Source of the DNA: Octopus vulgaris | Lineage: Eukaryota | Reading direction: 5' to 3' | DNA: 64,000 nucleotides | NCBI GenBank assembly: GCA_951406725.2 | Contig: OX597824.1 | Location: 61,504,001 to 61,568,000 of the forward strand | Part shown: piece by piece, positions 1-64,000 of the stretch | Position numbering within the stretch: the stretch's first letter is position 1 | Layout of the letters: every line of letters starts with the position of its first letter | Position numbers and translations under genes: made by a program | Notes under the pieces: model-generated | The model's database searches: none | What the model was told of the DNA's origin: nothing | Seen by the model: only the letters and a program-made list of their open reading frames with translations

Positions 1-1789
1 TTCGACTTGACAAACTCACTCATATGGTATGGGTCTTGAGGGACTCTAGTAAACGCTTGCTTAAAATTCCATGCAGTAGTATGGAACACATATACTCATG
101 ATTGTGATGTAAAAGTCTGAAACATTCTTAGCTGTATCTATTGATGGATGTTTAACCTTCATAGCAAACTTCAGTATGTTTCATTCTTGCGATCTTATGA
201 ACTGAGTGTAAAACTATGTCACGTGCGAGAATATATAGAAATGAAGCTTTTGCAAATACATCGAAGCTTTTGGGAAGCTTTTGCATATATATAGAAGAGA
301 GAGTGGGGTGAAAATAAAACCTGATGGATTGGAGAGAAACATAAAGATGAAAGAAAGGAAAGCATTTATAGACGTAGAGTTTTCGTTTTCTGTCTGTCTG
401 TAAATTTCTGTCTAAATTGATTTGATGTGGAATATATGTATATGCTTATAGAAAGACAGACATGCAGCGAGAAGGAAAAGGAAAATAAACAGAGTAGTGT
501 AAGCAGCGCAGCGGAAGAGAAGTACAAAAATACAGAGAGAAAGAGAGAGAGAAAAATTAAGAACGAGAACTTAGAAGAGAGAGAGAGAGAAAGAGAGATT
601 AAGAGGGAGAACTTAGGAGAGAGAAAGAAATTAATTGAGAGAACTTAGGAGAGAGAGAGAATGATTAAGAGAAAGAGAGATAATGCGAGAGAAAGAGAGG
701 GAGAGAGAGAAAGGAAGAGAAGAAAAAATTGCGTGGCTAATTAACAAACATTATAGTAAGGAAGAAACTGGTTATAATCAGACACTAATAGTTGGAAAGA
801 ACCTATTTAAAACGAAATTTAATAGATTTAATGAATAAATAAATATATAAAGTGCATTAATATTTAAAATGTATTGAGAGTAAAATTGAAGCAATCCTTT
901 GAAATCTTCAATAAAATACGAAAATGCAAACATTGAACGATGAATTAAAAAATTTGTCCATATATTAGGGCTATGTAAAGACAAAAAAGTATCCTAATGT
1001 TTAGATAATTGTTGGTAAGTGTGTCATTGATGATGGACTTTATAATATAAAAGAAAAGAAAGTTATTTCAAATATAATAAATGATAACTGGGTGAAATAT
1101 TTTGCAGCGTACAGATTTTTGAGAAAACTAAGATACGCTACATTAAATATAGAAAAATACGTAAGTAAATGAAAATAGAAGAAAAAAATATGAATGTATT
1201 TGTGTATCACTGGAAGTTTATGGTGGAGAGTAGGAAGATATGACGGGAAAATGAACTCAGAGCAATGGGTTAAAACTTTATAGTCGAAATAAACAGGAAA
1301 ATTGAATGGAATGGGATAATATAGGGAGTGAAAGAGAAATAGCAAAAACCAAAAAGGGGAGTGGTCAAAGAATACCACGCTATTTGTTAAAATGAAAGTT
1401 GAAAATGAATATGTAAGTAAGATATTAAAAATGACTAAGAAAAGAAGATATAATATTAAATGAAAATAAAGTTTAAACAGACAAAAAGTTAAATAGATAA
1501 AATTAAATTAAAACAAAATACATCAAATTAATGAAGAAGTTTGATTTAAGAAAAGGGTTATGTTGAAAGTGAAGAAAATTTAAATGTGAGAAATAACAGA
1601 GACAAGGAAACATTTAAGGTAACGACAAAAAGTGAAAATATTGGGGATTATACAGTATCAAGGTTCTAAGGTGAAAACACGCACTTAAATGTGAATTAGT
1701 GCTCATGAAAGGTAAATTTGATAAATTGTTAAAACCTTAAAAGATATACCTGGTAAAATATATGTAAGGGAGGAATAATATTTTAGCCA

Positions 1790-1880
1790 AATATAAGGCA
1801 TTCCAGGCAGCTCGAAACATCAATGATGTATTTGGTAAAGATGTGACGAATAAGAGCACTGTACGTCGATGGTTTGAGAA
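1790..1880 (+). pseudogene. mariner transposase N-terminal (HTH) fragment
   Basis: Translates KAFQAARNINDVFGKDVTNKSTVRRWFE, a typical mariner HTH segment. Confidence 0.75.
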
Positions 1881-1949
1881 TATATGTAGTCAAATAATAT
1901 TTTAGTCAAATTTTCTCCAAGAGAATTGACCTTATTTTTATTGTCCAAT

Positions 1950-2400
1950 ATTGGTTCCCTCATCATTTCATCCAATTAGTTGATGTATAAAACTGCTGTA
2001 ATTGACCTACCAGGACTCATGAAGCTGCCATGGATGACACCAGCTCTGGATCACCAAACTGACACCATTGACCATTTTTGGTGAATATTCTTTCTTGAAT
2101 TGTGTTTTGGCACTTCGTATCTATCCAGCCAACGTGTAGAACGATTGCTTTTGTTGAAAAAAATCCATTTTTCATCACACGTAACAATACGATACAAAAA
2201 TGGTTCTATGTTATGCCGTGACAGCAAAGATCAGCAACTTTCAAGACAGCGTGTCATTTGATGCTGGTTCAGTCCGTGTGGTAGCCACTTGTCCAGTTTC
2301 TTTATTTTATTGATTTGTTTCAGGTGATCCAATATAGTTGGAATCGAAACATCAAACCTTGCTGCTAATGATGTTTCGAGCTGTCCGGGATGCATAAAAA
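1950..2400 (-). pseudogene. decayed mariner transposase (central part)
   Basis: Minus strand reads ...KKLDKWLPHGL...EPFLYRIVTCDEKWIFF...MVSVW*S, with WVPHEL-like and first-Asp motifs and in-frame stops. Confidence 0.9.
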
Positions 2401-2404
2401 AATT

Positions 2405-2812
2405 TGCACGCGCGAAATAAAGGTTATAGAATGGCGACGGTTTACTGTAAATGTGCGGAAGCCAGTCTGAAGGATTGCACGTGATTTAAAGGAAACGTGA
2501 CTTAGGAGTTCGCGAGTAGCCTAGGGCTTACGCTTGCATGCTTCTGAACTTGGTTGTCGGACCGTGCAGCAGGTTCTGTTCATGTGCAAGATTTTCGTTT
2601 CATGTGTATCCATTCGATTCAGCAGTAAATGAGAACGAGTTGGCTGCTGGGGAATCCCTGTCTCTTTCTAGCTGTGAATTGTCCGATGTGTCTCTCAGTT
2701 AAATGGGTTAAGGGTATATTCGCGACTACATAGGCCCACCCATCAAAAACTGACGGAGGTATGATAAATGCCGACAAACCACAGTGTGGTTTGCGAATGG
2801 CATATGGCTCTT
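2405..2812. repeat. interspersed repeat fragment ending in a structured terminus next to microsatellite
   Basis: GC-richer block ending in hairpins (GGTAT/ATGCC; AAACCAC/GTGGTTT) directly followed by TA/TACA microsatellite; family not determined. Confidence 0.4.
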
Positions 2813-2981
2813 ATACGTACATACATACATAATATATACACACATACATACATGCATACATGCATGCATACGTGCATACATAATACATATATACAAATAT
2901 ATAAACATATCTGTATAAATATATATATATGTATATGTATGTATATATATGTATGTATTTTTACACACTAGTACACGTAAA

Positions 2982-3024
<43 letters not shown>

Positions 3025-3145
3025 GTATATATATATGTATATATGTATATACATATACGTATGTATATATCTCACACTTCCCGCTATCTTTGTCTCTCTC
3101 TCTTTCCCTCTCTCTTCCTCTCTCTCTCTCTATATATATATACAT

Positions 3146-3175
<30 letters not shown>

Positions 3176-3178
<3 letters not shown>

Positions 3179-3983
3179 AATTTAAAAATAAGGATAAAAT
3201 CTTTATAAGAAATTATCAGTAGTTAGCGTGAAAAACCTCGTAAGAGAAAAAATCTGTAAATTTTTCCACTTCGAAAATATTTATTTATATTATATAGAGG
3301 GTACTATTATTCATAGGTACCGCACGCTAGGAGGGAGTTTTGCAGTCAAAACTACTAAAATAAACAAATTGTACCGAATGCAAAACTTCAAATCAAGTCA
3401 TTTAAAAACAGAATTTAGTTACATATCACCTGTGATTTCGCAATCAATGCAGAATATACATTCTATGCTCTTCAGTGCAACGAACTCAAGACATATAAGA
3501 AAAAACACAACATTACATACCCGACAGCCAACCGTAGAATTCGCCACAGCATGTACGAATATTTACATATCTATGAAAATGGCGGGCTTATTCGCAATGC
3601 ATTTCGGTAACAACTTGCCTACTCGGAACAAAAATTCAGTATTGAACTATTCCGGTGAAAAATATAAATTTAAAAATAAGGATAAAATATTTATAAGAAA
3701 TTATCAGTAGTTAGCGTGAAAAACGTCGTAAGAGAAAAAATCTGTAAATTTTTCCACTTTGAAAATATTTATTTATATTATATAGAGGGTACTATTATTC
3801 ATAGGTACCGCACGCTAGGAGGTACTTTGCAGTCAAAACTACTAAAATAAACAAATTGTACCGAATGCAAAACTTCAAAGCAAAATGACTTGCTTTGAAG
3901 TCTTGCATTCGGTACAATTTGTTTATTTTAGTAGTTTTGACTGCAAAATCCCTCCTAGCGTGCGGTACCTATAAATAATAGTA

Positions 3984-3985
<2 letters not shown>
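3176..3985 (-). mobile_element. candidate non-LTR retrozyme: 488-bp tandem unit (about 1.45 copies) with inverted 5' arm
   Basis: 3178-3395 repeats at 3666-3883 (period 488); 3788-3883 is inverted at 3890-3985; contains an intact hammerhead; (TA)n on both sides; no credible ORF. Confidence 0.8.
3418..3481 (-). ncRNA. type-I hammerhead ribozyme, intact core
   Basis: GTTGCA-CTGAAGA-GCA(TAGAAT gtat ATTCTG cattgat)TGC-GAAA-TCAC ag GTGA-TA-TGTAAC; all core nucleotides present and stems I, II and III pair. Confidence 0.88.
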
Positions 3986-4030
<45 letters not shown>

Positions 4031-4385
4031 TGTATGTAAACATGTAAACGCGATAAACTCGCACACAACACACAGAGACCTGCATACTTCTACACTCATG
4101 CCATATTCCAGTAAAACCAAACGCTTAAAATATTTAGTAAAAGAAACAAATAACAATTTTTGACGTTTTCAGATATTTAGATATATTTACTGAAATATTG
4201 GTCAGAAATATTTCGTTAAATCAAAGCAATTCTGTTTCTCCTTATTTATTTCTTTGTGACTGTAAATATTTCTTTTTCTCTTTTACTACTACCACTTCCC
4301 ATATATCCCGTTTTCAATATATATGAGAACCTCACACGCTACAATCACTCCAAAGTAATATTAGAATAAAGCATATATATGTATG

Positions 4386-4432
<47 letters not shown>

Positions 4433-4572
4433 ATATATATATGTGTGTGTATCTGCGTTTGTGTGTGTATATATAAACATATATGTATATATATATATGC
4501 ATATATAAATGCATAAATATATGTATATGTATATATATGTGTGTATCTACATGTCCATATCTTTCTATCAGT

Positions 4573-4593
4573 CTATCTATCTATCTATCTATA

Positions 4594-4687
<94 letters not shown>
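4573..4687. repeat. (TCTA)n microsatellite
   Basis: Direct reading. Confidence 0.97.
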
Positions 4688-5273
4688 CCTTTGTATGCAT
4701 CTATACTATTTATTTATATATATTTTCTAATTTAAACTTAAAGTAAATAATGTAACACGCTTACATATAGTACAATAACATCTCGCTAACACACACAAGC
4801 ACGCGCACCCATATATACGTATATATATGTAAGTATATAAACGGATGTGTATATGTGCACGTGGAAATAAGGATGTCTGTTGTCTCTGTTCACATATATG
4901 TGTGTCTAATCGTTTAGTTTTGAATATTGTAAAACCCTGTAGGCTACCATTTAGCTAATGGGTTCTGCTGTAGAGATAGCAAAGACATACGGGTCGAAAT
5001 AGCAATACTTCTTGAATAAATAGTTATGAAATAACAATTTTAAAAATATGAATAGTAGTATCGGTGATAGCCTGAAAATAAATGTCTTTATTTTAGTTGA
5101 ATGTATTGACAGCATCTTATTTATTGCCATGCAATGATACCCACTCGCCACCTAACTCCCTCGATTTCTCTCTCTCTGCCTTTCTCTCTCTCTCTCTCTC
5201 CCTCCCCCTCTCTCTCTCTTTCTCTCTCTCTCACACATTCATATATATTTACATATTTGTATGTGTATACGTA

Positions 5274-5304
<31 letters not shown>

Positions 5305-5403
5305 TAAATGCATTTTTCTTAATAGTTAGTATTTAGGTTTATATATATGAAGGTACATTTATAAGTATGCTTGTATGTATATTTGTGTGTGTGTATATAT
5401 ATG

Positions 5404-5465
<62 letters not shown>

Positions 5466-5585
5466 TATACACACACACACACATAATCAGTGAGAAAAAG
5501 GCGAGGATAGCAACACAGACAGGGAAAGAGATAGAGGAAGAGAGATAGAGATAATAGATAGATAGATAGATAGATAAATACATAG

Positions 5586-5648
<63 letters not shown>

Positions 5649-5891
5649 AAACAAGAAAGAAAGACAGAAGGAAAGAAAGAAAAAAAAGAAGGACAGAAAT
5701 AATCTATAACTTGTAAAAATGGACTATTGCAACTCCGATTTCTACAACGGGAATATTTTCACGCTTTATATATTTTGCAGTTTTTGCGCCAATAAACGTC
5801 AATCTATTTACTCGCATGCATACTTATACATGCACATTGCAACGCTTACGGACACATCCACACATACATAAAACCATTTCCACATGCATGA

Positions 5892-5940
<49 letters not shown>

Positions 5941-5970
5941 ATATGTGTGTGTGTTTGTTTGCCTGTATGA

Positions 5971-6040
<70 letters not shown>

Positions 6041-7896
6041 GTTGACGTATAAATACAAATAATATCCACATAAATCAATTGCTATTCCTTAAGTATACTG
6101 ATCGATTTCTCTTTGTATATTTGTATTATCCGTCTCTTGTATTTTTGTTTATTTAAATATTTATTTTCATGATGTACTTTAATTTTGTTACTTTTTTGTC
6201 GTCATTGATTTCAAGCTCTTGTAATATATCTGATAAATTTTAAAAGTGAAAGAAAAAGAAACATAAAATAAAAAGTATAGAAGCTTAATGCAATTATATT
6301 GCAAACATCGTATTTTATTGCCAAAATAAAAGTTATGTGTGGGAATAACCTTTCCATTCATGCAACGATTGGCTTAAAAAGTATTTTATCACATGTGTTG
6401 TAAATGGAGTTTGCCGGAGAGAAACATATGTAATGCATAGCTTGAACTTGTACAGAAGAGCACAACCGATTATGCATGCACCAGGAAGCAGGGAGGTATC
6501 TGGATTTATTCTTTGTTGTAAAGATCGAGGAGTATAACTATAAATGAATTATTGGAATAATCTTGAAAGAACTCATATCATGAACCTACAAAAGTTAAAT
6601 AAAGATTTATACCATAGGCATAACAAAGCTACATATTTATTTGTGAGAGGGGTTATCGATGTAATGGATTCCACTTCATGTCTTCAATTTTATTTGATCG
6701 ACATACACCAGGAACGATGAGAAGCAAGGGGTTTCTCACAGAGATTTGAAATATAGAAAATGCAGAAACATGTTTTGATAGCATTAAATCAACGATCTAA
6801 AGATTCTTGAAGTTACTGTTCTTAAAAGTTGAATTATTGAATAGTTCTTGCATCACATGTTGTTAGTGTGTTGTTTAGCCTCAGGTCAGCCATAATCGAG
6901 AAAACATTCCAGCCAAAATCCTCATGCCTGTTTTTCAGATATACGTACTCAAAGCAACATTGTCTAATTACATTTTTTCAAATAAATTTAAGAATCGTTT
7001 TGAGAGAGACTTGGCTATTACTTTTAGCAGATGAAATAGCTACTTCGAGAATCCATCAATGTCTTTATTACTGTCCAGCCTTGTTTCTATGTAAAGGTAA
7101 AAATCTATGACCTTCAGTAAATTCAAAATGGTATCATCTGGAGCACAACGATGAAAAAATATATGTATTTCATTACATGTCATAAGATTTCTTCGATTCT
7201 ATATCAAAATATATTACTTATCAGTTAACAAATTCTTACTAGCAAAGCTCCAGGTTTTGTTGGCCAATTACAAACATCGGTGAAATCAAACATGGAATAA
7301 TGTTTTACTTGAAAATAATTTCAGAATGTATTATTGTATTTTGAAAAAAAAAAATCAAGCATCATTTACAGTGTTTGTATATGAGCGCAGTAAAATCGTA
7401 GGCTCATATCTTTTAACTAATGTGGAGAAAGAATCGCCGCTGGTAGATAGAGACATTTACCGATACGACGAACTGATAATTTTGAAGATGTGCAACTTTG
7501 AACAAAATGATAAAGAAAATTTGATACAGTTTCTTCATTCAAATCAAACTGAACATATTATTTCAGTAAATTTCCTCGTCGTATTTTTTCTCTATTTTCT
7601 GTCCTTATAAACAACGCCAATCATTTAACCACATCTATCATTGATCAAATCATCGCAGTGTTTAGCTAATAACATTGTCAAAAATAGCAAATTACTAACT
7701 CGAAACTGTGTAAACAAATAAGCATTCTATAAATATGCAACTTGTTATGCTTTGAGAAAACTGATTAGTAAAAACAAACCGCAAAAGAACAAAAAAAACA
7801 AAAAACATATATCCTCAAAAACATGAGAAATAATAACAAAAGATTACATAGAAAGTTAACTATAACTTAGTATAGTGCACCTTTGCTAAAACCACA

Positions 7897-9162
7897 ATAT
7901 CTTCATCCCATAACTAATGCGGTTTTCTCAATTGTATGAACTAAAAGTCGGAGGGGGATGGGATAAACTATCTGCATCAAATTGCTATAAAAGGTAGTAT
8001 TTTTACCTTGTACTTATTCCTAGTGCAAGTTTTCGAGAGTGCAGTTCAATTTTGACAGTTATATTTTGAAAGCTATAATAGAAATGACAAAGGAGCATAT
8101 CCGCCATATTTCTATTTATGAGTTCAATAAAAGCAACAACGCAATGGAAAGTGCGAGGAATACTAATGCAGTTTCATGGGAATCGGACAATAAGCGTAAG
8201 CTAGTGTCAACAGTGGTTCCAGAATTTCCGAGCCGGAAACTATTGCCTAAAAGACTAACCTCGTCCAGGAAGATCTGTAGAACCCGATGAGGACGTCCTG
8301 CAAATCTTGGAGGAACAAAATCCCATCGTAACAGTTGAGGAACTAGCAGAGAAGCTTGGATTTGGTCATTCAACCATTCATCGATACCTGCGTGCCATCG
8401 GAAAAACCAGCAAATTGTGTCAATGGGTTCCTATATCGGAGTCTAATTGCTCGCAGAGAGTTCATCTGTGATATTCTTTGCTGTCACTTCTCACGAATAA
8501 ACCTTTTTCCCACCGAACAGTGACTGGTGAGGAGAAATGGGTTCTCTTTAAAAATGTCAAGTGCCGGAGACAGTTGGTAGGGAAAGGAGAAACACCGGCA
8601 GTCCAGGCTAAAGAAGGTCTTCACCAACATATAGTGTTGTTATATTTGGTGGGATATGAAAAGTTTAGTCCACTTTCAACCTTGAAACCCAAACGAAAGG
8701 AGATCTACAGCGAGCAGCTTGAGCGGCTTAAATCAGCGCTTGAAGAACAACGACCATTTTTGATTTCAAGACGAAAGGTGTTCTTCCATCAGGATAATGC
8801 TCGGCCACACAGCGAAGATGACATTCCAGAGGCTGGAGCAGTTCGAATGGGAAACGATGCCGCACCCACCATATTCGCTGGACATTACCCTATCTGATTA
8901 TCATTTAGTCTGTAGTCTTCAAAATCATTTGGATAGAAAAATTATGAATTCTGTAGACAAGATCAGAACAGTACTGGAGGAGTATTTTCGTCACGCACAT
9001 ATGAATCTTGGAAGATGGGTCTTGCAAGTCTATCAGATAGATGGAAGAACATTGTAGAAAATAAAGGAGAGTATATTTTAGATTAAAAGAGGATGATGTT
9101 TATCTTAATTTTGAAAAATAAAAAGTATTAAAAAAATGCATTATTTATGGGATGACCCAATA
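7897..9162 (+). mobile_element. full-length decayed mariner (DD34D) transposon
   Basis: TIRs TCATCCCATAACTAATGC / GCATTATTTATGGGATGA, about 1.27 kb apart; frameshifted transposase at about 8084-9086 with VTGEEKW, FHQDNARPH and PHPPYSLDITLSDYHL. Confidence 0.95.
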
Positions 9163-9539
9163 TATAATATACTCAATAGCTCATATGAACAAATTAATAT
9201 CATAATATTTCTACATTTAGACATGCATGAAAGATCACAATAACGAGTTTAGTTGCTTTAGAGCGATTGTGGAAGTTGCGTAATTCTGAGTTAGGAGTCA
9301 CAAAAGATACATACAGGATATTCAGGCGAATTTTGAAAAAATTTATGAATCTTTTTCTTTTTCGGGAACAGTTTGATGTATTGGTGAAGAGTCAACGGAG
9401 AGCATCAACATTACAGTTGTAGTTGAGAAAACGTTAGCGAAAATAGTTACCTCTATCACGATGATTGGCGCCAGGTATCAAAATACTGACATTATTTTTG
9501 CGCAATGCTCTATGGACACTGTAAAAGCTGTAAGACGTA

Positions 9540-10010
9540 ACATGAATGTCATGAAAACCAAGTTACCCTAAACTGTAATGAGCTTTGTGTGTGTCTCCAG
9601 CGAGGGTGACATCATACCGGAATTCATGCCCACATCTTTGAATAGGGCTTGAGACTCAATTCAGATGTGTATGTGAAGCTGTTGGAATCTGTGGTCAAAA
9701 CCTGGCTAGAAAGTGTTGCTATTGGAAGGCCATAAGTGTGACAGCAGGATTCATTTCCTTACTACACCTCCGGAAAGAGTCAGAAGTCGGAAATTTTCTA
9801 CGACTTCATCTGTCTCAGTTTTTGGCTTCGATTGTAATCCCATCGATTACTATGCCCGGGGCGCAGTTGAGAAAGACACCAACCACACTGCCTGCATCAC
9901 CAAGATCAAGATGAAGGTGAGAATTGAAAATCTCCAGAGACGCAGCGAGGAACGCATGCGCCAGGTCCCGGTGTCGTCTTGAGTCGTAGAGGAAGCTGAG
10001 GGCGGCTACA
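9540..10010 (+). pseudogene. maT/DD37D-like Tc1-mariner transposase remnant
   Basis: VMSFVCVSSEGDI...RLNSDVYVKLLESVVKTWLESVAIGRP*V*QQDS...DCNPIDYY..GAVEK. Confidence 0.75.
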
Positions 10011-10469
10011 ACTAGGAAACTGTTATGATGAAGTTGATGTATTTTTTTATTTTTAAAAAATTACATTTTGCATGGGATATTGTGTTTCGTTTCCTTTTAT
10101 GAAAGCTACTAAATTCAGCCTGAAAAACTTGAAAATTAGTTATGAATTTCCTTTAAACTAGTTATCCATTATTAGATTTACATTTCTCCCACAATTATTT
10201 GATTATTTCAATTTTATTTTAAATGTATTTATAACTATTAATACTGTTGGAAATATTTATCTCTTAAGTGTTTCTTGTTTTGCCAATATACAGATACTAA
10301 TGCATGCCTTTTAGAAATAAAATATTAAGAATGATACTTAACCAGTGGCTGAAGGTCAAGGGAAATGGAAACACAAACTATTGGTTTTAAAGAGATCAAT
10401 GATGATCTATTGAAACAATGTATTTCATCAGCATTTTCTCAATTTATTTGTTTGTTTATGTCTTTTCTT

Positions 10470-10541
<72 letters not shown>

Positions 10542-10897
10542 GTGTGTGTATATATATTAATAAAAGAATTCAACCTTGTCTGATTTTCACGTTTTATTTA
10601 CAATCTTATAATGATATATTATAAGATAATATATTATTATTGAATAAAATAAAATGAAATAGTAGAATGTTAAATATTCATTCTGATTGAACTTTGCATT
10701 GAATTCTGCAATCTTCGGGTTCATGTAGTAGTGTTGACAGTCATGCTTCACAATTTTTGACTGTAGCAAGATGATTGATTCTGTGCTATAAATACAGCAG
10801 GGAGAGGCTCCAGAGTGCTAGGTTTTGCAAACTGTATTCTGACCAATCAGTGTGTAGTATCACTCAATTACTTAAGCTGATTGGTTGGTTGAGCTGT

Positions 10898-11110
10898 GCC
10901 CACAAGGGGCTAAACATAGAGGGGACAAACAAGGACAGACAAAGGGATTAAGTCGATTATATCGACCCCAGTGCGTAACTGGTACTTAATTTATCGACCC
11001 CGAAAGGATGAAAGTCAAAGTCGACCTCGGCGGAATTTGAACTGAAAACGTAATGGCAGAAGAAATACCGCTAAGCATTTTGCCCGGCGCGCTAACGTTT
11101 CTGCCAGCTA
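10898..11110 (-). mobile_element. tRNA-derived SINE copy (reverse orientation)
   Basis: Reverse complement of 11170-11385. Confidence 0.85.
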
Positions 11111-11162
11111 TATTTTCTCTGTAATTCTCTCAATATTGAATACATTAATATTAGGAGATATA

Positions 11163-11580
11163 GGGCGGCGAGGTGGCAGAAACGTTAGCACGGCTGGCGA
11201 AATGTTTAGCCGTATTTCGTCTGCCGTTACGTTCTGAGTTCAAATTCCGCCGAGGTCGACGTTGCCTTTCATCCTTTCGGGGTCGATTAAATAAGTACCA
11301 GTTACGCACTGGGGTCGATATAATCGACTTAATCCGTGTGTCTGTCCTTGTTTGTCTTCTCTGTGTTTAGCCCACTGTGGGTAGTAAAGAAATAGGTATT
11401 TCGTCTGCCGCTACGTTCTGAGTTCAAATTCCCCCTAGGTCGACTTTGACTTTCATCCTTTCGGTGTCGATAAATTAAGTACCAGCTACTCACTGGGGTC
11501 GATATAATCGACTTAATCCGTGTGTCTGTCCTTGTTTGTCCCATCTGTGTTTAGACCCCTGTGGGCGATAAAGAAATATA
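11163..11580 (+). mobile_element. tRNA-derived SINE followed by a tandem 5'-truncated second copy
   Basis: A-box-like TGGCAGAAACG and B-box-like GAGTTCAAATTCC; 11213-11395 repeats at 11397-11578; same family at 39360, 52411 and 53596. Confidence 0.85.
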
Positions 11581-14500
11581 GACGCAGCTTTGAAGAAATA
11601 CACATCTTATCTCTCTGTCTGTTTGTCTGCCTGTTTGTCTATCAATCAATCTATCTATCTGTCTATCATACAGACATATATATGTATATATATATATATA
11701 TATATATCTGTATAATATGTATACACGTCCACACAACCGCGCGCGCGCACACACACAAACATACACACGCACACCCCTCCCAAACGTACACAATATATAC
11801 ATATTATCGTGGACTACATACCAATGTAATGAAATAAATTATTTAAGGAAATGCGATAGCATTTAATACTTTAAAGATTAGATTAGCTTGTAGATTTTTA
11901 CCTTGCCAGCTTCTATTATAGTTTGAAAGTCGAAACTAAGCACCGAATTACTTATACTATTTACATTTAACCTTAAGGAATTGTGAACCCAGAAAGCAAA
12001 TCCTATTACTGTAATATTATTGATTGTGTCGTAGTCATCGTTGTTATTGATAATGTAGGGCCTAAGGTCAGGCCTATTCAGACAGATTGTCCGGCCGTGA
12101 ACTGTTCGTGTTTTATCTCTATGTAAGACTATTTTTTTGCTATGGGTTCTTTCTTTCTAAAAACATATTTTTATGATTTATGTGACCATGTAGCTGTTCC
12201 GTTGTTCACTATAATGTTGTAAAGTTGTTGATGCTTTGCCATAAGTCAGCCTCATCGACCACACATATAACCGAAGGAATTTCACCCATAACCATTGTTT
12301 TTTTTTTCAATATCTAAACCTAGATTTGTCAAATGTGTCTTTCTTTTTTTAAGACGGATGCATACGATTTTAGGAAGCTTTGTCAGGGTATTTTATTCGG
12401 GTACCGACCACTTAGAGACTCCACCTTGGCTTCCACTATATAATTTATACCGTCTCCACCACCAAAACGAGTCGCAATTTTTGCGAAAGAAATTATATAT
12501 TTTGTCAAATCATTGCCTTCTCATTTCGTTGACATTCGTACGTGCTTTCACACTTACTGTATTTATTTATTTACTTCTATGTCCAATTAGAGTGCTAGGT
12601 GTTTTGTTTTAGAATTTACATTACCGAAGATTGAAATAATGCAACTGTCATTATGTTTGTTTTTTACATATTTCAATTAATGTTTGATGCACCATAGCAA
12701 AGTGTTGTTCATCATGTTAAATTGTGTAATATTTATTATTTGTCTATCAGCAAAAACAATTACTGGAAATTTGCTTTTAGTTCTTTGTCAGTCGGACGAA
12801 AGAAAAGCAAATAAATACCCACAAGACGACGTACAGATTGTTTATCGCCTCTTTGCAGTAAGCGCGACTGCTTCTATTTACGTAGTAATTTTGTTCGAGG
12901 TGATGTACAAATTTCTCTTTTGTTTAAAAGCATTCATTATTAGAAAATCTTCAATTCGTTTCACTTGTTGGTGGATTGCTGGAAGGTGGAGGCTAAGGTG
13001 AAACAAAAGAAAAATAATTTCAGGAATTGCAGTACTTCTGACCATGTTGATATTGCTGACAAGTATCTGTTAATACACACATGCGCAATATAGACACGCA
13101 CGCGCACTCACACACACGCGCACTCACACACACACACACACACGTAAATATAGACATACGTACACACATATATGTTCATTTCATATGTATGCATATGTAT
13201 GTGTGTGCGTTTGTTTGTGTTGTGTGTATGCGTGCGTGTGTGTGTATGTATATGTGTGTGTGTATATATATATATGGGTGTGTGTGTGTGTGTCTGTTTG
13301 TGTGTACAGCTTTATATTTATATACAAATGTACATTATATGTATCAGTATATGTATAGCAGGCAATGCATCTACAGACTTTCTATACCGGAAGAATGGAC
13401 GAATAAATTTTGACATTCTAAGTGCAAAAGAAATTCTGAAAGCTTTACTATAGATGACAAAGCACAAACTCAGCCGAGAGAATTATTCAAATGATTTTTC
13501 TTTCCAAATTTTTGTGTTACTTATTTATTGCGGGAGTGGTATTATTTACGTGTTGCAATTATGGTGCATGTTTGAGGCGAAGTTAGCAGACGTGTTCATA
13601 ATATTTTCAGTTTTGAGTGCCTAAATGACTCAATATTTTTCTGTAGTAGAATCAGTTGTTGATCTGGTGGAATGATCCTTTTCAATAGACATGTAGAAAA
13701 AGAACGAGATTCAATTCAGTGCGTGTATCGAGGTAGCATATTTACTGATAAGAATAACTTCCCAAGATGAAACAATTGAACTGAAGACAAATTCAGCATT
13801 GCATCGTTTAGCTAGAACTTACAATCTTAATTTCACTTAATCTCAATATTTGTTTTTATGATACATATCCAAACTATGAGAATTATTTAGTCATGACTAT
13901 TCTTTATAATAAACAATGTAACTTCAGATGATTCGTTGAAATAGTAGACTAATTTTGGAGTGGGCACGAAGGTAACAAGAAATTGACGTCGATATTTATT
14001 AATCTAAAAATTTGTAGAGAGAAATTTTCATCTGAAAAACTAATTAGCTTGAGCAGGATTCAAAATTTATTTTGCGTTTCTTTTGTGGTCAACAAGAAAA
14101 GTTACCACCGACAATAAACTAAAACAGAAACACTGTCAGAAGTAATCACAACTGTTATTATTACGTTGCTGCTCTTCAGTCATAGTGAAACGATTGAACA
14201 TATTCTTGCCGTCGCTGTCAGATATTAAATAACTTGACTAAAATCACTTCAACCTTGACGATCTCATCGTTTTAGGGATATCTAGAACTTAACATAAAAT
14301 ATCCTACCGGAAAAAGAAAAGAAAAAACTGTTGTGGGATAGTTATAAGTGAATTTGGTTTCTATTTCCAGCAGCTTGTCTCACGTAGAAGAAGCTCCCAT
14401 TTTGGTTTGTAGGATGCGAATATAATGGTAGATCTGTTGCTACACCCATTCTATTGTAAAATTCCTTTAAGAGCCCTTCAACAATATTCTATCAGGGAAG

Positions 14501-14806
14501 TATTTCCAAGGAATTAAATGATTAAGCTAAATGATAAAAGATATTGCAAAAGAAATATTACCAGAGGAAGTATTAAAAGTTATGAGTAATGAAATGTCTT
14601 TTTCTTTTCTTCTTTAAAACACAATTTTATTGACGTCTTTTTACAGTTTTATCTCCTCGAAAACCATAGTGCGTATATTCTCTTCTTTGCTTAGAATGGT
14701 TTAACTAATGTGACCAAAAACCGACTAATAATACTAACCATTGCTTCGGCACAAAAATTCGACAATTATTTGTGCATCATAAAATATGTAAAGTACCATT
14801 GGAAAT

Positions 14807-14838
<32 letters not shown>

Positions 14839-16344
14839 TGTATGTATGTATGTATGTATGTATGTATGTGTGTATGTATGAATGTATGTATTATCATCAT
14901 CATCACTGTCCGTGTTTCGTGCTGGCGTGGGATGGACATTTCGACAGGATATGGCTAGCATGTGTCGGTTTCTAATGTCGCCTTTCGCATGGGTTCTTGT
15001 CTTAAAACCAACTGCTTTATAGAGTGTATGTGTGCATGATGGTGTTGATAGTTTTCGACCATATTTTAGTATGAAAGTATTACAGTGTGTAAATTAGAAA
15101 CATATGTGAGCGGGAAGCAAGCTCCTGGCGAGTCGAAAGTATAAGTGTATTTTAATTTCTTGTTGAAGTCAAATAAGTTCACATATACATTAAATGTTCT
15201 GGAGAAAAGATATGAATGTTACAGCAGACAATTCTCTTTAGAAATATGCGTCATTTATGCCTGGAGAAAAGTTTAACCAATATTACTTTAGTTTTTACTA
15301 AGTATTCATAGATATTCAAATACAAAGTGTCTATTGACACAAAAGAGAAAAAGCCATCCTTTGTGATGTAAAATTTGGCTCCATGGAATATGTGAGGTCT
15401 TTACGAAGCAATATCGGTGACTGTTAAGTCTATAAAGCAAAATGAGATTTAATTTGTGAATTGTTTATAGGTTGAAAGGTTATACTATAATATTTTATTT
15501 TGATACAGTATATAATATCTTATTTTGATGCTATTGAAAGATAAAACAGCCAGGTCATCATTGAAAGGTATCTTGGGAAGAGTTAGTTAATAGAAAGGAA
15601 ATAAAAGTGAATACTTATGATGTGTATAGAGAGAAAAATTGGCGACATAAAGATGTAACTGGATGTCTTTTATTTGTCTGCCGTTATACGTAGTTATCAG
15701 CATCGCTTCATGTTTTCTTGTATAGTTTTGTCATAAGCTGCCACCTACCATAAGTTTATATAATAATGTTCACACATTGGAATAAAGACTGATTTTCCTT
15801 CTGATATTTATTTCCATTACAACAGCAAATTTCCAAGTAATCATTTAGAAAAGTTAGTTTATGGGATTCATAGGATTCAGTTCCTTTCAGAATGAATAAC
15901 GCTTCTTGGATGATAAAGTACATTGTCAGTGTTTTTGAGAAAATCAGGAGTAATGAATTTCAAATGTTTTAAAGAAAGGTTCAGTTGTGTTCTACTATGA
16001 TTTAAAAATTGTTTTCAGATGTTCAGTATATCATGAGATATTCGGTGAAAGAGAATAATGAATGAGGTTCTATGACCTTTCTAGAAATGAAAGCTAATAT
16101 TTCAAAATCTATTGCCGTACCTCACTCAGTGGATCCTTTGACAATGGATCACCGATTTTCCCATAGTGACTGATTTTAGCAAATAATTCTACACAATCCA
16201 TTTCTCAAAATTTAAGTAAGCGAACATGTTCTAAATTCTAATTCGAAATACATAATGTTTCATAATTTCCTTGCAGGAGTGGCAGGCATGTTTTGCATTA
16301 AATGTACGAATGGATAATCATGTACAATCTATAAATTTTGCAGC

Positions 16345-18085
16345 TAATTCTAGAAATAGAGTAGAAAGGGAATCAGTTAAGATTCTGGAAGAGGCAATGG
16401 GGTCAGGCTCTGCATCCAGAATTTCAGCAGCGAGGTTGGCACTCGACCAACATCTCAAAGCTAAACACGAAGGGTGCATTGTCAGGGTTAATTTACGAGG
16501 TGATCAACGTCACCGGATGGGCCTGCGTAGTAGAGAGCTAACGCGGCAACAACGCAACAATAAGGTCTTTGAAGAACAAATATATAATCGATCAGTAAAT
16601 GAACTCGAGGAGATGTCCAAGGTGTTTCATGAGCATTCCACCCAGCTTTTCAGGAAGGGCGGTAGATTTTCCGCGTCGTGGGTTTTCCGCGTCTCTTGGG
16701 GGGCGGGAAGCGGAATGCTGTGAAGGACCGATCACAGCTGCGGAGGTGGAAGAGGCATTGTCGGACTGCAGCGAGGACAAGTCGCCGGAACCTGGTTTGT
16801 CAAGTTTCGCTTTTTCTAGCACTTGTCTCACTTTCCCCCTTAGTTCATCTCCCTGAGCTTTTGGTATCTTTATGGCTATCTCTTCAATGGGGGCTATTAT
16901 GTCCAAATATGGAATGCGCTTGATGGTTGTCGCAAAGTTGAGACCTTTGTTTAGTACTGCTTCTTCAGAGCTTTCTAAATGTCGGTTACTTAGATTACTG
17001 CTTTCACAGGTGGGTGACGGACTTCAGTCTTCATTCTCTGACCTTTGAGTTCCATAACTTCTTAATCTCGTGTATCTTCACCATTTCACATTCTTTCATA
17101 TACGACTTTGCTAGATCTTGTTGGATTCTCTTTCTATCATCATCTCTGGTTATTTTCCTGAGTAATGGAGACATCGTTGTGTCTTGCCCCGATTCGTGGC
17201 CGACCAAGTTGGAACGCATGCTCTTCCGTTTTTTTGTGGGAGGGAAGGGCACCTCATGTAAGGCGCTCTATCTGCTGCCAGACCCACTGAAAGGTGGGCT
17301 AGGGATGCCGTGGTTAAAATACACAGACATGCACTGAGGCTGAAGCACCTCTGGCTCTACCTGGACGGTATGCAGGTGCGGTCTCCGTTCGCTAGACAGT
17401 TGTTTCCAGAGTTCACCTCGTTTATTGAACTGGACCCATGGATTAAGCGTAGACCACAGTTGGGAGCTTGGCACGCAGAGTGTCGTCAGACACTCGTGAT
17501 TCTCTCCCAAGCGGGCAACGCAGGTGGCGGGGGTTCCGCCGCGTTCTTTTACAGAGGGTTAGTAGAGTTTAGATGTGATGCCCTGGGAGAAACCCTGGGC
17601 TTCGATGACAATCAGCTCGCCAGCCTGTTCCGAAGAACATTCGGGCCAGAGTCTTTGGACAATTTCCATAAATCCCTGTTCGGGACAAACTCTTTAGGCA
17701 TGATGCTTCGCCACGCCAACTTGTCCAAGATGCGGTCAGGACAATGAAACTGTCCTACACGCAATTGTGCAATGACCGAAGATATCAGAACTTTGGGTTT
17801 ATGTCGAACAACTGTTGTCGCATCTGAGAAGAGTACGACTGTCAGCCAAATCTATAATTAAGATTGTTCCGCAGTCTTCCCTCAATAGTGAAGAGCAGGT
17901 TTGTTTCCTTTGCGTAGTAGCTACCTCGAAGGAGGTAGTGTGGAAGACGAGAGTGAAAGGGATCATAACAGGTACTTTCATCTCCAGCCTCGGGTTGGTG
18001 AACTTCTCCCTTTTCCATATGAAAAGGAAAATATGGATCGAGAGGAGATGCCTGTCTCACGGAATATTTCGAAAGAGATGTAAAT
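16345..18085 (+). mobile_element. decayed Tx1/L1-clade LINE ORF2 remnant with RT core missing
   Basis: CEGPITAAEVEEALSDCSEDKSP (pre-RT), PLKGGLGMP, C-terminal CxxC...ETVLHAIVQ zinc-knuckle remnant, KEVVWKTR. Confidence 0.8.
16790..17185 (-). mobile_element. Penelope-like element N-terminal fragment, antisense within the Tx1 remnant
   Basis: Minus strand SEEAVLNKGLNFATTIKRIPYLDIIAPIEE...KVRQVLEKAK; the LxKGLNF motif precedes PLE reverse transcriptases. Confidence 0.75.
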
Positions 18086-19765
18086 GAACCTATTTGAACG
18101 AGAAATTAAAGAGTCTACCAAAGGATTCAGTGTTGGAATGGGTCGGCTACGTACCTCACTTCGTAATATATATATTTTTTCATTCATTTTTGTTTCTTAT
18201 CCGAATTTCATACTTATTTATCATCGATTATAAGTTCCATTCGTCTCCTGACCTCTTGTCTGTCCTAGTATCGTCCACTCGATTTTTAAAAATCTTTACG
18301 GTTAATAAAGAAAAGAGATTATCAAATACTTCAAAAGTAGAAGATTTTGACTTCGCATCACTTTCGGAATTATTAAGTGATGTGATACAGCCACAACTAT
18401 ACGTTGGGAATCGCTGCTGCCAAAAGGCTTAGCATTAGTATAATTTCATGTTAGAAATATTCTTGAAGCATTCCAAAGCAAGTTAACAATGATTTCCCTT
18501 CCAAACTTTATAAACCAGAAAAGATAGCTTGTTAAATTCTCTTGTAATGTTAAATATCATTTGCCATTAACGTTCAAGCTGAAATTAGTATTGATAATAA
18601 ATGATTATATTTGAAAGAATTAATGAGAATTTCAGAGACATTTGACTCAAGCTTGCATTCATTTTCTAAGGAGGCTTTCTATATAATTCTATATAAATGT
18701 TCGCTTTTAACATTTTCTTGCGAGGCAAATATTCATAAATATAACGTATCCTGTAGTCCATCGAATCAATCCCTATATATTACAGCTACTAATTTAATCG
18801 ACATTAACTCTTTTGTTACCGTATTTCTGTTGAGCTGCTTTGTGTCTCTTCAATTAATTTTAGATATAACAAAGAATTTAGTAAAATAACTTAGTTATCA
18901 ATAAGCTAGTGTTAGCAACATAAATCGTGACTAAGGTTTCGTGGAAGATTTTAATTCAGAACTTTTGAAAACAAGACATTTATACTACAGAGCCAGAGGC
19001 GGTTTTACTTACAGTAATGTATTTAGTCTTTTAATTTTAGGCTTATCTAATGTCAAATTGCTGACGTTGTATAAATGTGCGAATAAAGAAAATAGGATTA
19101 ATTTGTTTTAGTAGACAATAAACGGACAAATGACAAAGATTTATGACTTAGGCACAGGGCCAAATTTTGTAGAAGATGAGTGAATTGAATCTACTCCAAC
19201 ATATCAATAGTGCCCATGATATACGCCACCGCACACCGAAGGATTCTAATGATGAACATATATTTTCTTTTCAAAAGAAACAACACATATGAAAGAAGAA
19301 ATGTAATGAGAACTTCGCAGATTAAAAATAATACATAGAATCAAGAAGCTAGAAGAAATGATGCATTGCTCAAAACCATGTATGTGCGTATGTATGTGAG
19401 TAATTGAATGAGTGAGAGTGTGTGTTAGTGAGTGAGAGAGTGAATGTGTGAGTGAGTATGTATGTGTGCATGTAATTACATATATATATATATTGGCCTG
19501 CTCGCTTAGCCAGGGGGTGGCGTCATTCGAAGGCTAAAACAATGCGAACGCATTGTGACCAGCGATGTGTTGCAACATCTGATGGTCTGGTCGGTCACGT
19601 GACGTGATATATATATATATATATAAATAAATGTGTGTGTGTGTGTGTGTCTAAGTTTATGTCTATGTGTGTGCGCAGACATATAGATACATTCATACGC
19701 GTTGTGTATGACTGTATGTATGTATGTATGTATGTAAGCAAACTTTTAAGCATATATGTGTATAT

Positions 19766-19816
19766 ATAGTACAAATATATAGAGAAACAAAGAAGACAGG
19801 TGTAGGAACAACAAGC
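19766..19816 (-). mobile_element. last ~50 nt of a PLE-family 3' terminus
   Basis: GCTTGTTGTTCCTACACCTGTCTTC...AACTA-like end matches 31394-31445 (+) and 58036-58089 (-). Confidence 0.75.
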
Positions 19817-19911
19817 AAAAATATGGAACGCTTCACGAATTTGAGTGTCATCCTTGTGCAGGGGCCATGTTAATATTCTCTGTATCGTTCCAGTTTTAGA
19901 ATAAGTACTGC

Positions 19912-19912
<1 letters not shown>
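19817..19912 (-). pseudogene. U6: U6 snRNA retrocopy lacking about 11 nt at the 5' end
   Basis: GGCAGTACTTATTCTAAAACTGGAACGATACAGAGAATATTAACATGGCCCCTGCACAAGGATGACACTCAAATTCGTGAAGCGTTCCATATTTTT; ACAGAGA box intact, AGC triad mutated, (GT)n upstream instead of a promoter. Confidence 0.95.
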
Positions 19913-19954
<42 letters not shown>

Positions 19955-20415
19955 TTATAAATCAGTATTTATTTACTGGATAATAAAAACATTCCTGACC
20001 TCTACAATATGACTACAACTAGTATCCTTTTATTTTCTAATATAATCCCCTACTATGGCTAGATGGCAACATCTGAAAATTACTCTCTTAGCCTGATCAG
20101 GTCCATAAAAACCCCATATCAAATTTCGGCACAGTAGCTGGACAGTATCTAGCCTATATACAGTGCCAACTTGTTAATGTGTGTTGACTTGACTACAAAC
20201 ACTAATGTTTTAGCGCTGCTCCTCTTCCAAATTTTAGTAATACAATGTCCCTATTTCTAGTAAGTGACTCCTATACTATCCCCTTACCTCTTTCCACCCC
20301 TTTGTAACCTGTAATCCTCTGTTATCTATTCTACTTACATCTGTCCATCTCCTTCTCCTCCGCCTTTCTCATATAATAACCATTCCTTCACTGCTCTGCT
20401 TGTTATAACCAGAAA

Positions 20416-20540
20416 TGGCTCTGATGAAAGTAGCATCGATTTTCTTAGGTCGTTCAATTTTCCTTCATTGATCAATAGACTAACTGAGTAAACTTATCAG
20501 TGATGTTCCTATAATGACTACTGGGAACAGCTGTAAGCCA
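20416..20540 (+). ncRNA. type-I hammerhead motif with very long loop II, at a PLE-type 3' end
   Basis: TGGCT-CTGATGA-A-AGTAG...CTACT-G-GGAA-CAGCTG-TA-AGCCA; palindromic ACAGCTGT stem III; GAAA mutated. Confidence 0.7.
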
Positions 20541-21179
20541 AATTTGCTACAATAAAGGAAAATATGTAATAACTATTATTTTAAACTTGTTTCTTATATA
20601 TCACTCTGTGTTAAAAAAAAAAAAAACGGAGTTCGTCTGATGCCCATCCACGGATTTACAATATAGAATCGTGATGAACCATAAACTTGGACCCTACTAC
20701 TTGGAGTGTTATTACTTGGAGTTTTTCACTAATCTAAGTAACAGAGAGCTTATGAAATATTTTGCCCTGGTGGATAATCTCTCAGTGTTTACTACCTTGT
20801 TTTCGTATACATTTGATGCTTTTTCCCAAGGAATCTAATGCTCTTAGCTTAGTTTTTCCTTGGGGCTGGCCAGATTGGAGCAATCTCAAGATTAATCAGC
20901 CGAAATTGCGAGGATGATCCGGTTCTTGACTGAAGATAAAAGGCTTCGAATGACCCGTCGTTGTTTTTTGTATCGTCTATCTGGATGTTTTATTGTCCTT
21001 TTTTGTATCACCTAGTTGTCCGGATGTTTTGCGTTCTTGTCCCATTTTGTATTTTATATATATATATGTGTATGTGTATGTGTGTGTGTGTGTGTATAAT
21101 TGTTAAACGGGATACCAGACATGAAGGCAATGCAAACATCTCAAGTCATATGCAATACTATTATAAGAAGAAATTCAAA

Positions 21180-21235
21180 ATCCTACAGCTCTTTCTAGGA
21201 TATCCCCAAGTATAGGATATTCCGTCATCAGAGAC
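21180..21235 (-). ncRNA. type-I hammerhead motif
   Basis: GTCT-CTGATGA-C-GGAATATCC..GGATATCC-TA-GAAA-GAGCTG-TA-GGAT. Confidence 0.75.
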
Positions 21236-21363
21236 AGATACGAGAAAAATAGGGAAAAAGAGAGTGGTATATTTTAATAGGATGACGAAATAGAGGAAGG
21301 GAGTAAAAGAATAGGGAGATGGAAAGAAAGAAGAAAGAAGAAGCAAAAATATTATAGAAACCA

Positions 21364-21470
21364 GAGCATGAGTCCTTCGGTGCAATCCTGCGTAGCTCCA
21401 TGAGCGTAAGTCGTTAGGTGCAATCCTGCGTAGTTCCATGAGCGTAAGTCCTTAGATGCAATATTGCGTA
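21364..21470. repeat. 38-bp tandem repeat, about 3 copies
   Basis: CATGAGCGTAAGTCGTTAGGTGCAATCCTGCGTAGYTC repeated. Confidence 0.9.
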
Positions 21471-21514
21471 TGTTATAGGAGGCGTCAAATACAGACAAAC
21501 ACATACATATGAAG

Positions 21515-21690
21515 ACCTTATTTCAGTTTCCATCTACAAAATCCGTTCAGAAAACTATGATCGGCCCGGGGCTATTGTAGAAGATATTTGCACAAAGTGC
21601 CACAGAGTGACACCTCGGCAAGTGTTTTCTGCTGGGGAAGCAGGCACTTTGAGAAGCAAACATCGTAGCACACAGCTATGTCTGCAAATT
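21515..21690 (-). mobile_element. decayed SINE fragment
   Basis: Homologous to 61165-61310 (TTTCAGTTTCC...GGCTATAGTAGAAGACA...GTGCCAC). Confidence 0.6.
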
Positions 21691-21696
21691 AACAAC

Positions 21697-21759
<63 letters not shown>

Positions 21760-21827
21760 GTATACATTTTCAGAATAAGATAAAAATCCAAGGCTGTGAA
21801 AATTTTTAGAACATTTATAAATAGAAG

Positions 21828-21875
21828 GTCTTACGGGTGTTTCTGGGATATTTTATATATCCTTTCATCGGAGAC
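21828..21875 (-). ncRNA. degenerate type-I hammerhead motif
   Basis: GTCT-CCGATGA-AA-GGATAT ataaa ATATCC-CA-GAAA-CACCCG-TA-AGAC; same family as 21180-21235. Confidence 0.65.
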
Positions 21876-22403
21876 AGTGTAAGAAGATGGTTAAGCAATA
21901 GTTATTTTAGATAAGATATGAAATGGAAAGTGAAGTGGAGGAATGAAAATAGACGTGAGATATGCAGGGATATTGCATCTGTAGATCCATTATTTAGGCA
22001 GTATGGTATACATATAAGATTCCAATACCTTGTGAGTAAGTTCCAATAGTATTTAAAATTGGTCATTCCAAGTATAGAGTTTGTACACAGTGTTATTGAA
22101 TCGACGGTTTTATTTAAAGTGACTTAAAATCGAGGGATTTTCTTTAAAGCGACTTAAAAGTTGGGACTTCCCAACTTTTAAGACACTTTAATGTCCCCGT
22201 GTACATTTATGCCTAAAATTGTGTCTCGGTAAAGATCCAGAATTTTAGCTGTCATCTTGTTACATGCTTGTCTGGCTAAGAAATTATTATTATTATTATC
22301 TCAACTAACACTGCATAGTTCCTGAAGTAGATCCAACAGAAAAACTGTGTCAGTTTCTACTGAACACTTCAACACACAAATCGACATACAGTCATAAGTT
22401 CAA

Positions 22404-22464
<61 letters not shown>

Positions 22465-22465
22465 A

Positions 22466-22547
<82 letters not shown>

Positions 22548-22548
<1 letters not shown>

Positions 22549-24706
22549 AAGCTGGCTGAGAAATTTACTAAAATACTAGCAGAACCAGAGACATTTCCCA
22601 AATCCTACAAAATTACAGACCAATAACTTTTCTCCCTACAATGTACAAAGCCTTTACTGCAATAATATCACAGAGAATGGACAAATACCTGGAAGAAGTC
22701 AATCTGTTTCCAGAAGAGCAAGAAAAGATGCTCTAAGGGCTCATATGGCTGTAAAGATCAGTTACTGATCAATAAAGCCATAACTGAATACAACCGCAGA
22801 AATAAGAAGTGTCTAAGTGTGGTCTGGATCGATTGCCGAAAGGCTTTTAATAGTATTCCCCACACATAAATCCTAGAAACACTAACCGTGAACAAGATAG
22901 CACCAATACATGGCATAGATTACTACAACTCCAGACAAGAGAGGGACAGCTAAATACCAAATCCATCCCCATTAAAAGAAGACTATCCCAGGGAGACACG
23001 CTTTCTCTGCTTCTTTTCTGCTTGACACTGATACCTTTATCTAACATGCTAAATAGAACTGCATGTCCATACAACTGTTTCGGCAAATTAATCAGCCATC
23101 TCTTTTATATGAATGACATAAAACTGTACGCTACAAATGATAAACAGCCGGAAACACAACTACAGATAGTATATGAATTTACTACAGAAATAAACATGAA
23201 ATTTGGCCTAGAAAAATGAGCCAAAGCAACCTTGAAAAGAAGAAAACTAGTTAAGAGTAGTAACATCACACTAGATAAAGAAAATGAAATAAGAGAATTA
23301 GACCAAAGCCAAACATGATAATACTTAGGAATCAATGGACTAGATACGATACAACAAACCCATATGAAAGAGAAGATAAAAAAAGAATACTATAGATGAG
23401 TCAGACTAATACTGAAAAGAGAGCTCAATGCGAAAAACAAGATAATAGGTATTAACACTCTAGCCGTCCCAGTTATAACTGGACTTTAAATGAACTAATC
23501 GAAATCGACAAGAAAACAAAAAAATAATAATAATGACAGGATTTAAGATGCCCCACCCAACATCTGACATAGAAAGACTATATATACAAGGTATCGAAAA
23601 TGGTAGAGGCCTTAAACAGCTAGAAAACGATTACAAAATAACCACCATAGGACTACAGAAATACTTACTTCAGAAGTAAGAAAGACTAATACAAATAGTA
23701 ACAAAACACGAATAAAACAAAAAACTGTTTTCAGTCTTTAAGGAAGCTGATGAATACAAAAAAGAAATCATACCACCTAACAAATATGAAGAAAAAGAAG
23801 AAACAACAAAAGCTGTAAAACAACTTAAATCCAAACTAAAACTGGAACAGCAACGGATAGTGATTAAACGATGGCAAGAAAAGCCACATCATGGCAAATT
23901 CTGGGTTAAACTGAATAGAAAAGAAAATTCTAACAATGACTGAGAAACTCAGGACTCAAAGCAGAGACTGAAGGATTTCTAATTGCACAAAAGATCAAAG
24001 TGTTCCCGCCGGAAATCACCAAAAACACGTAATGAAAAGAAATACATGAATATGTGGATATCGAGAAGAAATAATAAATTAATAAATCATATTGTCTCTG
24101 GCAATATGATTCATTATTTATTCCTTATATATATATATATGGAATATATTCACAGACGCGATAGAGTTGGAACCTAGATATATTAGAAGCTATACCAACC
24201 TTATCGAATAACAAGAGACATAAAATGATATAAGCACACGTCAGAAAAGGTCAGAAAATATGAGTAAGCAACCATATGCTAATACACACAGATAGGGAAA
24301 TTAAGGCCTATAGGCCGGATATAGTTGTCAGAAATCATAAAAAAAGTGCTTTCTAATCGACGTATCAATATCAACAAATGACAATGTTTCTCTAAAAGAA
24401 ACGGATAATCTTTCAAAATACAAAAATCTGGAAATAGAGATAACTCGAATGTAGAGCCTAAAAACAGTAACAATTACTATCATAGAAGGTACATTAGGTA
24501 TGAAGAAAAATATTCAGATAAATACATAAAAAACACAAAGACTAACAAGTATATATAGAACATAGAAAATAAAACTACTAGGCACCGGACACATCCTACG
24601 CAAAACACTTTCATTACAAAGCAAAATAAGAATACCACAACAAACTACAGCACATACCCAAGTCACACATAGTAGTGCAGTGAAAGCGCATGATAAAAAT
24701 AAGACT
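22548..24706 (+). mobile_element. R4/Dong-clade LINE, 5'-truncated and decayed
   Basis: Homologous to 28372-30195; RT (QGDTLS, HLFYMNDIKLY) and REL endonuclease (HRRDRVG, RPDIV) remnants; same 3' UTR. Confidence 0.92.
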
Positions 24707-25240
24707 AGATGCAGTACCAGGCAGTGGTTCTCATGGCTTCTGATCTTAACTGATTGGAAGTGTTATCATGTACATTTTTATGTCTTGGTATAAAAGATGG
24801 GCTACAGCATATATTCTGCTCAATACGACAGATTTTCTTGTCTGTTGTTTGACCTTAACAAGTTGAGCATGTCCCTTAGTGGCTGACGATATGTGCATCT
24901 CTGATCACAATCAGAAATAGTGTGGGAGCATCATAGCCATTTGTTGAAAAGAAATTGTTTGGGGTTTGGATAATTTACCTTTGGAAACATGAGTGTTTCG
25001 TTTAACATCCTTAAACAACCCTTATTCGGGGACATTTTGAGCGGGATGGGCTACTTGACCCGACGGAAATTCTAACTGGGCCCCACCTGCAAGATCATAC
25101 GCCGTTTATCTTGATATGTGATCACCATGTTGTGCACGTTTGGTTGTGATGCATGTACCTGGTGTACCATTATCAGACGGGTAGCCATGACAGGTATACT
25201 AGGCTTCGTGTCACTTTTATGGCATGCACTGCTCTCTCAC

Positions 25241-25241
<1 letters not shown>
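24707..25241 (+). repeat. interspersed repeat ending in (TAA)n, probably the 3' UTR of another Dong-like family
   Basis: Non-coding block ending directly in (AAT)n at 25242-25286; family assignment is inference. Confidence 0.5.
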
Positions 25242-25286
<45 letters not shown>

Positions 25287-26454
25287 GTAATGGAGGGCGA
25301 GGAATGATGCAGGTAGAACTGTGCTATAAAACGTCCACAATAGCAATGAACAAGTATTTATCTAATATAGAGGATGGGATGCTGCGGCGTGTGTGCAAAT
25401 ACGAAAGCAGCAAAAAACACCTTCTATTGTCATGGACGCTTGCCAATTAGGAAGGGAACTTGGAATTAACCCTGAATTAGATGAAGAAGCTGAAACCACT
25501 GCTACCCAACAAGGAAAACGGATCGAACAGTCTGCAAGAAAGAACGGACAGAAACAAATAAAAGAGTGGTGGAACCAGAAGCCTCTGCATCGACAGTATC
25601 TACTTCGGAGCCGAAGTAACAACCCATCAGTGGTTGAGAAACGCAAGACCGAAAGTAGAGATTGAAGGTTTCATATTGGCGGTACAAGACCAACGCTTGC
25701 TTACCAAAACTACCACGCTAACGTTCTTCAAAACAGTTCTGACCCTAAATGCAGATTCTACGAGACATTTGACGAACAATAGACCACCGTCTCGGGATGT
25801 CCTGTGCAGACACTAAACGAATACAAAATTCGCTACGATAGGGTAGGACAGTATTGACATTCGAAAAATATGTAAACACTACAGAATCAACACTCCTGCT
25901 TAATGGTATAAGCATCATCCTGAGATCGTCGTTGAAAATAAAATTTCACTATCCTCTGGGATTTTCCAATCAATATCGACAGAACAATCCAGGCTAATCA
26001 ACTACACATAGTAATTAAAGACAGGGAAGAAAGTTCATATAGACTAATAGATGTAAGTATTCACACTGATAAAAATATATCTGTGAAGGAATTTGACAAA
26101 TTAAGTAAATAAGGGCCTGGAAATTGAAATACAAAATATGTGGAATCTCAAAGCGATCACTGTTCCTGTTATTGTGGGTACCTTATGTATGATAAGAAAG
26201 GGATGTCAAAAACATCTAGATAATATCTCAAGAGAACCATGTCTCAGAGAAAGATTGTGCTATGTACTACCCATATCCTTAGAAAAATCCTATTAATTTA
26301 AATGTTTGTGTTCTATTACATGAAGATATTTAGCTACTGCTCCTGCTACTTACCTAGCTTTCAGTCATACTGTAACATCACTTATCCTACACTCGCCCTA
26401 GGAAACTGGGTGTGTCTCAGTAAGTGATTGTAACAAACATTCAGATTAAAACTA
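25287..26454 (+). mobile_element. R4/Dong-clade LINE, second subfamily, 5'-truncated
   Basis: NGGRGMMQVE, KPLHRQY, EIEGFILAVQDQ, RYDRVG, TILWDF, LIDVSI; (TAA)n on both sides. Confidence 0.88.
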
Positions 26455-26476
26455 AATAATAATAATAATAATAATG

Positions 26477-26561
<85 letters not shown>

Positions 26562-26585
26562 TGATAATAATGATATTAATAATAA

Positions 26586-29500
26586 GAGAGAGAACATCGG
26601 GGACGTTTAACATGTGAGAGCGAAAAAACAGTGGCTCCGAAATATATCCACAAACATCAGAAACAAAAACATTGTATGGAGCTAAAATATAACTGACAAA
26701 GGATTGGACTATATCCGAGTAAGTAATACTCATTGAAATTTATTGCTATTTTCCAAACGAAATGATGTATTTTAACTCGATAGCACATGTAAACATGCTT
26801 GATACATTACGATCCATCATCACCAGATCATCTCCGGCCCCAAACACCATGTACAAAAAAACTACGAATAAATTAAAGAATACCGGTATTATTCAACCCA
26901 AGAATAACAACCGGGAAGTACGTACTTTGAACCTGTTACAAAAAAAGTACGAAAAACTACGCGTGTAAAACAATGTGACAACAGAAATGAACGGATCGGT
27001 ACCCTACGAAAATGACGACCGTCAAAATAATGGGCCGGACGTTATTCCTCATGTCCTGCAAATAAAACCAAAAAGGCATAAATGGACACGTGAGGAATAC
27101 ATTTCAATCCTACACGCTTACTTTACAGCAGTGTTCTACCCAAAGAGCGAAAACACAACGACATATACATATAAAATATGGAAGCAAAATAACATAAATA
27201 AAGACCTGGATATAGCAATGAACCCTAATAACCTAGCTAACGTGCGAAAATATATTCTCAACGCAAAGAAAATATCAGGAATAGAAATAGAACATTTAAA
27301 AGAAACAATACACCAGGAAAATATAGATAGAAGCCACACAACAATGACAAATACTATTAACACTGAAACAGTAAAACACGAAGACAAACGTAACACTTCC
27401 AACAAAAACGATGTAAACAAAAAACAACAAACCCAGACCGTAAGGATACATAATAATACACGACAAACAACAATCCAAAACACGACAAACAAACATACGA
27501 ATGAGAAAGAAAGCGACACAAATCTAAAGCCTGGAAACAACGAAGGGGAGCCTAATGATTATGATGTTATAAAAAGTAGAATAATCAAAGAACTGAAAAC
27601 CACAGAGCTCAAAATGGAACACCGACAATACATCCCAAAAATAAATATAGACAAAACAACAACATCAATTATAAACAGCATAAACCTAGCCGTCAAGGAA
27701 CTAATAGCCACTGAAACAAAAAGCGATATCACTGAGCTAAATAACTTAGTATACGCAGCAGCCACTGCAGCCACAGAAGAAGCTCGATACTCACTCAAAC
27801 CCATCCAAACAGGAGTACCACCACCCAAACAAACCCTGTGGATAAATAACATCCAAAACAAAATACAAAAAATGAGAAAAGATCTGTCGATTCTAAATGA
27901 AATCAGTAGACAATCAACGCTACTAAGCAACAAAAAGAAAACAAAAATACTCCGAAAATACAAGACAAAAAAGATTTACCTGAGATAAAAGAAAAGCTAA
28001 AGCAAGATATCCTTGCCAAAGCACAAAGGATCCGCCGGTACGAGAAACTCCAACGTTTCTTTGAACAAAACAAACAGTTCAACTCCAATCCCCAAAAGTC
28101 CTACCAAGAATTTGGCAAAAATAAAATAGAAATCACTGTAGCGCCAACGGTGGAAGAAGTGGAAGAATTCTGGAGAGAAATATGGTCGGCGAACGAACAA
28201 CCAAAAAAAAAAAAAAGGAGTATTAAAACAACAAACTCAGCATCTGAGGAACTTTGGACCCTCATAACAACTGAAGAGGTCATCCAGGGACTGCAAAAAC
28301 TAAGCAACTGGAAGGCACCTGGGCATGACAAGATCCCCAACTTCTGGTTGAAATATCTGACAGGAGTGCACAAAAAGCTGGCTGAAAAATTTAACAACAT
28401 ACTGGCAGAGCCAGAGACAATGCCTGGATGGCTCACGAAGGGGAAAACCATCTTAATTCCCAAATCAAATGAGACAGCAAAACCAGAAAACTACAGACCT
28501 ATATCCTGTCTCCCTACAATGTACAAAGCATTTACTGCAGTAATATCACAAAGATTGAACAAGCACCTGTACGAAAACAAACTGTTTCCAGAAGAGCAGA
28601 AAGGATGCCGCAAAGGCTCATATGGCTGTAAAGATCAACTAATGATCAATAAAGCCATAACTGAAGACAGCCACAGAAAGAAGAAAGGCCTCCGTATGGC
28701 CTGGATCGACTACCGAAAGGCGTTTGATAGCATCCCCCACACATGGATCCTCGAAACACTAGCCATTAACAAAGTTGCACCAACAATTATAAAATACATA
28801 GGACACTCTATGAATAAATGGCAGACAGTGCTACAGCTCCAAACATAAGAGGGACTTGTAAAAACCAAAGTCATCCCCATTAGAAGAGGAATATTCCAGG
28901 GAGACACGCTCTCTCCACTCCTTTTCTGCTTGGCACTGTCACCTCAATCGGATATGCTAAACAGAACTGAATGCAGATATAAATGTTACGGCAAAACGAT
29001 CAGCCACCTTTTATATATGGATGACCTAAAACTATACGCCACAAATGACAAACAGCTGGAAACACTACTAAAGACAGTTCATGGATTTACCAAAGAAATT
29101 GATATGAAATTTGGATTGGAGAAATGCGCCAAAGTAACCCTGAAAAGAGGAAAACAAGTTAAGAGTAGCAATAGCACACTAGATAAAACCAATGAAATAA
29201 AAGAATTAGACCAAAGCCACACTTACAAATACTTATGAATACATGAACTAGATAAGACACAACACACACAAGCGAAAGAGAAAATAAAAAAAGAATATTA
29301 CAGACGAGTTAGATCAATACTGAAAACAGAGCTCAATGCTAAAAACAAGATAATAGGTATGAACACTTTAGCCGCCTCTTCATGGCAAATACTGGACTAA
29401 ACTAAATGCAAAAGAAACAGACAAAGAAAAAGCCCAGCAATGGTTGAGAAGCTCAGGACTCAAAGCTGAGACAGAAGGATTTTTAATTGCAGCACAAGAT

Positions 29501-30200
29501 CAAAGCCTCCCCACCAGAAATTACCAAAAACATGTAATGAAAAGAAATATAACAAGTAACTGCAGAATATGTGGAGATGGACAAGAAACAATAAATCATA
29601 TTATCTCTGGCTGCCCAGTCCTGGCTAAGAAGGAATATATTCACAGACACGACAGAGTTGGGACCTATATACACTGGAAGCTATACCAAGATTATGAAAT
29701 AACAACAGAAAAAAGATGGTATAGGTACACACTTGAAAAGGTCACAGAAAACGAGAAAGCAACCATACTCTGGGATATGCCAATTCACAGAGATAAAGAA
29801 ATTAAGGCCAACAGACCAGATATAGTTGTCAGAGATCATGAAGAAAAAAATGCTTTCTAATTGATGTATCAATACCAGCAGATGACACCGTGTCTCTAAA
29901 AGAAATGGAGAAACTTACAAAATACAAAGACCTGGAAATAGAGGTAACCAGAAAGTGGAATCTAAAAACAGAAACAATTCCTATCATAAAAAAATATTCA
30001 GACAAATACATAACAAAGACATCAGGACTTACAAACACATCTAACATACAGAAAATTGCACTACTAGGCATTGCACACATCCTACGCAGAGCACTTTCCA
30101 TACAATAACCATCACAACAAATCATAGCACATACTCAAGGCACACAGAGCTGCGCCCGGTAGGGAAGTGAAAGCACGCGAAAAAAAATATACTACTGAAC
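26586..30200 (+). mobile_element. near full-length R4/Dong-clade LINE (RT plus restriction-like endonuclease), inactivated
   Basis: Frameshifted single ORF 26975-30108: RHKWTREE N-terminus, NWKAPGHD, NYRPISCL, WIDYRKAFDSIPH, QGDTLSP, HLLYMDDLK, CRIC..ETINHIISGC, RHD, NRPDIV, KxxKYKDL; flanked by (AAT)n at 26455-26585 and 30201-30293. Confidence 0.96.
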
Positions 30201-30221
30201 AATAATAATAATAATAATAAC

Positions 30222-30294
<73 letters not shown>

Positions 30295-31249
30295 TGAAGA
30301 TCAAATAAATAGTGCTTATGTTTAAATGCCAAAAAATGACCATCCGAAGCATAACAGTATATTTTAATCATAAATTAATTATGGAAATAAAATTAGTTGA
30401 TGTAATATGGGAACAAAAATACCTTCCCATATGACAGGTAATACTAGTGTCGATACATAGTAAACTAAGGGAAATAAATGCAAGCAGATTATAGATATTT
30501 TCCTCTAGAGAGCTGACAAAAAAGACAAAGAGGAATGGAGACACGTTTTGAATTATATTACATCTTGTATGAACAAAGAGAATAGAAAATCATTTGGCAG
30601 TGATTTCTAAAATATGGAAGACTACACAGAGGCATCGTATATCATATAGGCTGTTCTAAATTTTATATTGGTATTACGTTGACAAGTACTGAGGAATTAT
30701 CTCTGAACAAAAGAACATGAAATTAGACACTGCTGTTCCGAATCATATCTAACAGCAATATGCAAATATCTTATCCTGCGTGAATTAGGATCACATCTCT
30801 CTGGCTACAAATTGTTTCTCGGCAACAGAGCAAGTGAAGTTAAAGGGACTCTAGCAAGAACAAGGGAACGAAAATAAGCAAATAAAGAAACGAAACGAAA
30901 AATTGTTTGCATGTAAGTCAATAACCGTGTTGCATTACTGACAATCTGTCGAATCTTATCTGAATTTCATAATATCAATAATATAAGATTCTACTGTAGT
31001 ATATTCTGTGAGCTTATTTTTATATCCCGACAATCTATATGATATAATAAGCATTTATCTTTTACTTCTGTCTGCCATTGGACTACGGCCATGTCGAGGC
31101 ACTCAAAAGGTATTGCTGAAAAAAACCGACCCTGGTACTTATTTTATTGGTCTCTTGAGGCGAACCGCTAGTTTGACGGACGTACACAAACCAATACAGG
31201 TTTTTCAAGCGATAATATCAATGATCGGTATTTAAAATACACATGCAAA

Positions 31250-31446
31250 GTTATCCCTAAACATTTCCTTCTCTCTCTGTTATTTTTTCGTTTTCTTTCC
31301 GTTTTTCCCCTCTTAATACTTTCCTTCGAAGAGCGGAGGTTTGAAACGTCAAATACTTCTCCTTTCTTCCTGAGCGTTAACCTAATACACCTGCTTGTTA
31401 TTCCTTCACCTGTCTTCGTCTTTTGTTTTCAGTAAATTTGAACTAT
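31250..31446 (+). mobile_element. solo PLE 3' terminus with decayed minimal hammerhead (31320-31353)
   Basis: TTT-CCTTCGA-A-GAGC ggag GTTT-GAAA-CG-TC-AAA; homologous to 58036-58200 (-). Confidence 0.7.
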
Positions 31447-31877
31447 TCACGTATGTTATTTCATTTCAGAAATACAACATTCACTGGTGATCTCACATTG
31501 CTTAAGATATTCGCGCGTGAATTAAAATTTTAAAAACTAAAAGTGCAAACCACAGGAGCCAAATAGTAGAAATATTAAATATATTTTATAGACAATGCAA
31601 TTGTTGGTATGTTCGTTGGTTGATAACATCATTTTGAGAGAGCAGGAGAGAGATTAAAAGAGAGATACCACAGAGACTTAACAGAAAGGTTGATGGCACA
31701 AACTAGACTTGGTGACAGCTTTGAGCAAAGGAATGCTACATGCTTACACCGTGTGAGAAAATTGTTTTAGAGAACTTGAAGGAAATGGAGGAGGAAGAAC
31801 AGGTAGAAAAAGAAGAGGGGTAGTAAACGGAAGGGTAGATGGATGTAGATAGAACAGGCTCTGCAATAATTAATATA

Positions 31878-33135
31878 CGAGGAGTGTTCATTAAAGAATT
31901 TCTCTGACTCACTCACCAATTCTTGCAGGAAACGGAACTTGAATAGGTATTATCATACATATTCCTACATGACAAATTATAAATTGCCGCTTTCCTCTAG
32001 TATTAGTTTGTCTCTTACGGCTGCTAAAATGGACGAAGATGTTATAATGGAGGCAATTCAATGCAGATCAGTGATGATGTTCTTATACTTGAAAGGTCAT
32101 ACACAAAAAGAGACTTTCGATGAGATGAAAGATGTTTATGGTGACGATGCACCATCATACAACGTAGTTAAGCACTGGCACCGCCAGTTCAAATGTGGTC
32201 GGACATCAGTGGAAACTACTCCTATACCTGGACGACAACATACCGCCATTGATGACAACACTATAAAGTGGAAGCCACCATTTTGGTGGATCGTCGCGCA
32301 TAACTATTCAGTAACTAGCACAAGAGGTGAAGATAAGTTTATGGTCCGTGAAAAAAAGATATTCACAACCATTTGTACATACGGAAGTTGTCTGCACAAT
32401 CGATTTCCCGGATGCTCACACCGTTTCAGAAGTAGGAACGAGTCAATTACGCCCAGGTTCAATGCGCCAAAAACATGAGGAAGACCTTTTCGTCAGACTT
32501 ATAACACAGGATGAAACATGGGCCCATCACTATGATTCTGAGACTAAAGTCCAGTCGAAGCAAGGAAAGTATGATAACTCACCACCTCCAAAGAAGGCTC
32601 GTATTCTCAGCTGGCGAGGTGATACTCACAGTCTTTTGGGACCAAAGTGGAGTAGTGACGATGGATTTTCTGGCAAAGGGCACTTTAATTAACGGGGAAT
32701 ATCTTTTCTCTGCTGAAAAAATTGCGGGATGCATCTAAGCAGAGAGGTGAGGCGTGCTGATCAAAGGAGTCCGCCTCCTTCAAGACAACTCCCCAATTCA
32801 CAATGCGCATGTTGCCCAGATGAAAGCACACTCTTGCGGTTATAAAATTCTTCATTATCCCCCTTACTCTCCCGACCTCGCACCATCTGGCTTTCACCTC
32901 AAAAAACATGAAGTGTTTTTTGAAGGGGAAGCACTATTTGGATGTTGATCAACTTATTTCCGAGGTAAAGTCTTGGCTCCTGACGCAACCTATCGACTTC
33001 ACATCTGCATAAAGCGTTAGAAGTTTGACAGCATTGTTGGTGGCTATGTAGAGAAGGACTAATAATTATGCCAAGCTTCGTTTATCCCAGTTTTTGGGAA
33101 GTGGGTCAAGAAAAATCTTTAATGAACACCCCTCG
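31878..33135 (+). mobile_element. full-length decayed mariner (irritans-like), TA-flanked
   Basis: TIRs TA|CGAGGAGTGTTCATTAAAGA and TCTTTAATGAACACCCCTCG|TA; ITQDETWAHHYD, LLQDNSPIH, YPPYSPDLAPSGF; frameshifts. Confidence 0.95.
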
Positions 33136-35039
33136 TATATTATGAGGATTATTTTCCTTAAATGCTTTTGAAGTACGCCGTTTGTAAGCGTTATTCGCTA
33201 ACTTAAGAATTTACAGCAAACTGTTCTTACAACATATATCACTACAATTGCTATAATAGTATGGATATACTTTTGCACCATATGGCTAATGTCAGGAAAT
33301 ATAGCTTACATTCAATAATCATAATTTTACTATTATTAAATTACTTATACTGGCAAAAATATACATCCGTCATATGATGGATAACACTCTAGCAGACGAC
33401 AAATGCTAAAAAGCATTATATAAAGAGAATCGATATCTAAGTCTTATATATATAAATAGTCTCTGATATCTGAGTCAGAAGTCGTCTGGGATCAGCGGCC
33501 ATACTCAGCTACTGTTTATTATTATCATTTGTATTTTTCTGAACCGGTTCCGCTCATCTTAACACCAACATAAATAAAGTTAAATACTCATAGAACAGGT
33601 GAGCGTGTTTACCAAAACTGAACACACGATGGTCGAAACAAAGGTTTCTTAAAATTACATTTATCCCAGGTGGTGCACAGAGGGATCGAGAGCATGGAGT
33701 TGTTCAGCTTCGTAGACTGGGAGGCTGAAGAAATATATAGTAATAGCTAGCTGCGTATCTTTGTGTTTTTAGTTTAAAAAATCAAACAAACTTGAGTTTG
33801 ATTTTCTCATTAGTCCGTCATGGGTTTGGTGAAATAAATACCAGATATGCACGATTTCTCCAAATGTTTTATCTTCTCTCTTAGCAGCAAAGAAACCTTT
33901 ACATATTTAGTATGCTAGATGTAGCAGTCATATCACCCTCGAAACATATTCTATCACTTTAAAAATAAGATACATAAATAATGGGATCTGGGATGGGTTG
34001 TTTTTGAAAAGAAGAGATGTGATGGTCAAGGCTAGAATATCTTTTAGATCATAGGTTTTGATCGGTCAATATTGATCTAGAGCTAAACACTAACAAAACA
34101 AGTCCGAAAGAAACTGGTCTAACATCGTATCGTTCATGAGATGACGTTTGCCTGAGCTGTCTCGTATTTATAGACCAAAGATTTCATCCTACATTATCGG
34201 AGGTGATATAGCTGTTGGAAATAAATAAGAGCTCATTTGGGAATGTTACTTGCAATAGATAAGTGACTTAAACAGAAACAGATTCATTTCTCATCAATTT
34301 CACTTGTTAAAAAGTTTCAGTAAAAAATATAAAAGCAAAAAATTAGTGACTGTTAAAAAAAAAAAGAAATCTTCAATGAATTTTCAGTATAACTTAGCTG
34401 CATATTTCTTGAAGACACTGTACTGAATCTATAATTTCTCGTTTCGGCCGTAGCATGACATTTAATTTGACATAACTTCCTTATTCTTTGAAGCGTTTTC
34501 TTTATTATATAGCGTGCATAGTTTAATTAACTTGGTAGAGTTCATATTTACAGTAGGATTTAAATATCACATCACTTTACTTCATACACGAAGTATTACT
34601 CGGTAGCTTATAATGAGGAGAGCAGTTCAGTGATTTATGATGTCTATAATATCGGAAGAAGTTAGATTGAAATTTATTTTAAGAATGCAACATACTTGCT
34701 ACACTCAAGACACAAAATACTCCACATATGTATACACTTTCATACATGACAAATGAGAACACAATCACGCACATAAACACACACACACACACACGCACAC
34801 CGCTATTATGGATGTGTGACGCTGGGTAACCGCTGCAGACTTCGCCAAAATGTACAGTAGAAAAAATGAAAAATGTCTTGCAGCAGTGGTAGATATTTCT
34901 GCTTTTTTGAGCGTCGTCTCTAACAGGTACCCACTAACATCGTATGCCAAAGTTGTAACAATCTTACCACTGATGTTTGACACTTTCCATCTGCTACTGA
35001 TATATTTCTGGAAATTTTAAAACTATAGATCTCTACGGT

Positions 35040-35370
35040 GGAGGCGCAATGGCCCAGTGGTTAGGGCAGCGAAATCGCGGTAGGAGAATCGCGGTTTCGT
35101 TTCCCAGACCGGGCGTTGTGTGTGTTTATTGAATGAAAACACCTAAAGCTACACGATGCTCCGGCAGGGGGGTGGGTGGGTGTGGAGACGCCTGTTGTAC
35201 TTTTTCGCCCCAACTTTCTCTCACTCTTTCTTCCTGTTTCTTGAGTAATGCTGCGATAGACTGGCGTCCCGTCCAGCTGGAGGGAACACATACGCCATAG
35301 AAACCGTGAAACCGGGCCCATGAGCCTGGCTAGGCTTGAAAAGGGCGCATAAATAATAAATAGATAAATA
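35040..35370 (+). mobile_element. tRNA-derived SINE, second family
   Basis: A box TGGCCCAGTGG, B-box-like GGTTTCGTTTCCC, GCGATAGACTGGCGTCCCGTCCAG motif, (TAAA)-type tail. Confidence 0.85.
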
Positions 35371-35633
35371 GTTCTCTACGAGATACCTTTTCGAAAGAAA
35401 TAGTGCAGTTTCAAGCTTTTCAAGAGTATATTTGCGTTAGATATCATATACAAACTACTATTTGGATTAATACCGATGTTTTATCCAGTCTGCTGGCTAA
35501 TTGCTGCAGCGGCCATTTGTAAACCACTGTTTCTATATCTTTTATCTCTTACGTGTTTCAGTCAGTAGACGACAGCTATGGTGGAGCACTACCTTGAAGA
35601 GTTTTGGTCGAATGAATCGATACCAGTAATTAT

Positions 35634-36432
35634 ACGAGGTCTCATCAATAAGTATCAGGACTGTTGCCATAATAACGAACATAAAGCACGCAGGGTAAAG
35701 CCGCTTGGCACAAATTGACTTTGAACTCTACTGTGCATGAGCACCAAGCTTTCATGATCTAGCTCACTTCCTTTGTTTACAGCAGTGCTTGGAAGGAAGC
35801 TGTGTAGTATGTGATCGCCGCATTGACCATGACAGAGAAAGTTGACTTGGCGTTACCTGCTCAGGGGCCTACGCAAATTTACAGAAAGTGTATAGAGGGG
35901 AATGTATGAGCCAATACAAGTGTACGAGTGGGTCAGAAGTTTCCAAGATGGCCAAAAATGTCGATATTGACGATCGGTCGGGGAGACCCGTAACAGCAGA
36001 ACTGTGATAATCATGACAGATGTGAGTTCAGCTGTGAGGGAAAATCGTCGAATCACCGTCTGTGAGTTATCAGAGGATGTGTAGATTAGTTATGGTTTAG
36101 TTCAGTCTAGTATCATTGAAAATTTAGATATATGACGCGTATCTGCCAAGTTTGTGTAAAAACTGCTTTCACTTGACCAGAAAGACACTCGGGTGTCAGT
36201 TACACAAGACCTACTTGATTGTGTAGAGAACGATGAAAACTTTTTGAAAAGTTTGCGTAGTCCTCTGAGCAGGTATCACCAAACTTTTGGCGAAATTTGA
36301 TGCTGATTCTCTGCTCAAATTTCTGTGTGATGGTCAATGCAACGATCACACGCTACACACCTTCATTACAAGCGCTGCTGTAAATAGCAAAAGTGAGTTA
36401 CAACGTCAAAACTTAGCGCTCATACTCAGTAA
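35634..36432 (+). mobile_element. non-autonomous mariner derivative with long inverted repeats
   Basis: TA|CGAGGTCTCATCAATAAGTATC end; HTH remnant (QVYEWVRSFQDG); about 35730-35870 recurs inverted at about 36260-36430. Confidence 0.75.
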
Positions 36433-36618
36433 AATAAACAACCCCATATCAGAGCAATTGGATGCAATGCAGTACCGGGGAGAGTTTGTACTCACACAAC
36501 AACAAACGATGAACACATAACACTGAACTCACCTCAGCAACACAGATGTGTAGCAGGTGATGGAGTAGAAATATCTGGCAGAAACTATCAAATGCTGAAT
36601 AGTAATTATTATTTCTTT

Positions 36619-36804
<186 letters not shown>

Positions 36805-37314
36805 TGCTTTGTCCTAAAATGGGATAATAACCAACTGAGTAGCAGTAGACAGAGGAGAACGGATTCCAAAATAAAGGCTCAGTCAAGCGACAAACGACGA
36901 AAAGCAGAAAAAAAAACAATAATAGCATTTGAAATAAAAATGTAAGGAGATGTTACGAGACATTACAAAACATTTTTTGTGCTGCTGTACCTATACTTGT
37001 GTCGATTGCTTCCATATATAAAATTATATTAAATATTAAACTTTGTAAACAGGATTTGAAGCTAGAAAAACTAGAAAAAAATATATCTCCAGCGTTACTG
37101 ATTGTATTTGAAATGTATAGTAGATTCTTAGTTACTTACTTGCCAGACGATGTTTTGTCTGTTTTTACGTACACTGTAATATTATATTTTTCGTTCGAAA
37201 TTTTCACTATTTTTAGCACTGCACTATGCTCACGTCTATCAACTCCACTGCGTCCCCCGATACACACGTGTGTATGTATTTAAATTATATATATATCAAC
37301 ATACATATGTGAAC

Positions 37315-37357
<43 letters not shown>

Positions 37358-37407
37358 CACACACATGTATATATCCACATATATACGTAAACATACATAC
37401 ATACATG

Positions 37408-37465
<58 letters not shown>

Positions 37466-38381
37466 CACACACACATATATATGCAAACATGTATGGGTGT
37501 ATGCGATCCTGTGTGTGTATGTATGTCTATATTTGTGTGTCTGTGTGATCTGAGTATTCGACTGACTGAATGATGGGAAATTGTGATAATTACCCTTTGA
37601 GTCTAGTTTGTGTCACGTGTTTGTTTCTGAGACAAGCCAGTTCACTTAGTATTTGCGTCATCATTCAATTTCTTCTTAAAGTAATTAGAATTCACTGATT
37701 AGTGTTCAGCAAGATTGGAAAACGAAGTCTTCTGTGGTCATACAACAACACATTAAAGAGATTGCCTATTACCAGTTAATCTAAGATGCCTCAACCATCA
37801 TCCGGCTACCGATATTCAATATTTAAAGCGAGTCATGTCTGCATTGTTAAGAAATTCGTTTCGATGTCAAGCGGTTTCGAGTTTGATAACGTTCTGTGGT
37901 AGTTTCTTTGTCCTTAGCTTTTCTTTGATAAAATCAAGTGAAATTGGATAGATGGAAACTGAAAATAAACTGCTCTGTGCATATTCTTAGAGGCAAGATA
38001 TTATCTGTCGCTCTGCTTAACAGGAAGTAACTATCTAACATCTTAATACTTACATGATCCAGATATATATAGGGCTAATATTTTATCACAGCAACATGTC
38101 AATTCGTATTTTCTCCTTGCATCTCTCACAATTATCAGGACAGTATATACTCTTCCCAAGAACGTTTGTTTTCTGAAGCTTAACGTTGCGGAAATCAAAT
38201 TGCTCCACAGGAAGTCATAGATGTTTGTGTGCGCAAATGATAAAATAAGGGATCACGTATCTATTTACAATTGAGGTAACATCAATGATTTTCTATTGGA
38301 CTATTTATTTTTCAGAATCTCGAATAATGGAAGTAGTGTTCTTGAACTTCAGCAGTTTTATTTTACTTCCTTGGATTGAAT

Positions 38382-38613
38382 CAGTGTTTGTCAACCAGAT
38401 TTTTGTGTGCCTATGACCCCTTTCATTCCTATTGTACTCTAATGGACCTTCATAGCTATTTGACGTAAAAAAAAATCCCGCTGTACTTTTATAATTATTA
38501 TAAAGATTTGCATAAAACGTTTAAAATATTTTGTGTTTTGTAGAAGCATAATCAATTTATTGCTCATAAATTTTAACAAAACATCTTAAATGAGCCCCAG
38601 TTGAGAACTACTG
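38382..38613. mobile_element. hAT/Charlie-like MITE
   Basis: Termini CAGTGTTTGTCAAC and GTTGAGAACTACTG; 8-bp TSD not recognisable. Confidence 0.6.
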
Positions 38614-38639
38614 GTCTCGCTGGGGAGTTAGTGGCCAAG

Positions 38640-38900
38640 AACATTGAAGGCCTTCCTAAACAGGACAGATGCAATTATTATAAGTTCTTAAAAACGTGAG
38701 CAGGGAGTGAATTCCTGAATGAAGTGTTTCTAGGAAGGAAGGACTGGGTGAAGTACCTGTAGTTAAAGGCCTGCAGTGTGGGATGGATGCGGCAAGAGTG
38801 ACGAAAGGAAGAAAGACAAAGCTGTCGGAACGTGTGAGTAACGGTGTCATTAGGCCAGCCATATCTGAGAAGAAGCCATTATAACAGCTGTAGGAGATGC
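38640..38900 (-). mobile_element. CR1/Jockey-group LINE 3' fragment
   Basis: Minus strand YFTQSFLPRNTSFRNSLPAHVF, matching the SF-PR-WNxLP C-terminal motif. Confidence 0.65.
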
Positions 38901-39147
38901 AGAAGGAGAGGGAGAGGGAGAGAGAGAGAAAAAAAGTGGGAGGGAGGTGGGGTAAGTATACAGTGGACCAAAAGGTGAAGTGTGTATTTCAGTAATTTAT
39001 GCTGATCTGTCGTGTGATCCTCTTCTCAATGTGACTTTGAACATCTGTGTGTGCATCACCGTTTCAACTGTGAGAAGATTACTTCATTGTGGGTTTCATT
39101 TGAGCTATGTAATGTCTCAATAGTTGGTTCATGGTAGAGCATTTTTA

Positions 39148-39219
39148 GTTGAGCTATGGTAGTTGAACTATGATAATTGAGCTATGGTAGTTGACAGCTA
39201 TGTTAGTTGAGTTATGGTA
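39148..39219. repeat. 14-bp tandem repeat GTTGAGCTATGGTA, about 5 copies
   Basis: Direct reading. Confidence 0.85.
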
Positions 39220-39359
39220 AAAGAGTAGAAAATCAGAAGATGAATCCATAGATAAGACTGATAGCTGCGAAAAGTTATTCTGTATTCTGAGGCAAAACTA
39301 AGATACACAAGGTTGATCATTTTATTTCTTTAACGAACATTATTATTATATTATGCGTG

Positions 39360-39568
39360 TAAGGTGGTAACCTGGCTGAATCGTTAGTACGTCGAGTAAA
39401 ATCCTTAGTGGTATTTCGTTCGTCTTTACTTTCTGAGATCTAATTCCGACGAGGCAGACTTTACCTTTCATCCATTCAGGTTCGATAAAATAAGTACAAT
39501 CTGTGCACTAGGGTTCGATGCAATCTACTTAGAAAACAGCTAGTCTTGTGCCAAAATTTGAAACCATT
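39360..39568 (+). mobile_element. tRNA-derived SINE copy (11163 family, diverged)
   Basis: GGTGGTAACCTGGCTGAATCGTTAG...TTTGAAACC. Confidence 0.75.
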
Positions 39569-40970
39569 TTTATATTATGTTTGACTCTTTGCGTCACACA
39601 CAATAATATACTGCCTATGCTTGTCTGACTATAACTTATCAATCAAATCTTTACTCCCATGACATTATTATTAATAACAGAGTACCAAGTCAAGATTGCA
39701 GTCAGACTGATTTTACCATACATGTTTTAGAGAAGGATATGATATGTATACACATTTGGCCAAATATGTGGCTTTGTAGCTGTTTTAATAACCAATATTG
39801 TATCAGAGTTTAGTTCTGAGTGAGCACATCTGTTAAAATCGTTAACATTACATCTTTTTAGGCATACATTATTTCACAGTACTCTTCTGAATACATCTTT
39901 CTGTTTTTATTAAGACACTAAGAATTATTTTGATATATTTGAGTGGTATATTTAGAATGTTGAATGATTAATTTAGGGGCATCATCATAGATTAAAATGA
40001 TCAATGTTTCATAGGAATAAATATTTTACGAATGTGACAGGCAGAATCACTACAGTGTCAAACAAAATGTTCCACTATATTTCAAAGTACACAACGTTCT
40101 GAATTCAAACTCGGATGACGGCATTTCAACTTAAAGGAGTCAATACAATTTCGTCCTTTACAGTTTAATACTTGCGATGATTTAAAAGACCTTCGTCTGC
40201 CCTCACAACTGTAATCTAGTATAAACGGAGCGTTTAGGCGTATAAAATATTAATCTAATCCTGGATAAAACGCTAGTCTTTCGTAGTGATCTTTCTCTCA
40301 CAGAATTAACACAGTTCTGCATTACAAACACAAATTATTTGCTATTTCTGTTGGTGATGACATATACCACCTCGAAGTTTTGTGAACTCTGCAAAATATA
40401 ATGACCCAATGACTTGCTTACGAACCAGCATTGGAAACTAAATGTGGTTGTTTGTCCTGTTAAATATAGCAGCCAAATATTCATTAAATCCCATGATATA
40501 CACTCAAGCTTGGTCAAATAAGAGAACTGACGACAAACTGGAATGTCATTGATTATATGTCAGATCGATCAAGCAGAGTAAAAAGATAAGGAATACAAAC
40601 AAAAAACCACCACTACTATCACCGCCACCATCATCATCACCAGTGATGGCTGATAGGACTAACTTTTCAGCTGCTAAGTGCGCAACCAATTCCGCGATCT
40701 GTAACGAAGTTAGCAGAGTCAAATATTTATTCGTGTATGACATGTGAGAAGGCCAAGCAAAATATATTTATCATATTCGTGTGAAAGCAGGCGTTTTATA
40801 ATTTGTATCATTGCAGCACATTAGGAATGTGTCTTCTGGTATTAGCTTTATGAGTGGAATTTGGTGCACGGATTCACGAATACACTGAGAAGTATAGTTA
40901 CATATGCACAAATATATAGAAATATAATACTGTACACTTCGGGTATATATATATATATATATATATATAT

Positions 40971-42185
40971 CGAAGTGTACAGTATAATATATCCATCACG
41001 GCTGATCTTACCAATCGGTTTCGCGCTAGGGGTACAACGGAATTTTGGTAACAATCTAATTATATAACTCTACGCTCATCAGACGTAGCCGATATGGAAT
41101 GAAATATGGCAACTGATCTCTATTGTTGGAGGTGACAGAACGCATCCAGCTTGCGGTTGCTGTGAAAAGATGATGAAAGGAACCGGGTAGGGGATTTACC
41201 AATACATCGCCACTGGTTGGTTATGCTGTAAGTTGATAAGAGCTACTATGAAGTGTTTGTGGGAATTGTAAGCGTCTTTCAGCTTGGTGTTCTTGTGAAA
41301 GTGGGATATGTGTAGTGATACTGTATAACTTTTGCAGGAGATGTAGGCATCCATTACTGTGTTCATTAGAGTGTTTTCTTTCTATATTGGTTAAGGTATG
41401 GGGGCTTTATGTGTGCATTGAGTGTGTGTAGGGGTACAATATGTGTGGGAGTTTATATGGGAGGTGGTGGGAAACGATCCTTTTGGTATGTGTCCGCCGT
41501 GTTGGGGCGTACATGTTTGTATGTGGGTGCGTTGATGAATGCTCTGGTCAAACTCTTTGCCGGATTCCAGAGTATTGGAGGAGAGCTGAGGCTGGAGGAC
41601 TGATGATCGTAGTCATGATGGGGCATGCTCGAATGATCTTCCTTTCATGTGGGCTAGGGTTAAATACTTCACCTCTGCTATTCAGATAAATACATGGATG
41701 CTGGGTGCTCTTTAAAATCGCTTTCTCATCTAGGAATAGGCTGCACTTCCTGCTGCTATTAAAGTACGGTTTACATTTCTCCAGGATATTCTTCTTTATG
41801 TTCTACTCAGTGTGTGTGGCTTTCTTTCAAAGATGAAACGTGCTTTGGTCAGGGTTGTGGCGTTGCGTCTCTGTGAGATGTCAAAGGAGGACTTGTGGTT
41901 GTTGAAACGGATTCTGAAGGGGCCTTGAGTTATTCCTACATACTTTCGCATATTCGGTTGCCCATTTGATCCTATAGCTGTTGCCCCTGCCTTATATACA
42001 ACGGTCTCCGTGTTACAGTGGCCATTCAGTGGACATGTGTTACCCCTACATGAGCATTCTGCTTTTGCCTCGGGCGTTGGTCTACATACTAAAATCTTTT
42101 TTACATTAGGTGCACAGGTATAGGAAATTCTTAGGGTATGCCTATTGAATATTTTGTCGAATCTATTTGTACGGGTGAAGCTAAG
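40971..42185 (-). mobile_element. Penelope-like element 3' part (GIY-YIG endonuclease, 3' UTR, hammerhead)
   Basis: KIFNRHTLRISYTC...CSCRGNTCPLNGHCNTETVVYKA...KYVGITQGPFRIRFNNHKSSF; ends in (TA)n. Confidence 0.88.
40999..41091 (-). ncRNA. type-I hammerhead ribozyme, intact core
   Basis: CGGCT.acgT-CTGATGA-GCGTAG...CTAGCGC-GAAA-CCGATTGG-TA-Agatc.AGCCG. Confidence 0.8.
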
Positions 42186-42299
42186 AAAAGTTTACTCGGG
42201 TTGTAATATTTCAGGAGAGAAATTTATTAATTTCAGAGAAGTACAAAGCTCTAATCACCTTCAAAATAGGATCCTCTAACTTAAATGCACTTGTAGCGC

Positions 42300-42720
42300 T
42301 CCAGCTTCTCCGTGACGGCACCATGGAAATCCACCAAAGCGCAGGTGTCCAGCACTCTTGCTAGTGTCGCCTTCATTTTCTTTAGCTTGGGGAGCAACTA
42401 AAATTAAAAGGAACACGTTTTGGACTCTAGGGATAGTAGAAAGGGTGAAGTACAGTTTGATGCCCATCTCTGTAAAGTAATTACTAGCGAAGATGGAAAT
42501 GTGGACAGGCGCATTATCCCGGTGAAGATGCCTTTGGCGACGAAATCTCTTCTAGAATTTCCTCAAAACCTTCACAATACACTTCTTGTTGACCGTCTGA
42601 CCAGAAGGAAAGCAGTAGGCCTAGATGATGCTCTTTCTATCTAAAGATGATATCATCATGAGCTCCTGGCAAATTTCCTTTGTCTGGCCCCTTGTAACAG
42701 CGAAAGTAGTTAATGAACAG
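42300..42720 (-). pseudogene. mariner transposase C-terminal remnant
   Basis: PSGQTVNK...VLRKF...HLHRDNAPVHIS...EMGIK. Confidence 0.75.
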
Positions 42721-44238
42721 TCTGCAGCATTTCTTAATTATTTACTCCTCATCTCTTACTAGGTCGATAAAATAAGTACAATTCAAGATGCTGGTGTCTA
42801 TAGATTCGATTAAATATTTGACGTAGGTGTCCCCATAATGGCTGTAATCTAAGGTTTCATAAAACTAGCAAAAAAGAAAACAAAAACAAAAAAAAAACAA
42901 GTAAAAACAAACAAAAAAATAAAATGCTCTGTGAGATTCTTAAGGTATGTTATTTAGGGAGTGGGAAATATATATGATTACTGGATAGGATACTTTTATG
43001 ATCTTTTATGATCTAGGCGAGCTGTTACGTATTAATGAGTACTAAGAAAGTTATAGCATGTAAAATTAACTGTACTGATTTAATAGACTATAACGAAAAC
43101 CATTTCTTGTCTCTCAAGTTCTGAGCTGGAATTTCGTCATCTGGTCTTCTGAAGTCGGTCGGTTTTTATCTATGTTAAAGTAAGGGATATGGTCTAAACT
43201 GGTAGTATAGCAGAAAACAGTAGGTTGAATTATTCTATCAGATAAAACAACGTAAAACTGATTGAAAATTATTTTTGCAGTGTGATCAGAATGAAAAGAA
43301 CGAATCAAAACTGAAGAAGTAATTCACCTTCATCAGGTTTATCTTTTGTAATCAATGTGATCATTGTTCTATTTCGGGAGCTGAATGTTTCTTTATTAAA
43401 CAAGTTATCATAACTCGAAATAGACGGCGTAGACTTAGATGCTCACCTCGTTCATTATTAGATCTGTCTGTAGCTCATGTTTTCGCCATTTGCCCTTTAT
43501 GTCAGTTTTGGTTTGTTCTTGTGCTACGTGGTTGTAAAAGAAAGACTATGTTTCATTTAAGCAGCCAATGATTTTGACATTTCTTCAACTTACGCAAGAT
43601 TCTGTAGCTGATGGAAATCCTAATGTATTCTATTCTAATTTTTATTTTATACTCTACGTATTTGATACGATTTTCTAATGAATGCATTAGAATTCTAATG
43701 CTGTATTTTAGCCGCTGATCTTTTGTCACTTTGGTCTTCTTTGTTAATAAACATTACTATGACAACTTCTCAGCTTGGTATTCCCCTCACACTGCTGTAT
43801 AATTCCTAGTACAAGTATTGTTGTCTAGAACTTCTGATGGATGAGCGGCTATAATATTAAACAACGAAAGTGGCAGTTATTCGCTAACCGCTATCATCAC
43901 AGTGTTGCTTCTCTGACTAATACACTACTCTTTAGTGTATAACAGTTCAAGATCAAGTTATTTGTCTTTAATTAACGAAGACAGCATTATATTTGGGAAC
44001 CTTAATGCTGGAACAACAACTAATACTATATTTTAAATATGTGAAACCAAATTGCTGAATGATAAAGGTGGTATTTAGTATTTATATTGGCTATGAGTCA
44101 AGAACTGCTACATGTGCTTCAACCAGAAGCACATACACTGAGAGGCCCACATACAATGACAGGCTCACACATAAAGCACACAATCACTTTCATGTTACTA
44201 AATCAGCTAGGTTTCAGAAACATGACGTGTTTATTTAC

Positions 44239-44316
<78 letters not shown>

Positions 44317-44330
44317 GTCTGTCTGTCAGT

Positions 44331-44371
<41 letters not shown>

Positions 44372-44411
44372 GTCTGTCTGTCTATATATCGATCTGTCTG
44401 TCTGTCTGTCA

Positions 44412-44490
<79 letters not shown>
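44239..44490. repeat. (TCTA)n/(TCTG)n compound microsatellite
   Basis: Direct reading. Confidence 0.95.
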
Positions 44491-45140
44491 AGTGTGTGTG
44501 TATATGGATGGATAAGTGTATATGCGTACATACATACGCAGTGCGATAGTTAGATAGACAGATAGATGGAGAGAGAGAGAGATGAAGAGAGAGAGAGGGA
44601 GATAGATAAATACATACACAGAGAGAAAGACAGAGAGAGAGAGAGGGGTGGGGCGAAGAAAGTGGAACAATCTTTTGCAAACAGTAAATAGCTGAACGGT
44701 TTTAGCTTTAATGTCCGGTGGATCAATCATTTTATATTTTACTTTTGCAACTTAAACAGTACAACATGTATTCATGCCGTCATTCTGTCATTATATATGA
44801 ATATATTTTTGTTACGTTATCATAGGATATTCACAGTAGATGGAATTGCTTTGTTCCATTCATCGCGTGTATGCTGTTCTTGATAACTGATCTGTTGATG
44901 TGTAAAGAGTTAACGTGTTGCTTTTTTATATGATATGCATATCTGGCTAAAGCTATGCTCATCCTCCTCTCCCATTTCCCCAAAGAATATTCATAACTGA
45001 GGAAGCAGCTTCTAAAGCTGCAGATAATCATATGAATATAAGATTAGTTTGTTTCTGCGCTAATCAATAATACTTTCTCTTCACTTTTAGCATAATTCCT
45101 TTCATTAACTACTTTATATACATCCGCAAACGTACATATA

Positions 45141-46075
45141 TATTGTGGTGGCCAAAATGACCGTTCGGTTTTTGTCCATACTAAATTATACAACCCTAAT
45201 ACGTAGCTATCTTCGGCCTGCTCCTTACGCATGCGCACTCGTTAAATATTTGACACGTCAACGGGTTTCGACGCGAACTTGTAACGAAACTTGTGTTTTG
45301 TGTGTTTGGGATCACCTGGAAAATTGAGAATTGAAACAAATATTATCGACATCTAATGTCTTTTTGTTATAAGGATCCGGCAGGATCTCTTTGAGAGGGT
45401 TGCTTCTGACAGAACCCGATGGAAAAGTATGCTTGAGGACTCTGAGAAGAAAGCTGCAGGAAGATTCGCGCTGTGTACGGGTGCATATGTGCTAGAAATT
45501 GCTTTCAAAATTTCGGTCGGGAAATGTTTCAGCTCAAGGTGCACCTCGCTCCGGCCGCAAAATCGAGAACAGTACAAGTTATACTACGAAGATGATCACA
45601 GATATTCCACAAATATCCAAAATCGAGTGCTGAAAATTATCAGCAACAAATTGTTTACTTCATGATGCTCGATGTTTGAGTCCCACTTCCAATGAATAAG
45701 GCTGACTTTGCCCAACGGATTTCCATCAGTGATTCATTGCAGAAACGTAATGAAAACGATAATGTTTTGAAGAAAATGATGACTGGGGACGGAAAATGGA
45801 ACGTCTATAACCATATGAAGCGCAAACAATCACATCACGGGTGAAGCACGGCTTACCATAATAAACAACTTCCGAAGTTTCTGCTTTCAATTTAGTGGGT
45901 TTGGAAGAGCGCTGTAATTTACGGGCTTCCTTTCACTGACAGAACCATGAATTCGGATGTATAATGTCGACAAATTAAACATAGGGAAATAAAACCAGTG
46001 GAATAATGGACATAAATTAACTGTATCATGACGATACACATGTGGTATCAAAATGCTAACATTATGACAGCTGCT
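45141..46075 (+). mobile_element. heavily decayed mariner
   Basis: TIR-like TATTGTGGTGGCCAAAATGACCGTTCGGTTTT; LKKMMTGDGKWNVYNHMKRKQS first-Asp motif. Confidence 0.75.
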
Positions 46076-46164
46076 CAATGCTCTGTGAAGACTATAAAAG
46101 CAGCAACCGAGTCTACAACGCTATGATCAGCAGGAAGGAACACAGCAATCACTCTGATTGAGTT

Positions 46165-46590
46165 CGCATGCCGGAGTACTTCTTCACGTCTTAAAACAAA
46201 GCTTTAGACTCAATTGAGACGGCTATGCGAAGCTGTTGGAGAATATGGTTAATCTCTGGCTGGAGAGGTTTGCTGCTGAAAGGCCATATCTGTTGCAGTA
46301 GAATTCGGTTCCTTTCCATACCTCCGAAAAGAATGAGAAGTGGTTGTCGAACGATTTCTAAGACTTCGTCAGTCCCAATTTCACGCCTCCTAGTACCCTT
46401 GATTGTAACCTCAGATTACTATATGTGGGACGCAATTGAGAAAAACTCCTATCGTATTGCCTGTAACACCACCAAATGCCAAGTTGCTTGCCAAAATCAA
46501 AGTGTTCGAATCTCTTCCCAATAAGAAACACATACGCCAGGTTCCGCAGCCGTCTTAAGGCTGTGAAGAAAGTTGAGGACAGCTACTTTG
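46165..46590 (+). pseudogene. maT/DD37D-like transposase remnant, paralogue of 9540-10010
   Basis: LRLN*DGYAKLLENMVNLWLERFAAERPY..DCN..DYYMWDAIEK. Confidence 0.7.
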
Positions 46591-46799
46591 TGTAAAATTT
46601 TATCTCCTTGCCATAGTATAGTTGGTATTTTCCGACTTTTAAAAAATACTTCTATTTTTATGAGATGCGATTTATTTTCCTTTTGTGCAATCAGCCAAAT
46701 TCACTCCGGATACCGAGTGTTTGTAAGTTATATGTATGTACAACATATACAGGGACCACTACCTAGGTATGTATGCATATTTGGGAAAATATAAACAAC

Positions 46800-47830
46800 T
46801 TTTCTTCTAGACATATATTAAAACACTACAACGCCGTATCTATTTATTAGGGGTTTTTCATGTTTCTTTATTAGTCTCTCGTTTACCACATCCTGTAAAT
46901 CCATTAATATTTTAGAAAATTATCTGCCTCATAATCTGAAGAAAATGATAGTGGTGTATTGCTCGAGTACTTTGTAGTAGGTTGCAAAGGATCATAGAGT
47001 ACGTGTTATAAATGATAACGTTGTCAACTTCAGATTTAAGAATTATTCACCGATTATCTCGTCCTTTATGGTATATTTTGTATACCCTTTTCTTCACTTT
47101 GGATTTGTATATTGCTGCCTTCCTGCGCTCTACTATGAAGTGCAACAATGACTCTTAGTAAAGGTAGTCCAATTAGAGTTTTGGTGACTTATATTTTGTA
47201 CCTATAGGAACAGGCACTATTGGCGTCTATTTGCATTTTGTGTGTATATTAAGGAATTATATGCAGTATTCCTTTTATTCCCTATCCCCACCTTAATATC
47301 TTAGAATGTGGTAGAGTTATGGTGTTAATTAAAGCATTGCAAAATTTAGGATTGAAATGTTTAGCGATGTTCTTGAATCCTATCTGCCCGCTCTTCAGTA
47401 TCATTTTCTTAACTACATTAGTCACATAAAATTTAGCAGTTCAGGTTTCTTCTTAAAATATTATAGCCTTTGATAAATATGTTTTTGAAATATAGAAGGA
47501 ATTTCAGATGGGAAGGCCAGCAGAAACAGTTAAAGAATTTATCTGGGATAATCAGGGTTTTTAATATACATGCCTTAAACCTTATGTACATCGTTACATT
47601 TAGTAGGACGTAGATGGAAACACTTTTTCCATTCAAGGTGGAATGTTGTTAATTTCATCAATTTAGTACAATATCTCTGTGAAGTCATTCGATAAATCTG
47701 TGCTGTATCCTTCTTGTATGTATTTCTTCATGAGTAGGTGTATTGCTTTGGCAGTTGATAGTTGATGGCGGGACTTTATTGCTTATATATCTTTACAGTG
47801 ATATACATAAATGCAGATTTAATCTATTGT
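46800..47830 (-). mobile_element. possible very old PLE remnant
   Basis: Only weak RT-like fragments and a decayed hammerhead-like end near 46820-46880. Confidence 0.3.
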
Positions 47831-48157
47831 TCTGCAGATTACAAAAAGGATAGATTTTATTACGGTAATTTACAGCAGTAAATACTTTATAGAGTTTGAA
47901 TTTTAAGTGTACTGTGTACTTTCACCAAATTTGGAACAAATGACATTACCAAGTAGTATGTTGTACATTGTGCTTGTTCATAATAATACACAACTACTGC
48001 TAGAACTTGAAATATTAAAAGCAAATAATTTCCAAGGTAACATTTTTATATCTTACCGTAATTGTCATTTTGATTTCTCGATCTCTCCCCTTAACTCTCC
48101 TCTCTCTCCCCCTCTTTCTCTCCACCTCTCTCTCTCTTGCTATATATATATATACAT

Positions 48158-48255
<98 letters not shown>

Positions 48256-48271
48256 ATGTATGTATATATGT

Positions 48272-48980
48272 ATAAAAGTTACTATATGAAAGCATTATTT
48301 CTGTTAAAAACAATAATAATGAGGCGGTTAGCAAGACTTCTACATTAAGAGGTATAATATTCAATATTTGAATAAAAGAAGGGTAAAAATACCGCTTGCC
48401 AAAGATGAAAGCGAAAGCTTCAAAAACACCAATCCTACGATAAATACACACACGAGCAATGCAATGAACACTTTAAAAAATAAGCCTATCTTTAGGATGG
48501 AATTTACACATATCAATATTAATTGATTTCATGCTGTGCTTGGCAAGCGGTATTTTTACCCTTCTTTTATTCAAAACTTTAATATTATACCTATAAAGGT
48601 AGAAGTCTTGCTAACCGCCTCATTATTACTGTTTTTAACAGCAATAATGCTTTCATATAGTAACTTTTTTATTGTTTACGATAGTTTTCCCTGTAAACGG
48701 AGTGGGACGTTTAAAGTTCGAAACGGACACGAGTTGAATATTTTGGAAATAGATGTTACTATCCCCAGCTGAAGATTGCAAAGCATGTTTTCTCATGCAC
48801 AGCTTGAAACCAATTGATATTGGGGTATGTAAACTATCTTCAAATTCCATCCTGAAGGTAGGCCTACTATTTAAAGTGTTCGTTGCATTGCTCGTGTGTG
48901 TATTTATCGTAGGATTGGTGGTTTTTGAAGCTTTTGCTTTCATCTTTGGCAAGCAGTATTTTTACCCTTCTTTTATTCTT
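48272..48980 (+). mobile_element. candidate non-LTR retrozyme: 406-bp unit (about 1.1 copies) with inverted 5' arm
   Basis: TTGGCAAGC(G/A)GTATTTTTACCCTTCTTTTATTC at 48540 and 48946; 48272-48539 is the reverse complement of 48797-48978 continuing into 48540-48668; contains a hammerhead; microsatellites on both sides. Confidence 0.78.
48763..48825 (+). ncRNA. type-I hammerhead motif
   Basis: CCCCAG-CTGAAGA-TTGC aaa GCATG ttttct CATGC aca GCTT-GAAA-CCAATTGA-TA-TTGGGG; the partial inverted copy implies consensus stem III ATCAATTGAT and stem II TGC/GCA. Confidence 0.78.
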
Positions 48981-49023
48981 ATATACATACATACATACAT
49001 ACACACATACATACATACATACA

Positions 49024-49056
<33 letters not shown>

Positions 49057-49079
49057 CATAGCTGTATCCTCTTTACACG

Positions 49080-50285
49080 AGAAAAGCCATTACCAATAAG
49101 AAACTGGAATGATTCATTATTAATGCCAGGTGATGCTTTTGTATGATTCTAAATCCAGCCAAAGTTTTACACATTTTATTACATACTGAACGGCTGTGCT
49201 TGATGGCAGGAGAAATAGGTGCTGCCGTAAGCATTATCTTAACATGTCTTTTCAGACCTTCATCTGCGAGGCACGCGCTTCCATATTTTCCACACGTTAT
49301 GTTGTGAATTGTAATAGCCACATCACTGTTTATCGTTGGTCGATTCCTGTGATATTTTTGATGGCTGACCACGGCTTCACGACTCAGACACCTTCTTTCA
49401 CAAACCACGCACACAAGATAAACAGTCCGTCGTTCTCCACAAGTCCCCTCCTTCCAAGACACCTTCTAATTCTCTCAAACCACAAGCAACCATCATGCAC
49501 TGTCTTCCTCCATCAATCCCGATCTTGTGCCTCCCTCTCCCAATTACCAGCTGTAATTCCTAGACAGTATTCTCAGACAGTATTGATGGTATCCTTCCAG
49601 TTGCCTTACATATCTACGGTAAATAACTTACACCCCACTCCCATATAGCAAAGATAGCAGGACGCACGTGTTCTACACCTTAACTTTAATTTGTGAAGAT
49701 GTATTATGTCGTGTCCACAGACACCTATCAAGCCTACCAAAAGCACTACTAGCACTACTGATTCTATATGAAATTTCGTCATCAAGACCAGCAGTTTGGA
49801 ACCACTGCTAAGGAGAGGTCATCATCAGTGGATCTATTGAGCAACTCATCAAAATACTATTTTCATCTTCCAACAGTAGCTTTAGGATTTGTTAATAATT
49901 CTGTGCCATCTTTGCTCCGAAGTGTCGCAGCCTTTGATGAAACTGGACCATAAACCTTTTTCAAGAGAGAGTAAACATGCTTGGAATTGTTAGCATTTGA
50001 AGCTTCTTAGATTTCATCGTATTTATCACTCCACCAATTTTCCTGCATCGTCCTCAGCTTCATCTGCACTTGCTTTTACAGCCTTGAAATGTGTAGCTAC
50101 TATCCTGTTCGCTGACATGTCAACATTTTGCAACATGTTAAATGCATTTTGCATCCCCTCTAAATAAAACTAATTTCTTCATCATTATCATCAAACCCAT
50201 CTTAGAGCTTTTTAACAGCAAAGCCAAGATGTTACTAAAAGCCTCATATACTCTTTCTTTGAATGACTTCACACTTCCATCACAG
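49080..50285 (-). mobile_element. RTE-clade LINE remnant with RT core deleted
   Basis: WWSDKYDEI..SLLKKVYGP..LRSKDGTELLT..YFDELLN joined near 49750 to post-RT sequence and C-terminal C2H2-like fingers (GLKRHVK, CNKMCKTLAG). Confidence 0.75.
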
Positions 50286-51372
50286 AACAAATGATACGTT
50301 GTATATATTTATACGTGGTGTAAATGCATTTTGTGAATATCGAAATCAGAAGAGTGAGTCAGCACTCATTGGGAGCTGAAACTTATGGCAACGTTTATAT
50401 CGGTCTATATTGTGTTATTATGTTTTTTGTAATGTTATCAACAAATGCATTTGTGAATTTAATTTATTTGCTTGATTAAATTGTCCCCTGATATTTAGCA
50501 CTATTTCTATCTCAAGTACTTGTAATTAATTAATCGAGACTATACTACTTGAGTGAAATTTATAGCTATAAAAGTAATTAACATTCGGGGCATAATTAGT
50601 ACAAATTAAACAAGAAAGGACATTTAGAGATAATGTTTGACAATTCACATTTTAAACACTAAAACTGTTCTCTAGTTTGTCCCCTGCTGTATTATATTTG
50701 CATAAACGTAAAATCATTAAATTGAAACTATTGTAATTGTTTTAATTAACATTGAAAAATAATCGCATTATTTTACGCTTATAATGATATATTTTCATAA
50801 TTGTTTATTTTTGTAATATCTGTTATTGTTAGAGTACTTTGTATTGAATTTGTATTTATATCTACATCCGCTTACTTTCATATGCAACTAGATGTAGCAA
50901 TAGAAACTGCAGACGACAATCGGAGAATACAACAATAGATGTTCAGTGTCGTAATACAGTCTGCACATTTAGCTGGATGATGCGTTACTTTCATATACCT
51001 TATTTTTGATTTATTCACGCTTATCGGTTTTAGATCTGGTGTTTTCTTCTCATCCTTTCTAATTTTTAGATATTTTAAAATTTTATCTCTCCTTTGAAGC
51101 ATTTATCCTATATTTATCACTTTCAATTCTTTTATCTGTAATTGTTTCACTTAATCCCATTTTCGTTACTTGCATTCCCTTCACACACTCTCTCTCACAT
51201 ACACATCATATATAAGTGTATGTATATACAGATAAACATGTGCACATATCTATGTATGTACACTGTATGTATGTGTGTGTATAACGTGGTGCAAATAGAT
51301 ATGTGCCTTTGTATTATGCATAATACAATACAATTATGTATATATGTACGTATATATGCTTGTATATATGGT

Positions 51373-51463
<91 letters not shown>

Positions 51464-52230
51464 GGAAAGAGAGAGGTAGATAGAGAGAAAGGTAGAAATA
51501 TAGATAGATAAATAGATAGACAGATAGATTCACAAACATAATAATAACGATAGTAAAACAACTGAAATTTAGAACGCTTTCTACTCCAACTTTTCCAAAA
51601 TATTTCGTTTTCTTAGAAAAGAAACCAGTTTTATAGTGTTTTAAACATCCGGTTAAGGCAAGGTTTATGAAAATTTACATCTAATCTTCAAATATATATG
51701 GTTTTTGAATAAGAGATAGATGGAGAAAAATCATTGTAGGAGAACCCAGGGAAAGAATGTGAATGAATGTATACGAAGCATAGAGATGAAGTGGTGAATG
51801 GAGAAACTTATAAAAGGAGAAAAGAAATATAACAAAATAAAGCAAAAACAGAGAGGGAGGATGAAGAGAAAAATAGAAGAAAACAAAGGAGGAAAATTCA
51901 ACGAAGAATATAATAGAAAATGAAATATAATAGAGATTGAACGTATTAAGAGAAAGGAAATTTAATACACGCACCGTGTGTAGTGCATGAGCATGCGTGT
52001 TCATTTCCTCTTACTTTACCACTTTTCGCTTGTGTTCAGCGTACGTCCCTTACGGATCTTTCAGTGTACAATGGCGGAAACATAATAAAATCACATGCTG
52101 TATGTCCTTTGTGTTTAGTATAACGCATTTATAATGTGGCTGATTGTTTCTGCATTCAATACACAAAATATCAATATAATGGTGATCTCAAGGTACACTC
52201 GATATATCTCGCACAATTAGATCTTATGGA

Positions 52231-52342
52231 TTCTTCTTCTTCTTCTTCTTCTTCTTCTTCTTCTTCTTCTTCTTCTTCTTCTTCTTCTTCTTCTTCTTCT
52301 TCTTCTTCTTCTTCTTCTTCTTCTTCTTCTTCTTCTTCTTCT

Positions 52343-52410
<68 letters not shown>
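52231..52410. repeat. (TTC)n-(TTA)n compound microsatellite
   Basis: Direct reading. Confidence 0.97.
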
Positions 52411-52411
<1 letters not shown>

Positions 52412-52579
52412 GGGCGGTGATCTTGCAGAATCGTTAGTACGCTGTCTTTCGACTTTGCCGTTCATCCTTCGGGGTCGATAAAATAAGTACCAGTTGAACG
52501 ATGTATTCGACTCATCCCTTCCCTCCAAATTGCTATCGTTGTGGAAATATTTGAAACCATTATTGTTATTATTATTATT

Positions 52580-52611
<32 letters not shown>

Positions 52612-52860
52612 CGTCGTTGCTGTTGTTGTTGTCGTTGTTGTTATTATTTTTGTTATTATTATTGTGAGATATCGGACTAAATGCTTTGCAGTATTTCTCT
52701 CACTTCTTTAGGTCCTGGATCAAAATTGCGTCAAAATTCGCTTTCACATATACCCTATCGAGGCCAATAAAATATGTACCAGTTGGACAATGGAGTCAAT
52801 GTGTTCGATTTGCCCATTCATCTTAAAATGTTTGGCACGGTCAAAAAAATTTGAAACCAT
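52411..52860 (+). mobile_element. two diverged SINE copies (11163 family) separated by (ATT/GTT)n
   Basis: GGCGGTGATCTTGCAGAATCGTTAG...GATAAAATAAGTACCAG...TTTGAAACC, seen twice. Confidence 0.7.
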
Positions 52861-52869
52861 TGCAATCAT

Positions 52870-53437
52870 TATTATTTTTCATATACACTCAACAGATTAG
52901 ATTGCTAGAAAAGAAAAGAATCCTTAGATACCAAGAACCCTCCTATTGAGTTAAAGCAAGTAACCTTACATGTCAAGAGTCCACCTAAGTATCCTAGCTG
53001 TCCCTTTTTCTGGAGCTGTACTAAACTGGGTTTTATTTCCTCTATCCATCTGTTCAGATCTTTAGGGATAGTTCCCAATGGACCTATAACTGCTGGGATA
53101 CATTTTCCCCGCACTTTCCATAGTCTCTGTAATTCAATAGCTAGGTCCAGGTACTTTGCTAGTTTTTATATACTTCTCATATTAATTTTTTCATCATTTG
53201 GGACTGTAAATTCTATTATCTGGCACTTTCTATTCTCTTTATCTACTACTACCAAATCAGGCCTTCTAGCTACTATTATTCTGTCAGTCTGAATGTTGAA
53301 GTCGCACAACGTCTTGTATTTCTTATTTTCTAGTACTTTACTAGGTTCATGTTCATACCATTTATCAGTATGTTCAAATCATATCTTTCTACATTGCTAC
53401 CAGTGGATAACTTTCCCTAGATCGTCATGTCTTCTTA
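52870..53437 (-). mobile_element. R4/Dong-clade LINE 3' fragment
   Basis: IRRHDDLGKVIHW..CDFNIQTDRIIVARRPDLVV..KLAKYLDL..IGPLGTIPK; 5' side abuts (AAT)n at 53455-53595. Confidence 0.88.
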
Positions 53438-53451
53438 TGTTGTTGCTGTTG

Positions 53452-53810
<359 letters not shown>

Positions 53811-54398
53811 ATTATGATTACTATTGTTATCATCGTCGTCGTCGTCGTTACTATTAGTCCTTTTATATTTCTAGAAGAGGAAAATGACTGTCGTTGTTAC
53901 ATCTTCTTGGGCAGCGACAGTAGGAATTCCTGAGCAAGAGGATTAAACTACGAAGTGTTTAGGGATTTACAATTGAAAAAGGATTTATCGATAGCACAAT
54001 ATGGCTGAATCTTCAGTGTGTTAATGTGTACCTCCTTGAGATAATGTAAACTTTAATTTAATCAAGATATCATTGACCTGAAGAATAGCTTGTGATATAC
54101 AACTCGCTTGGGTATTTACCACTTTTGAAGGTTCCGCTTGCTATGAAACATATGTAGCTCGGATCTTATCTACTCCATTCAGTAACTTTTGTACTCTAAC
54201 TCGCACCCCCTCTAATATCGGTTGCCTACCGTGAATTATAAAAAGAAATTTCTTCAGTTTATCGTACTTCGATATGAAAAATAGCCATAACCTTCTGTGT
54301 CAATAAAGCAATATTGTCCGTAAAGGTTGTTTTTCATATTTACTACGGTTTTCTTGAAGCTAAATTTCTTCCTAAACGTCGATCGCTGGATCTTACAT

Positions 54399-54581
<183 letters not shown>

Positions 54582-54755
54582 TAAGAAAGTTTGTTTGGTA
54601 AAGCACGTGGGTGGATATATAAGAAAATAGTAAAGTGTGAAAAAACGACAGAAGGCTTAAATGTTAAAAAATATATATATTTGTGTCAAAATGTCTGGAG
54701 AATATTGGAAAAAATTTTTTCCTTTCCTTAAAATGACATAATTTTAAAATTTTTA

Positions 54756-54795
54756 AAGAAATTACCGGTTTCGCGTGTAGCTTTTCAAATTTCTT
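54756..54795 (-). ncRNA. minimal type-I hammerhead with U3-A8 core variant
   Basis: AAGAAAT-TTGAAAA-GC tacac GC-GAAA-CCGG-TA-ATTTCTT; 7-bp stem I and palindromic ACCGGT stem III. Confidence 0.68.
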
Positions 54796-55069
54796 GTGAC
54801 GTTATGTTTATATTGCATGGAGTTATCGTTGTATTTATTTTCAGGAGATTTCTAAATAAGGGGAGGTAGTGAGTGATTTCTTCCGGTGTAAGGGAGATAA
54901 TCGCTTAAAATTTTTTTTCCCTATATATATGTATATATATCTAGACACATATATGCATACATATATATGATATATAGATATATCTGTATACTGTATCTAT
55001 ATCTATATCTATATCTATCTATCTCTCCCCCTCTCTCTCTCTATATATATATATATACATATATATATA

Positions 55070-55712
55070 ATGTTCGTAATGGTGTCTACAAATGACTGCC
55101 AGGACTTTTTGATGTTTCTGATGTTAGTGGGTGTGTATGTGTGCGTGAAGGACCAATCGACTTGTGCAATGTCATTATTGATCGCTTCCCAGTATGCATT
55201 GTGGAAATCCATAGTGTCAAATGGATGAACAGGAGGGATGACATTTGTTTTGCATTTTGGCCGGTGAAATCTCAGATCACAGAGAACCATGTCATGATCA
55301 GAGAGTAGAGTTTTCTCCACTGCAACATTATGGATAGTATCAGTGTGATTGCTGAAAATTAAGTCTAAGACGTTTTTGTGACATCTCGTTGGTTCGAGCA
55401 CCAATTGGAACAGGAAGAAATCATCCATGAAGTCAAGAAGCGATTCCACTGCCTCCCTTGCAGGGGTTGAGAGAGAAGAACCTGGCAGCAGACTGTTTGT
55501 AGACCAGTCAACCCCGGGAAGGTTGAAGTCTCCCATCATTAAAATGTTGTCAGGTTGACACTGCTGATTGAAACACTTTATGTTGTTGAGGCATTCCTTG
55601 AAGCATGGTAGGGGCGTTTGGGGTGGTCTGTAGAGCCCAACTACTGTTACGTTGTTGGTTTGACTGAATACAGCGACTGCTTTGCAAACACACCCCATTA
55701 AGATCTGCAAAT
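55070..55712 (-). pseudogene. APE endonuclease segment of a CR1/L2-group LINE (inverted 5' part)
   Basis: VVGLYRPP, MMGDFNLPGVDW, PTR..NVLDLIFSN, LSDHDMV. Confidence 0.92.
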
Positions 55713-57312
55713 AAATCTAAGTGTCGAATCCCTAGAAATAGAAAATCTCTCATCAGGAAAATTAAAAGAATTAACAAAAAAATCAACAAGCTGAAATACT
55801 GTCAACAGCAACACACCAACCTGACTGTCATCTCGTCGCTAGAGATTAAAAAACAAACTCCAAAACAACATGATGTCTATCATCAATAGTCAGAGAAGAG
55901 CTGAAGAGGCCTGGGCCATTGAGAAGATCAAACTCAATCCCAAAGTGTTCATTTCATTTGCAAAAAGACACAGAGTCACTGGTTCTACTGTTGGCCCTCT
56001 GATTGAAGAAAATGGTACTCTTCAAGACAATGCCAAAACCATGGGAGAGATATTGCAGAAACAATATTGCTCTGTTTTCTGCAATCCTGATATGACTGAT
56101 CTGGGCTGTATCAGTGATGTTACTCCCCAATACACTTTATCAGACATAACCTTTGGCGCTCCTGATGTGTTAGCAGCAATAAAGGAAATGAAGCATAATT
56201 CAGCAGTAGGTCCCGATAGTTTCCCTGCTTGTGTCTTGAAGATGTATCAACACCAAATTGCACCCCCTCTAGCCAATCTGTGGCGGAAGTCACTGGATGC
56301 TGGATATATCGCAGAAGACCTTCTATCCCAGTCTGTTGTCCCAGTTTTCAAGAAAAGAAACAAATCGCTTGCCGTGAATTACCGTCCAATCTCACTCACC
56401 TCTCATATCATTAAGGTATTTGAGAGAGTGCTGAGATCGCGTATGACTCACTTCCTTGAGAGTCATAATATGCTGAACTCCAACCAGCATGAATATATGA
56501 ATATATATATATGGATTCCATTTTGATGACATTTTGAGAGCCTTGGGAGAGGGTTCCAACACTGATGTCATCTACCTTGATTTCAGCAAGGCCTTTGACA
56601 AGGTTGATCATAAGATCCTTTTGAGAAAGCTGTCCAATATTGGTGTCACTGGAAAGCTACTGCAGTGGATCAAGTGCTTCCTGTCTAACAGAACCCAACA
56701 TGTTGTAGTCGAAGGAGTCAAATCCAGCCCAGCCAAAGTCAGCAGTGGTGTCCCACAAGGCATTGTGTTGGGCCCACTTCTCTTCATCATCTACATTAAT
56801 GATATTACTGACACCATCAAACACAGTAACATCATAACCTTCGCTGATGATTCCAAGCTCCAGAAGGTCATCAATGGCGTGGATGTATTCACTCCAACGA
56901 CGCCGTGAACGCTACATTATATGTATGATGTGGAAAATATTCCATCAGCACTGACCGAATGATGTTGGCATCACCTTCAAAATACATCCAAGGCTTGGAC
57001 CACGTGCCATCCGTCCACAACAAAAATCTAAAGCGCATCACATAACGACAATACGGCACAATTATTTCACCTCAATTGGACCCGCTCTCTTCAACATTAG
57101 ACCAGGACACGTCAAAACAGAAACTGACCACACAAAATTCAAGAAGTCTTTGGACAAATTCCTTCAAACAGACCCGGACAAACCACCCACACCCGGATAT
57201 GTCTCCGCAAACAATAACTCTCTGCTCGAATGGGCCTCGGTGCTCAAATCCTGAATTGAAAGATTTCGCCAGGGCAAATACTGGCCAAAACCTTTCTAAG
57301 TTATTCTAAGTT
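55713..57312 (+). mobile_element. CR1/L2-group LINE RT and 3' end with internal deletions
   Basis: SAVGPDS, NYRPISLTS, VIYLDFSKAFDKVDH, SGVPQGIVLGPLLF, FADDSKL; tail TTCTAAGTTA twice, then (TA)n. Confidence 0.93.
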
Positions 57313-57340
57313 ATATATATATACACATACATATATGCAT

Positions 57341-57430
<90 letters not shown>

Positions 57431-57851
57431 ATCTAACATACACACACATATAGCTAAATTGATATAAAGCTGGATAGATATGGATTAATTTACATATGTT
57501 AGTGTCTACGTGTATATGTGCATGTATGTGTGCGCATGTGTGTATGTGTGTGTGAGTGTGTATGCGTGTGTGTGTGTGAAAATATTAACTATTAATTTTA
57601 TTGACAAAAGCTTTGAAGTTTCATCTGATGCCATCATCATGCTTCAGTTTAATGAAGCAAACTATAATTATACAGTAAAAGTTTCCAATTTTTAGGCCAT
57701 ATAGTACACAGTTTAAATTCATTTACTGTGCGTGTATTATGCCTACGCTCGCACACTATGTTTGAATCCATGATGTATAAAGATGGAGCTGCCTTGCGCA
57801 TGTGTTTGCCTCGTGTTTTCAGTACGTATTATAGCTACATAATTATCTGAG

Positions 57852-57918
57852 CTTACCGACGAACTACAGATACCAAATGTATTTTATTTGTTCATTAATA
57901 GCGGAACTCGAGTATAGG
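57852..57918 (+). ncRNA. degenerate type-I hammerhead motif
   Basis: CTTA-CCGACGA-A-CTA...TAG-C-GGAA-CTCGAG-TA-TAGG; palindromic ACTCGAGT; two core substitutions. Confidence 0.55.
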
Positions 57919-58035
57919 ATTAACTAATTTTTATTCACTGTAGTGGTTTGGGTTTAACTGTTCGTTTTAGCATATAATGTCTTCTCTCCGGTATATAAAT
58001 CTTTATACTCTTATGAATATATATATATATATATA

Positions 58036-61000
58036 TAGTTGAAATTTACCAAAAAACAAAAGACGAAGCAAGGTGTGTGTACAACAAGCAGGTGTCTTAG
58101 TTTGACGCTCGGGAAAGTGAGAAATTCTTTTACATTTCGAGCCTACGCTCTTCAACTGAAAGGAATAAGAGAAAATAACCAGAGAGACAAGAAAAAACTT
58201 GTGAATTTATCTATAAAGCATGGCCGCTGTTTGGGAGAAAAAGTTTGACAGGAGAGTTAGAACGAAAGGGGATATACTAAAGTACTAGTGATCCAAAAAT
58301 AAAGGTGCGCTTACGTGCATGTGTATGTAACAATATTTATGCGTCTGTGTGTGGATAAGGGCTGGTGACCTTTCCGTGTGGATGTGTGAGTGTGCGTCTG
58401 TAATATATGGGTATGCAGAAGATGGTGTTTGGTGTGTGTGCTGGGAAGTGGTCAGTGCTAGTGTGTGTGGAGTGATGTGGTGTGGTCGTGTGTAGTGTTG
58501 GTGTGGTGGTAGTATGGTGTGGCGGTGTGGGGTTGTGGGTGCGTGTGGTGGGTATGTGGGAGTGGGGTGTGAGGGGATTGTGGTTGGCGGGGTATCAATG
58601 AAGAGAGAAGGTGGATAGGAGTGAAGAGAGGGAGTAGGTGGCAGAGCAGGAGAGTAGAGGTGGGTAGGAGGGAAGAGAGGAAGTGGGTATCAGATAAAGA
58701 GAGAAGTGGAGGGGCAATGAAGGGGCAGGTGCGGGGAGAGAGAGCAAAGGCATGGTCCACAGAACGCGCTCTGGCAAGGGCTGTGTGGATATTGGTGAGG
58801 GGAAATCCACAAAAGATGAAGTGGCGAGCCATAAGTTGAGTCTGAGTTTAACATGATGGTTGTCACCGCAGAAGGTGAAATTGGGAGTAGGGGGTGGAAA
58901 GCTTGGTGTAGGTAGGGTACGAGGAGGAGACGTTAAAGTAGGAGTGTGAGTAGATGTGTTTGTAGTGGATGGAGTTAGTGAGAGCGGAGTGGTGTATGCT
59001 GACCGAAATGTCGAGAAAGGCGACGGAAGTATTGGAAATAGTGCAGGAGAATGCGAGGGCAGGATGGAAGGATTGGACAAAAGAGAGGAAGGAGTCTAGT
59101 TGTTCCCGGGATAGTGAGGTCGCTCCGATACAATCATCAATATAACGACCGTATACTTCGGGAGTGAGACCAGTGAATCGTGAGAATATTTGGGCTTCAA
59201 CATAGTCAACAAATAGGCTCCCATAGTTGGGGCCCATTCTCGTTTCCATGCCCACTCCCGATACCTGTTGGGTAAAATACCCCGTGAACGAGAAGCAGTT
59301 GAGGGTGTGAACAAGTTCGACACATGAAGTGTGGAGGTGTCAGTTTGGGTGTTGGGTCGAAGATCTAAGAAGTGTTAGAGTTCAAGAAGTTTTGTAGGAT
59401 CACCGTATATAGACTTATGATATCAAGAGGGGAGAGACGTTTAGAGGGGTCAGGAGGGAAGGAGAAAGTGTTGAAGAGACGGAGAGCTTGGTTTGTGACG
59501 TGGATGTGGCAGGGGAGGGAAGCCACTAGGCGGGGCAAGGATACTGTCGAGGTATTTTGAGATCAATTCCGCGGGGCAGTTACAGGCAGAGACAATGGGG
59601 CAGCCAGGTTAGTTGGGGTTGTAGATTTTGGGGAAGAAGTAAATGGTAGGGTGTATGAAGTGTGGATAATGAGGTTGCAGGCGGTAGGAGGAAGACGGGA
59701 GGAGGTGATGACGTCATGGATAGAGGAGGACACAGTCTGTTGATAGTCAGGCCTAGGGCTTAAAGGCAGAAGGCAATAGAATTAGGTGTCTTGAAGTTGG
59801 CGGAGAACTTCAGCTTTGTGTCTGCGTGTCACACCACCACAGTTATACCCAGCCGGTTTTATGATGATGTCGTTGCGGCGTCGGAGACATCGAAGGGCCG
59901 AGAGGTCGGCCGGGGTTATGTTAAAATATTGGGGACGCCTGCGGAAGTTAAACCGGTCCTAACACGTTGGCAGATGCTAGCAAAATGATCGAGTGCCTGG
60001 AAGTGGCCAGGAGCTAGCATCCAGTGCGATGGTCGGCGGCCAACCTAGGTGAAACAGTCCTCTTAATTAGATGCAGTTGGAGTTTTGTGGAATAGTGCAT
60101 ATAGCCTGATGCGGCGCAGAAAGCTATGAATACGGGCCTGAAATTCGTTACTGGATGAAGTGAGGGGGATGAAGTGTAGACCCTTACTGAGAAGAGAGCG
60201 CTCCGGCCCAGAGAGGGGAAGATCAGGAGGAATGGTAACAACAGACTAAAGCGGGGAAGGGGTGGATGAGTTAGATGTGGGGGTGAGGGGGTAGTAAAAA
60301 GCTGGAAGGAGGGAGAGGAGGAGTGAGTGGAGAGTAACAGAAGGGTTGCGGTGGAGTGTATCGGGGATTGATCGTGGTGGAAGTTGTAGTGGCATCGGGT
60401 GTGACAGAATGAAGGAGTGAGTGGAGTTTATGCTGTTTAGTGCGAGCGAGGGACTCGTGAAAAACATGATTTAAATAGATTATGAAGCGTAGAGTGGAAT
60501 ATGCAAAGGAAGGTGAAAGAGAGGAGAAAAAATGGAATAAGTGAGAGGGAGAAGGCGTTCGAGGTTTTGTATCTTGGAGAGATTAGAAAGTATGGTGCAT
60601 GCATAAGGTGGTAAGAAGTAGTACGGAGTATAGGTAAGATGGCAGAAGTAGAGTTGAAAGTGGAGTGGAAATGGAGGCTGAAAAATTTGGGATGAGGTAG
60701 CAGTGAAGGCAGCGACTGAGAGAGGAAACGTGGCTAGAGAAGTGGGTTTTTCTAAAAATCAGTAGAGAAATCTTAAAAGAAGTTTGAAAGTAGCGCAAAG
60801 GATTCGTGGAACGGTGCTTCTTTAGGCGGTGCTGAAGGTGAAGGAGGAAAGATTTATAATCGGGCATTCTGGAAAAAGGAGCAAAAGGAAAAGTCGTGAA
60901 GAAAAGAAAAAAAGGTGAAAGTGAGAGAAAAGGAGAGAGAGATGCAAAGGAACAACGTACGGAGTAAGAAAAAACAAAGTTCAAAAAGGTTCAAAGAATT

Positions 61001-61050
61001 TCAAACGTCGTGATATTTTGGAGCGATTTTTCATCAACGGAAGGGTCCAG
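58036..61050 (-). mobile_element. Penelope-like element, about 3 kb, decayed; no GIY-YIG seen
   Basis: FLPKIYNPN, METRMGPNYGSLFV, YGRYIDDC, VAFLDISV, PYSQFHLL; decayed hammerhead at 58127-58162 (TTT-CAGTTGA-A-GAGC gtag GCTC-GAAA-TG-TA-AAAG); (TA)n at both ends. Confidence 0.9.
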
Positions 61051-61073
61051 TGGATTCCATAAGTGTGTGTGTT

Positions 61074-61132
<59 letters not shown>

Positions 61133-61164
61133 GTGTGTGTATCTGTGTGTGTACGACAAGATTC

Positions 61165-61312
61165 TTTCAGTTTCCGTGTACCAGATCCATCCACAAGGCT
61201 TTATTCGTCCCGAGGCTATAGTAGAAGACACATGCCCAAGTTTCCACGCAGTGAGACTGAACCTGGAACCATGTGGTTGATAAGCAAACTACGTACCACA
61301 CAGTCACTCCTA
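61165..61312 (-). mobile_element. SINE 5' part (tRNA-like head)
   Basis: Minus strand GGAGTGACTGTGTGGTA...GGTTCAGTCTCACTGCGTGG..TTGGGCATGTGTCTTCTACTATAGCCTCGGG. Confidence 0.75.
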
Positions 61313-61511
61313 TATGAATATTTACAAACGCACACACACACTAACCCCCCCCCCCACATATCCGAGTGAGTAGACAAACAAAAGAAGAGTACTCAACACA
61401 TTTCTTGAGTGTTACATGTATAGATCAAAACAGTTTGATTCAGACTCCTTGAAACTCTGAATTACAAGGACTCTAATTCGAACTGTTTTGATCTAGCCAT
61501 TTATCAATCAG

Positions 61512-61809
<298 letters not shown>

Positions 61810-62029
61810 ATACACATATCTATGGTAATTAAGAATTAAATCAATTAGAGGTGAAATCCGGGTGGAAAAAGAATTGCATGAATAATCGGTAAATACGATT
61901 CATTAGATTAACATATTTGTAGAATAAGAAGTGAAAAAGTATAAATTTCCAAAATTTCGTACTATTTAATTACGCTCAACTGCTGTTTGATTAGCAATAA
62001 TCCTAAATTTCATAATTACGTAATTGGGA

Positions 62030-62225
62030 TCTGTCTCGGCGATTTACCTACCCCCATGGATAATAACCCCCAAGGACAATTGCCCCTGAGGACAGCAGAT
62101 GATGATTTAAAACTTCTTTGTATATTGGAGAGTTGGTAATTAACCAAGGTCGTAATTGTCCTAGGGAGAAGTTGTCGTAGGTAATTGTCGCATGAAGGAA
62201 ATTGTCCTGATATGAATTGCGATAC
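62030..62225. mobile_element. possible MITE remnant with GGACAATT/AATTGTCC subrepeats
   Basis: GGACAATTGCCCC on the left and several AATTGTCC/AATTGTCG on the right. Confidence 0.4.
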
Positions 62226-62449
62226 ATAATTAAAATTCATAATAAATCTAAAATCATAATACTTTGAGTGATTTGGGATACAAATAGCTTTCAATTAATT
62301 TAAATAAATTTAATTCATTATATATCACAATTGCCTAATTATGGAATTTATTCTGGTTATTGCTAATGAAACAGATGTTGGATGTAATTGAATTGCGAAC
62401 TATGTCTAAAATTTATGCTTTTCTGATTTTGAGTTCTTTCCATCTCTTG

Positions 62450-62553
<104 letters not shown>

Positions 62554-63960
62554 ATGTGTGTGTGAGACTATATATTTAAATTACATTCATCAGTTTCTAT
62601 GTATCGTTTAAAATTTTGCCATAGTGATAGTTTATTCTCCTCTCAGGTTTTAAGTCCCATGTACACATTATTTTAAACGTGTCACTTGTTTTGAGATGTT
62701 AAAACTGCTTTTTATCTCGCAGAAGCCTTTAAAAGTAAAGAACCAGGGAAAATCTTGGTTTGATATGCGCTACTGTTCGCTTTCCCATAAATAAGTGCTT
62801 TTACCTTCTAATATATTATTACAGGGAAGATGTTAGTGGAATGTTTAGAGCGTTAGAAAATCTTTTCTGTTGTATTCATCGGCTTTTACTTTGTGTGATC
62901 AAGTCCCTTTAAAGCAAATACCACTTTTCGTCTTTTTGCAGGGAACAAAATCAAATACCAGTTGTATCTAAACAAAAACAATTATTACAAGGACAACGAA
63001 TTGATGCAGTATCGGAAGAAATGTCTTATAGGTTTGCTTCCGGATTTTTTGCACTCTGAATTCAACCCTGACAAGACCAGCTTCGTCACTTATGATTTTG
63101 AGATCGCTAAAACAAAGTACCATCTAAGTACTAGAATCGATTGCATCTAAAGATTCCTTACTTTGTGTTTAAATTATAAACCAAACGCTGTGTGCTCAAA
63201 AAACGATTAATGCGTCGAGCAAAATGCCGAGGAGAATTTCTTCCGGGTGTTTACATTTCGAGTTGAAAATACGCTGAGTTTGACTTTCCGTCATCATCAT
63301 CGTCATCGCCGTCGTCGTCATCATCATCGTCATCATACCGAGTTCGATCGAATATGTATCATCATATTTCCTCGCACTGAAATCCTAAAAATAACATTTT
63401 TTAATACTCTTCCAAACATTATTTTTATTCCCGTCTGGCTTCCTGGGTTAGAACGGAAATAATTTTCATTTTATACGTATTTGATGTTAAAATACGAGCG
63501 CAATGCAAGTGCAAGACATCAACCGTTCCAAACATGCATCCTAGAGTTTACAGAGAAAACTACTCTGTAACATTGTGATACTATATAGTATTACCTTTTA
63601 TTGACCAGTAGCAAGATGAACAAATCACGTACATATTTTAAACTGTAATGAAGTTATTTATAGCAAAAAGCTTGATTCCAGACAGTTTTTATAGAAAAAA
63701 TAATTTATGACAATAGTGGAACGTGACACTTAAGAATAACTATTAATTGTCATTGCCTGTGGGGGGAAATAACGTAGAAAATGGTAAAAACAGTTTCTTT
63801 AGAAGCATTAAAAACATGAAAGAAATTTAAAGTTATTCTCGTCATTGCTTTAATGGCAATATTATATCGGCGACAATGCTCTCTCACACACACACATATA
63901 TTCATTTACGCATACAAACAGATATACGTTTGTTTGAATGTATATATACATATATAGGCA

Positions 63961-64000
<40 letters not shown>

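Follow-up and report, generated by a model that had tools for sequence, protein, structure and literature searches.

A 488-nt non-coding repeat with a hammerhead motif on its minus strand lies in the 64-kb stretch of Octopus vulgaris DNA analysed here (the window). The locus raises the question of what kind of element this repeat is, how it was inserted and from which RNA it was copied. An earlier note, made from the window sequence, had read it as a non-LTR retrozyme. In this study, we examined the locus itself and its relatives in the genome (2.8 Gb, 227 contigs).

The window locus

On the minus strand, positions 3176-3883 formed a 708-nt direct repeat, that is, the roughly 1.45 units of 488 nt that the note had described (Table 1). 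Segments 3174-3340 and 3662-3828, and likewise 3339-3396 and 3826-3883, were 97-98% identical at a spacing of 488 and 487 nt. The description of the locus was right in the direct repeat and the hammerhead and missed an inverted arm within its own range, at 3884-3985. This arm of 105 nt was 94% complementary to 3779-3883, and the direct and inverted arms met as a near-perfect hairpin at 3883/3884, with (TA)n adjoining both ends of the insertion. The unit lacked 6 nt (near 3561) present in most sister copies, whose matches spanned ~482-496 nt. A 170-aa open frame over the unit had no Pfam match, and an ORF encoding reverse transcriptase (RT) and GIY-YIG between pseudo-LTRs (pLTRs) was absent from every insertion examined. 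The locus held a single hammerhead, since neither the partial unit nor the inverted arm extends as far as the ribozyme, and not the two or more consecutive hammerhead units that Li et al. (2026, bioRxiv 10.64898/2026.07.22.740005) call active. These results indicate that the locus is a dispersed insertion, 5'-truncated and 5'-inverted, with one hammerhead, and not itself a circle-producing array.

Table 1. Features of the insertion, in window positions; E1 and E2 are the two fixed 3' ends of the family
Feature	Position	Strand	Remarks
(TA)n target microsatellite	3157-3178		At the 3' end of the direct arm; read from the sequence
Full non-coding unit	3176-3663	-	488 nt, 32% GC; distal fixed end E1 (unit ~484) at its 3' terminus, near 3180
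Tail between fixed 3' ends E2 and E1	3180-3290	-	E2 at unit ~365-387, window ~3277-3299
CACGCTA, 3' strand of conserved helix enclosing E2	3224-3230	-	Consensus fold of 10 subfamily units
TAGCGTG, 5' side of that helix (partner CACGCTA)	3323-3329	-	Consensus fold of 10 subfamily units
Type I hammerhead	3418-3481	-	Predicted cut between 3424 and 3423
Hammerhead stem I, GTTGCA/TGTAAC	3481-3476 with 3423-3418	-	
Hammerhead core CTGAAGA	3475-3469	-	Followed by two-part stem II
Hammerhead GAAA	3439-3436	-	Followed by near-palindromic stem III, ATCAC-AG-GTGAT
CGCCATTTT motif	3576-3584	-	Kept across subfamilies (subfamily alignment)
5' strand of long helix around the hammerhead domain	3598-3623	-	Predicted folds; partner at window ~3360-3384
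Upstream partial unit, 5'-truncated, without hammerhead	3664-3883	-	Unit 268-488
Inverted arm	3884-3985	+	Unit ~261-365; outer end at E2
(AT)n target microsatellite	3986-4026		At the outer end of the inverted arm

The predicted circle of the unit had a GC content of 0.31-0.33 and was 63-66% paired (z -3.5 to -4.6 against 30 shuffles). The pairs of the modelled helix that encloses E2 were mostly invariant and lend it weak support. TAGCGTG was followed by the hairpin GGTAC/GTACC, which read GGCAT/ATGCC in other subfamilies (two pairs changed on both sides, in one event). The CGCCATTTT motif resembles a YY1 site; it is possibly a promoter element, or merely a paired strand.

Other mobile-element fragments lay at 26969-28848, 55015-55716, 31870-32478 and 58887-59300 of the window, with matches to a LINE-type RT, an APE endonuclease and a mariner HTH and a weak match to a PLE-like RT. 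A 184-nt SINE-like repeat was present in two tandem copies at 11212-11578.

The hammerhead and its family

From 3481 to 3418 the minus strand read GTTGCA CTGAAGA GCATAGAATGTATATTCTGCATTGATTGC GAAA TCAC AG GTGA TA/TGTAAC, the slash marking the predicted cut. All parts of the type I hammerhead claimed for this site were present (a CUGANGA / GAAA / NUH core and three helices, open at stem I), and the sequence predicts the cut where the note had placed it. In the 64-kb window, the bare core pattern had 9 matches against 5.2 expected, which is chance level, and a three-stem scan returned this site only. The note had proposed a check with Infernal and the Rfam hammerhead models, and this check was negative: they gave no hammerhead match in the window, in 9 other loci or in subfamily C, only low-complexity miRNA matches. 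When RF00163 was run over the genome and 73 of 263,217 candidates were scored, 6 sites matched, all unrelated to the unit. The minimum-energy fold of the isolated ribozyme fragment was not the hammerhead, and single-sequence folding gave no signal. With a core pattern at chance level, Rfam blind to the motif and another fold at minimum energy, the window sequence alone is only suggestive.

We then compared 17 diverged copies. The results showed that 92.7% of the stem cells were paired and that 13 of the 21 pairs had changed on both sides (6 of 6 in stem I, 7 of 10 in stem II), a level reached by 0 of 500 shuffles and by no slid control; 15 of these copies were picked by the core pattern, so that core and stem III are fixed by construction in them. 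Among 55 loci chosen on an unrelated tail motif (two of them duplicated), the exact core was kept in 26 of 30 ribozyme-spanning arms, or 24 of 28 without the two duplicate loci. The note had named a core not conserved in the family as grounds for giving up its reading, and the opposite was found. Subfamily B, found by BLAST alone, carried stem I as GACTTG/CAAGTC and stem II as ATAC/GTAT around the same core. Low variability of the ribozyme within subfamily A was not used as evidence, since the 30 loci concerned were selected on that region. These findings indicate, at the level of sequence, that the ribozyme is under structural constraint across the family.

Stem III occurred as ATCAC-AG-GTGAT, as ATCAC-G/T/A-GTGAT and as ATCATATGAT, all self-complementary to the centre, including pairs that are impossible in a hairpin. 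The predicted energies were -9.6 to -11.9 kcal/mol for isolated duplexes and 0 for isolated hairpins. A double-hammerhead mode of cleavage has been described for tandem animal hammerheads (PMC4209133). Because stem III is palindromic to its centre and the duplex more stable, our models favour this mode, despite a cheap monomer fold that lay +0.4 to +5.3 kcal/mol above the predicted minimum in the predicted circle.

To describe the family, we searched the genome with the unit and with exact patterns. The unit gave 2,611 first-look candidates, and the 40 that were scored were 91-97% identical over the full length. Matches numbered 318 for an exact subfamily-A 22-mer (reversed control 0), 760 for the exact core with the window-type stem III (control 0), 555 for the one-base-loop variant of stem III (control 4), a pattern that also catches an unrelated family, and 2,145 for the exact tail motif (control 0). 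Diverged subfamilies, with units of ~460-495 nt, aligned along the whole unit at roughly 60-90%. The genome-wide BLAST and covariation check that the note had called for thus yielded a dispersed family with covarying stems I and II, and the sequences point to more than 1,000 scattered copies of a ~490-base non-coding repeat with a conserved hammerhead fold.

The units ran in tandem for 2.7 copies in subfamily A and up to 31 in subfamily C, and two tandem hammerheads were present in 5 of 77 subfamily-A loci and in many subfamily-C loci. The 31-unit array (15 kb, G000:C1:64,639,650-64,655,240; L343, L344) consisted of tandem ribozyme units more than 99% identical to one another plus an inverted arm, had ends E2 and E1 and lay in (TA)n. 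Its recurring variant blocks suggest that part of it is probably a later expansion or an assembly effect; from its sequence, the array is a candidate source locus for circles. The reading as a non-LTR retrozyme family therefore held for the family, through such arrays in a sister subfamily, and did not hold for the window locus as an array. At the family level we found tandem non-coding units, each a few hundred nt long and bearing one hammerhead, with low GC and a self-paired predicted circle. By these sequence features the unit is a non-LTR retrozyme, though one with neither an Rfam match nor a 30-40-nt tail.

Insertion anatomy and the putative helper

Insertion ends were read in an even sample, the first 100 of the 318 subfamily-A matches, which comprised 77 loci with 129 arms. 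The results showed that 120 of the 129 arms ended at a fixed 3' end, either E2 (unit ~365-387; 65 arms) or E1 (~484; 55 arms), and TA-rich DNA adjoined 94 of these 120 ends. The 5' ends were scattered over the unit, as expected of variable 5' truncation; 58 of the 120 arms passed the cleavage site and 23 crossed the unit boundary. Any target-site duplications of more than 4 bp would be masked by the (TA)n flanks. No pile-up of 5' ends occurred at the cleavage site (truncation of 0.15, 0.12 and 0.07 per 30 nt before, across and after it), indicating that the genome carries no footprint of cleavage. In the first 30 loci, 5' ends seemed over-represented around unit position 1; we attribute this to selection by the full-length query and did not count it as evidence.

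An inverted arm was present in 45 of the 77 loci, of which 39 combined E1 with E2, 2 were same-ended and 4 had an unclassified end. One arm of each kind was thus the rule in 39 of 41 classifiable loci (p = 8e-10), and in 35 of 37 after loci with shared breakpoints were merged (six of the 41, in two groups). The same rule held in 19 of 20 cases in subfamily B, and the subfamily-C loci that were read agreed. The arms met within 25 nt of the same unit position in 16 of the 45 inverted loci, and did so in the window locus too. The loci with shared breakpoints (L224, L236, L237 and L238; L242 and L244) lay at different places on contig C1 and were probably duplicated with their flanks.

These ends bear on whether RNA was involved at all. 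A satellite or a DNA-level mobile element (rolling-circle or fold-back) that spread without RNA and bears a hammerhead by chance would fit the inverted arms, which resemble those of fold-back elements, and the signs of local expansion in one long array. However, fixed 3' ends with variable 5' truncation have the polarity of reverse transcription, the two alternative ends match the tail of Penelope-like elements (PLEs), and the RNA-structure covariation is strand-specific. We consider spread at the DNA level very unlikely.

EN+ PLEs are marked by partial tandems, an inverted 5' arm, a tail at one end and microsatellite targets (PMC8557442). [quoted passage not shown] The octopus insertions showed the partial tandems, the inverted 5' arm and the one-end tail, but the tail measured ~105-115 nt in subfamilies A, B and C, three times the usual 30-40 nt. 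Following the interpretation in PMC11167929, we infer that this tail marks two reverse-transcription start sites.

Many intact PLE ORFs were present in the genome. In a GIY-YIG search with 150 of 6,136 candidates scored, we found a 781-aa PLE family with RT, CxxC linker and GIY-YIG in many intact copies, which appears Neptune-like by its linker motif. This family had identical pLTRs, (TA)n flanks, inversions and two 3' ends 30-40 nt apart. Together with three more, four coding Neptune families were sampled, and tails of 30-40 nt were found in the three whose ends were read. Comparison of the unit with the four families (52 GIY-YIG and 44 second-group loci) by BLAST and profile revealed no homology, only separately inserted copies, and a pattern scan found no canonical hammerhead in the repeats of the sampled families. 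Hammerheads near coding PLEs, where read, belonged to separate non-coding insertions. As no similarity to the unit could be detected in the coding families sampled, the helper can be assigned by class only; it is probably a PLE RT-endonuclease of the Neptune type.

Two young Neptune-like PLE families (L121-L129 and L399-L412) had many intact ORFs, apparently without canonical hammerheads; one encodes 781 aa with an upstream open frame of at most 479 codons, and the other has an open frame of ~1,000-1,200 codons.

The note had also listed, among the grounds against its reading, that the unit might prove to be no more than a coding PLE's pLTR; the copies would then be truncated ones. The insertion marks shared with coding PLEs and the PLE ORF fragments near some copies would suit this explanation, as would the report that 24 of 57 Xenopus retrozyme families match known TEs, nearly all of them PLE ends (bioRxiv 10.64898/2026.07.22.740005), and the scoring of only 150 of the 6,136 GIY-YIG candidates leaves it some room. 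However, all 23 boundary-crossing arms ran on into another unit and never into an ORF, and arrays consisted of 3-31 pure units. In addition, the ORF-adjacent copies L142, L193, L204, L219 and L334, the five read in sequence (L307, L324 and L338 were left out), were distinct insertions, set apart from the ORF by a microsatellite, an inversion or unrelated DNA. With the lack of homology to the four Neptune families, these results make the explanation highly improbable; it is largely refuted for present-day copies, which may still descend from an extinct or unsampled coding pLTR.

The template RNA

Taken together, the window insertion is, as we judge with some confidence, a dispersed non-coding hammerhead retrozyme copy that was likely mobilised in trans by a PLE (probably Neptune) RT-endonuclease, likely from monomeric circular RNA. 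Loci with two or more tandem hammerheads would be transcribed. The hammerheads would cut, probably best as double hammerheads through the palindromic stem III, to release monomers that a host ligase closes into circles. A PLE protein dimer would then nick both (TA)n strands and start reverse transcription from E1 and E2 of one RNA, one per target strand. Each cDNA would then grow to a length that differs between insertions, past the uncut cleavage site and on around the unit. The cDNAs would finally be joined head to head, giving an inverted insertion as in the window, or one would be resolved alone, giving a simple 5'-truncated or tandem insertion. Independent priming of two RNAs would make half of the inversions same-ended; 2 of 41 were observed, which supports priming on one RNA.

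Units of one insertion were also alike. In subfamily C, they differed by 0.27% (direct) and 0.21% (inverted) within loci and by 1.63% between 17 loci; in subfamily B, the values were 0.88% and 0.91% within and 3.58% between 28 loci. Within insertions of these young subfamilies, units, inverted arm included, were therefore 4-7 times more alike than between loci. The values in subfamily A were 3.6% and 3.3% within and 5.5% between loci, and rare variants were shared 11-16 times more often within than between loci. Subfamily-C loci had private variant sets common to all units of one locus, inverted arm included. Clonal units are also compatible with read-through transcripts of homogeneous arrays, which counts against monomeric circles as the template. 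The small share of subfamily-A loci with two tandem hammerheads (5 of 77) likewise weighs against the proposed cycle.

A non-autonomous PLE-type element copied from uncut linear multimers would be compatible with all DNA-level observations. The hammerhead would then be real with another role, such as freeing the RNA from host read-through transcripts, stability or translation-independent processing, and circles, if made, would be a by-product. Cut sites without a pile-up of truncations agree with such copying, as does the behaviour of a purified Anolis PLE, for which mutation of the ribozyme leaves insertion normal and most templates are uncut RNA (PMC11167929). In line with it, in vitro cleavage failed for 8 of 9 retrozyme dimers from Xenopus (bioRxiv 10.64898/2026.07.22.740005), and the octopus genome holds a ribozyme-free 490-nt unit of tandem and inverted architecture (L218). 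On the other hand, L345, L350 and L353, with many private variants in every unit of both arms, would each need a homogeneous multi-unit source; few subfamily-A loci were arrays (5 of 77 with two ribozymes), although the unit boundary was crossed by 23 of 120 arms; and stem III stays palindromic, which suits the release of monomers from tandems. We regard copying from uncut multimers as unlikely, though to be taken seriously.

For copying from circles, tandem transcripts of coral, mussel and axolotl retrozymes are cut to monomers and circularised (PMC7229834). The unit was covered by assembled contigs of 4 presumed-RNA runs, which show no strand, ends or circles, and 14 of the 20 sequencing runs containing the unit were presumed RNA, although none is recorded as RNA. 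More tentatively, and with somewhat less than even confidence, we propose that the footprint is that of one PLE dimer that primes both (TA)n strands from two fixed positions of one small RNA circle, which it then copies all the way round. The units would then be free-living circRNA parasites of several independent lineages, unrelated in sequence to their ribozyme-less Neptune hosts.

Comparison with known systems and other hammerhead units

The octopus family shares with metazoan non-LTR retrozymes (PMC7229834; bioRxiv 10.64898/2026.07.22.740005) the low-GC non-coding tandem unit with one type I hammerhead, genomic monomers, dimers and multimers, co-existing PLEs and a self-paired predicted circle. 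Its unit exceeds the 150-450 bp of Cervera and de la Pena 2020 (PMC7229834) and is covered by the size range of 51-972 bp that Li et al. 2026 give. Unlike the metazoan retrozymes described in these sources, it has a longer stem III (4-5 bp, against 1-2 bp) and, in many subfamilies, a stem II in two parts, an architecture missed by Rfam; it also has mostly dispersed truncated copies and, in contrast to Xenopus retrozymes, no homologous coding pLTR that we could find. The 5' inversions, the two fixed ends and (TA)n targeting are not described for retrozymes in the portions of these two papers available to us.

With EN+ Neptune PLEs (PMC8557442; PMC11167929), the family has in common partial tandems, an inverted 5'-truncated arm, an optional one-end tail, microsatellite targets and a hammerhead in the repeat; it differs in its lack of an ORF and its longer tail, and from the coding Neptune families sampled in the octopus genome in its canonical hammerhead. 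Non-autonomous Chlamys elements such as MRC1 (PMC8557442) are likewise non-coding PLE parasites with pLTR-like and head-to-tail insertions, but, by that account, have 3' sequence in common with autonomous families, and hammerheads are mostly absent from their clade. Amphibian satellite 2 and axolotl retrozymes (PMC7229834) resemble the family in their tandem hammerhead repeats, palindromic loop 3 and dimer-assisted cleavage, which is a prediction for octopus, whereas in octopus stem III has the length that a monomer fold needs and arrays are a minority.

The retrozyme class and the hypothesis of its mobilisation by PLEs are already published. The giant squid paper counts 235 Rfam Hammerhead_1 matches and, in its accessible text, says nothing more on them (PMC6962438). 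No cephalopod retrozyme was found in the literature searched, nor were PLE-type insertion marks on retrozymes, and supplements, Repbase or Dfam may list the octopus repeat; this is apparently the first retrozyme family described from cephalopods. The return of animal retrozymes to the genome, by rolling-circle copying by a PLE, has so far been proposed from co-occurrence and pLTR similarity, and how PLEs produce tandem and inverted insertions is a second question that the octopus copies address. One genome combines a minimal non-coding substrate of 480-490 nt, young near-identical copies, intact Neptune ORFs and a sharp insertion rule (each start site supplies one arm, and the two arms share a haplotype), which makes both questions directly testable in vitro. 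A further gain is a hammerhead architecture that escapes Rfam and shows rich natural covariation.

Several other units were observed in the same genome. At L218:644-3615 (G000:C2, ~45,042,100-45,045,100), a different non-coding unit of ~490 nt was repeated 4.5 times in tandem (99%); like the hammerhead units it had an inverted 5' arm and was flanked by (TA)n, but it lacked the CUGAnGA core; this unit is ribozyme-free, or has another ribozyme, and has the insertion architecture of the hammerhead family. A distant relative at L203 (G000:C1:159,161,045; spacing ~420 nt) kept the ribozyme and stem III and little other unit sequence. Unrelated hammerhead families with a palindromic stem III were found at L099:208 and 455 with L410:8014; L094/L136:3534; L098:45 with L409:1641; L102/L122; L218:5368; L410:7150; and L363-L368. 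The L099 and L136 sequences, which were read, were non-coding (TA)n insertions, L099 being an inverted pair. Judged by sequence, many retrozyme lineages of independent origin appear to coexist in this genome.

Follow-up and report, generated by a model that had tools for sequence, protein, structure and literature searches.

How an insertion can come to carry a palindrome at its 5' end while both of its 3' ends face TA microsatellite DNA is the question raised by positions 3179-3985 of a 64,000-nucleotide stretch of Octopus vulgaris DNA (this whole stretch is referred to as the window).

Structure of the Insertion at 3179-3985

The near-perfect palindrome described in an earlier note on this DNA is confirmed, with arms (3788-3883 and 3890-3985) that are identical at 92 of 96 positions (mismatches at 3800, 3823, 3825, and 3871), flank a 6-nt gap (3884-3889), and fold as a DNA hairpin at -99.4 kcal/mol. 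Self-BLAST identifies the palindrome as the 5' junction of an 807-bp insertion (insert 1), in which 1.45 copies of a 487-488-nt unit are joined head-to-head with a 102-nt inverted copy (3883-3985 is an inverted copy of 3403-3300). The features are as follows:

3157-3178, unstranded: left (TA)11 target tract, a pure repeat, of which 3174-3178 also match the unit
3179-3883, minus strand: main body, non-coding unit x1.45, 3' end at the left
3174-3396 and 3662-3883: direct repeat, 7 differences in 223 columns (96.9%), period 487-488
3788-3883, minus strand: left palindrome arm, the 5' end of the main body
3884-3985, plus strand: inverted 5'-truncated copy, unit positions 3403 to 3300, including 3884-3889
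3986-4026 (pure 3987-4026), unstranded: right (TA)20 target tract, in register with the TATATA patch of the unit

The 6-nt gap, read in the earlier note as a spacer, is not a separate segment; it is the arm reading 6-7 nt deeper into the unit (equivalent to 3397-3403). The head-to-head junction (3883|3884) shows 1 nt of homology, at 3883, and the 5' limit of the arm falls at the exact centre of the unit hexamer TTTAAA (3401-3406). Palindromes of at least 6 nt are centred at 12 of the 488 unit positions, and 7.4% of positions lie within 1 nt of such a centre. At the 3' end of the main body there is a 5-nt TA microhomology (3174-3178), a length of at least 5 nt being available at 6 of the 488 unit positions, while the unit TATATA patch begins 3 nt past the 3' end of the arm (such a run occurs within 0-3 nt of 4.3% of positions). 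Pure (TA)n tracts with n of at least 5 number 42 and occupy 1.8% of the window. The outer 3' ends of insert 1 correspond to unit positions 121 nt apart.

The earlier note had offered two explanations for the mismatches between the arms, namely age and derivation from two template molecules. Comparison of the three copies over their 96 common columns finds two private differences in each copy, and the arm pair (4/96) is as alike as the direct repeats (7/223; Fisher p 0.74). The mismatches thus look like age, this star pattern being what neutral ageing of about 2% per copy from one template sequence would give.

Hammerhead Motif and Reading Frames

A single candidate ribozyme was recognized in insert 1:

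3481-3418, minus strand: type I hammerhead motif, core CUGAAGA...GAAA, stems of 6, 3, and 5 bp

A strict descriptor requiring stems of at least 5, 3, and 4 bp found one match in the real window and none in 200 shuffled windows. The predicted cut lies between 3424 and 3423, and the two 5' limits of insert 1 are 20 and 27 nt downstream of it. Rfam returned no hammerhead match, either at the gathering score or at E<=10, and the folding z-score of the motif is 0.11; the call therefore depends on the descriptor. Rfam matches of miRNA type were rejected as generic hairpin scores lying under their own gathering thresholds.

The assumption of the earlier note that the hammerhead strand is the sense strand agrees with both PLE remnants of the window in which a coding stretch and a hammerhead-like motif occur together:

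40971-42191, minus strand: decayed Hydra-clade-like PLE, with a GIY-YIG fragment (41799-42191), a CxCx4C linker, and no CCHH
58018-61080, minus strand: decayed PLE, identified by eye, that retains an RT catalytic stretch (58866-59339)

In each of them the motif shares its strand with the ORF and lies 5' of a (TA)n end; at 58 kb it was recognized by eye. With this orientation both 3' ends of insert 1 point outward and abut pure (TA)11 and (TA)20, as had been proposed.

The sense frames of both inserts described here (insert 1 and the second insert below) are closed, with no ORF for RT and GIY-YIG. The antisense strand of insert 1 holds a stop-free frame of 170 codons (3198-3710, plus strand), a length reached in 0 of 2000 shuffles. 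Pfam gave no family match for 3198-3707, and phmmer gave one weak match for the 3198-3710 frame (P0002, E 8e-8), at 34% over a stretch of 43 residues that recurs six times. The frame is not treated as a gene because it needs base 3337, which is present in one of the three copies; it is not fully explained.

A Second Insertion at 48274-48978

The earlier note had assigned the same geometry to 48272-48980. The following features were found at this locus (insert 2):

48209-48273, unstranded: left flank, a compound microsatellite of (TA)17 followed by degenerate TG/TATG repeats
48274-48539, minus strand: inverted arm, unit 48797-48945 continuing into 48540-48668
48540-48978, plus strand: main body, 1.08 copies of a 406-nt unit
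48540-48572 and 48946-48978: direct repeat, 33 bp with 1 difference
48756-48832, plus strand: degenerate type I hammerhead-like motif, CUGAAGA at 48769, GAAA at 48806, 5-bp stem III
48979-49053, unstranded: right flank, T(TA)3 followed by (CATA)n

The proposed orientation holds (head-to-head, with 3' ends outward), but a tight, near-perfect fold-back is absent: the inverted repeat spans 129 bp (48274-48402 and 48540-48668, 93.8%) around a 137-nt spacer derived from the arm, with 24 mismatched columns out of 278 between the arm and the main body. The anchoring of both 3' ends in TA microsatellite is likewise only partly borne out, in that the flanks are degenerate TA/TG and TA/CA repeats rather than pure (TA)n at the ends. 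Its left end borders on TAT-G-(TA)3 and its right end on T-(TA)3-(CATA)n; no pure tract comes closer than the (TA)17 at 48209-48242, at a distance of 31 nt. TA microhomology is lacking at the main 3' end and amounts to 0-2 nt at the arm end; the outer 3' ends lie at different unit positions, 96 nt apart.

The junction of insert 2 has 0 nt of homology and coincides with no palindromic hexamer of at least 6 nt, and the arm starts ~28 nt upstream of the expected cut. In main-body coordinates, the arm extends 149 nt beyond the adjacent main end in the 5' direction of the unit. It crosses the head-to-tail unit junction 48572|48573, which must therefore have been present in the template; the 406-nt unit is accordingly a true monomer, read as a multimer or a circle. 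The hammerhead is non-canonical in the main copy (a U.U at the base of stem II and no cleavage triplet) and fails the descriptor; a U.U base has also been reported in the axolotl retrozyme hammerhead (PMC7229834). The 3' half of the motif also lies within the arm. Many arm differences break pairs of the predicted fold of the main copy, giving no sign of structure conservation in this insert.

Insert 1 and insert 2 show no sequence relationship (62 of 100 shuffles reach their score), and no third copy of either family occurs within the 64-kb window. A 22-mer of family 1 had 0 matches in prokaryotic genome contigs, which says little because the collection searched is prokaryotic. Both units are low in GC (31% and 35%) and fold as circles better than shuffles (z -3.6 and -2.4; 60 shuffles each), and in both inserts the direct repeats lack a hammerhead, the motifs lying outside them. 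An inverted 5'-truncated copy stands directly at the 5' end of each insert with no bases between, and at both loci the spacer is in the orientation of the arm and holds unit sequence that is missing from the 5' end of the main body. None of the four insert ends carries poly(A). A MITE or other TIR DNA transposon in TA was rejected, since the partner of the arm begins ~100-120 nt inside the opposite end and is not terminal.

Fold-back reads yield near-identical arms, and assemblers need overlap. Against an assembly or fold-back read artefact, which seems scarcely credible here, the arms are 4% and 6-11% diverged, each has sequence that its neighbour lacks, the junction overlaps of 1 and 0 nt are too short for contig fusion, the window contains no N, and two unrelated families share the orientation. 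In favor of an artefact, tandem and inverted structures of PLEs are reported to trouble assemblies (PMC8557442).

Origin of the Inverted Arms

The favored reading, to which a probability of about 0.68 is given, is that a trans-acting, (TA)n-targeting PLE enzyme cut both strands of the target, that both 3'-OH ends primed on a template longer than one unit, and that the two cDNAs were joined head-to-head. Each insert would then be one retrotransposition event of a non-coding, hammerhead-bearing, retrozyme-like PLE derivative, with a (TA)n-targeting PLE reverse transcriptase/GIY-YIG endonuclease supplied in trans. The template would be a multimeric transcript or a circle of more than one unit, for which insert 2 provides direct evidence and which is presumed by extension for insert 1. 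Both strands of the TA tract would be cleaved in a staggered manner (for which another PLE offers an in vitro precedent), and the two target 3'-OH ends would start cDNAs at separate internal points of the unit, as suggested by the two different outward-facing 3' ends. The cDNAs would next be joined head-to-head with 0-1 nt of homology, the junctions being visible and the process presumptive, and neutral ageing would follow, apparent in insert 1 as the star pattern with ~2% per copy. Either a single RNA, through twin priming that leaves a long internal duplication, or a pair of RNAs may have been the template.

The link to PLEs made in the earlier note is upheld for both inserts, as a partial tandem, an inverted 5'-truncated copy, and a (TA)n target constitute the published PLE signature. 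The outer ends of each insert are different unit positions, and therefore neither end was copied from the other; priming at both target ends is plausible. That two cDNAs were primed from opposite strands of a cut TA tract, as the earlier note held, survives as the most economical reading, whereas its argument from the TA flanks does not, because any insertion into one tract gives TA on both sides. The overlap of the arms, previously taken as a sign of a circular or multimeric template, is no evidence for a circle, because internal duplication is known from single-RNA twin priming and yields overlap as well; nor does the overlap call for two RNA molecules. Evidence for such a template comes instead from the main bodies, which exceed one unit, and independently from the insert 2 arm where it crosses 48572|48573. 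The insert 1 arm crosses no unit junction, and there a template jump between truncated copies might have produced the 488-nt period in place of a true monomer. Both inserts formally fit the internal-duplication class, with an RNA of ~1.45 units each by our own arithmetic. Classical abutting twin priming was rejected, the arm and main body overlapping by 96 and 129 bp.

A different course of events would begin with a single priming, after which the cDNA or an antisense template would self-prime, copy back ~100-270 nt, and join the far TA flank by microhomology, the centre later being trimmed asymmetrically. This seems unlikely, although several observations are in keeping with it: the two 5' limits of insert 1 are 6-7 nt apart (~3% by chance, own arithmetic), and the TATATA patch by the end of the arm might have served for joining just as it might for priming. 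Additionally, self-priming on an antisense template is favored for the head-to-head palindromes of rotifer PLEs (PMC3846280), and asymmetric central deletions are reported to stabilize palindromes (PMC8701086). The orientation of the loop weighs against fold-back, as it follows the arm at both loci, so that an extra deletion on the main side (at least 7 nt and at least 149 nt) would be needed twice. Furthermore, the arm pair of insert 1 is no more alike than its direct repeats, in the comparison given above.

Two independent insertions into one TA hotspot, the later one abutting the 5' end of the earlier one in reverse orientation, would leave a similar outline, and the divergence between copies is where this account is most readily weighed. 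The copies of insert 1 are equally diverged. The 24 differences in 278 columns between the arm and main body of insert 2 might point to separate insertions, with weak clustering (P 0.025-0.07 by variance and 0.09-0.63 by maximum) and one alignment-dependent compensatory pair in stem III (48810/48823). This excess divergence is not significant (p 0.49 against 1/33 in the direct repeat; p 0.18 against 4/96 in the insert 1 arms), and the arm is identical to the main 5' repeat at 33 of 33 positions. No TA remnant is present at either junction, and neither family has a further copy in the window, which likewise argues against repeated insertion, making this account distinctly improbable, even though a high-copy SINE-like family of the window also has a head-to-head neighbour (10899-11578).

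Rearrangement of the DNA after insertion, through template switching during replication or the repair of a cruciform at the TA tract, is considered very unlikely. The self-complementarity of (TA)n counts for it, and a tail-to-tail repeat of 20 nt around (TA)13 (40922-40990, described below) could be such a product. Weighing against it are the unit sequence that the arms contain and the adjacent main 5' ends lack, the absence of duplicated unique flanking DNA, and positions 3823 and 3825, at which the arm agrees with the distant copy (A) and not with its neighbour (B).

Several findings also count against the favored reading of priming at both target ends. It draws on only two inserts, one per family, and no sequence link leads from them to any coding PLE of the window. 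The distances between 3' ends (121 and 96 nt) differ from the 30-40-bp 'tail' of PLEs, insert 2 is without TA microhomology at its main 3' end, and the direct repeats, in contrast to typical pLTRs, are without a hammerhead.

A more specific version is doubtful: a dimeric enzyme might prime both ends of the cut TA tract on ribozyme-bearing circles or multimers, with cDNAs that stall near the hammerhead and anneal at a short palindrome before the centre is trimmed. At insert 1, cDNAs ending near the ribozyme-cut 5' end would anneal at TTTAAA, and one side would later be trimmed by 8 nt; had the tract remained paired, such staggered nicks might instead have produced the tail-to-tail repeat at 40922-40990. 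The hints for this version (the distances of the insert 1 limits from the predicted cut, the arm end at the hexamer centre, and the start of the insert 2 arm near its expected cut) are post hoc and come from one or two loci.

Comparison with Known Elements

The architecture of the inserts has close counterparts amongst PLEs, whose insertions frequently form partial tandems, carry a 5'-truncated copy in inverted orientation directly at the 5' end, and have a (TA)n bias (PMC8557442). Two direct 218-bp pLTRs with a shorter, adjacent inverted one and palindromes at the junction are described in PMC3846280, which reports the same arrangement around cargo moved in trans, and hammerhead pairs on opposite strands, 100-700 bp apart, have been recorded (PMC4209133). 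Almost all families of the Hydra clade insert in (TA)n, and the formation of the tandem and inverted ends of PLEs is stated to be undefined (PMC8557442). The inserts resemble the EN+ PLEs (Penelope/Poseidon, Neptune, Hydra, and Naiad) in the partial tandem, inverted 5'-truncated copy, junction palindrome, (TA)n target, and type I hammerhead, which is degenerate in insert 2 (PMC8557442, PMC3846280). They differ from them in lacking an RT/EN ORF, in their unit of 406-488 nt, in direct repeats without a hammerhead, and in 3' ends that are 96-121 nt apart, compared with an optional tail of 30-40 bp in the published descriptions.

Like metazoan non-LTR retrozymes, the inserts are built of small, non-coding, low-GC units with a type I hammerhead (a degenerate one in insert 2), arranged head-to-tail and folding well as circles (PMC7229834, bioRxiv 10.64898/2026.07.22.740005). 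The unit of insert 2 (406 nt) is inside the reported retrozyme range of 150-450 bp, and that of insert 1 (487-488 nt) is just outside it. Unlike retrozymes, the inserts contain 1.45 and 1.08 units and one hammerhead each, while the definition of an 'active' retrozyme calls for two or more hammerhead-bearing units in tandem (bioRxiv 10.64898/2026.07.22.740005). Because this two-unit definition fails, the inserts are called retrozyme-like non-autonomous PLE derivatives. A search of openly available main text (PMC7229834 and bioRxiv 10.64898/2026.07.22.740005 included) found no statement on inverted arms on retrozymes.

In L1 5' inversions, an internal duplication is present in 283 of 1,703 cases (17%), with a median of 22 bp (bioRxiv 10.1101/2024.08.27.596794), and self-annealing gives inverted duplications at L1 sites (bioRxiv 10.1101/2024.12.14.628481). 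The inserts share with L1 twin priming, as published, the proposed priming of both target ends, the head-to-head join, an arm that extends further 5' than the main body, and the overlap at the inversion point. They are unlike it in the absence of poly(A), in overlaps of 96 and 129 bp against that median, in a probable template of more than one unit, and in the microsatellite target.

The purified Anolis Poseidon protein (PAc) cleaves and extends both strands of AT-rich targets, starts internally on RNA, and is predicted to be a dimer, and hammerhead cleavage is dispensable for its insertion in vitro (PMC11167929). The inserts are similar in the apparent cleavage and extension of both strands, the AT-rich target, and the internal initiation. 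PAc has two fixed adjacent start sites that are not homologous to the target (PMC11167929), unlike the ends of insert 1, which show UA microhomology.

The palindrome alone is ordinary, because its architecture is already known from PLEs; what is modestly new is the PLE insertion signature on ORF-less, retrozyme-like units. Animal retrozymes have so far been tied to PLEs by common ribozymes, co-occurrence, and phylogeny, and an integration footprint specific to PLEs on units without an ORF supports that tie independently. The short units also let every junction be mapped in unit coordinates, which bears on how PLEs form tandem and inverted ends, a question that two loci alone do not settle. If stalling near the hammerhead proved to be true, tiny ORF-less families would make the inversion step of PLEs testable genome-wide.

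Other Retroelements and Repeats in the Window

The Hydra-like remnant has a type I hammerhead at 41082 and a 3' end at (TA)13 (40944-40969). A relative of its 41799-42191 fragment (P0001) has 64% identity and a CxCx5C linker, and full-length relatives of the 41-kb endonuclease numbered 0 among 84 longer candidates and 1 among 6 candidates of similar length. Judged from its sequence, the remnant fits the Hydra clade and would exemplify the kind of enzyme able to act in trans. The similarity of its 3' region to inserts 1 and 2 is not above that of shuffles, and it is not established as their partner, because it is similar to neither. At the same 3' end, a 20-nt inverted repeat (19/20 identical) is arranged tail-to-tail around (TA)13 (40922-40990); its short copy has two extra bases before the tract, and the geometry is opposite to the head-to-head inserts.

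The PLE at 58-61 kb has a degenerate minimal hammerhead near 58150, a (TA)10 3' end, and (TA)23 at its 5' side; Pfam gave no match for 58018-61080. Related pLTR pieces occur at 31310-31446 (plus strand) and 19766-19817 (minus strand). A full-length U6 snRNA copy (Rfam, 94.5 bits) is fused to the 3' end of the latter (19766-19922, minus strand). The pLTR fragment ends at this join in a short TA repeat, and the join lies ~45 nt downstream of the ribozyme position rather than at it; 19766-19922 is possibly a U6-PLE chimera. On the minus strand at 16592-17023, within other decayed retroelement sequence, is a candidate fragment of a Penelope-type RT N-terminus, which it resembles in a motif; it gave no Pfam match, and no repeat or visible 3' end was seen. 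Leaving out this fragment (16.6-17.0 kb), six hammerhead- or pLTR-type inserts were counted (inserts 1 and 2, 41-42 kb, 58-61 kb, 31310-31446, and 19766-19817). A TA-type repeat end is present in five and a tail-to-tail repeat in one, and a 5' inverted arm is carried by two of the six, a proportion that counts against the mechanism proposed for the inserts.

Amongst the other repeats, a SINE-like 184-nt tandem dimer at 10899-11578 has an inverted copy (211 nt, 90%) lying head-to-head with it beyond a spacer of 61 nt, outside any TA tract, with further copies of the repeat at 39372, 52449, and 53603. Non-LTR retrotransposon remnants with RVT_1 and zf-RVT are found at 26969-30149 (plus strand), flanked by (AAT)n tracts at 26455 and 30201, and at 22549-25715, an older related copy (66-74%). 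A LINE remnant at 55015-56908 has its endonuclease and RT parts on opposite strands and TA repeats at 55042-55069 and 56502; it is possibly another 5' inversion. Older palindromes or inverted repeats lie at 61406-61510, 22144-22191, and 61935-62422 (78%, 88%, and 74%, respectively), two of them adjoining microsatellites, and Mariner-type transposase fragments (Transposase_1, HTH_48) are present at 8472-8897 and 31870-32478.

Follow-up and report, generated by a model that had tools for sequence, protein, structure and literature searches.

A U6 snRNA retrocopy fused to the 3' end of a Penelope-like element in Octopus vulgaris, and related U6 fusions at predicted hammerhead cut sites

Chimeras of U6 snRNA have been described with L1, L2, RTE and SINEs (PMC4476161; PMC11838501). 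In human cells mature U6 ends in five U and a cyclic phosphate, and the ligase RtcB joins this end to RNA with a 5'-OH (PMC6789731); RtcB also ligates hammerhead ribozyme products in vitro (PMC7229834). Penelope-like elements (PLEs) carry hammerheads of their own, for which weak cleavage in vitro is reported (PMC4209133, PMC11167929). The 2014 study states that in vivo evidence for these ribozymes is absent (PMC4209133), and the 2024 study found no RNA-seq reads that end at the PLE hammerhead cut (PMC11167929). A literature search, mostly of journals open without subscription, returned neither a U6-PLE chimera nor U6 joined at ribozyme cuts.

The stretch analysed here (the window) comprises 64,000 nucleotides of the Octopus vulgaris genome. 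A U6 retrocopy on its minus strand runs directly into the 3' end of a PLE family, F1 (Table 1). An Rfam search of the window placed U6 at 19817-19922 on the minus strand (94.5 bits); true U6 begins at 19912, which corresponds to U6 nt 12, the first 11 nt being missing and a (GT)18 flank standing in their place. The window U6 is identical to U6 copies elsewhere in the genome at 89-90 of 96 positions. Its five T continue without a spacer into a 50-nt stretch (19816-19767) that aligns with two other ends in the window, at 31393-31445 and 58036-58089. A preliminary description of the window had read the locus as a minus-strand U6 retrocopy fused to a PLE 3' terminus, with a tail equal to the last ~50 nt of the PLE end also present at 31394-31445 and 58036-58089; U6 nt 12-107, the five T and the F1 tail bear this out, and the alignment confirms the origin of the tail. 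As it also stated, there is no PLE sequence 5' of the U6, and on this ground we rejected insertion of U6 into an older PLE. The junction lies 41 nt downstream of the predicted F1 hammerhead site, which bears out the earlier caution that it was ~40 nt past the cut: the window copy is not at the cut. One T at the junction is a possible microhomology.

Table 1. Features of the window and loci elsewhere in the genome at which U6 is joined at a predicted hammerhead cut.
Feature	Location	Strand	Remarks
U6 snRNA retrocopy, nt 12-107, five T at end	19817..19912	-	Rfam and in-genome U6 comparison
PLE family F1 3' end fused directly to U6	19767..19816	-	last 54 nt of the family minus 4 nt deleted
3' flank, (TA)n-rich	19752..19766	-	usual target of F1
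(AC)/(GT)18 microsatellite, U6 5' flank	19915..19951	.	
Old F1-like PLE end, degenerate hammerhead core	31317..31445	+	comparison copy; predicted cut after 31350
F1 PLE: broken RT, 3' UTR, hammerhead motif, terminus	58036..59650	-	comparison copy; predicted hammerhead cut between 58131 and 58130
F2 cut-site U6 loci	C4, C25		
F3 cut-site U6 loci	C10, C23		
F4 cut-site U6 locus	C24		
F5 cut-site U6 loci	two on C3, one on C6		
F6 cut-site U6 locus	C4		
F7 cut-site U6 loci	C8, C13		
F8 cut-site U6 locus	C9		
F9 cut-site U6 locus	L174		

The copy shows signs of age: its U6 is 7% and its tail 15% diverged, and the tail bears a 4-nt deletion. No target site duplication (TSD) was called, because microsatellite lies on both sides, (GT)n on one and (TA)n on the other. 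A search for the empty site in the contigs of four runs brought no coverage of 19588-19812, which had been skipped as a repeat. The intact 3' T-tract and the direct sense join to a 5'-truncated element end are those of a U6/retroelement chimeric pseudogene. These two features support the chimera reading of the preliminary description: the window copy is likely a dead chimeric retrocopy of U6 fused to a PLE end, and almost surely functionless.

Other remnants in the window were labelled from motifs. We take 26969-30134 and 55015-57254 to be an R4/Dong-type and a CR1-type LINE, 8472-9057 and 31870-32692 to be two mariner transposases, and 41796-42191, which had no Pfam match, to be presumably a GIY-YIG domain. 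Pfam searches of short broken ORFs gave nothing, and there was no Rfam hammerhead among the matches listed for the window (150 of 152).

Around 30 genomic copies share the F1 terminus, and nearly all of them stop at one base ahead of a microsatellite; the best identity to the window tail, among the best 40 of 1743 first-look candidates scored, is 85%. F1 combines a fixed 3' end, 5' truncation and a microsatellite target. Its terminus sits downstream, in sense, of a reverse transcriptase (RT) in loci L385 and L389; in L400 Pfam RVT_1 scored above the cut-off and GIY-YIG (E=0.0056) below it, and a CxxxxCxxC motif in the linker and a YIG motif were read by eye. Judged by its sequence, F1 is a Neptune-type PLE with a predicted PLE-type RT and C-terminal GIY-YIG endonuclease, the Neptune label being taken from PMC8557442. 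The RT remnants of the window copy at 58036-59650, used as query, gave at least 150 matches, many near-identical, with open frames of up to 1202 aa. A very young Neptune-type subfamily (L377-L405, on many contigs) has many near-identical RT copies with frames of more than 1000 aa, and an A6U core.

The conserved hammerhead core comprises CUGANGA, GAAA and UH, and A6 is important for hammerhead catalysis. F1 departs from this core: in most of the F1 ends examined, those of the ORF-intact subfamily included, the first motif is CUGUUGA, with A6 replaced by U. The strict descriptor places a cut in F1 too. U6-F1 fusions at the F1 cut were found neither in the census of 220 U6 ends described below nor with three exact patterns, which undercount. 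Among the best 100 of 398 matches, stand-alone short F1 ends occupy 22 distinct loci and start, by eye, between -6 and +52; none of these 22 starts at the cut and one starts at +41. We also sought an F1 subfamily with its cut at the window junction, and there was none among the F1 ends examined. With A6U fixed in the F1 core and no U6 joined at the F1 cut, the window copy likely used a break made by something other than the ribozyme; F1 truncates at scattered places, and the chimera most likely used one of these.

The genome (2.8 Gb, 227 contigs) contains 220 occurrences of the exact 22-nt U6 3' end, roughly one in four of the 910 first-look U6 candidates, and all 220 were fetched. They comprise 77 SINE heads and 74 short SINE-like modules (SINE labels assigned by eye), 8 cases of U6 gene array or read-through, 4 ends that adjoin (TA)n directly, the window copy, 16 arms at 12 loci with AT-rich partners ending in TA, and 40 others. 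A pattern for the window junction matched the window copy alone, genome-wide and among the 220 ends (1/220). The preliminary description had proposed that many copies with one junction would reveal a U6-headed SINE-like family; with a single copy of the junction, we rejected a U6-headed SINE.

In the 151 SINE and module fusions U6 meets the 5' start of a SINE or 50-nt module or stops shortly ahead of it, the linkers being variable, and in four of them (L019, L025, L115, L234) duplications of 10-14 nt flank U6 and SINE as one unit. A TSD scan found 20/151 for SINE fusions against 6/151 for shuffled sequence; for PLE arms, where it is uninformative, the figures were 1/17 and 1/17. The census also recorded seven tandem U6 genes with a variant 5' stem at C1:139.42-139.43 Mb (L002, L003, L075-L081; period 1.0-1.4 kb), a U6 retrocopy on C16 with ~35 nt of the 3' trailer of that array (L007), and, at L094, L087 and L198, U6 fused to U6 in tandem and a pair of U6 copies whose tails face each other over a (TA)n run. 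One U6-module chimera is present six times, ~20 kb apart, at C1:132.42-132.53 Mb (L069-L074), likely by segmental duplication.

The AT-rich partners are of a different kind. Several had first been read as U6 gene trailers or mitochondrial RNA, a reading rejected when parent searches showed hammerhead-bearing repeats, and parent lookup puts each U6 junction at a predicted minimal type I hammerhead cut. Two of the 40 others were tested genome-wide as possible counterexamples; most of the remaining 38 look like inner pieces of SINEs or LINEs. One of the two, L174, belongs to a ninth family, F9, and has its junction at the cut, its sixth T being the first base of the cut product. The other, L221, joins U6 to a TA-ending family in inverted arms; the descriptor found no hammerhead in that family, and the fusion is off the cut. 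In L221 the partner of U6 is a composite made up of a SINE and a TA-ending repeat. At L478 this composite, 96% identical, is present with no U6, and L478 is a possible source locus of L221.

In total, 15 loci have PLE-like partners, 13 of them (in eight families) with the junction at the cut and two, the window copy and L221, off it. If junctions were uniform over an assumed 100 nt, with 3 nt tolerance, the chance of 13/15 at the cut would be ~2e-18; the two C3 loci of F5 are 350 kb apart and may not be independent. The search for junctions at the hammerhead cut, suggested in the preliminary description as a sign of ligation, was thus positive for other families and negative for the very copy that had prompted it. 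Exact patterns undercount such loci: the matches of the F2 gap pattern were limited to the two C4 arms, each at the cut, and the C25 locus was missed. A third F2 arm (C25:22216016-22216197, L162), 450 bp from the C25 chimera, has apparently kept no more of U6 than its final 8 nt ahead of the cut.

The hammerheads of F2-F9 are predicted, in part by eye, on minimal type I features: a core with a 3-8 pair, a helix I that closes across the cut, and a palindromic helix III. The strict descriptor set the cut at offset 0 for F2, F6, F8 and F9, and made no call for the single F3, F5 and F7 parents tried. For F3, F4, F5 and F7 the cut was read by eye from the core with its 3-8 pair and the palindromic helix III, helix I having a mismatch or bulge. 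The 3-8 pair is U3-A8, a described hammerhead variant (PMC4209133), in F3, F5, F6, F7 and F8; F3 also has A13C, and F9 (L464-L476) has A3-U8. In both F9 and F3 (L287-L297) U6 is joined at the predicted cut. A T stands just before the cut in the F4, F6 and F7 parents, so that the boundary within the T-run is ambiguous there; five T agree with the predicted site. Of the seven folded by minimum energy, F2 alone gave a hammerhead-like structure. Searches by tblastn with in-genome pieces placed GIY-YIG-like coding remnants in the sense orientation upstream of F2 (one locus), F5, F6, F7 (one), F8 (one) and F9, and found none upstream of F3.

The junctions themselves bear on mechanism. Five U6-derived T are present in 13/13 cut-site loci, as against 44/151 SINE and module fusions (Fisher p=4e-7), and in the window copy as well. 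A linker is absent from all 13, whereas SINE fusions have 3-9 T and linkers variable in length and sequence. Nine of the cut-site loci are two-armed, with an inverted, 5'-truncated second arm, which is a signature of PLEs (PMC8557442), and in 9/9 the two arms have one junction in common. At their 3' ends the arms differ in the tail, a feature that in vitro marks two RT start sites (PMC11167929). An RNA template for both arms would mean that the RNA already had the junction; the first cDNA could instead have been the template of the second arm, and the common junction would then be uninformative.

We propose that mature U6, with its 2',3'-cyclic phosphate end, would be joined by an RtcB-type ligase to the 5'-OH end of a PLE RNA. 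This end would be the ribozyme's 3' product in the sister loci and, in the window copy, whose family is A6U, a nuclease break located 41 nt downstream of that site, comparable to the variably truncated L1 of U6/L1 chimeras. The RT and endonuclease of the PLE would then copy the hybrid RNA into a TA microsatellite. To this reading, in which mature U6 is ligated to PLE RNA that has been broken and the product is retrotransposed by the PLE, we assign a probability of roughly 0.55 from sequence comparison. The fixed five T, the lack of a linker, the arms with the same junction and the known chemistry of U6 and RtcB favor it over a precise template jump.

Such a jump, the main rival, which we consider less likely than ligation, would dispense with a ligase: the PLE RT would run off the 5' end of its RNA onto the free 3' end of mature U6, the RNA ending at the hammerhead cut in the 13 sisters and at a stall or break at +41 in the window copy. 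Template switching is the standard reading of U6 chimeras with L1, L2, RTE and SINEs (PMC4476161), and PLE arms without U6 also begin at the cut (eight arms in seven loci start at -2..0, against 14 arms over -40..-3, with three U6 arms and two structural variants dropped from the count and queries that start at or before the cut), so that cut RNA does appear to serve as template. Against a jump, untemplated bases are absent from the cut junctions and the number of T is constant at five, in contrast to the 151 SINE fusions, and the junction is the same in both arms of all nine two-armed loci. The window copy taken alone is another matter: its junction is off the ribozyme site, it has the one-T microhomology, and short F1 ends are common, one starting at +41, so that a template switch fits nearly as well as ligation. 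For the 13 sister loci, both ligation and a template jump require hammerhead cleavage in vivo.

Two further explanations concern the window copy. As in its sisters, U6 may first have been attached at the hammerhead cut, here that of F1, with 41 nt deleted afterwards, which would agree with its five T, as in the cut-site class, and with an old copy that has suffered another deletion in its tail; we think this very improbable, as the left breakpoint would have to coincide exactly with the junction, the census and the three exact patterns yielded no U6 joined to F1 at the cut, and the F1 core is A6U. Least probable, by a little, is a U6 retrocopy in a microsatellite followed by a 5'-truncated F1 end exactly at its 3' end, for although 4/220 U6 ends adjoin (TA)n directly, short F1 ends standing alone in (TA)n are frequent and no TSD attests to co-insertion, no TA remains between U6 and tail, and the orientation, intact five T and terminal architecture match the 13 co-inserted loci.

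Returning to ligation, the 13 fusions are likely a fossil record of ribozyme cutting and RNA ligation in living cells. Under either leading mechanism, base-exact genomic junctions in eight families are evidence for hammerhead cutting by PLEs in vivo; they also extend U6 chimera formation to a third class of retroelement, and supply the ligation model with an identified source of 5'-OH ends. The window copy points to a natural negative control, the mutated-core F1, which lacks cut-site fusions despite many ORF-intact copies. We see about an even chance that the whole can be read as follows: PLE hammerheads would cut in the germ line, a tRNA ligase would join mature U6 to the cut end, and the PLE would insert the hybrid, so that U6 fusions would report activity in vivo, positive for the eight families (with canonical, U3-A8, A3-U8 and A13C cores) and negative for the highly active A6U family F1, which would transpose without cutting. 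The window copy alone is modest; the class to which it leads makes the question of PLE hammerhead activity in vivo testable.

Compared with known systems, the closest are the U6/LINE-1 chimeras attributed to RtcB ligation (Moldovan et al. 2019, PMC6789731), which share the intact U-tail, the direct sense join to a 5'-truncated 3' end and, probably, insertion as one unit; the ligation chemistry would be the same. The partner here is a PLE and not a non-LTR LINE, the target is a microsatellite with no readable TSD, and the 5'-OH end of the 13 sisters is set by the element's own ribozyme site, whereas L1 junctions, as described there, are variable and the nuclease undefined. The U6 chimeras of platypus, opossum and lizard, whose partners are L2, RTE and SINEs (Doucet et al. 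2015, PMC4476161), likewise place a 5'-truncated U6 before a short element end, and the 151 SINE and module fusions reported here resemble them; the accessible text of that study contains no PLE partner (no occurrence of "Penelope") and no ribozyme-defined junction. Non-LTR retrozymes (Cervera and De la Pena 2020, PMC7229834) have hammerhead products that are ligated by RtcB in vitro, and PLEs are their proposed mobilisers. They self-circularise and amplify as families, in contrast to the intermolecular join to a host snRNA and the single dead copies seen here. With the minimal type I hammerheads described for metazoan PLEs (Cervera and De la Pena 2014, PMC4209133; Frangieh et al. 2024, PMC11167929) our families share the short palindromic helix III, the U3-A8 variant, the position near the 3' terminus, the tail and the (TA)-rich targets; what distinguishes the present loci from the material in those two papers is that genomic junctions fall on the predicted cut.

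Follow-up and report, generated by a model that had tools for sequence, protein, structure and literature searches.

The locus at positions 48144–49053 of the window, the whole 64,000-nt stretch of Octopus vulgaris DNA under analysis, represents a single copy, now decayed, of a non-coding repeat of 414 nt that is dispersed in the genome. The repeat is apparently a newly described, old and inactive family of non-LTR retrozymes mobilized by Penelope-like elements (PLEs), an element type that is already known. Its dispersed copies have scattered 5′ ends, two classes of 3′ ends, arms joined head to head and arms that wrap around the unit, together with a conserved hammerhead, a strong fold and no coding constraint. 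The explanation that we favor, with moderate confidence, is that a non-coding 414-nt retrozyme was pasted into (TA)n in trans by the RT-endonuclease of a Penelope-like element, probably of the Neptune type, likely from circular RNA and with two fixed internal start sites. No published description of the family was found in the octopus and cephalopod literature on hammerheads, retrozymes or Penelope elements; the supplements of the papers cited here may include it among mollusc ribozymes.

Repeat family and consensus

The genome assembly (2.8 Gb, 227 contigs) was searched with the forward arm of the locus, which gave at least 94 matches (40 scored of 355 candidates), and with a 27-mer from the ribozyme at up to three mismatches, which gave 143 matches, segmental duplicates included, and none in the control. 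The size of the family is at least about 140 hammerhead copies. A consensus of 414–415 nt was built from 29 loci and numbered with c1 at window position 48673; the unit is non-coding, has a GC content of 34% and lacks an LTR. Sixty distinct loci yielded 108 arms with a median identity to the consensus of 90%. These loci were gathered by similarity searches that favored long arms, one of which selected for the tail, and the counts are not a census. The closest inter-locus pair among 2372 is only 96.7% identical at non-CpG sites, which suggests that the family, as judged from the copies sampled, is inactive in this assembly. Segmental-duplication clusters on C14 (73.4–74.7 Mb) and C20 (22.8–23.2 Mb) have multiplied single insertions of the family.

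A sister family, with a 418-nt consensus also built from 29 loci, is 79% identical across the whole unit. At first look it gave 557 candidates, and its loci (L214–L243) have two 3′-end classes as in the 414-nt unit. Comparison with the sister indicates that the ribozyme, the rod fold and the two start sites are conserved signals, and that the B-box and the open frame are incidental.

The earlier note had described the unit as not alignable to a 488-nt hammerhead unit elsewhere in the window, and the local alignment score of 24 agrees with this (shuffle mean 22.7, maximum 31). The short motif TTTGAAG(C)TTTTGC, which had been offered as a link between the two, is absent from the consensus (TTTCGC there) and from the sister family, and its sharing is probably due to chance. 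Kinship of the 414-nt unit with this neighbor or with a 485-nt tandem was rejected, the alignment scores being within those of shuffles. The 488-nt unit (window 3174–4009) consists of two head-to-head arms, 711 nt on the minus and 128 nt on the plus strand, between (TA)n tracts, and with a redundancy 97% identical it looks younger than the 414-nt unit. The 485-nt tandem (L063:1–1983, C13 near 25.76 Mb) comprises at least four units, 99.8–100% identical, that end in (TA)n and bear a long-stem-II hammerhead, resembling a young retrozyme-like array. Two same-strand hammerheads in tandem were seen at L172:2896–3709 in a 519-nt family, whose palindrome and distal stem II differ from those of the 414-nt unit and whose match to it is confined to the ribozyme. 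For experiments, younger families of this genome are a better choice than the locus under study, whose copy has decayed.

Architecture of the locus

The locus consists of a microsatellite, an inverted arm on the minus strand, a forward arm on the plus strand and a second microsatellite. The left microsatellite target, (TACA)n/(CA)n/(TA)n/(TG)n, occupies 48144–48270 (Tandem Repeats Finder at 48144–48242 and 48208–48243, and the sequence itself), and the right target, (TACA)n, occupies 48983–49053 (Tandem Repeats Finder). The inverted arm (48271–48542) is 5′-truncated, runs from c130 to c413 with 90% identity to the consensus, and adjoins the microsatellite with its 3′ end, which is of the “long” class. 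In coordinates of the forward arm, it corresponds to approximately 48794/48797 through 48978 and then 48573 through 48671, and the two pieces are 85% and 93% identical to the forward arm. The passage of this arm through the redundancy point was thus correctly recognized in the earlier note. It retains the 3′ half of the hammerhead on the minus strand (48511–48539, c133–c161) without the CUGANGA core. The head-to-head junction lies at 48540–48542, where the two arms overlap by 3 nt.

The forward arm (48540–48980, 94% identical to the consensus) spans approximately 1.1 units, from c282 to c414 and, after wrapping to c1, up to c316–320, a 3′ end of the “short” class. Its first 33 nt (48540–48572) recur at 48946–48978 with 32 of 33 letters identical and an offset of 406. 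The terminal redundancy that had been noticed is therefore real and is a by-product of the wrap. The proposed monomer boundary at 48572/48978 is merely the point where this arm stops; the 3′ ends of the family fall at the equivalents of about 48585 and 48672. The segment between these two end classes, the “tail” (48579–48672, approximately c327 to c414, plus strand), contains a 13-bp hairpin at c363–391. The 406-nt length of the locus copy is the 414-nt family unit less 8–9 nt, with the gap near 48734. Further along the plus strand are a B-box-like 9-mer, GTTCGAAAC, present at 48716–48724 as reported and not conserved, and a type I hammerhead at 48763–48825.

Hammerhead ribozyme

The core of the hammerhead at the locus is formed by CTGAAGA (48769–48775) and GAAA (48806–48809), and the predicted cut follows 48819, which is c155. 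In the consensus, the hammerhead has a 6-bp stem I, CUGAAGA, a U·U, UGC/GCA, a 3 × 3 internal loop, a 5-bp distal stem II, GAAA and a palindromic stem III. The first reading had held that the two diverged arms together restore the palindrome and the stem II base, and the 29-locus consensus indeed has ATCAATTGAT and TGC/GCA. The helix II base is U·U in this family, as opposed to the usual G10.1–C11.1 in PLEs; the functional axolotl retrozyme ribozyme HHR_Amex2 provides a precedent for U·U (PMC7229834).

The core is intact in 35 of 52 arms, and 92.5% of the cells are paired over the 17 pairs in 46 family sequences. Covariation within the family did not exceed that of shuffles (152 of 500 reach the paired percentage), as expected for neutrally decayed copies. 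The sister consensus retains 17 of 17 hammerhead pairs, three of them through two-sided changes. A pattern that fixes only the core and the stem II base gave 108 sites in the genome and none in the control. Of 40 fetched loci with the core pattern, most of them from other families, 19 have both stem I and stem III paired, compared with 1.2 in shuffled and 7.6 in swapped flanks. In the isolated consensus, the local MFE is 3 kcal/mol lower than the energy of the hammerhead fold. Within the 64-kb window, Rfam at the gathering threshold found no hammerhead and just one U6 copy, and a strict hammerhead descriptor missed the degraded copy at the locus; the ribozyme call therefore draws on the family and its relatives rather than on the locus copy by itself. 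On this comparison the type I hammerhead of the family is real, and cleavage is predicted from its sequence. The ribozyme at this locus is probably catalytically impaired, because position 48804 breaks one stem II pair and 48810 one stem III pair, and the inverted arm has no core. In the consensus, a helix III of 3 bp capped by an AAUU loop is possible within a monomer, so the modeled structure alone does not call for dimer-dependent cleavage.

Insertion footprint

The 5′ ends of the arms are scattered across the whole unit (60 loci, 108 arms). The 3′ ends were counted in 104 arms from 58 loci after two segmental duplicates had been dropped, and 79 of them fall into two windows approximately 87 nt apart, 44 with a median of c327 and 35 with a median of c414. 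A microsatellite lies within 25 nt of the 3′ end in 49 of the 108 arms and of the 5′ end in 10, which supports a dispersed element with microsatellite-anchored ends. Partial tandems are frequent, with 24 of 108 arms longer than one unit and a maximum of 1.5 units. Arms meet head to head at 34 junctions and tail to tail at one (60 loci; 33 head-to-head junctions when duplicates are dropped), and 20 of the 34 overlap by 1–9 nt as judged from BLAST ends.

The two outer ends of an insertion tend to belong to different classes. Both ends could be classed at 20 of the 33 junctions; 18 of these combine a short and a long end and none has two long ends, a discordance of 18/20 against an expected 0.495 (P = 1.7e-4). 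The same short/long pattern was counted in 10 of 15 pairs of the sister family by reading of the list, and the locus itself conforms, with the inverted arm ending at c413 and the forward arm at c316–320. None of the 108 arms ends at c141–160, around the ribozyme cut site; this rules out end-primed linear monomers released by cleavage as the template.

Endonuclease-positive PLEs are recognized by their (TA)n bias, their partial tandems, a truncated copy in inverted orientation and a tail confined to one side (PMC8557442). The copies show this textbook Penelope-like footprint, which points to the mobilizing enzyme. At AT-rich DNA, the anole Poseidon protein nicks both strands and extends them, and its tail of 30–40 nt is defined by two internal RNA start sites of reverse transcription (PMC11167929). 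Such copies could also be imagined as a DNA-level foldback or MITE-like element with the arms as terminal inverted repeats and a chance hammerhead look-alike, as the long imperfect inverted repeat between microsatellites at this locus might suggest, but that hardly credible reading is largely refuted by outer ends that are systematically unequal, by arm lengths and inner ends that differ at every locus, by the many one-armed loci and by hammerhead pairs that covary between families.

Template and RNA fold

In 39 arms the sequence wraps the unit, with c414 running straight into c1, and the 620-nt arm of L212 extends from c118 to c322, unbroken across the upstream cleavage site, and crosses the cut site twice. 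The template is therefore a circle or an uncleaved multimer, in line with the multimeric or circular template inferred earlier from one arm. All 39 wrapped arms of the main set begin at c167 or later, past the cut site, where 1.45 would be expected to pass it (P(0) = 0.22). The idea that the template owes its 5′ end to the ribozyme cut was rejected, as this deficit is not significant and L212 contradicts it. Derived variants are common to arms of the same locus at 2.89 per 100 sites and to arms of different loci at 0.69, an approximately fourfold excess that suggests one source variant per insertion. The present locus is an exception, with one derived variant common to both arms in 262 sites.

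The circular consensus has a predicted MFE of −116.6 against −80.7 ± 6.3 for 60 shuffles (z = −5.7), with 68% of the unit paired, and the circular MFE of the sister family is −116.9 against −80.3 ± 6.5. The fold of the locus copy is unremarkable (z = −1.7 circular, −0.85 linear). The sister consensus retains 87 of 102 pairs (null mean 76, maximum 88 in 5000). Pairing is kept in 23 of 36 variants common to at least five arms and in 32 of 160 singletons, a contrast inflated by transitions among the shared variants; with Watson–Crick transitions only, the figures are 14/20 and 28/55.

Complete tandems with two hammerheads were absent from the 60 loci, and the search with a gapped pattern yielded an arm of 1.5 units and a false match. 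No same-strand ribozyme pair approximately 415 nt apart was present among the 100 of 143 matches listed. One of four runs contained a 447-nt contig with identical first and last 30 letters; the kind of run was guessed to be RNA and the organism label is a different one. The contig would correspond to a closed cycle of 417 nt under assembly at k = 31, which we take to be the value used. It has intact ribozyme alleles, no B-box, a depth of approximately 6 and CpG-type decay, and as an unreplicated observation from a single run with no DNA control it could equally be a circle, a tandem or a terminally redundant molecule. The other three runs have family-like contigs, with no full cycle among the records listed.

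Search for an autonomous partner

The genome is rich in PLE remnants of the Neptune/Nematis type (8709 candidates, 150 scored), a type assigned from the cysteine motif before GIY-YIG and from look-alikes in an atlas (GIY-YIG in 47% of one cluster). Pfam gave no match for three of the PLE proteins. The 414-nt unit was found in none of 50 GIY-YIG loci, and no linked ORF was found in 30 sister loci. Among 80 unit loci, the search for a linked PLE returned just neighboring fragments near L086, L089 and L123, which by our reading are unrelated neighbors and were rejected as the partner. On C14, pairs of ribozymes spaced by 3.8 kb were considered as a sign of such a partner and proved to be segmental duplications with no ORF between them. 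Neither an RT plus GIY-YIG ORF between pLTRs nor a pLTR homologous to the 414-nt unit was found for this unit; what it has in common with L199 and L210 is the ribozyme core type alone. The Penelope-like reading is weakened by this outcome, in that the loci searched held no autonomous element with the 414-nt unit and no tandem master.

In L199 and L210, a hammerhead of the same core type lies downstream of a same-strand Neptune/Nematis-type GIY-YIG remnant, and the two loci are 74% alike in both the remnant and the downstream ribozyme. By sequence they tie the ribozyme group, not the 414-nt unit, to Neptune-type elements. The ORF-then-ribozyme layout occurs close by in only two of 40 related-hammerhead loci and at a distance of 2.2 kb in one more (L194), and PLE fragments number in the thousands in this genome. 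The stretches L210:2106–3100 and L199:1773–3050, with the U·U/UGC-GCA stem II base, represent a candidate autonomous lineage for the ribozyme group. At L077:1350–1460, two short head-to-head hammerheads with U·U at the stem II base lie just past the 3′ end of a near-intact Neptune-type ORF with inverted arms. PLE-like ORF fragments were also recognized by motif on the minus strand of the window: a GIY-YIG domain at 41796–42191, an RT core at 58863–59339 and an N-terminal piece at 16592–17023.

Model of mobilization and alternatives

In the favored explanation, Pol II or read-through would probably account for transcription of a tandem master locus. The hammerhead would cut after c155 and a host ligase would close the monomers, as has been demonstrated with the retrozymes of coral, mussel and axolotl. 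A PLE protein would then nick both strands of AT-rich DNA, with one cDNA primed at approximately c414 and the other at approximately c327, by analogy with the anole Poseidon protein in vitro and its 30–40 nt tail. Both cDNAs would stop at variable points and be joined at their growing ends, leaving an inverted arm and a partial tandem. Going further, we tentatively suggest, as a possibility that falls somewhat short of an even chance, that a ribozyme-made RNA circle of 414–418 nt carries two conserved RT start sites approximately 87 nt apart, one per nicked strand, and that these are the minimal cis-signals for hijacking a telomerase-like reverse transcriptase, because the length, the fold and both sites survive across two 79%-identical families while the B-box and the frame do not. 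If this is true, each two-armed insertion would record both start sites.

The same PLE-mobilized element might instead have been copied from an uncleaved linear multimer or a terminally redundant transcript, with the hammerhead as a transcript processor or a conserved pLTR relic and with circles playing no part in insertion. We consider this unlikely, though it is not easily set aside. Ribozyme mutants leave the insertion of anole Poseidon unaffected and unprocessed RNA is its main substrate (PMC11167929), so a circle is not required. Twin priming on a multimer would give the head-to-head geometry without copying one template twice, and the fact that all 39 wrapped arms begin no earlier than c167, past the cut site, leans the same way, albeit with the P(0) given above. 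Against a linear template stand the closed unit of 414–418 nt with a strong circular fold kept in both families, and a tandem master that was not found in the assembly; the cyclic 447-nt contig fits either template.

It is improbable that the copies are no independent mini-element but truncated pLTR remnants left by an autonomous Neptune-type PLE. The pLTRs of PLEs do bear type I hammerheads with palindromic helix III, and the same core type lies downstream of the GIY-YIG remnants in L199 and L210. The ORF of anole Poseidon starts at the ribozyme and has the tail inside it (PMC11167929), and the consensus has an ATG frame of 112–132 codons, which in its 132-codon form starts 16 nt before the core, with 112 codons reached by 1.5% of 2000 shuffles. 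However, the wrapped arms pass from c414 to c1 with no ORF between, the copies have no common non-microsatellite continuation past c414 or upstream of c1, and no ORF is linked to the unit or sister loci searched. The coding reading of the frame was itself rejected: 334 of 1292 changes are synonymous (0.26 vs 0.29 expected), many arms have frameshifts in common and the frame is broken in the sister family. The 132-codon frame is by this comparison unconstrained and neutral.

The earlier note had taken the unit for an independent retrozyme family, possibly transcribed by Pol III; the dispersed non-coding hammerhead element stands, and the Pol III part does not. A Pol III-transcribed, SINE-like hammerhead repeat of the kind of the Schistosoma SM-alpha repeats, which are similarly short and have a type I hammerhead and a B-box-like motif (PMC6765202), is very improbable here. 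In favor of it, GTTCGAAAC is the commonest state of the 9-mer (15/47 arms) and is located within a CpG-rich stretch that precedes the ribozyme. The B-box pattern GTTCRANNC is matched in 18 of 47 arms but is lost in the other 29 and in the sister consensus, which has GTAAGGAAC in its place; a B-box-like match arises in 3.4% of shuffles, and one pattern scan found no A-box-like match upstream. Pol III terminates at T runs, and the sense strand has nine runs of T4–T6, one of them 25 nt after the B-box and one within the hammerhead, which would be expected to stop the enzyme long before the unit was complete. Unlike in SM-alpha, then, the box is unconserved and internal T runs abound, which makes Pol III unlikely, and the 9-mer is probably not a Pol III promoter.

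Relation to known elements

PLEs have been proposed as the mobilizer of metazoan non-LTR retrozymes (Cervera and de la Pena 2020, PMC7229834). Like the 414-nt unit, with its GC content of 34%, these are non-coding elements of a few hundred nucleotides, in the range of 150–450 nt, with low GC, a type I hammerhead and a highly paired predicted circle. They form tandem dimers to large multimers, whereas the copies of the 414-nt family are scattered arms, none longer than 1.5 units and many of them in inverted head-to-head pairs, and no complete dimer turned up among the loci searched. Circles and cleavage of the 414-nt family are predicted from sequence. The passages of that paper drawn on here make no mention of inverted arms or microsatellite targets.

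The PLE-derived retrozymes of Li, Clavereau and Pollet (bioRxiv 10.64898/2026.07.22.740005) have the same proposed origin and partner, and include monomer-rich families. The evidence there is co-occurrence and pLTR homology in Xenopus; here it is an insertion footprint. Families are termed active in that work when they have at least two consecutive complete ribozymes; the 414-nt family has yielded no such pair and no homologous pLTR.

Endonuclease-positive PLEs themselves (Neptune, Poseidon and Naiad; PMC8557442, PMC4209133, PMC11167929) resemble the family in their partial tandems, inverted 5′-truncated copy, tail at one end, (TA)n bias, palindromic helix III and two RT start sites. The family differs from them in having no RT/GIY-YIG ORF and in a tail of approximately 87 nt instead of 30–40 nt. 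The return of animal retrozymes into the genome has so far been proposed from co-occurrence and pLTR homology. From the footprint of the 414-nt family and its sister, two RT start positions can be predicted, and the published in vitro PLE assay offers a direct way to test them.

Other features of the window

Two diverged copies (72–79%) of an A-rich non-LTR retrotransposon with RT motifs lie at 22599–24672 and 26969–30149. The segments at 55015–56908, 8472–8897 and 31870–32692 are presumably LINE-like endonuclease/RT and mariner-like transposase fragments, as judged from motifs. The U6 snRNA match is full length (19817–19922, minus strand, 94.5 bits), has an (AC)n tract over its 5′ end and is probably a retrocopy.
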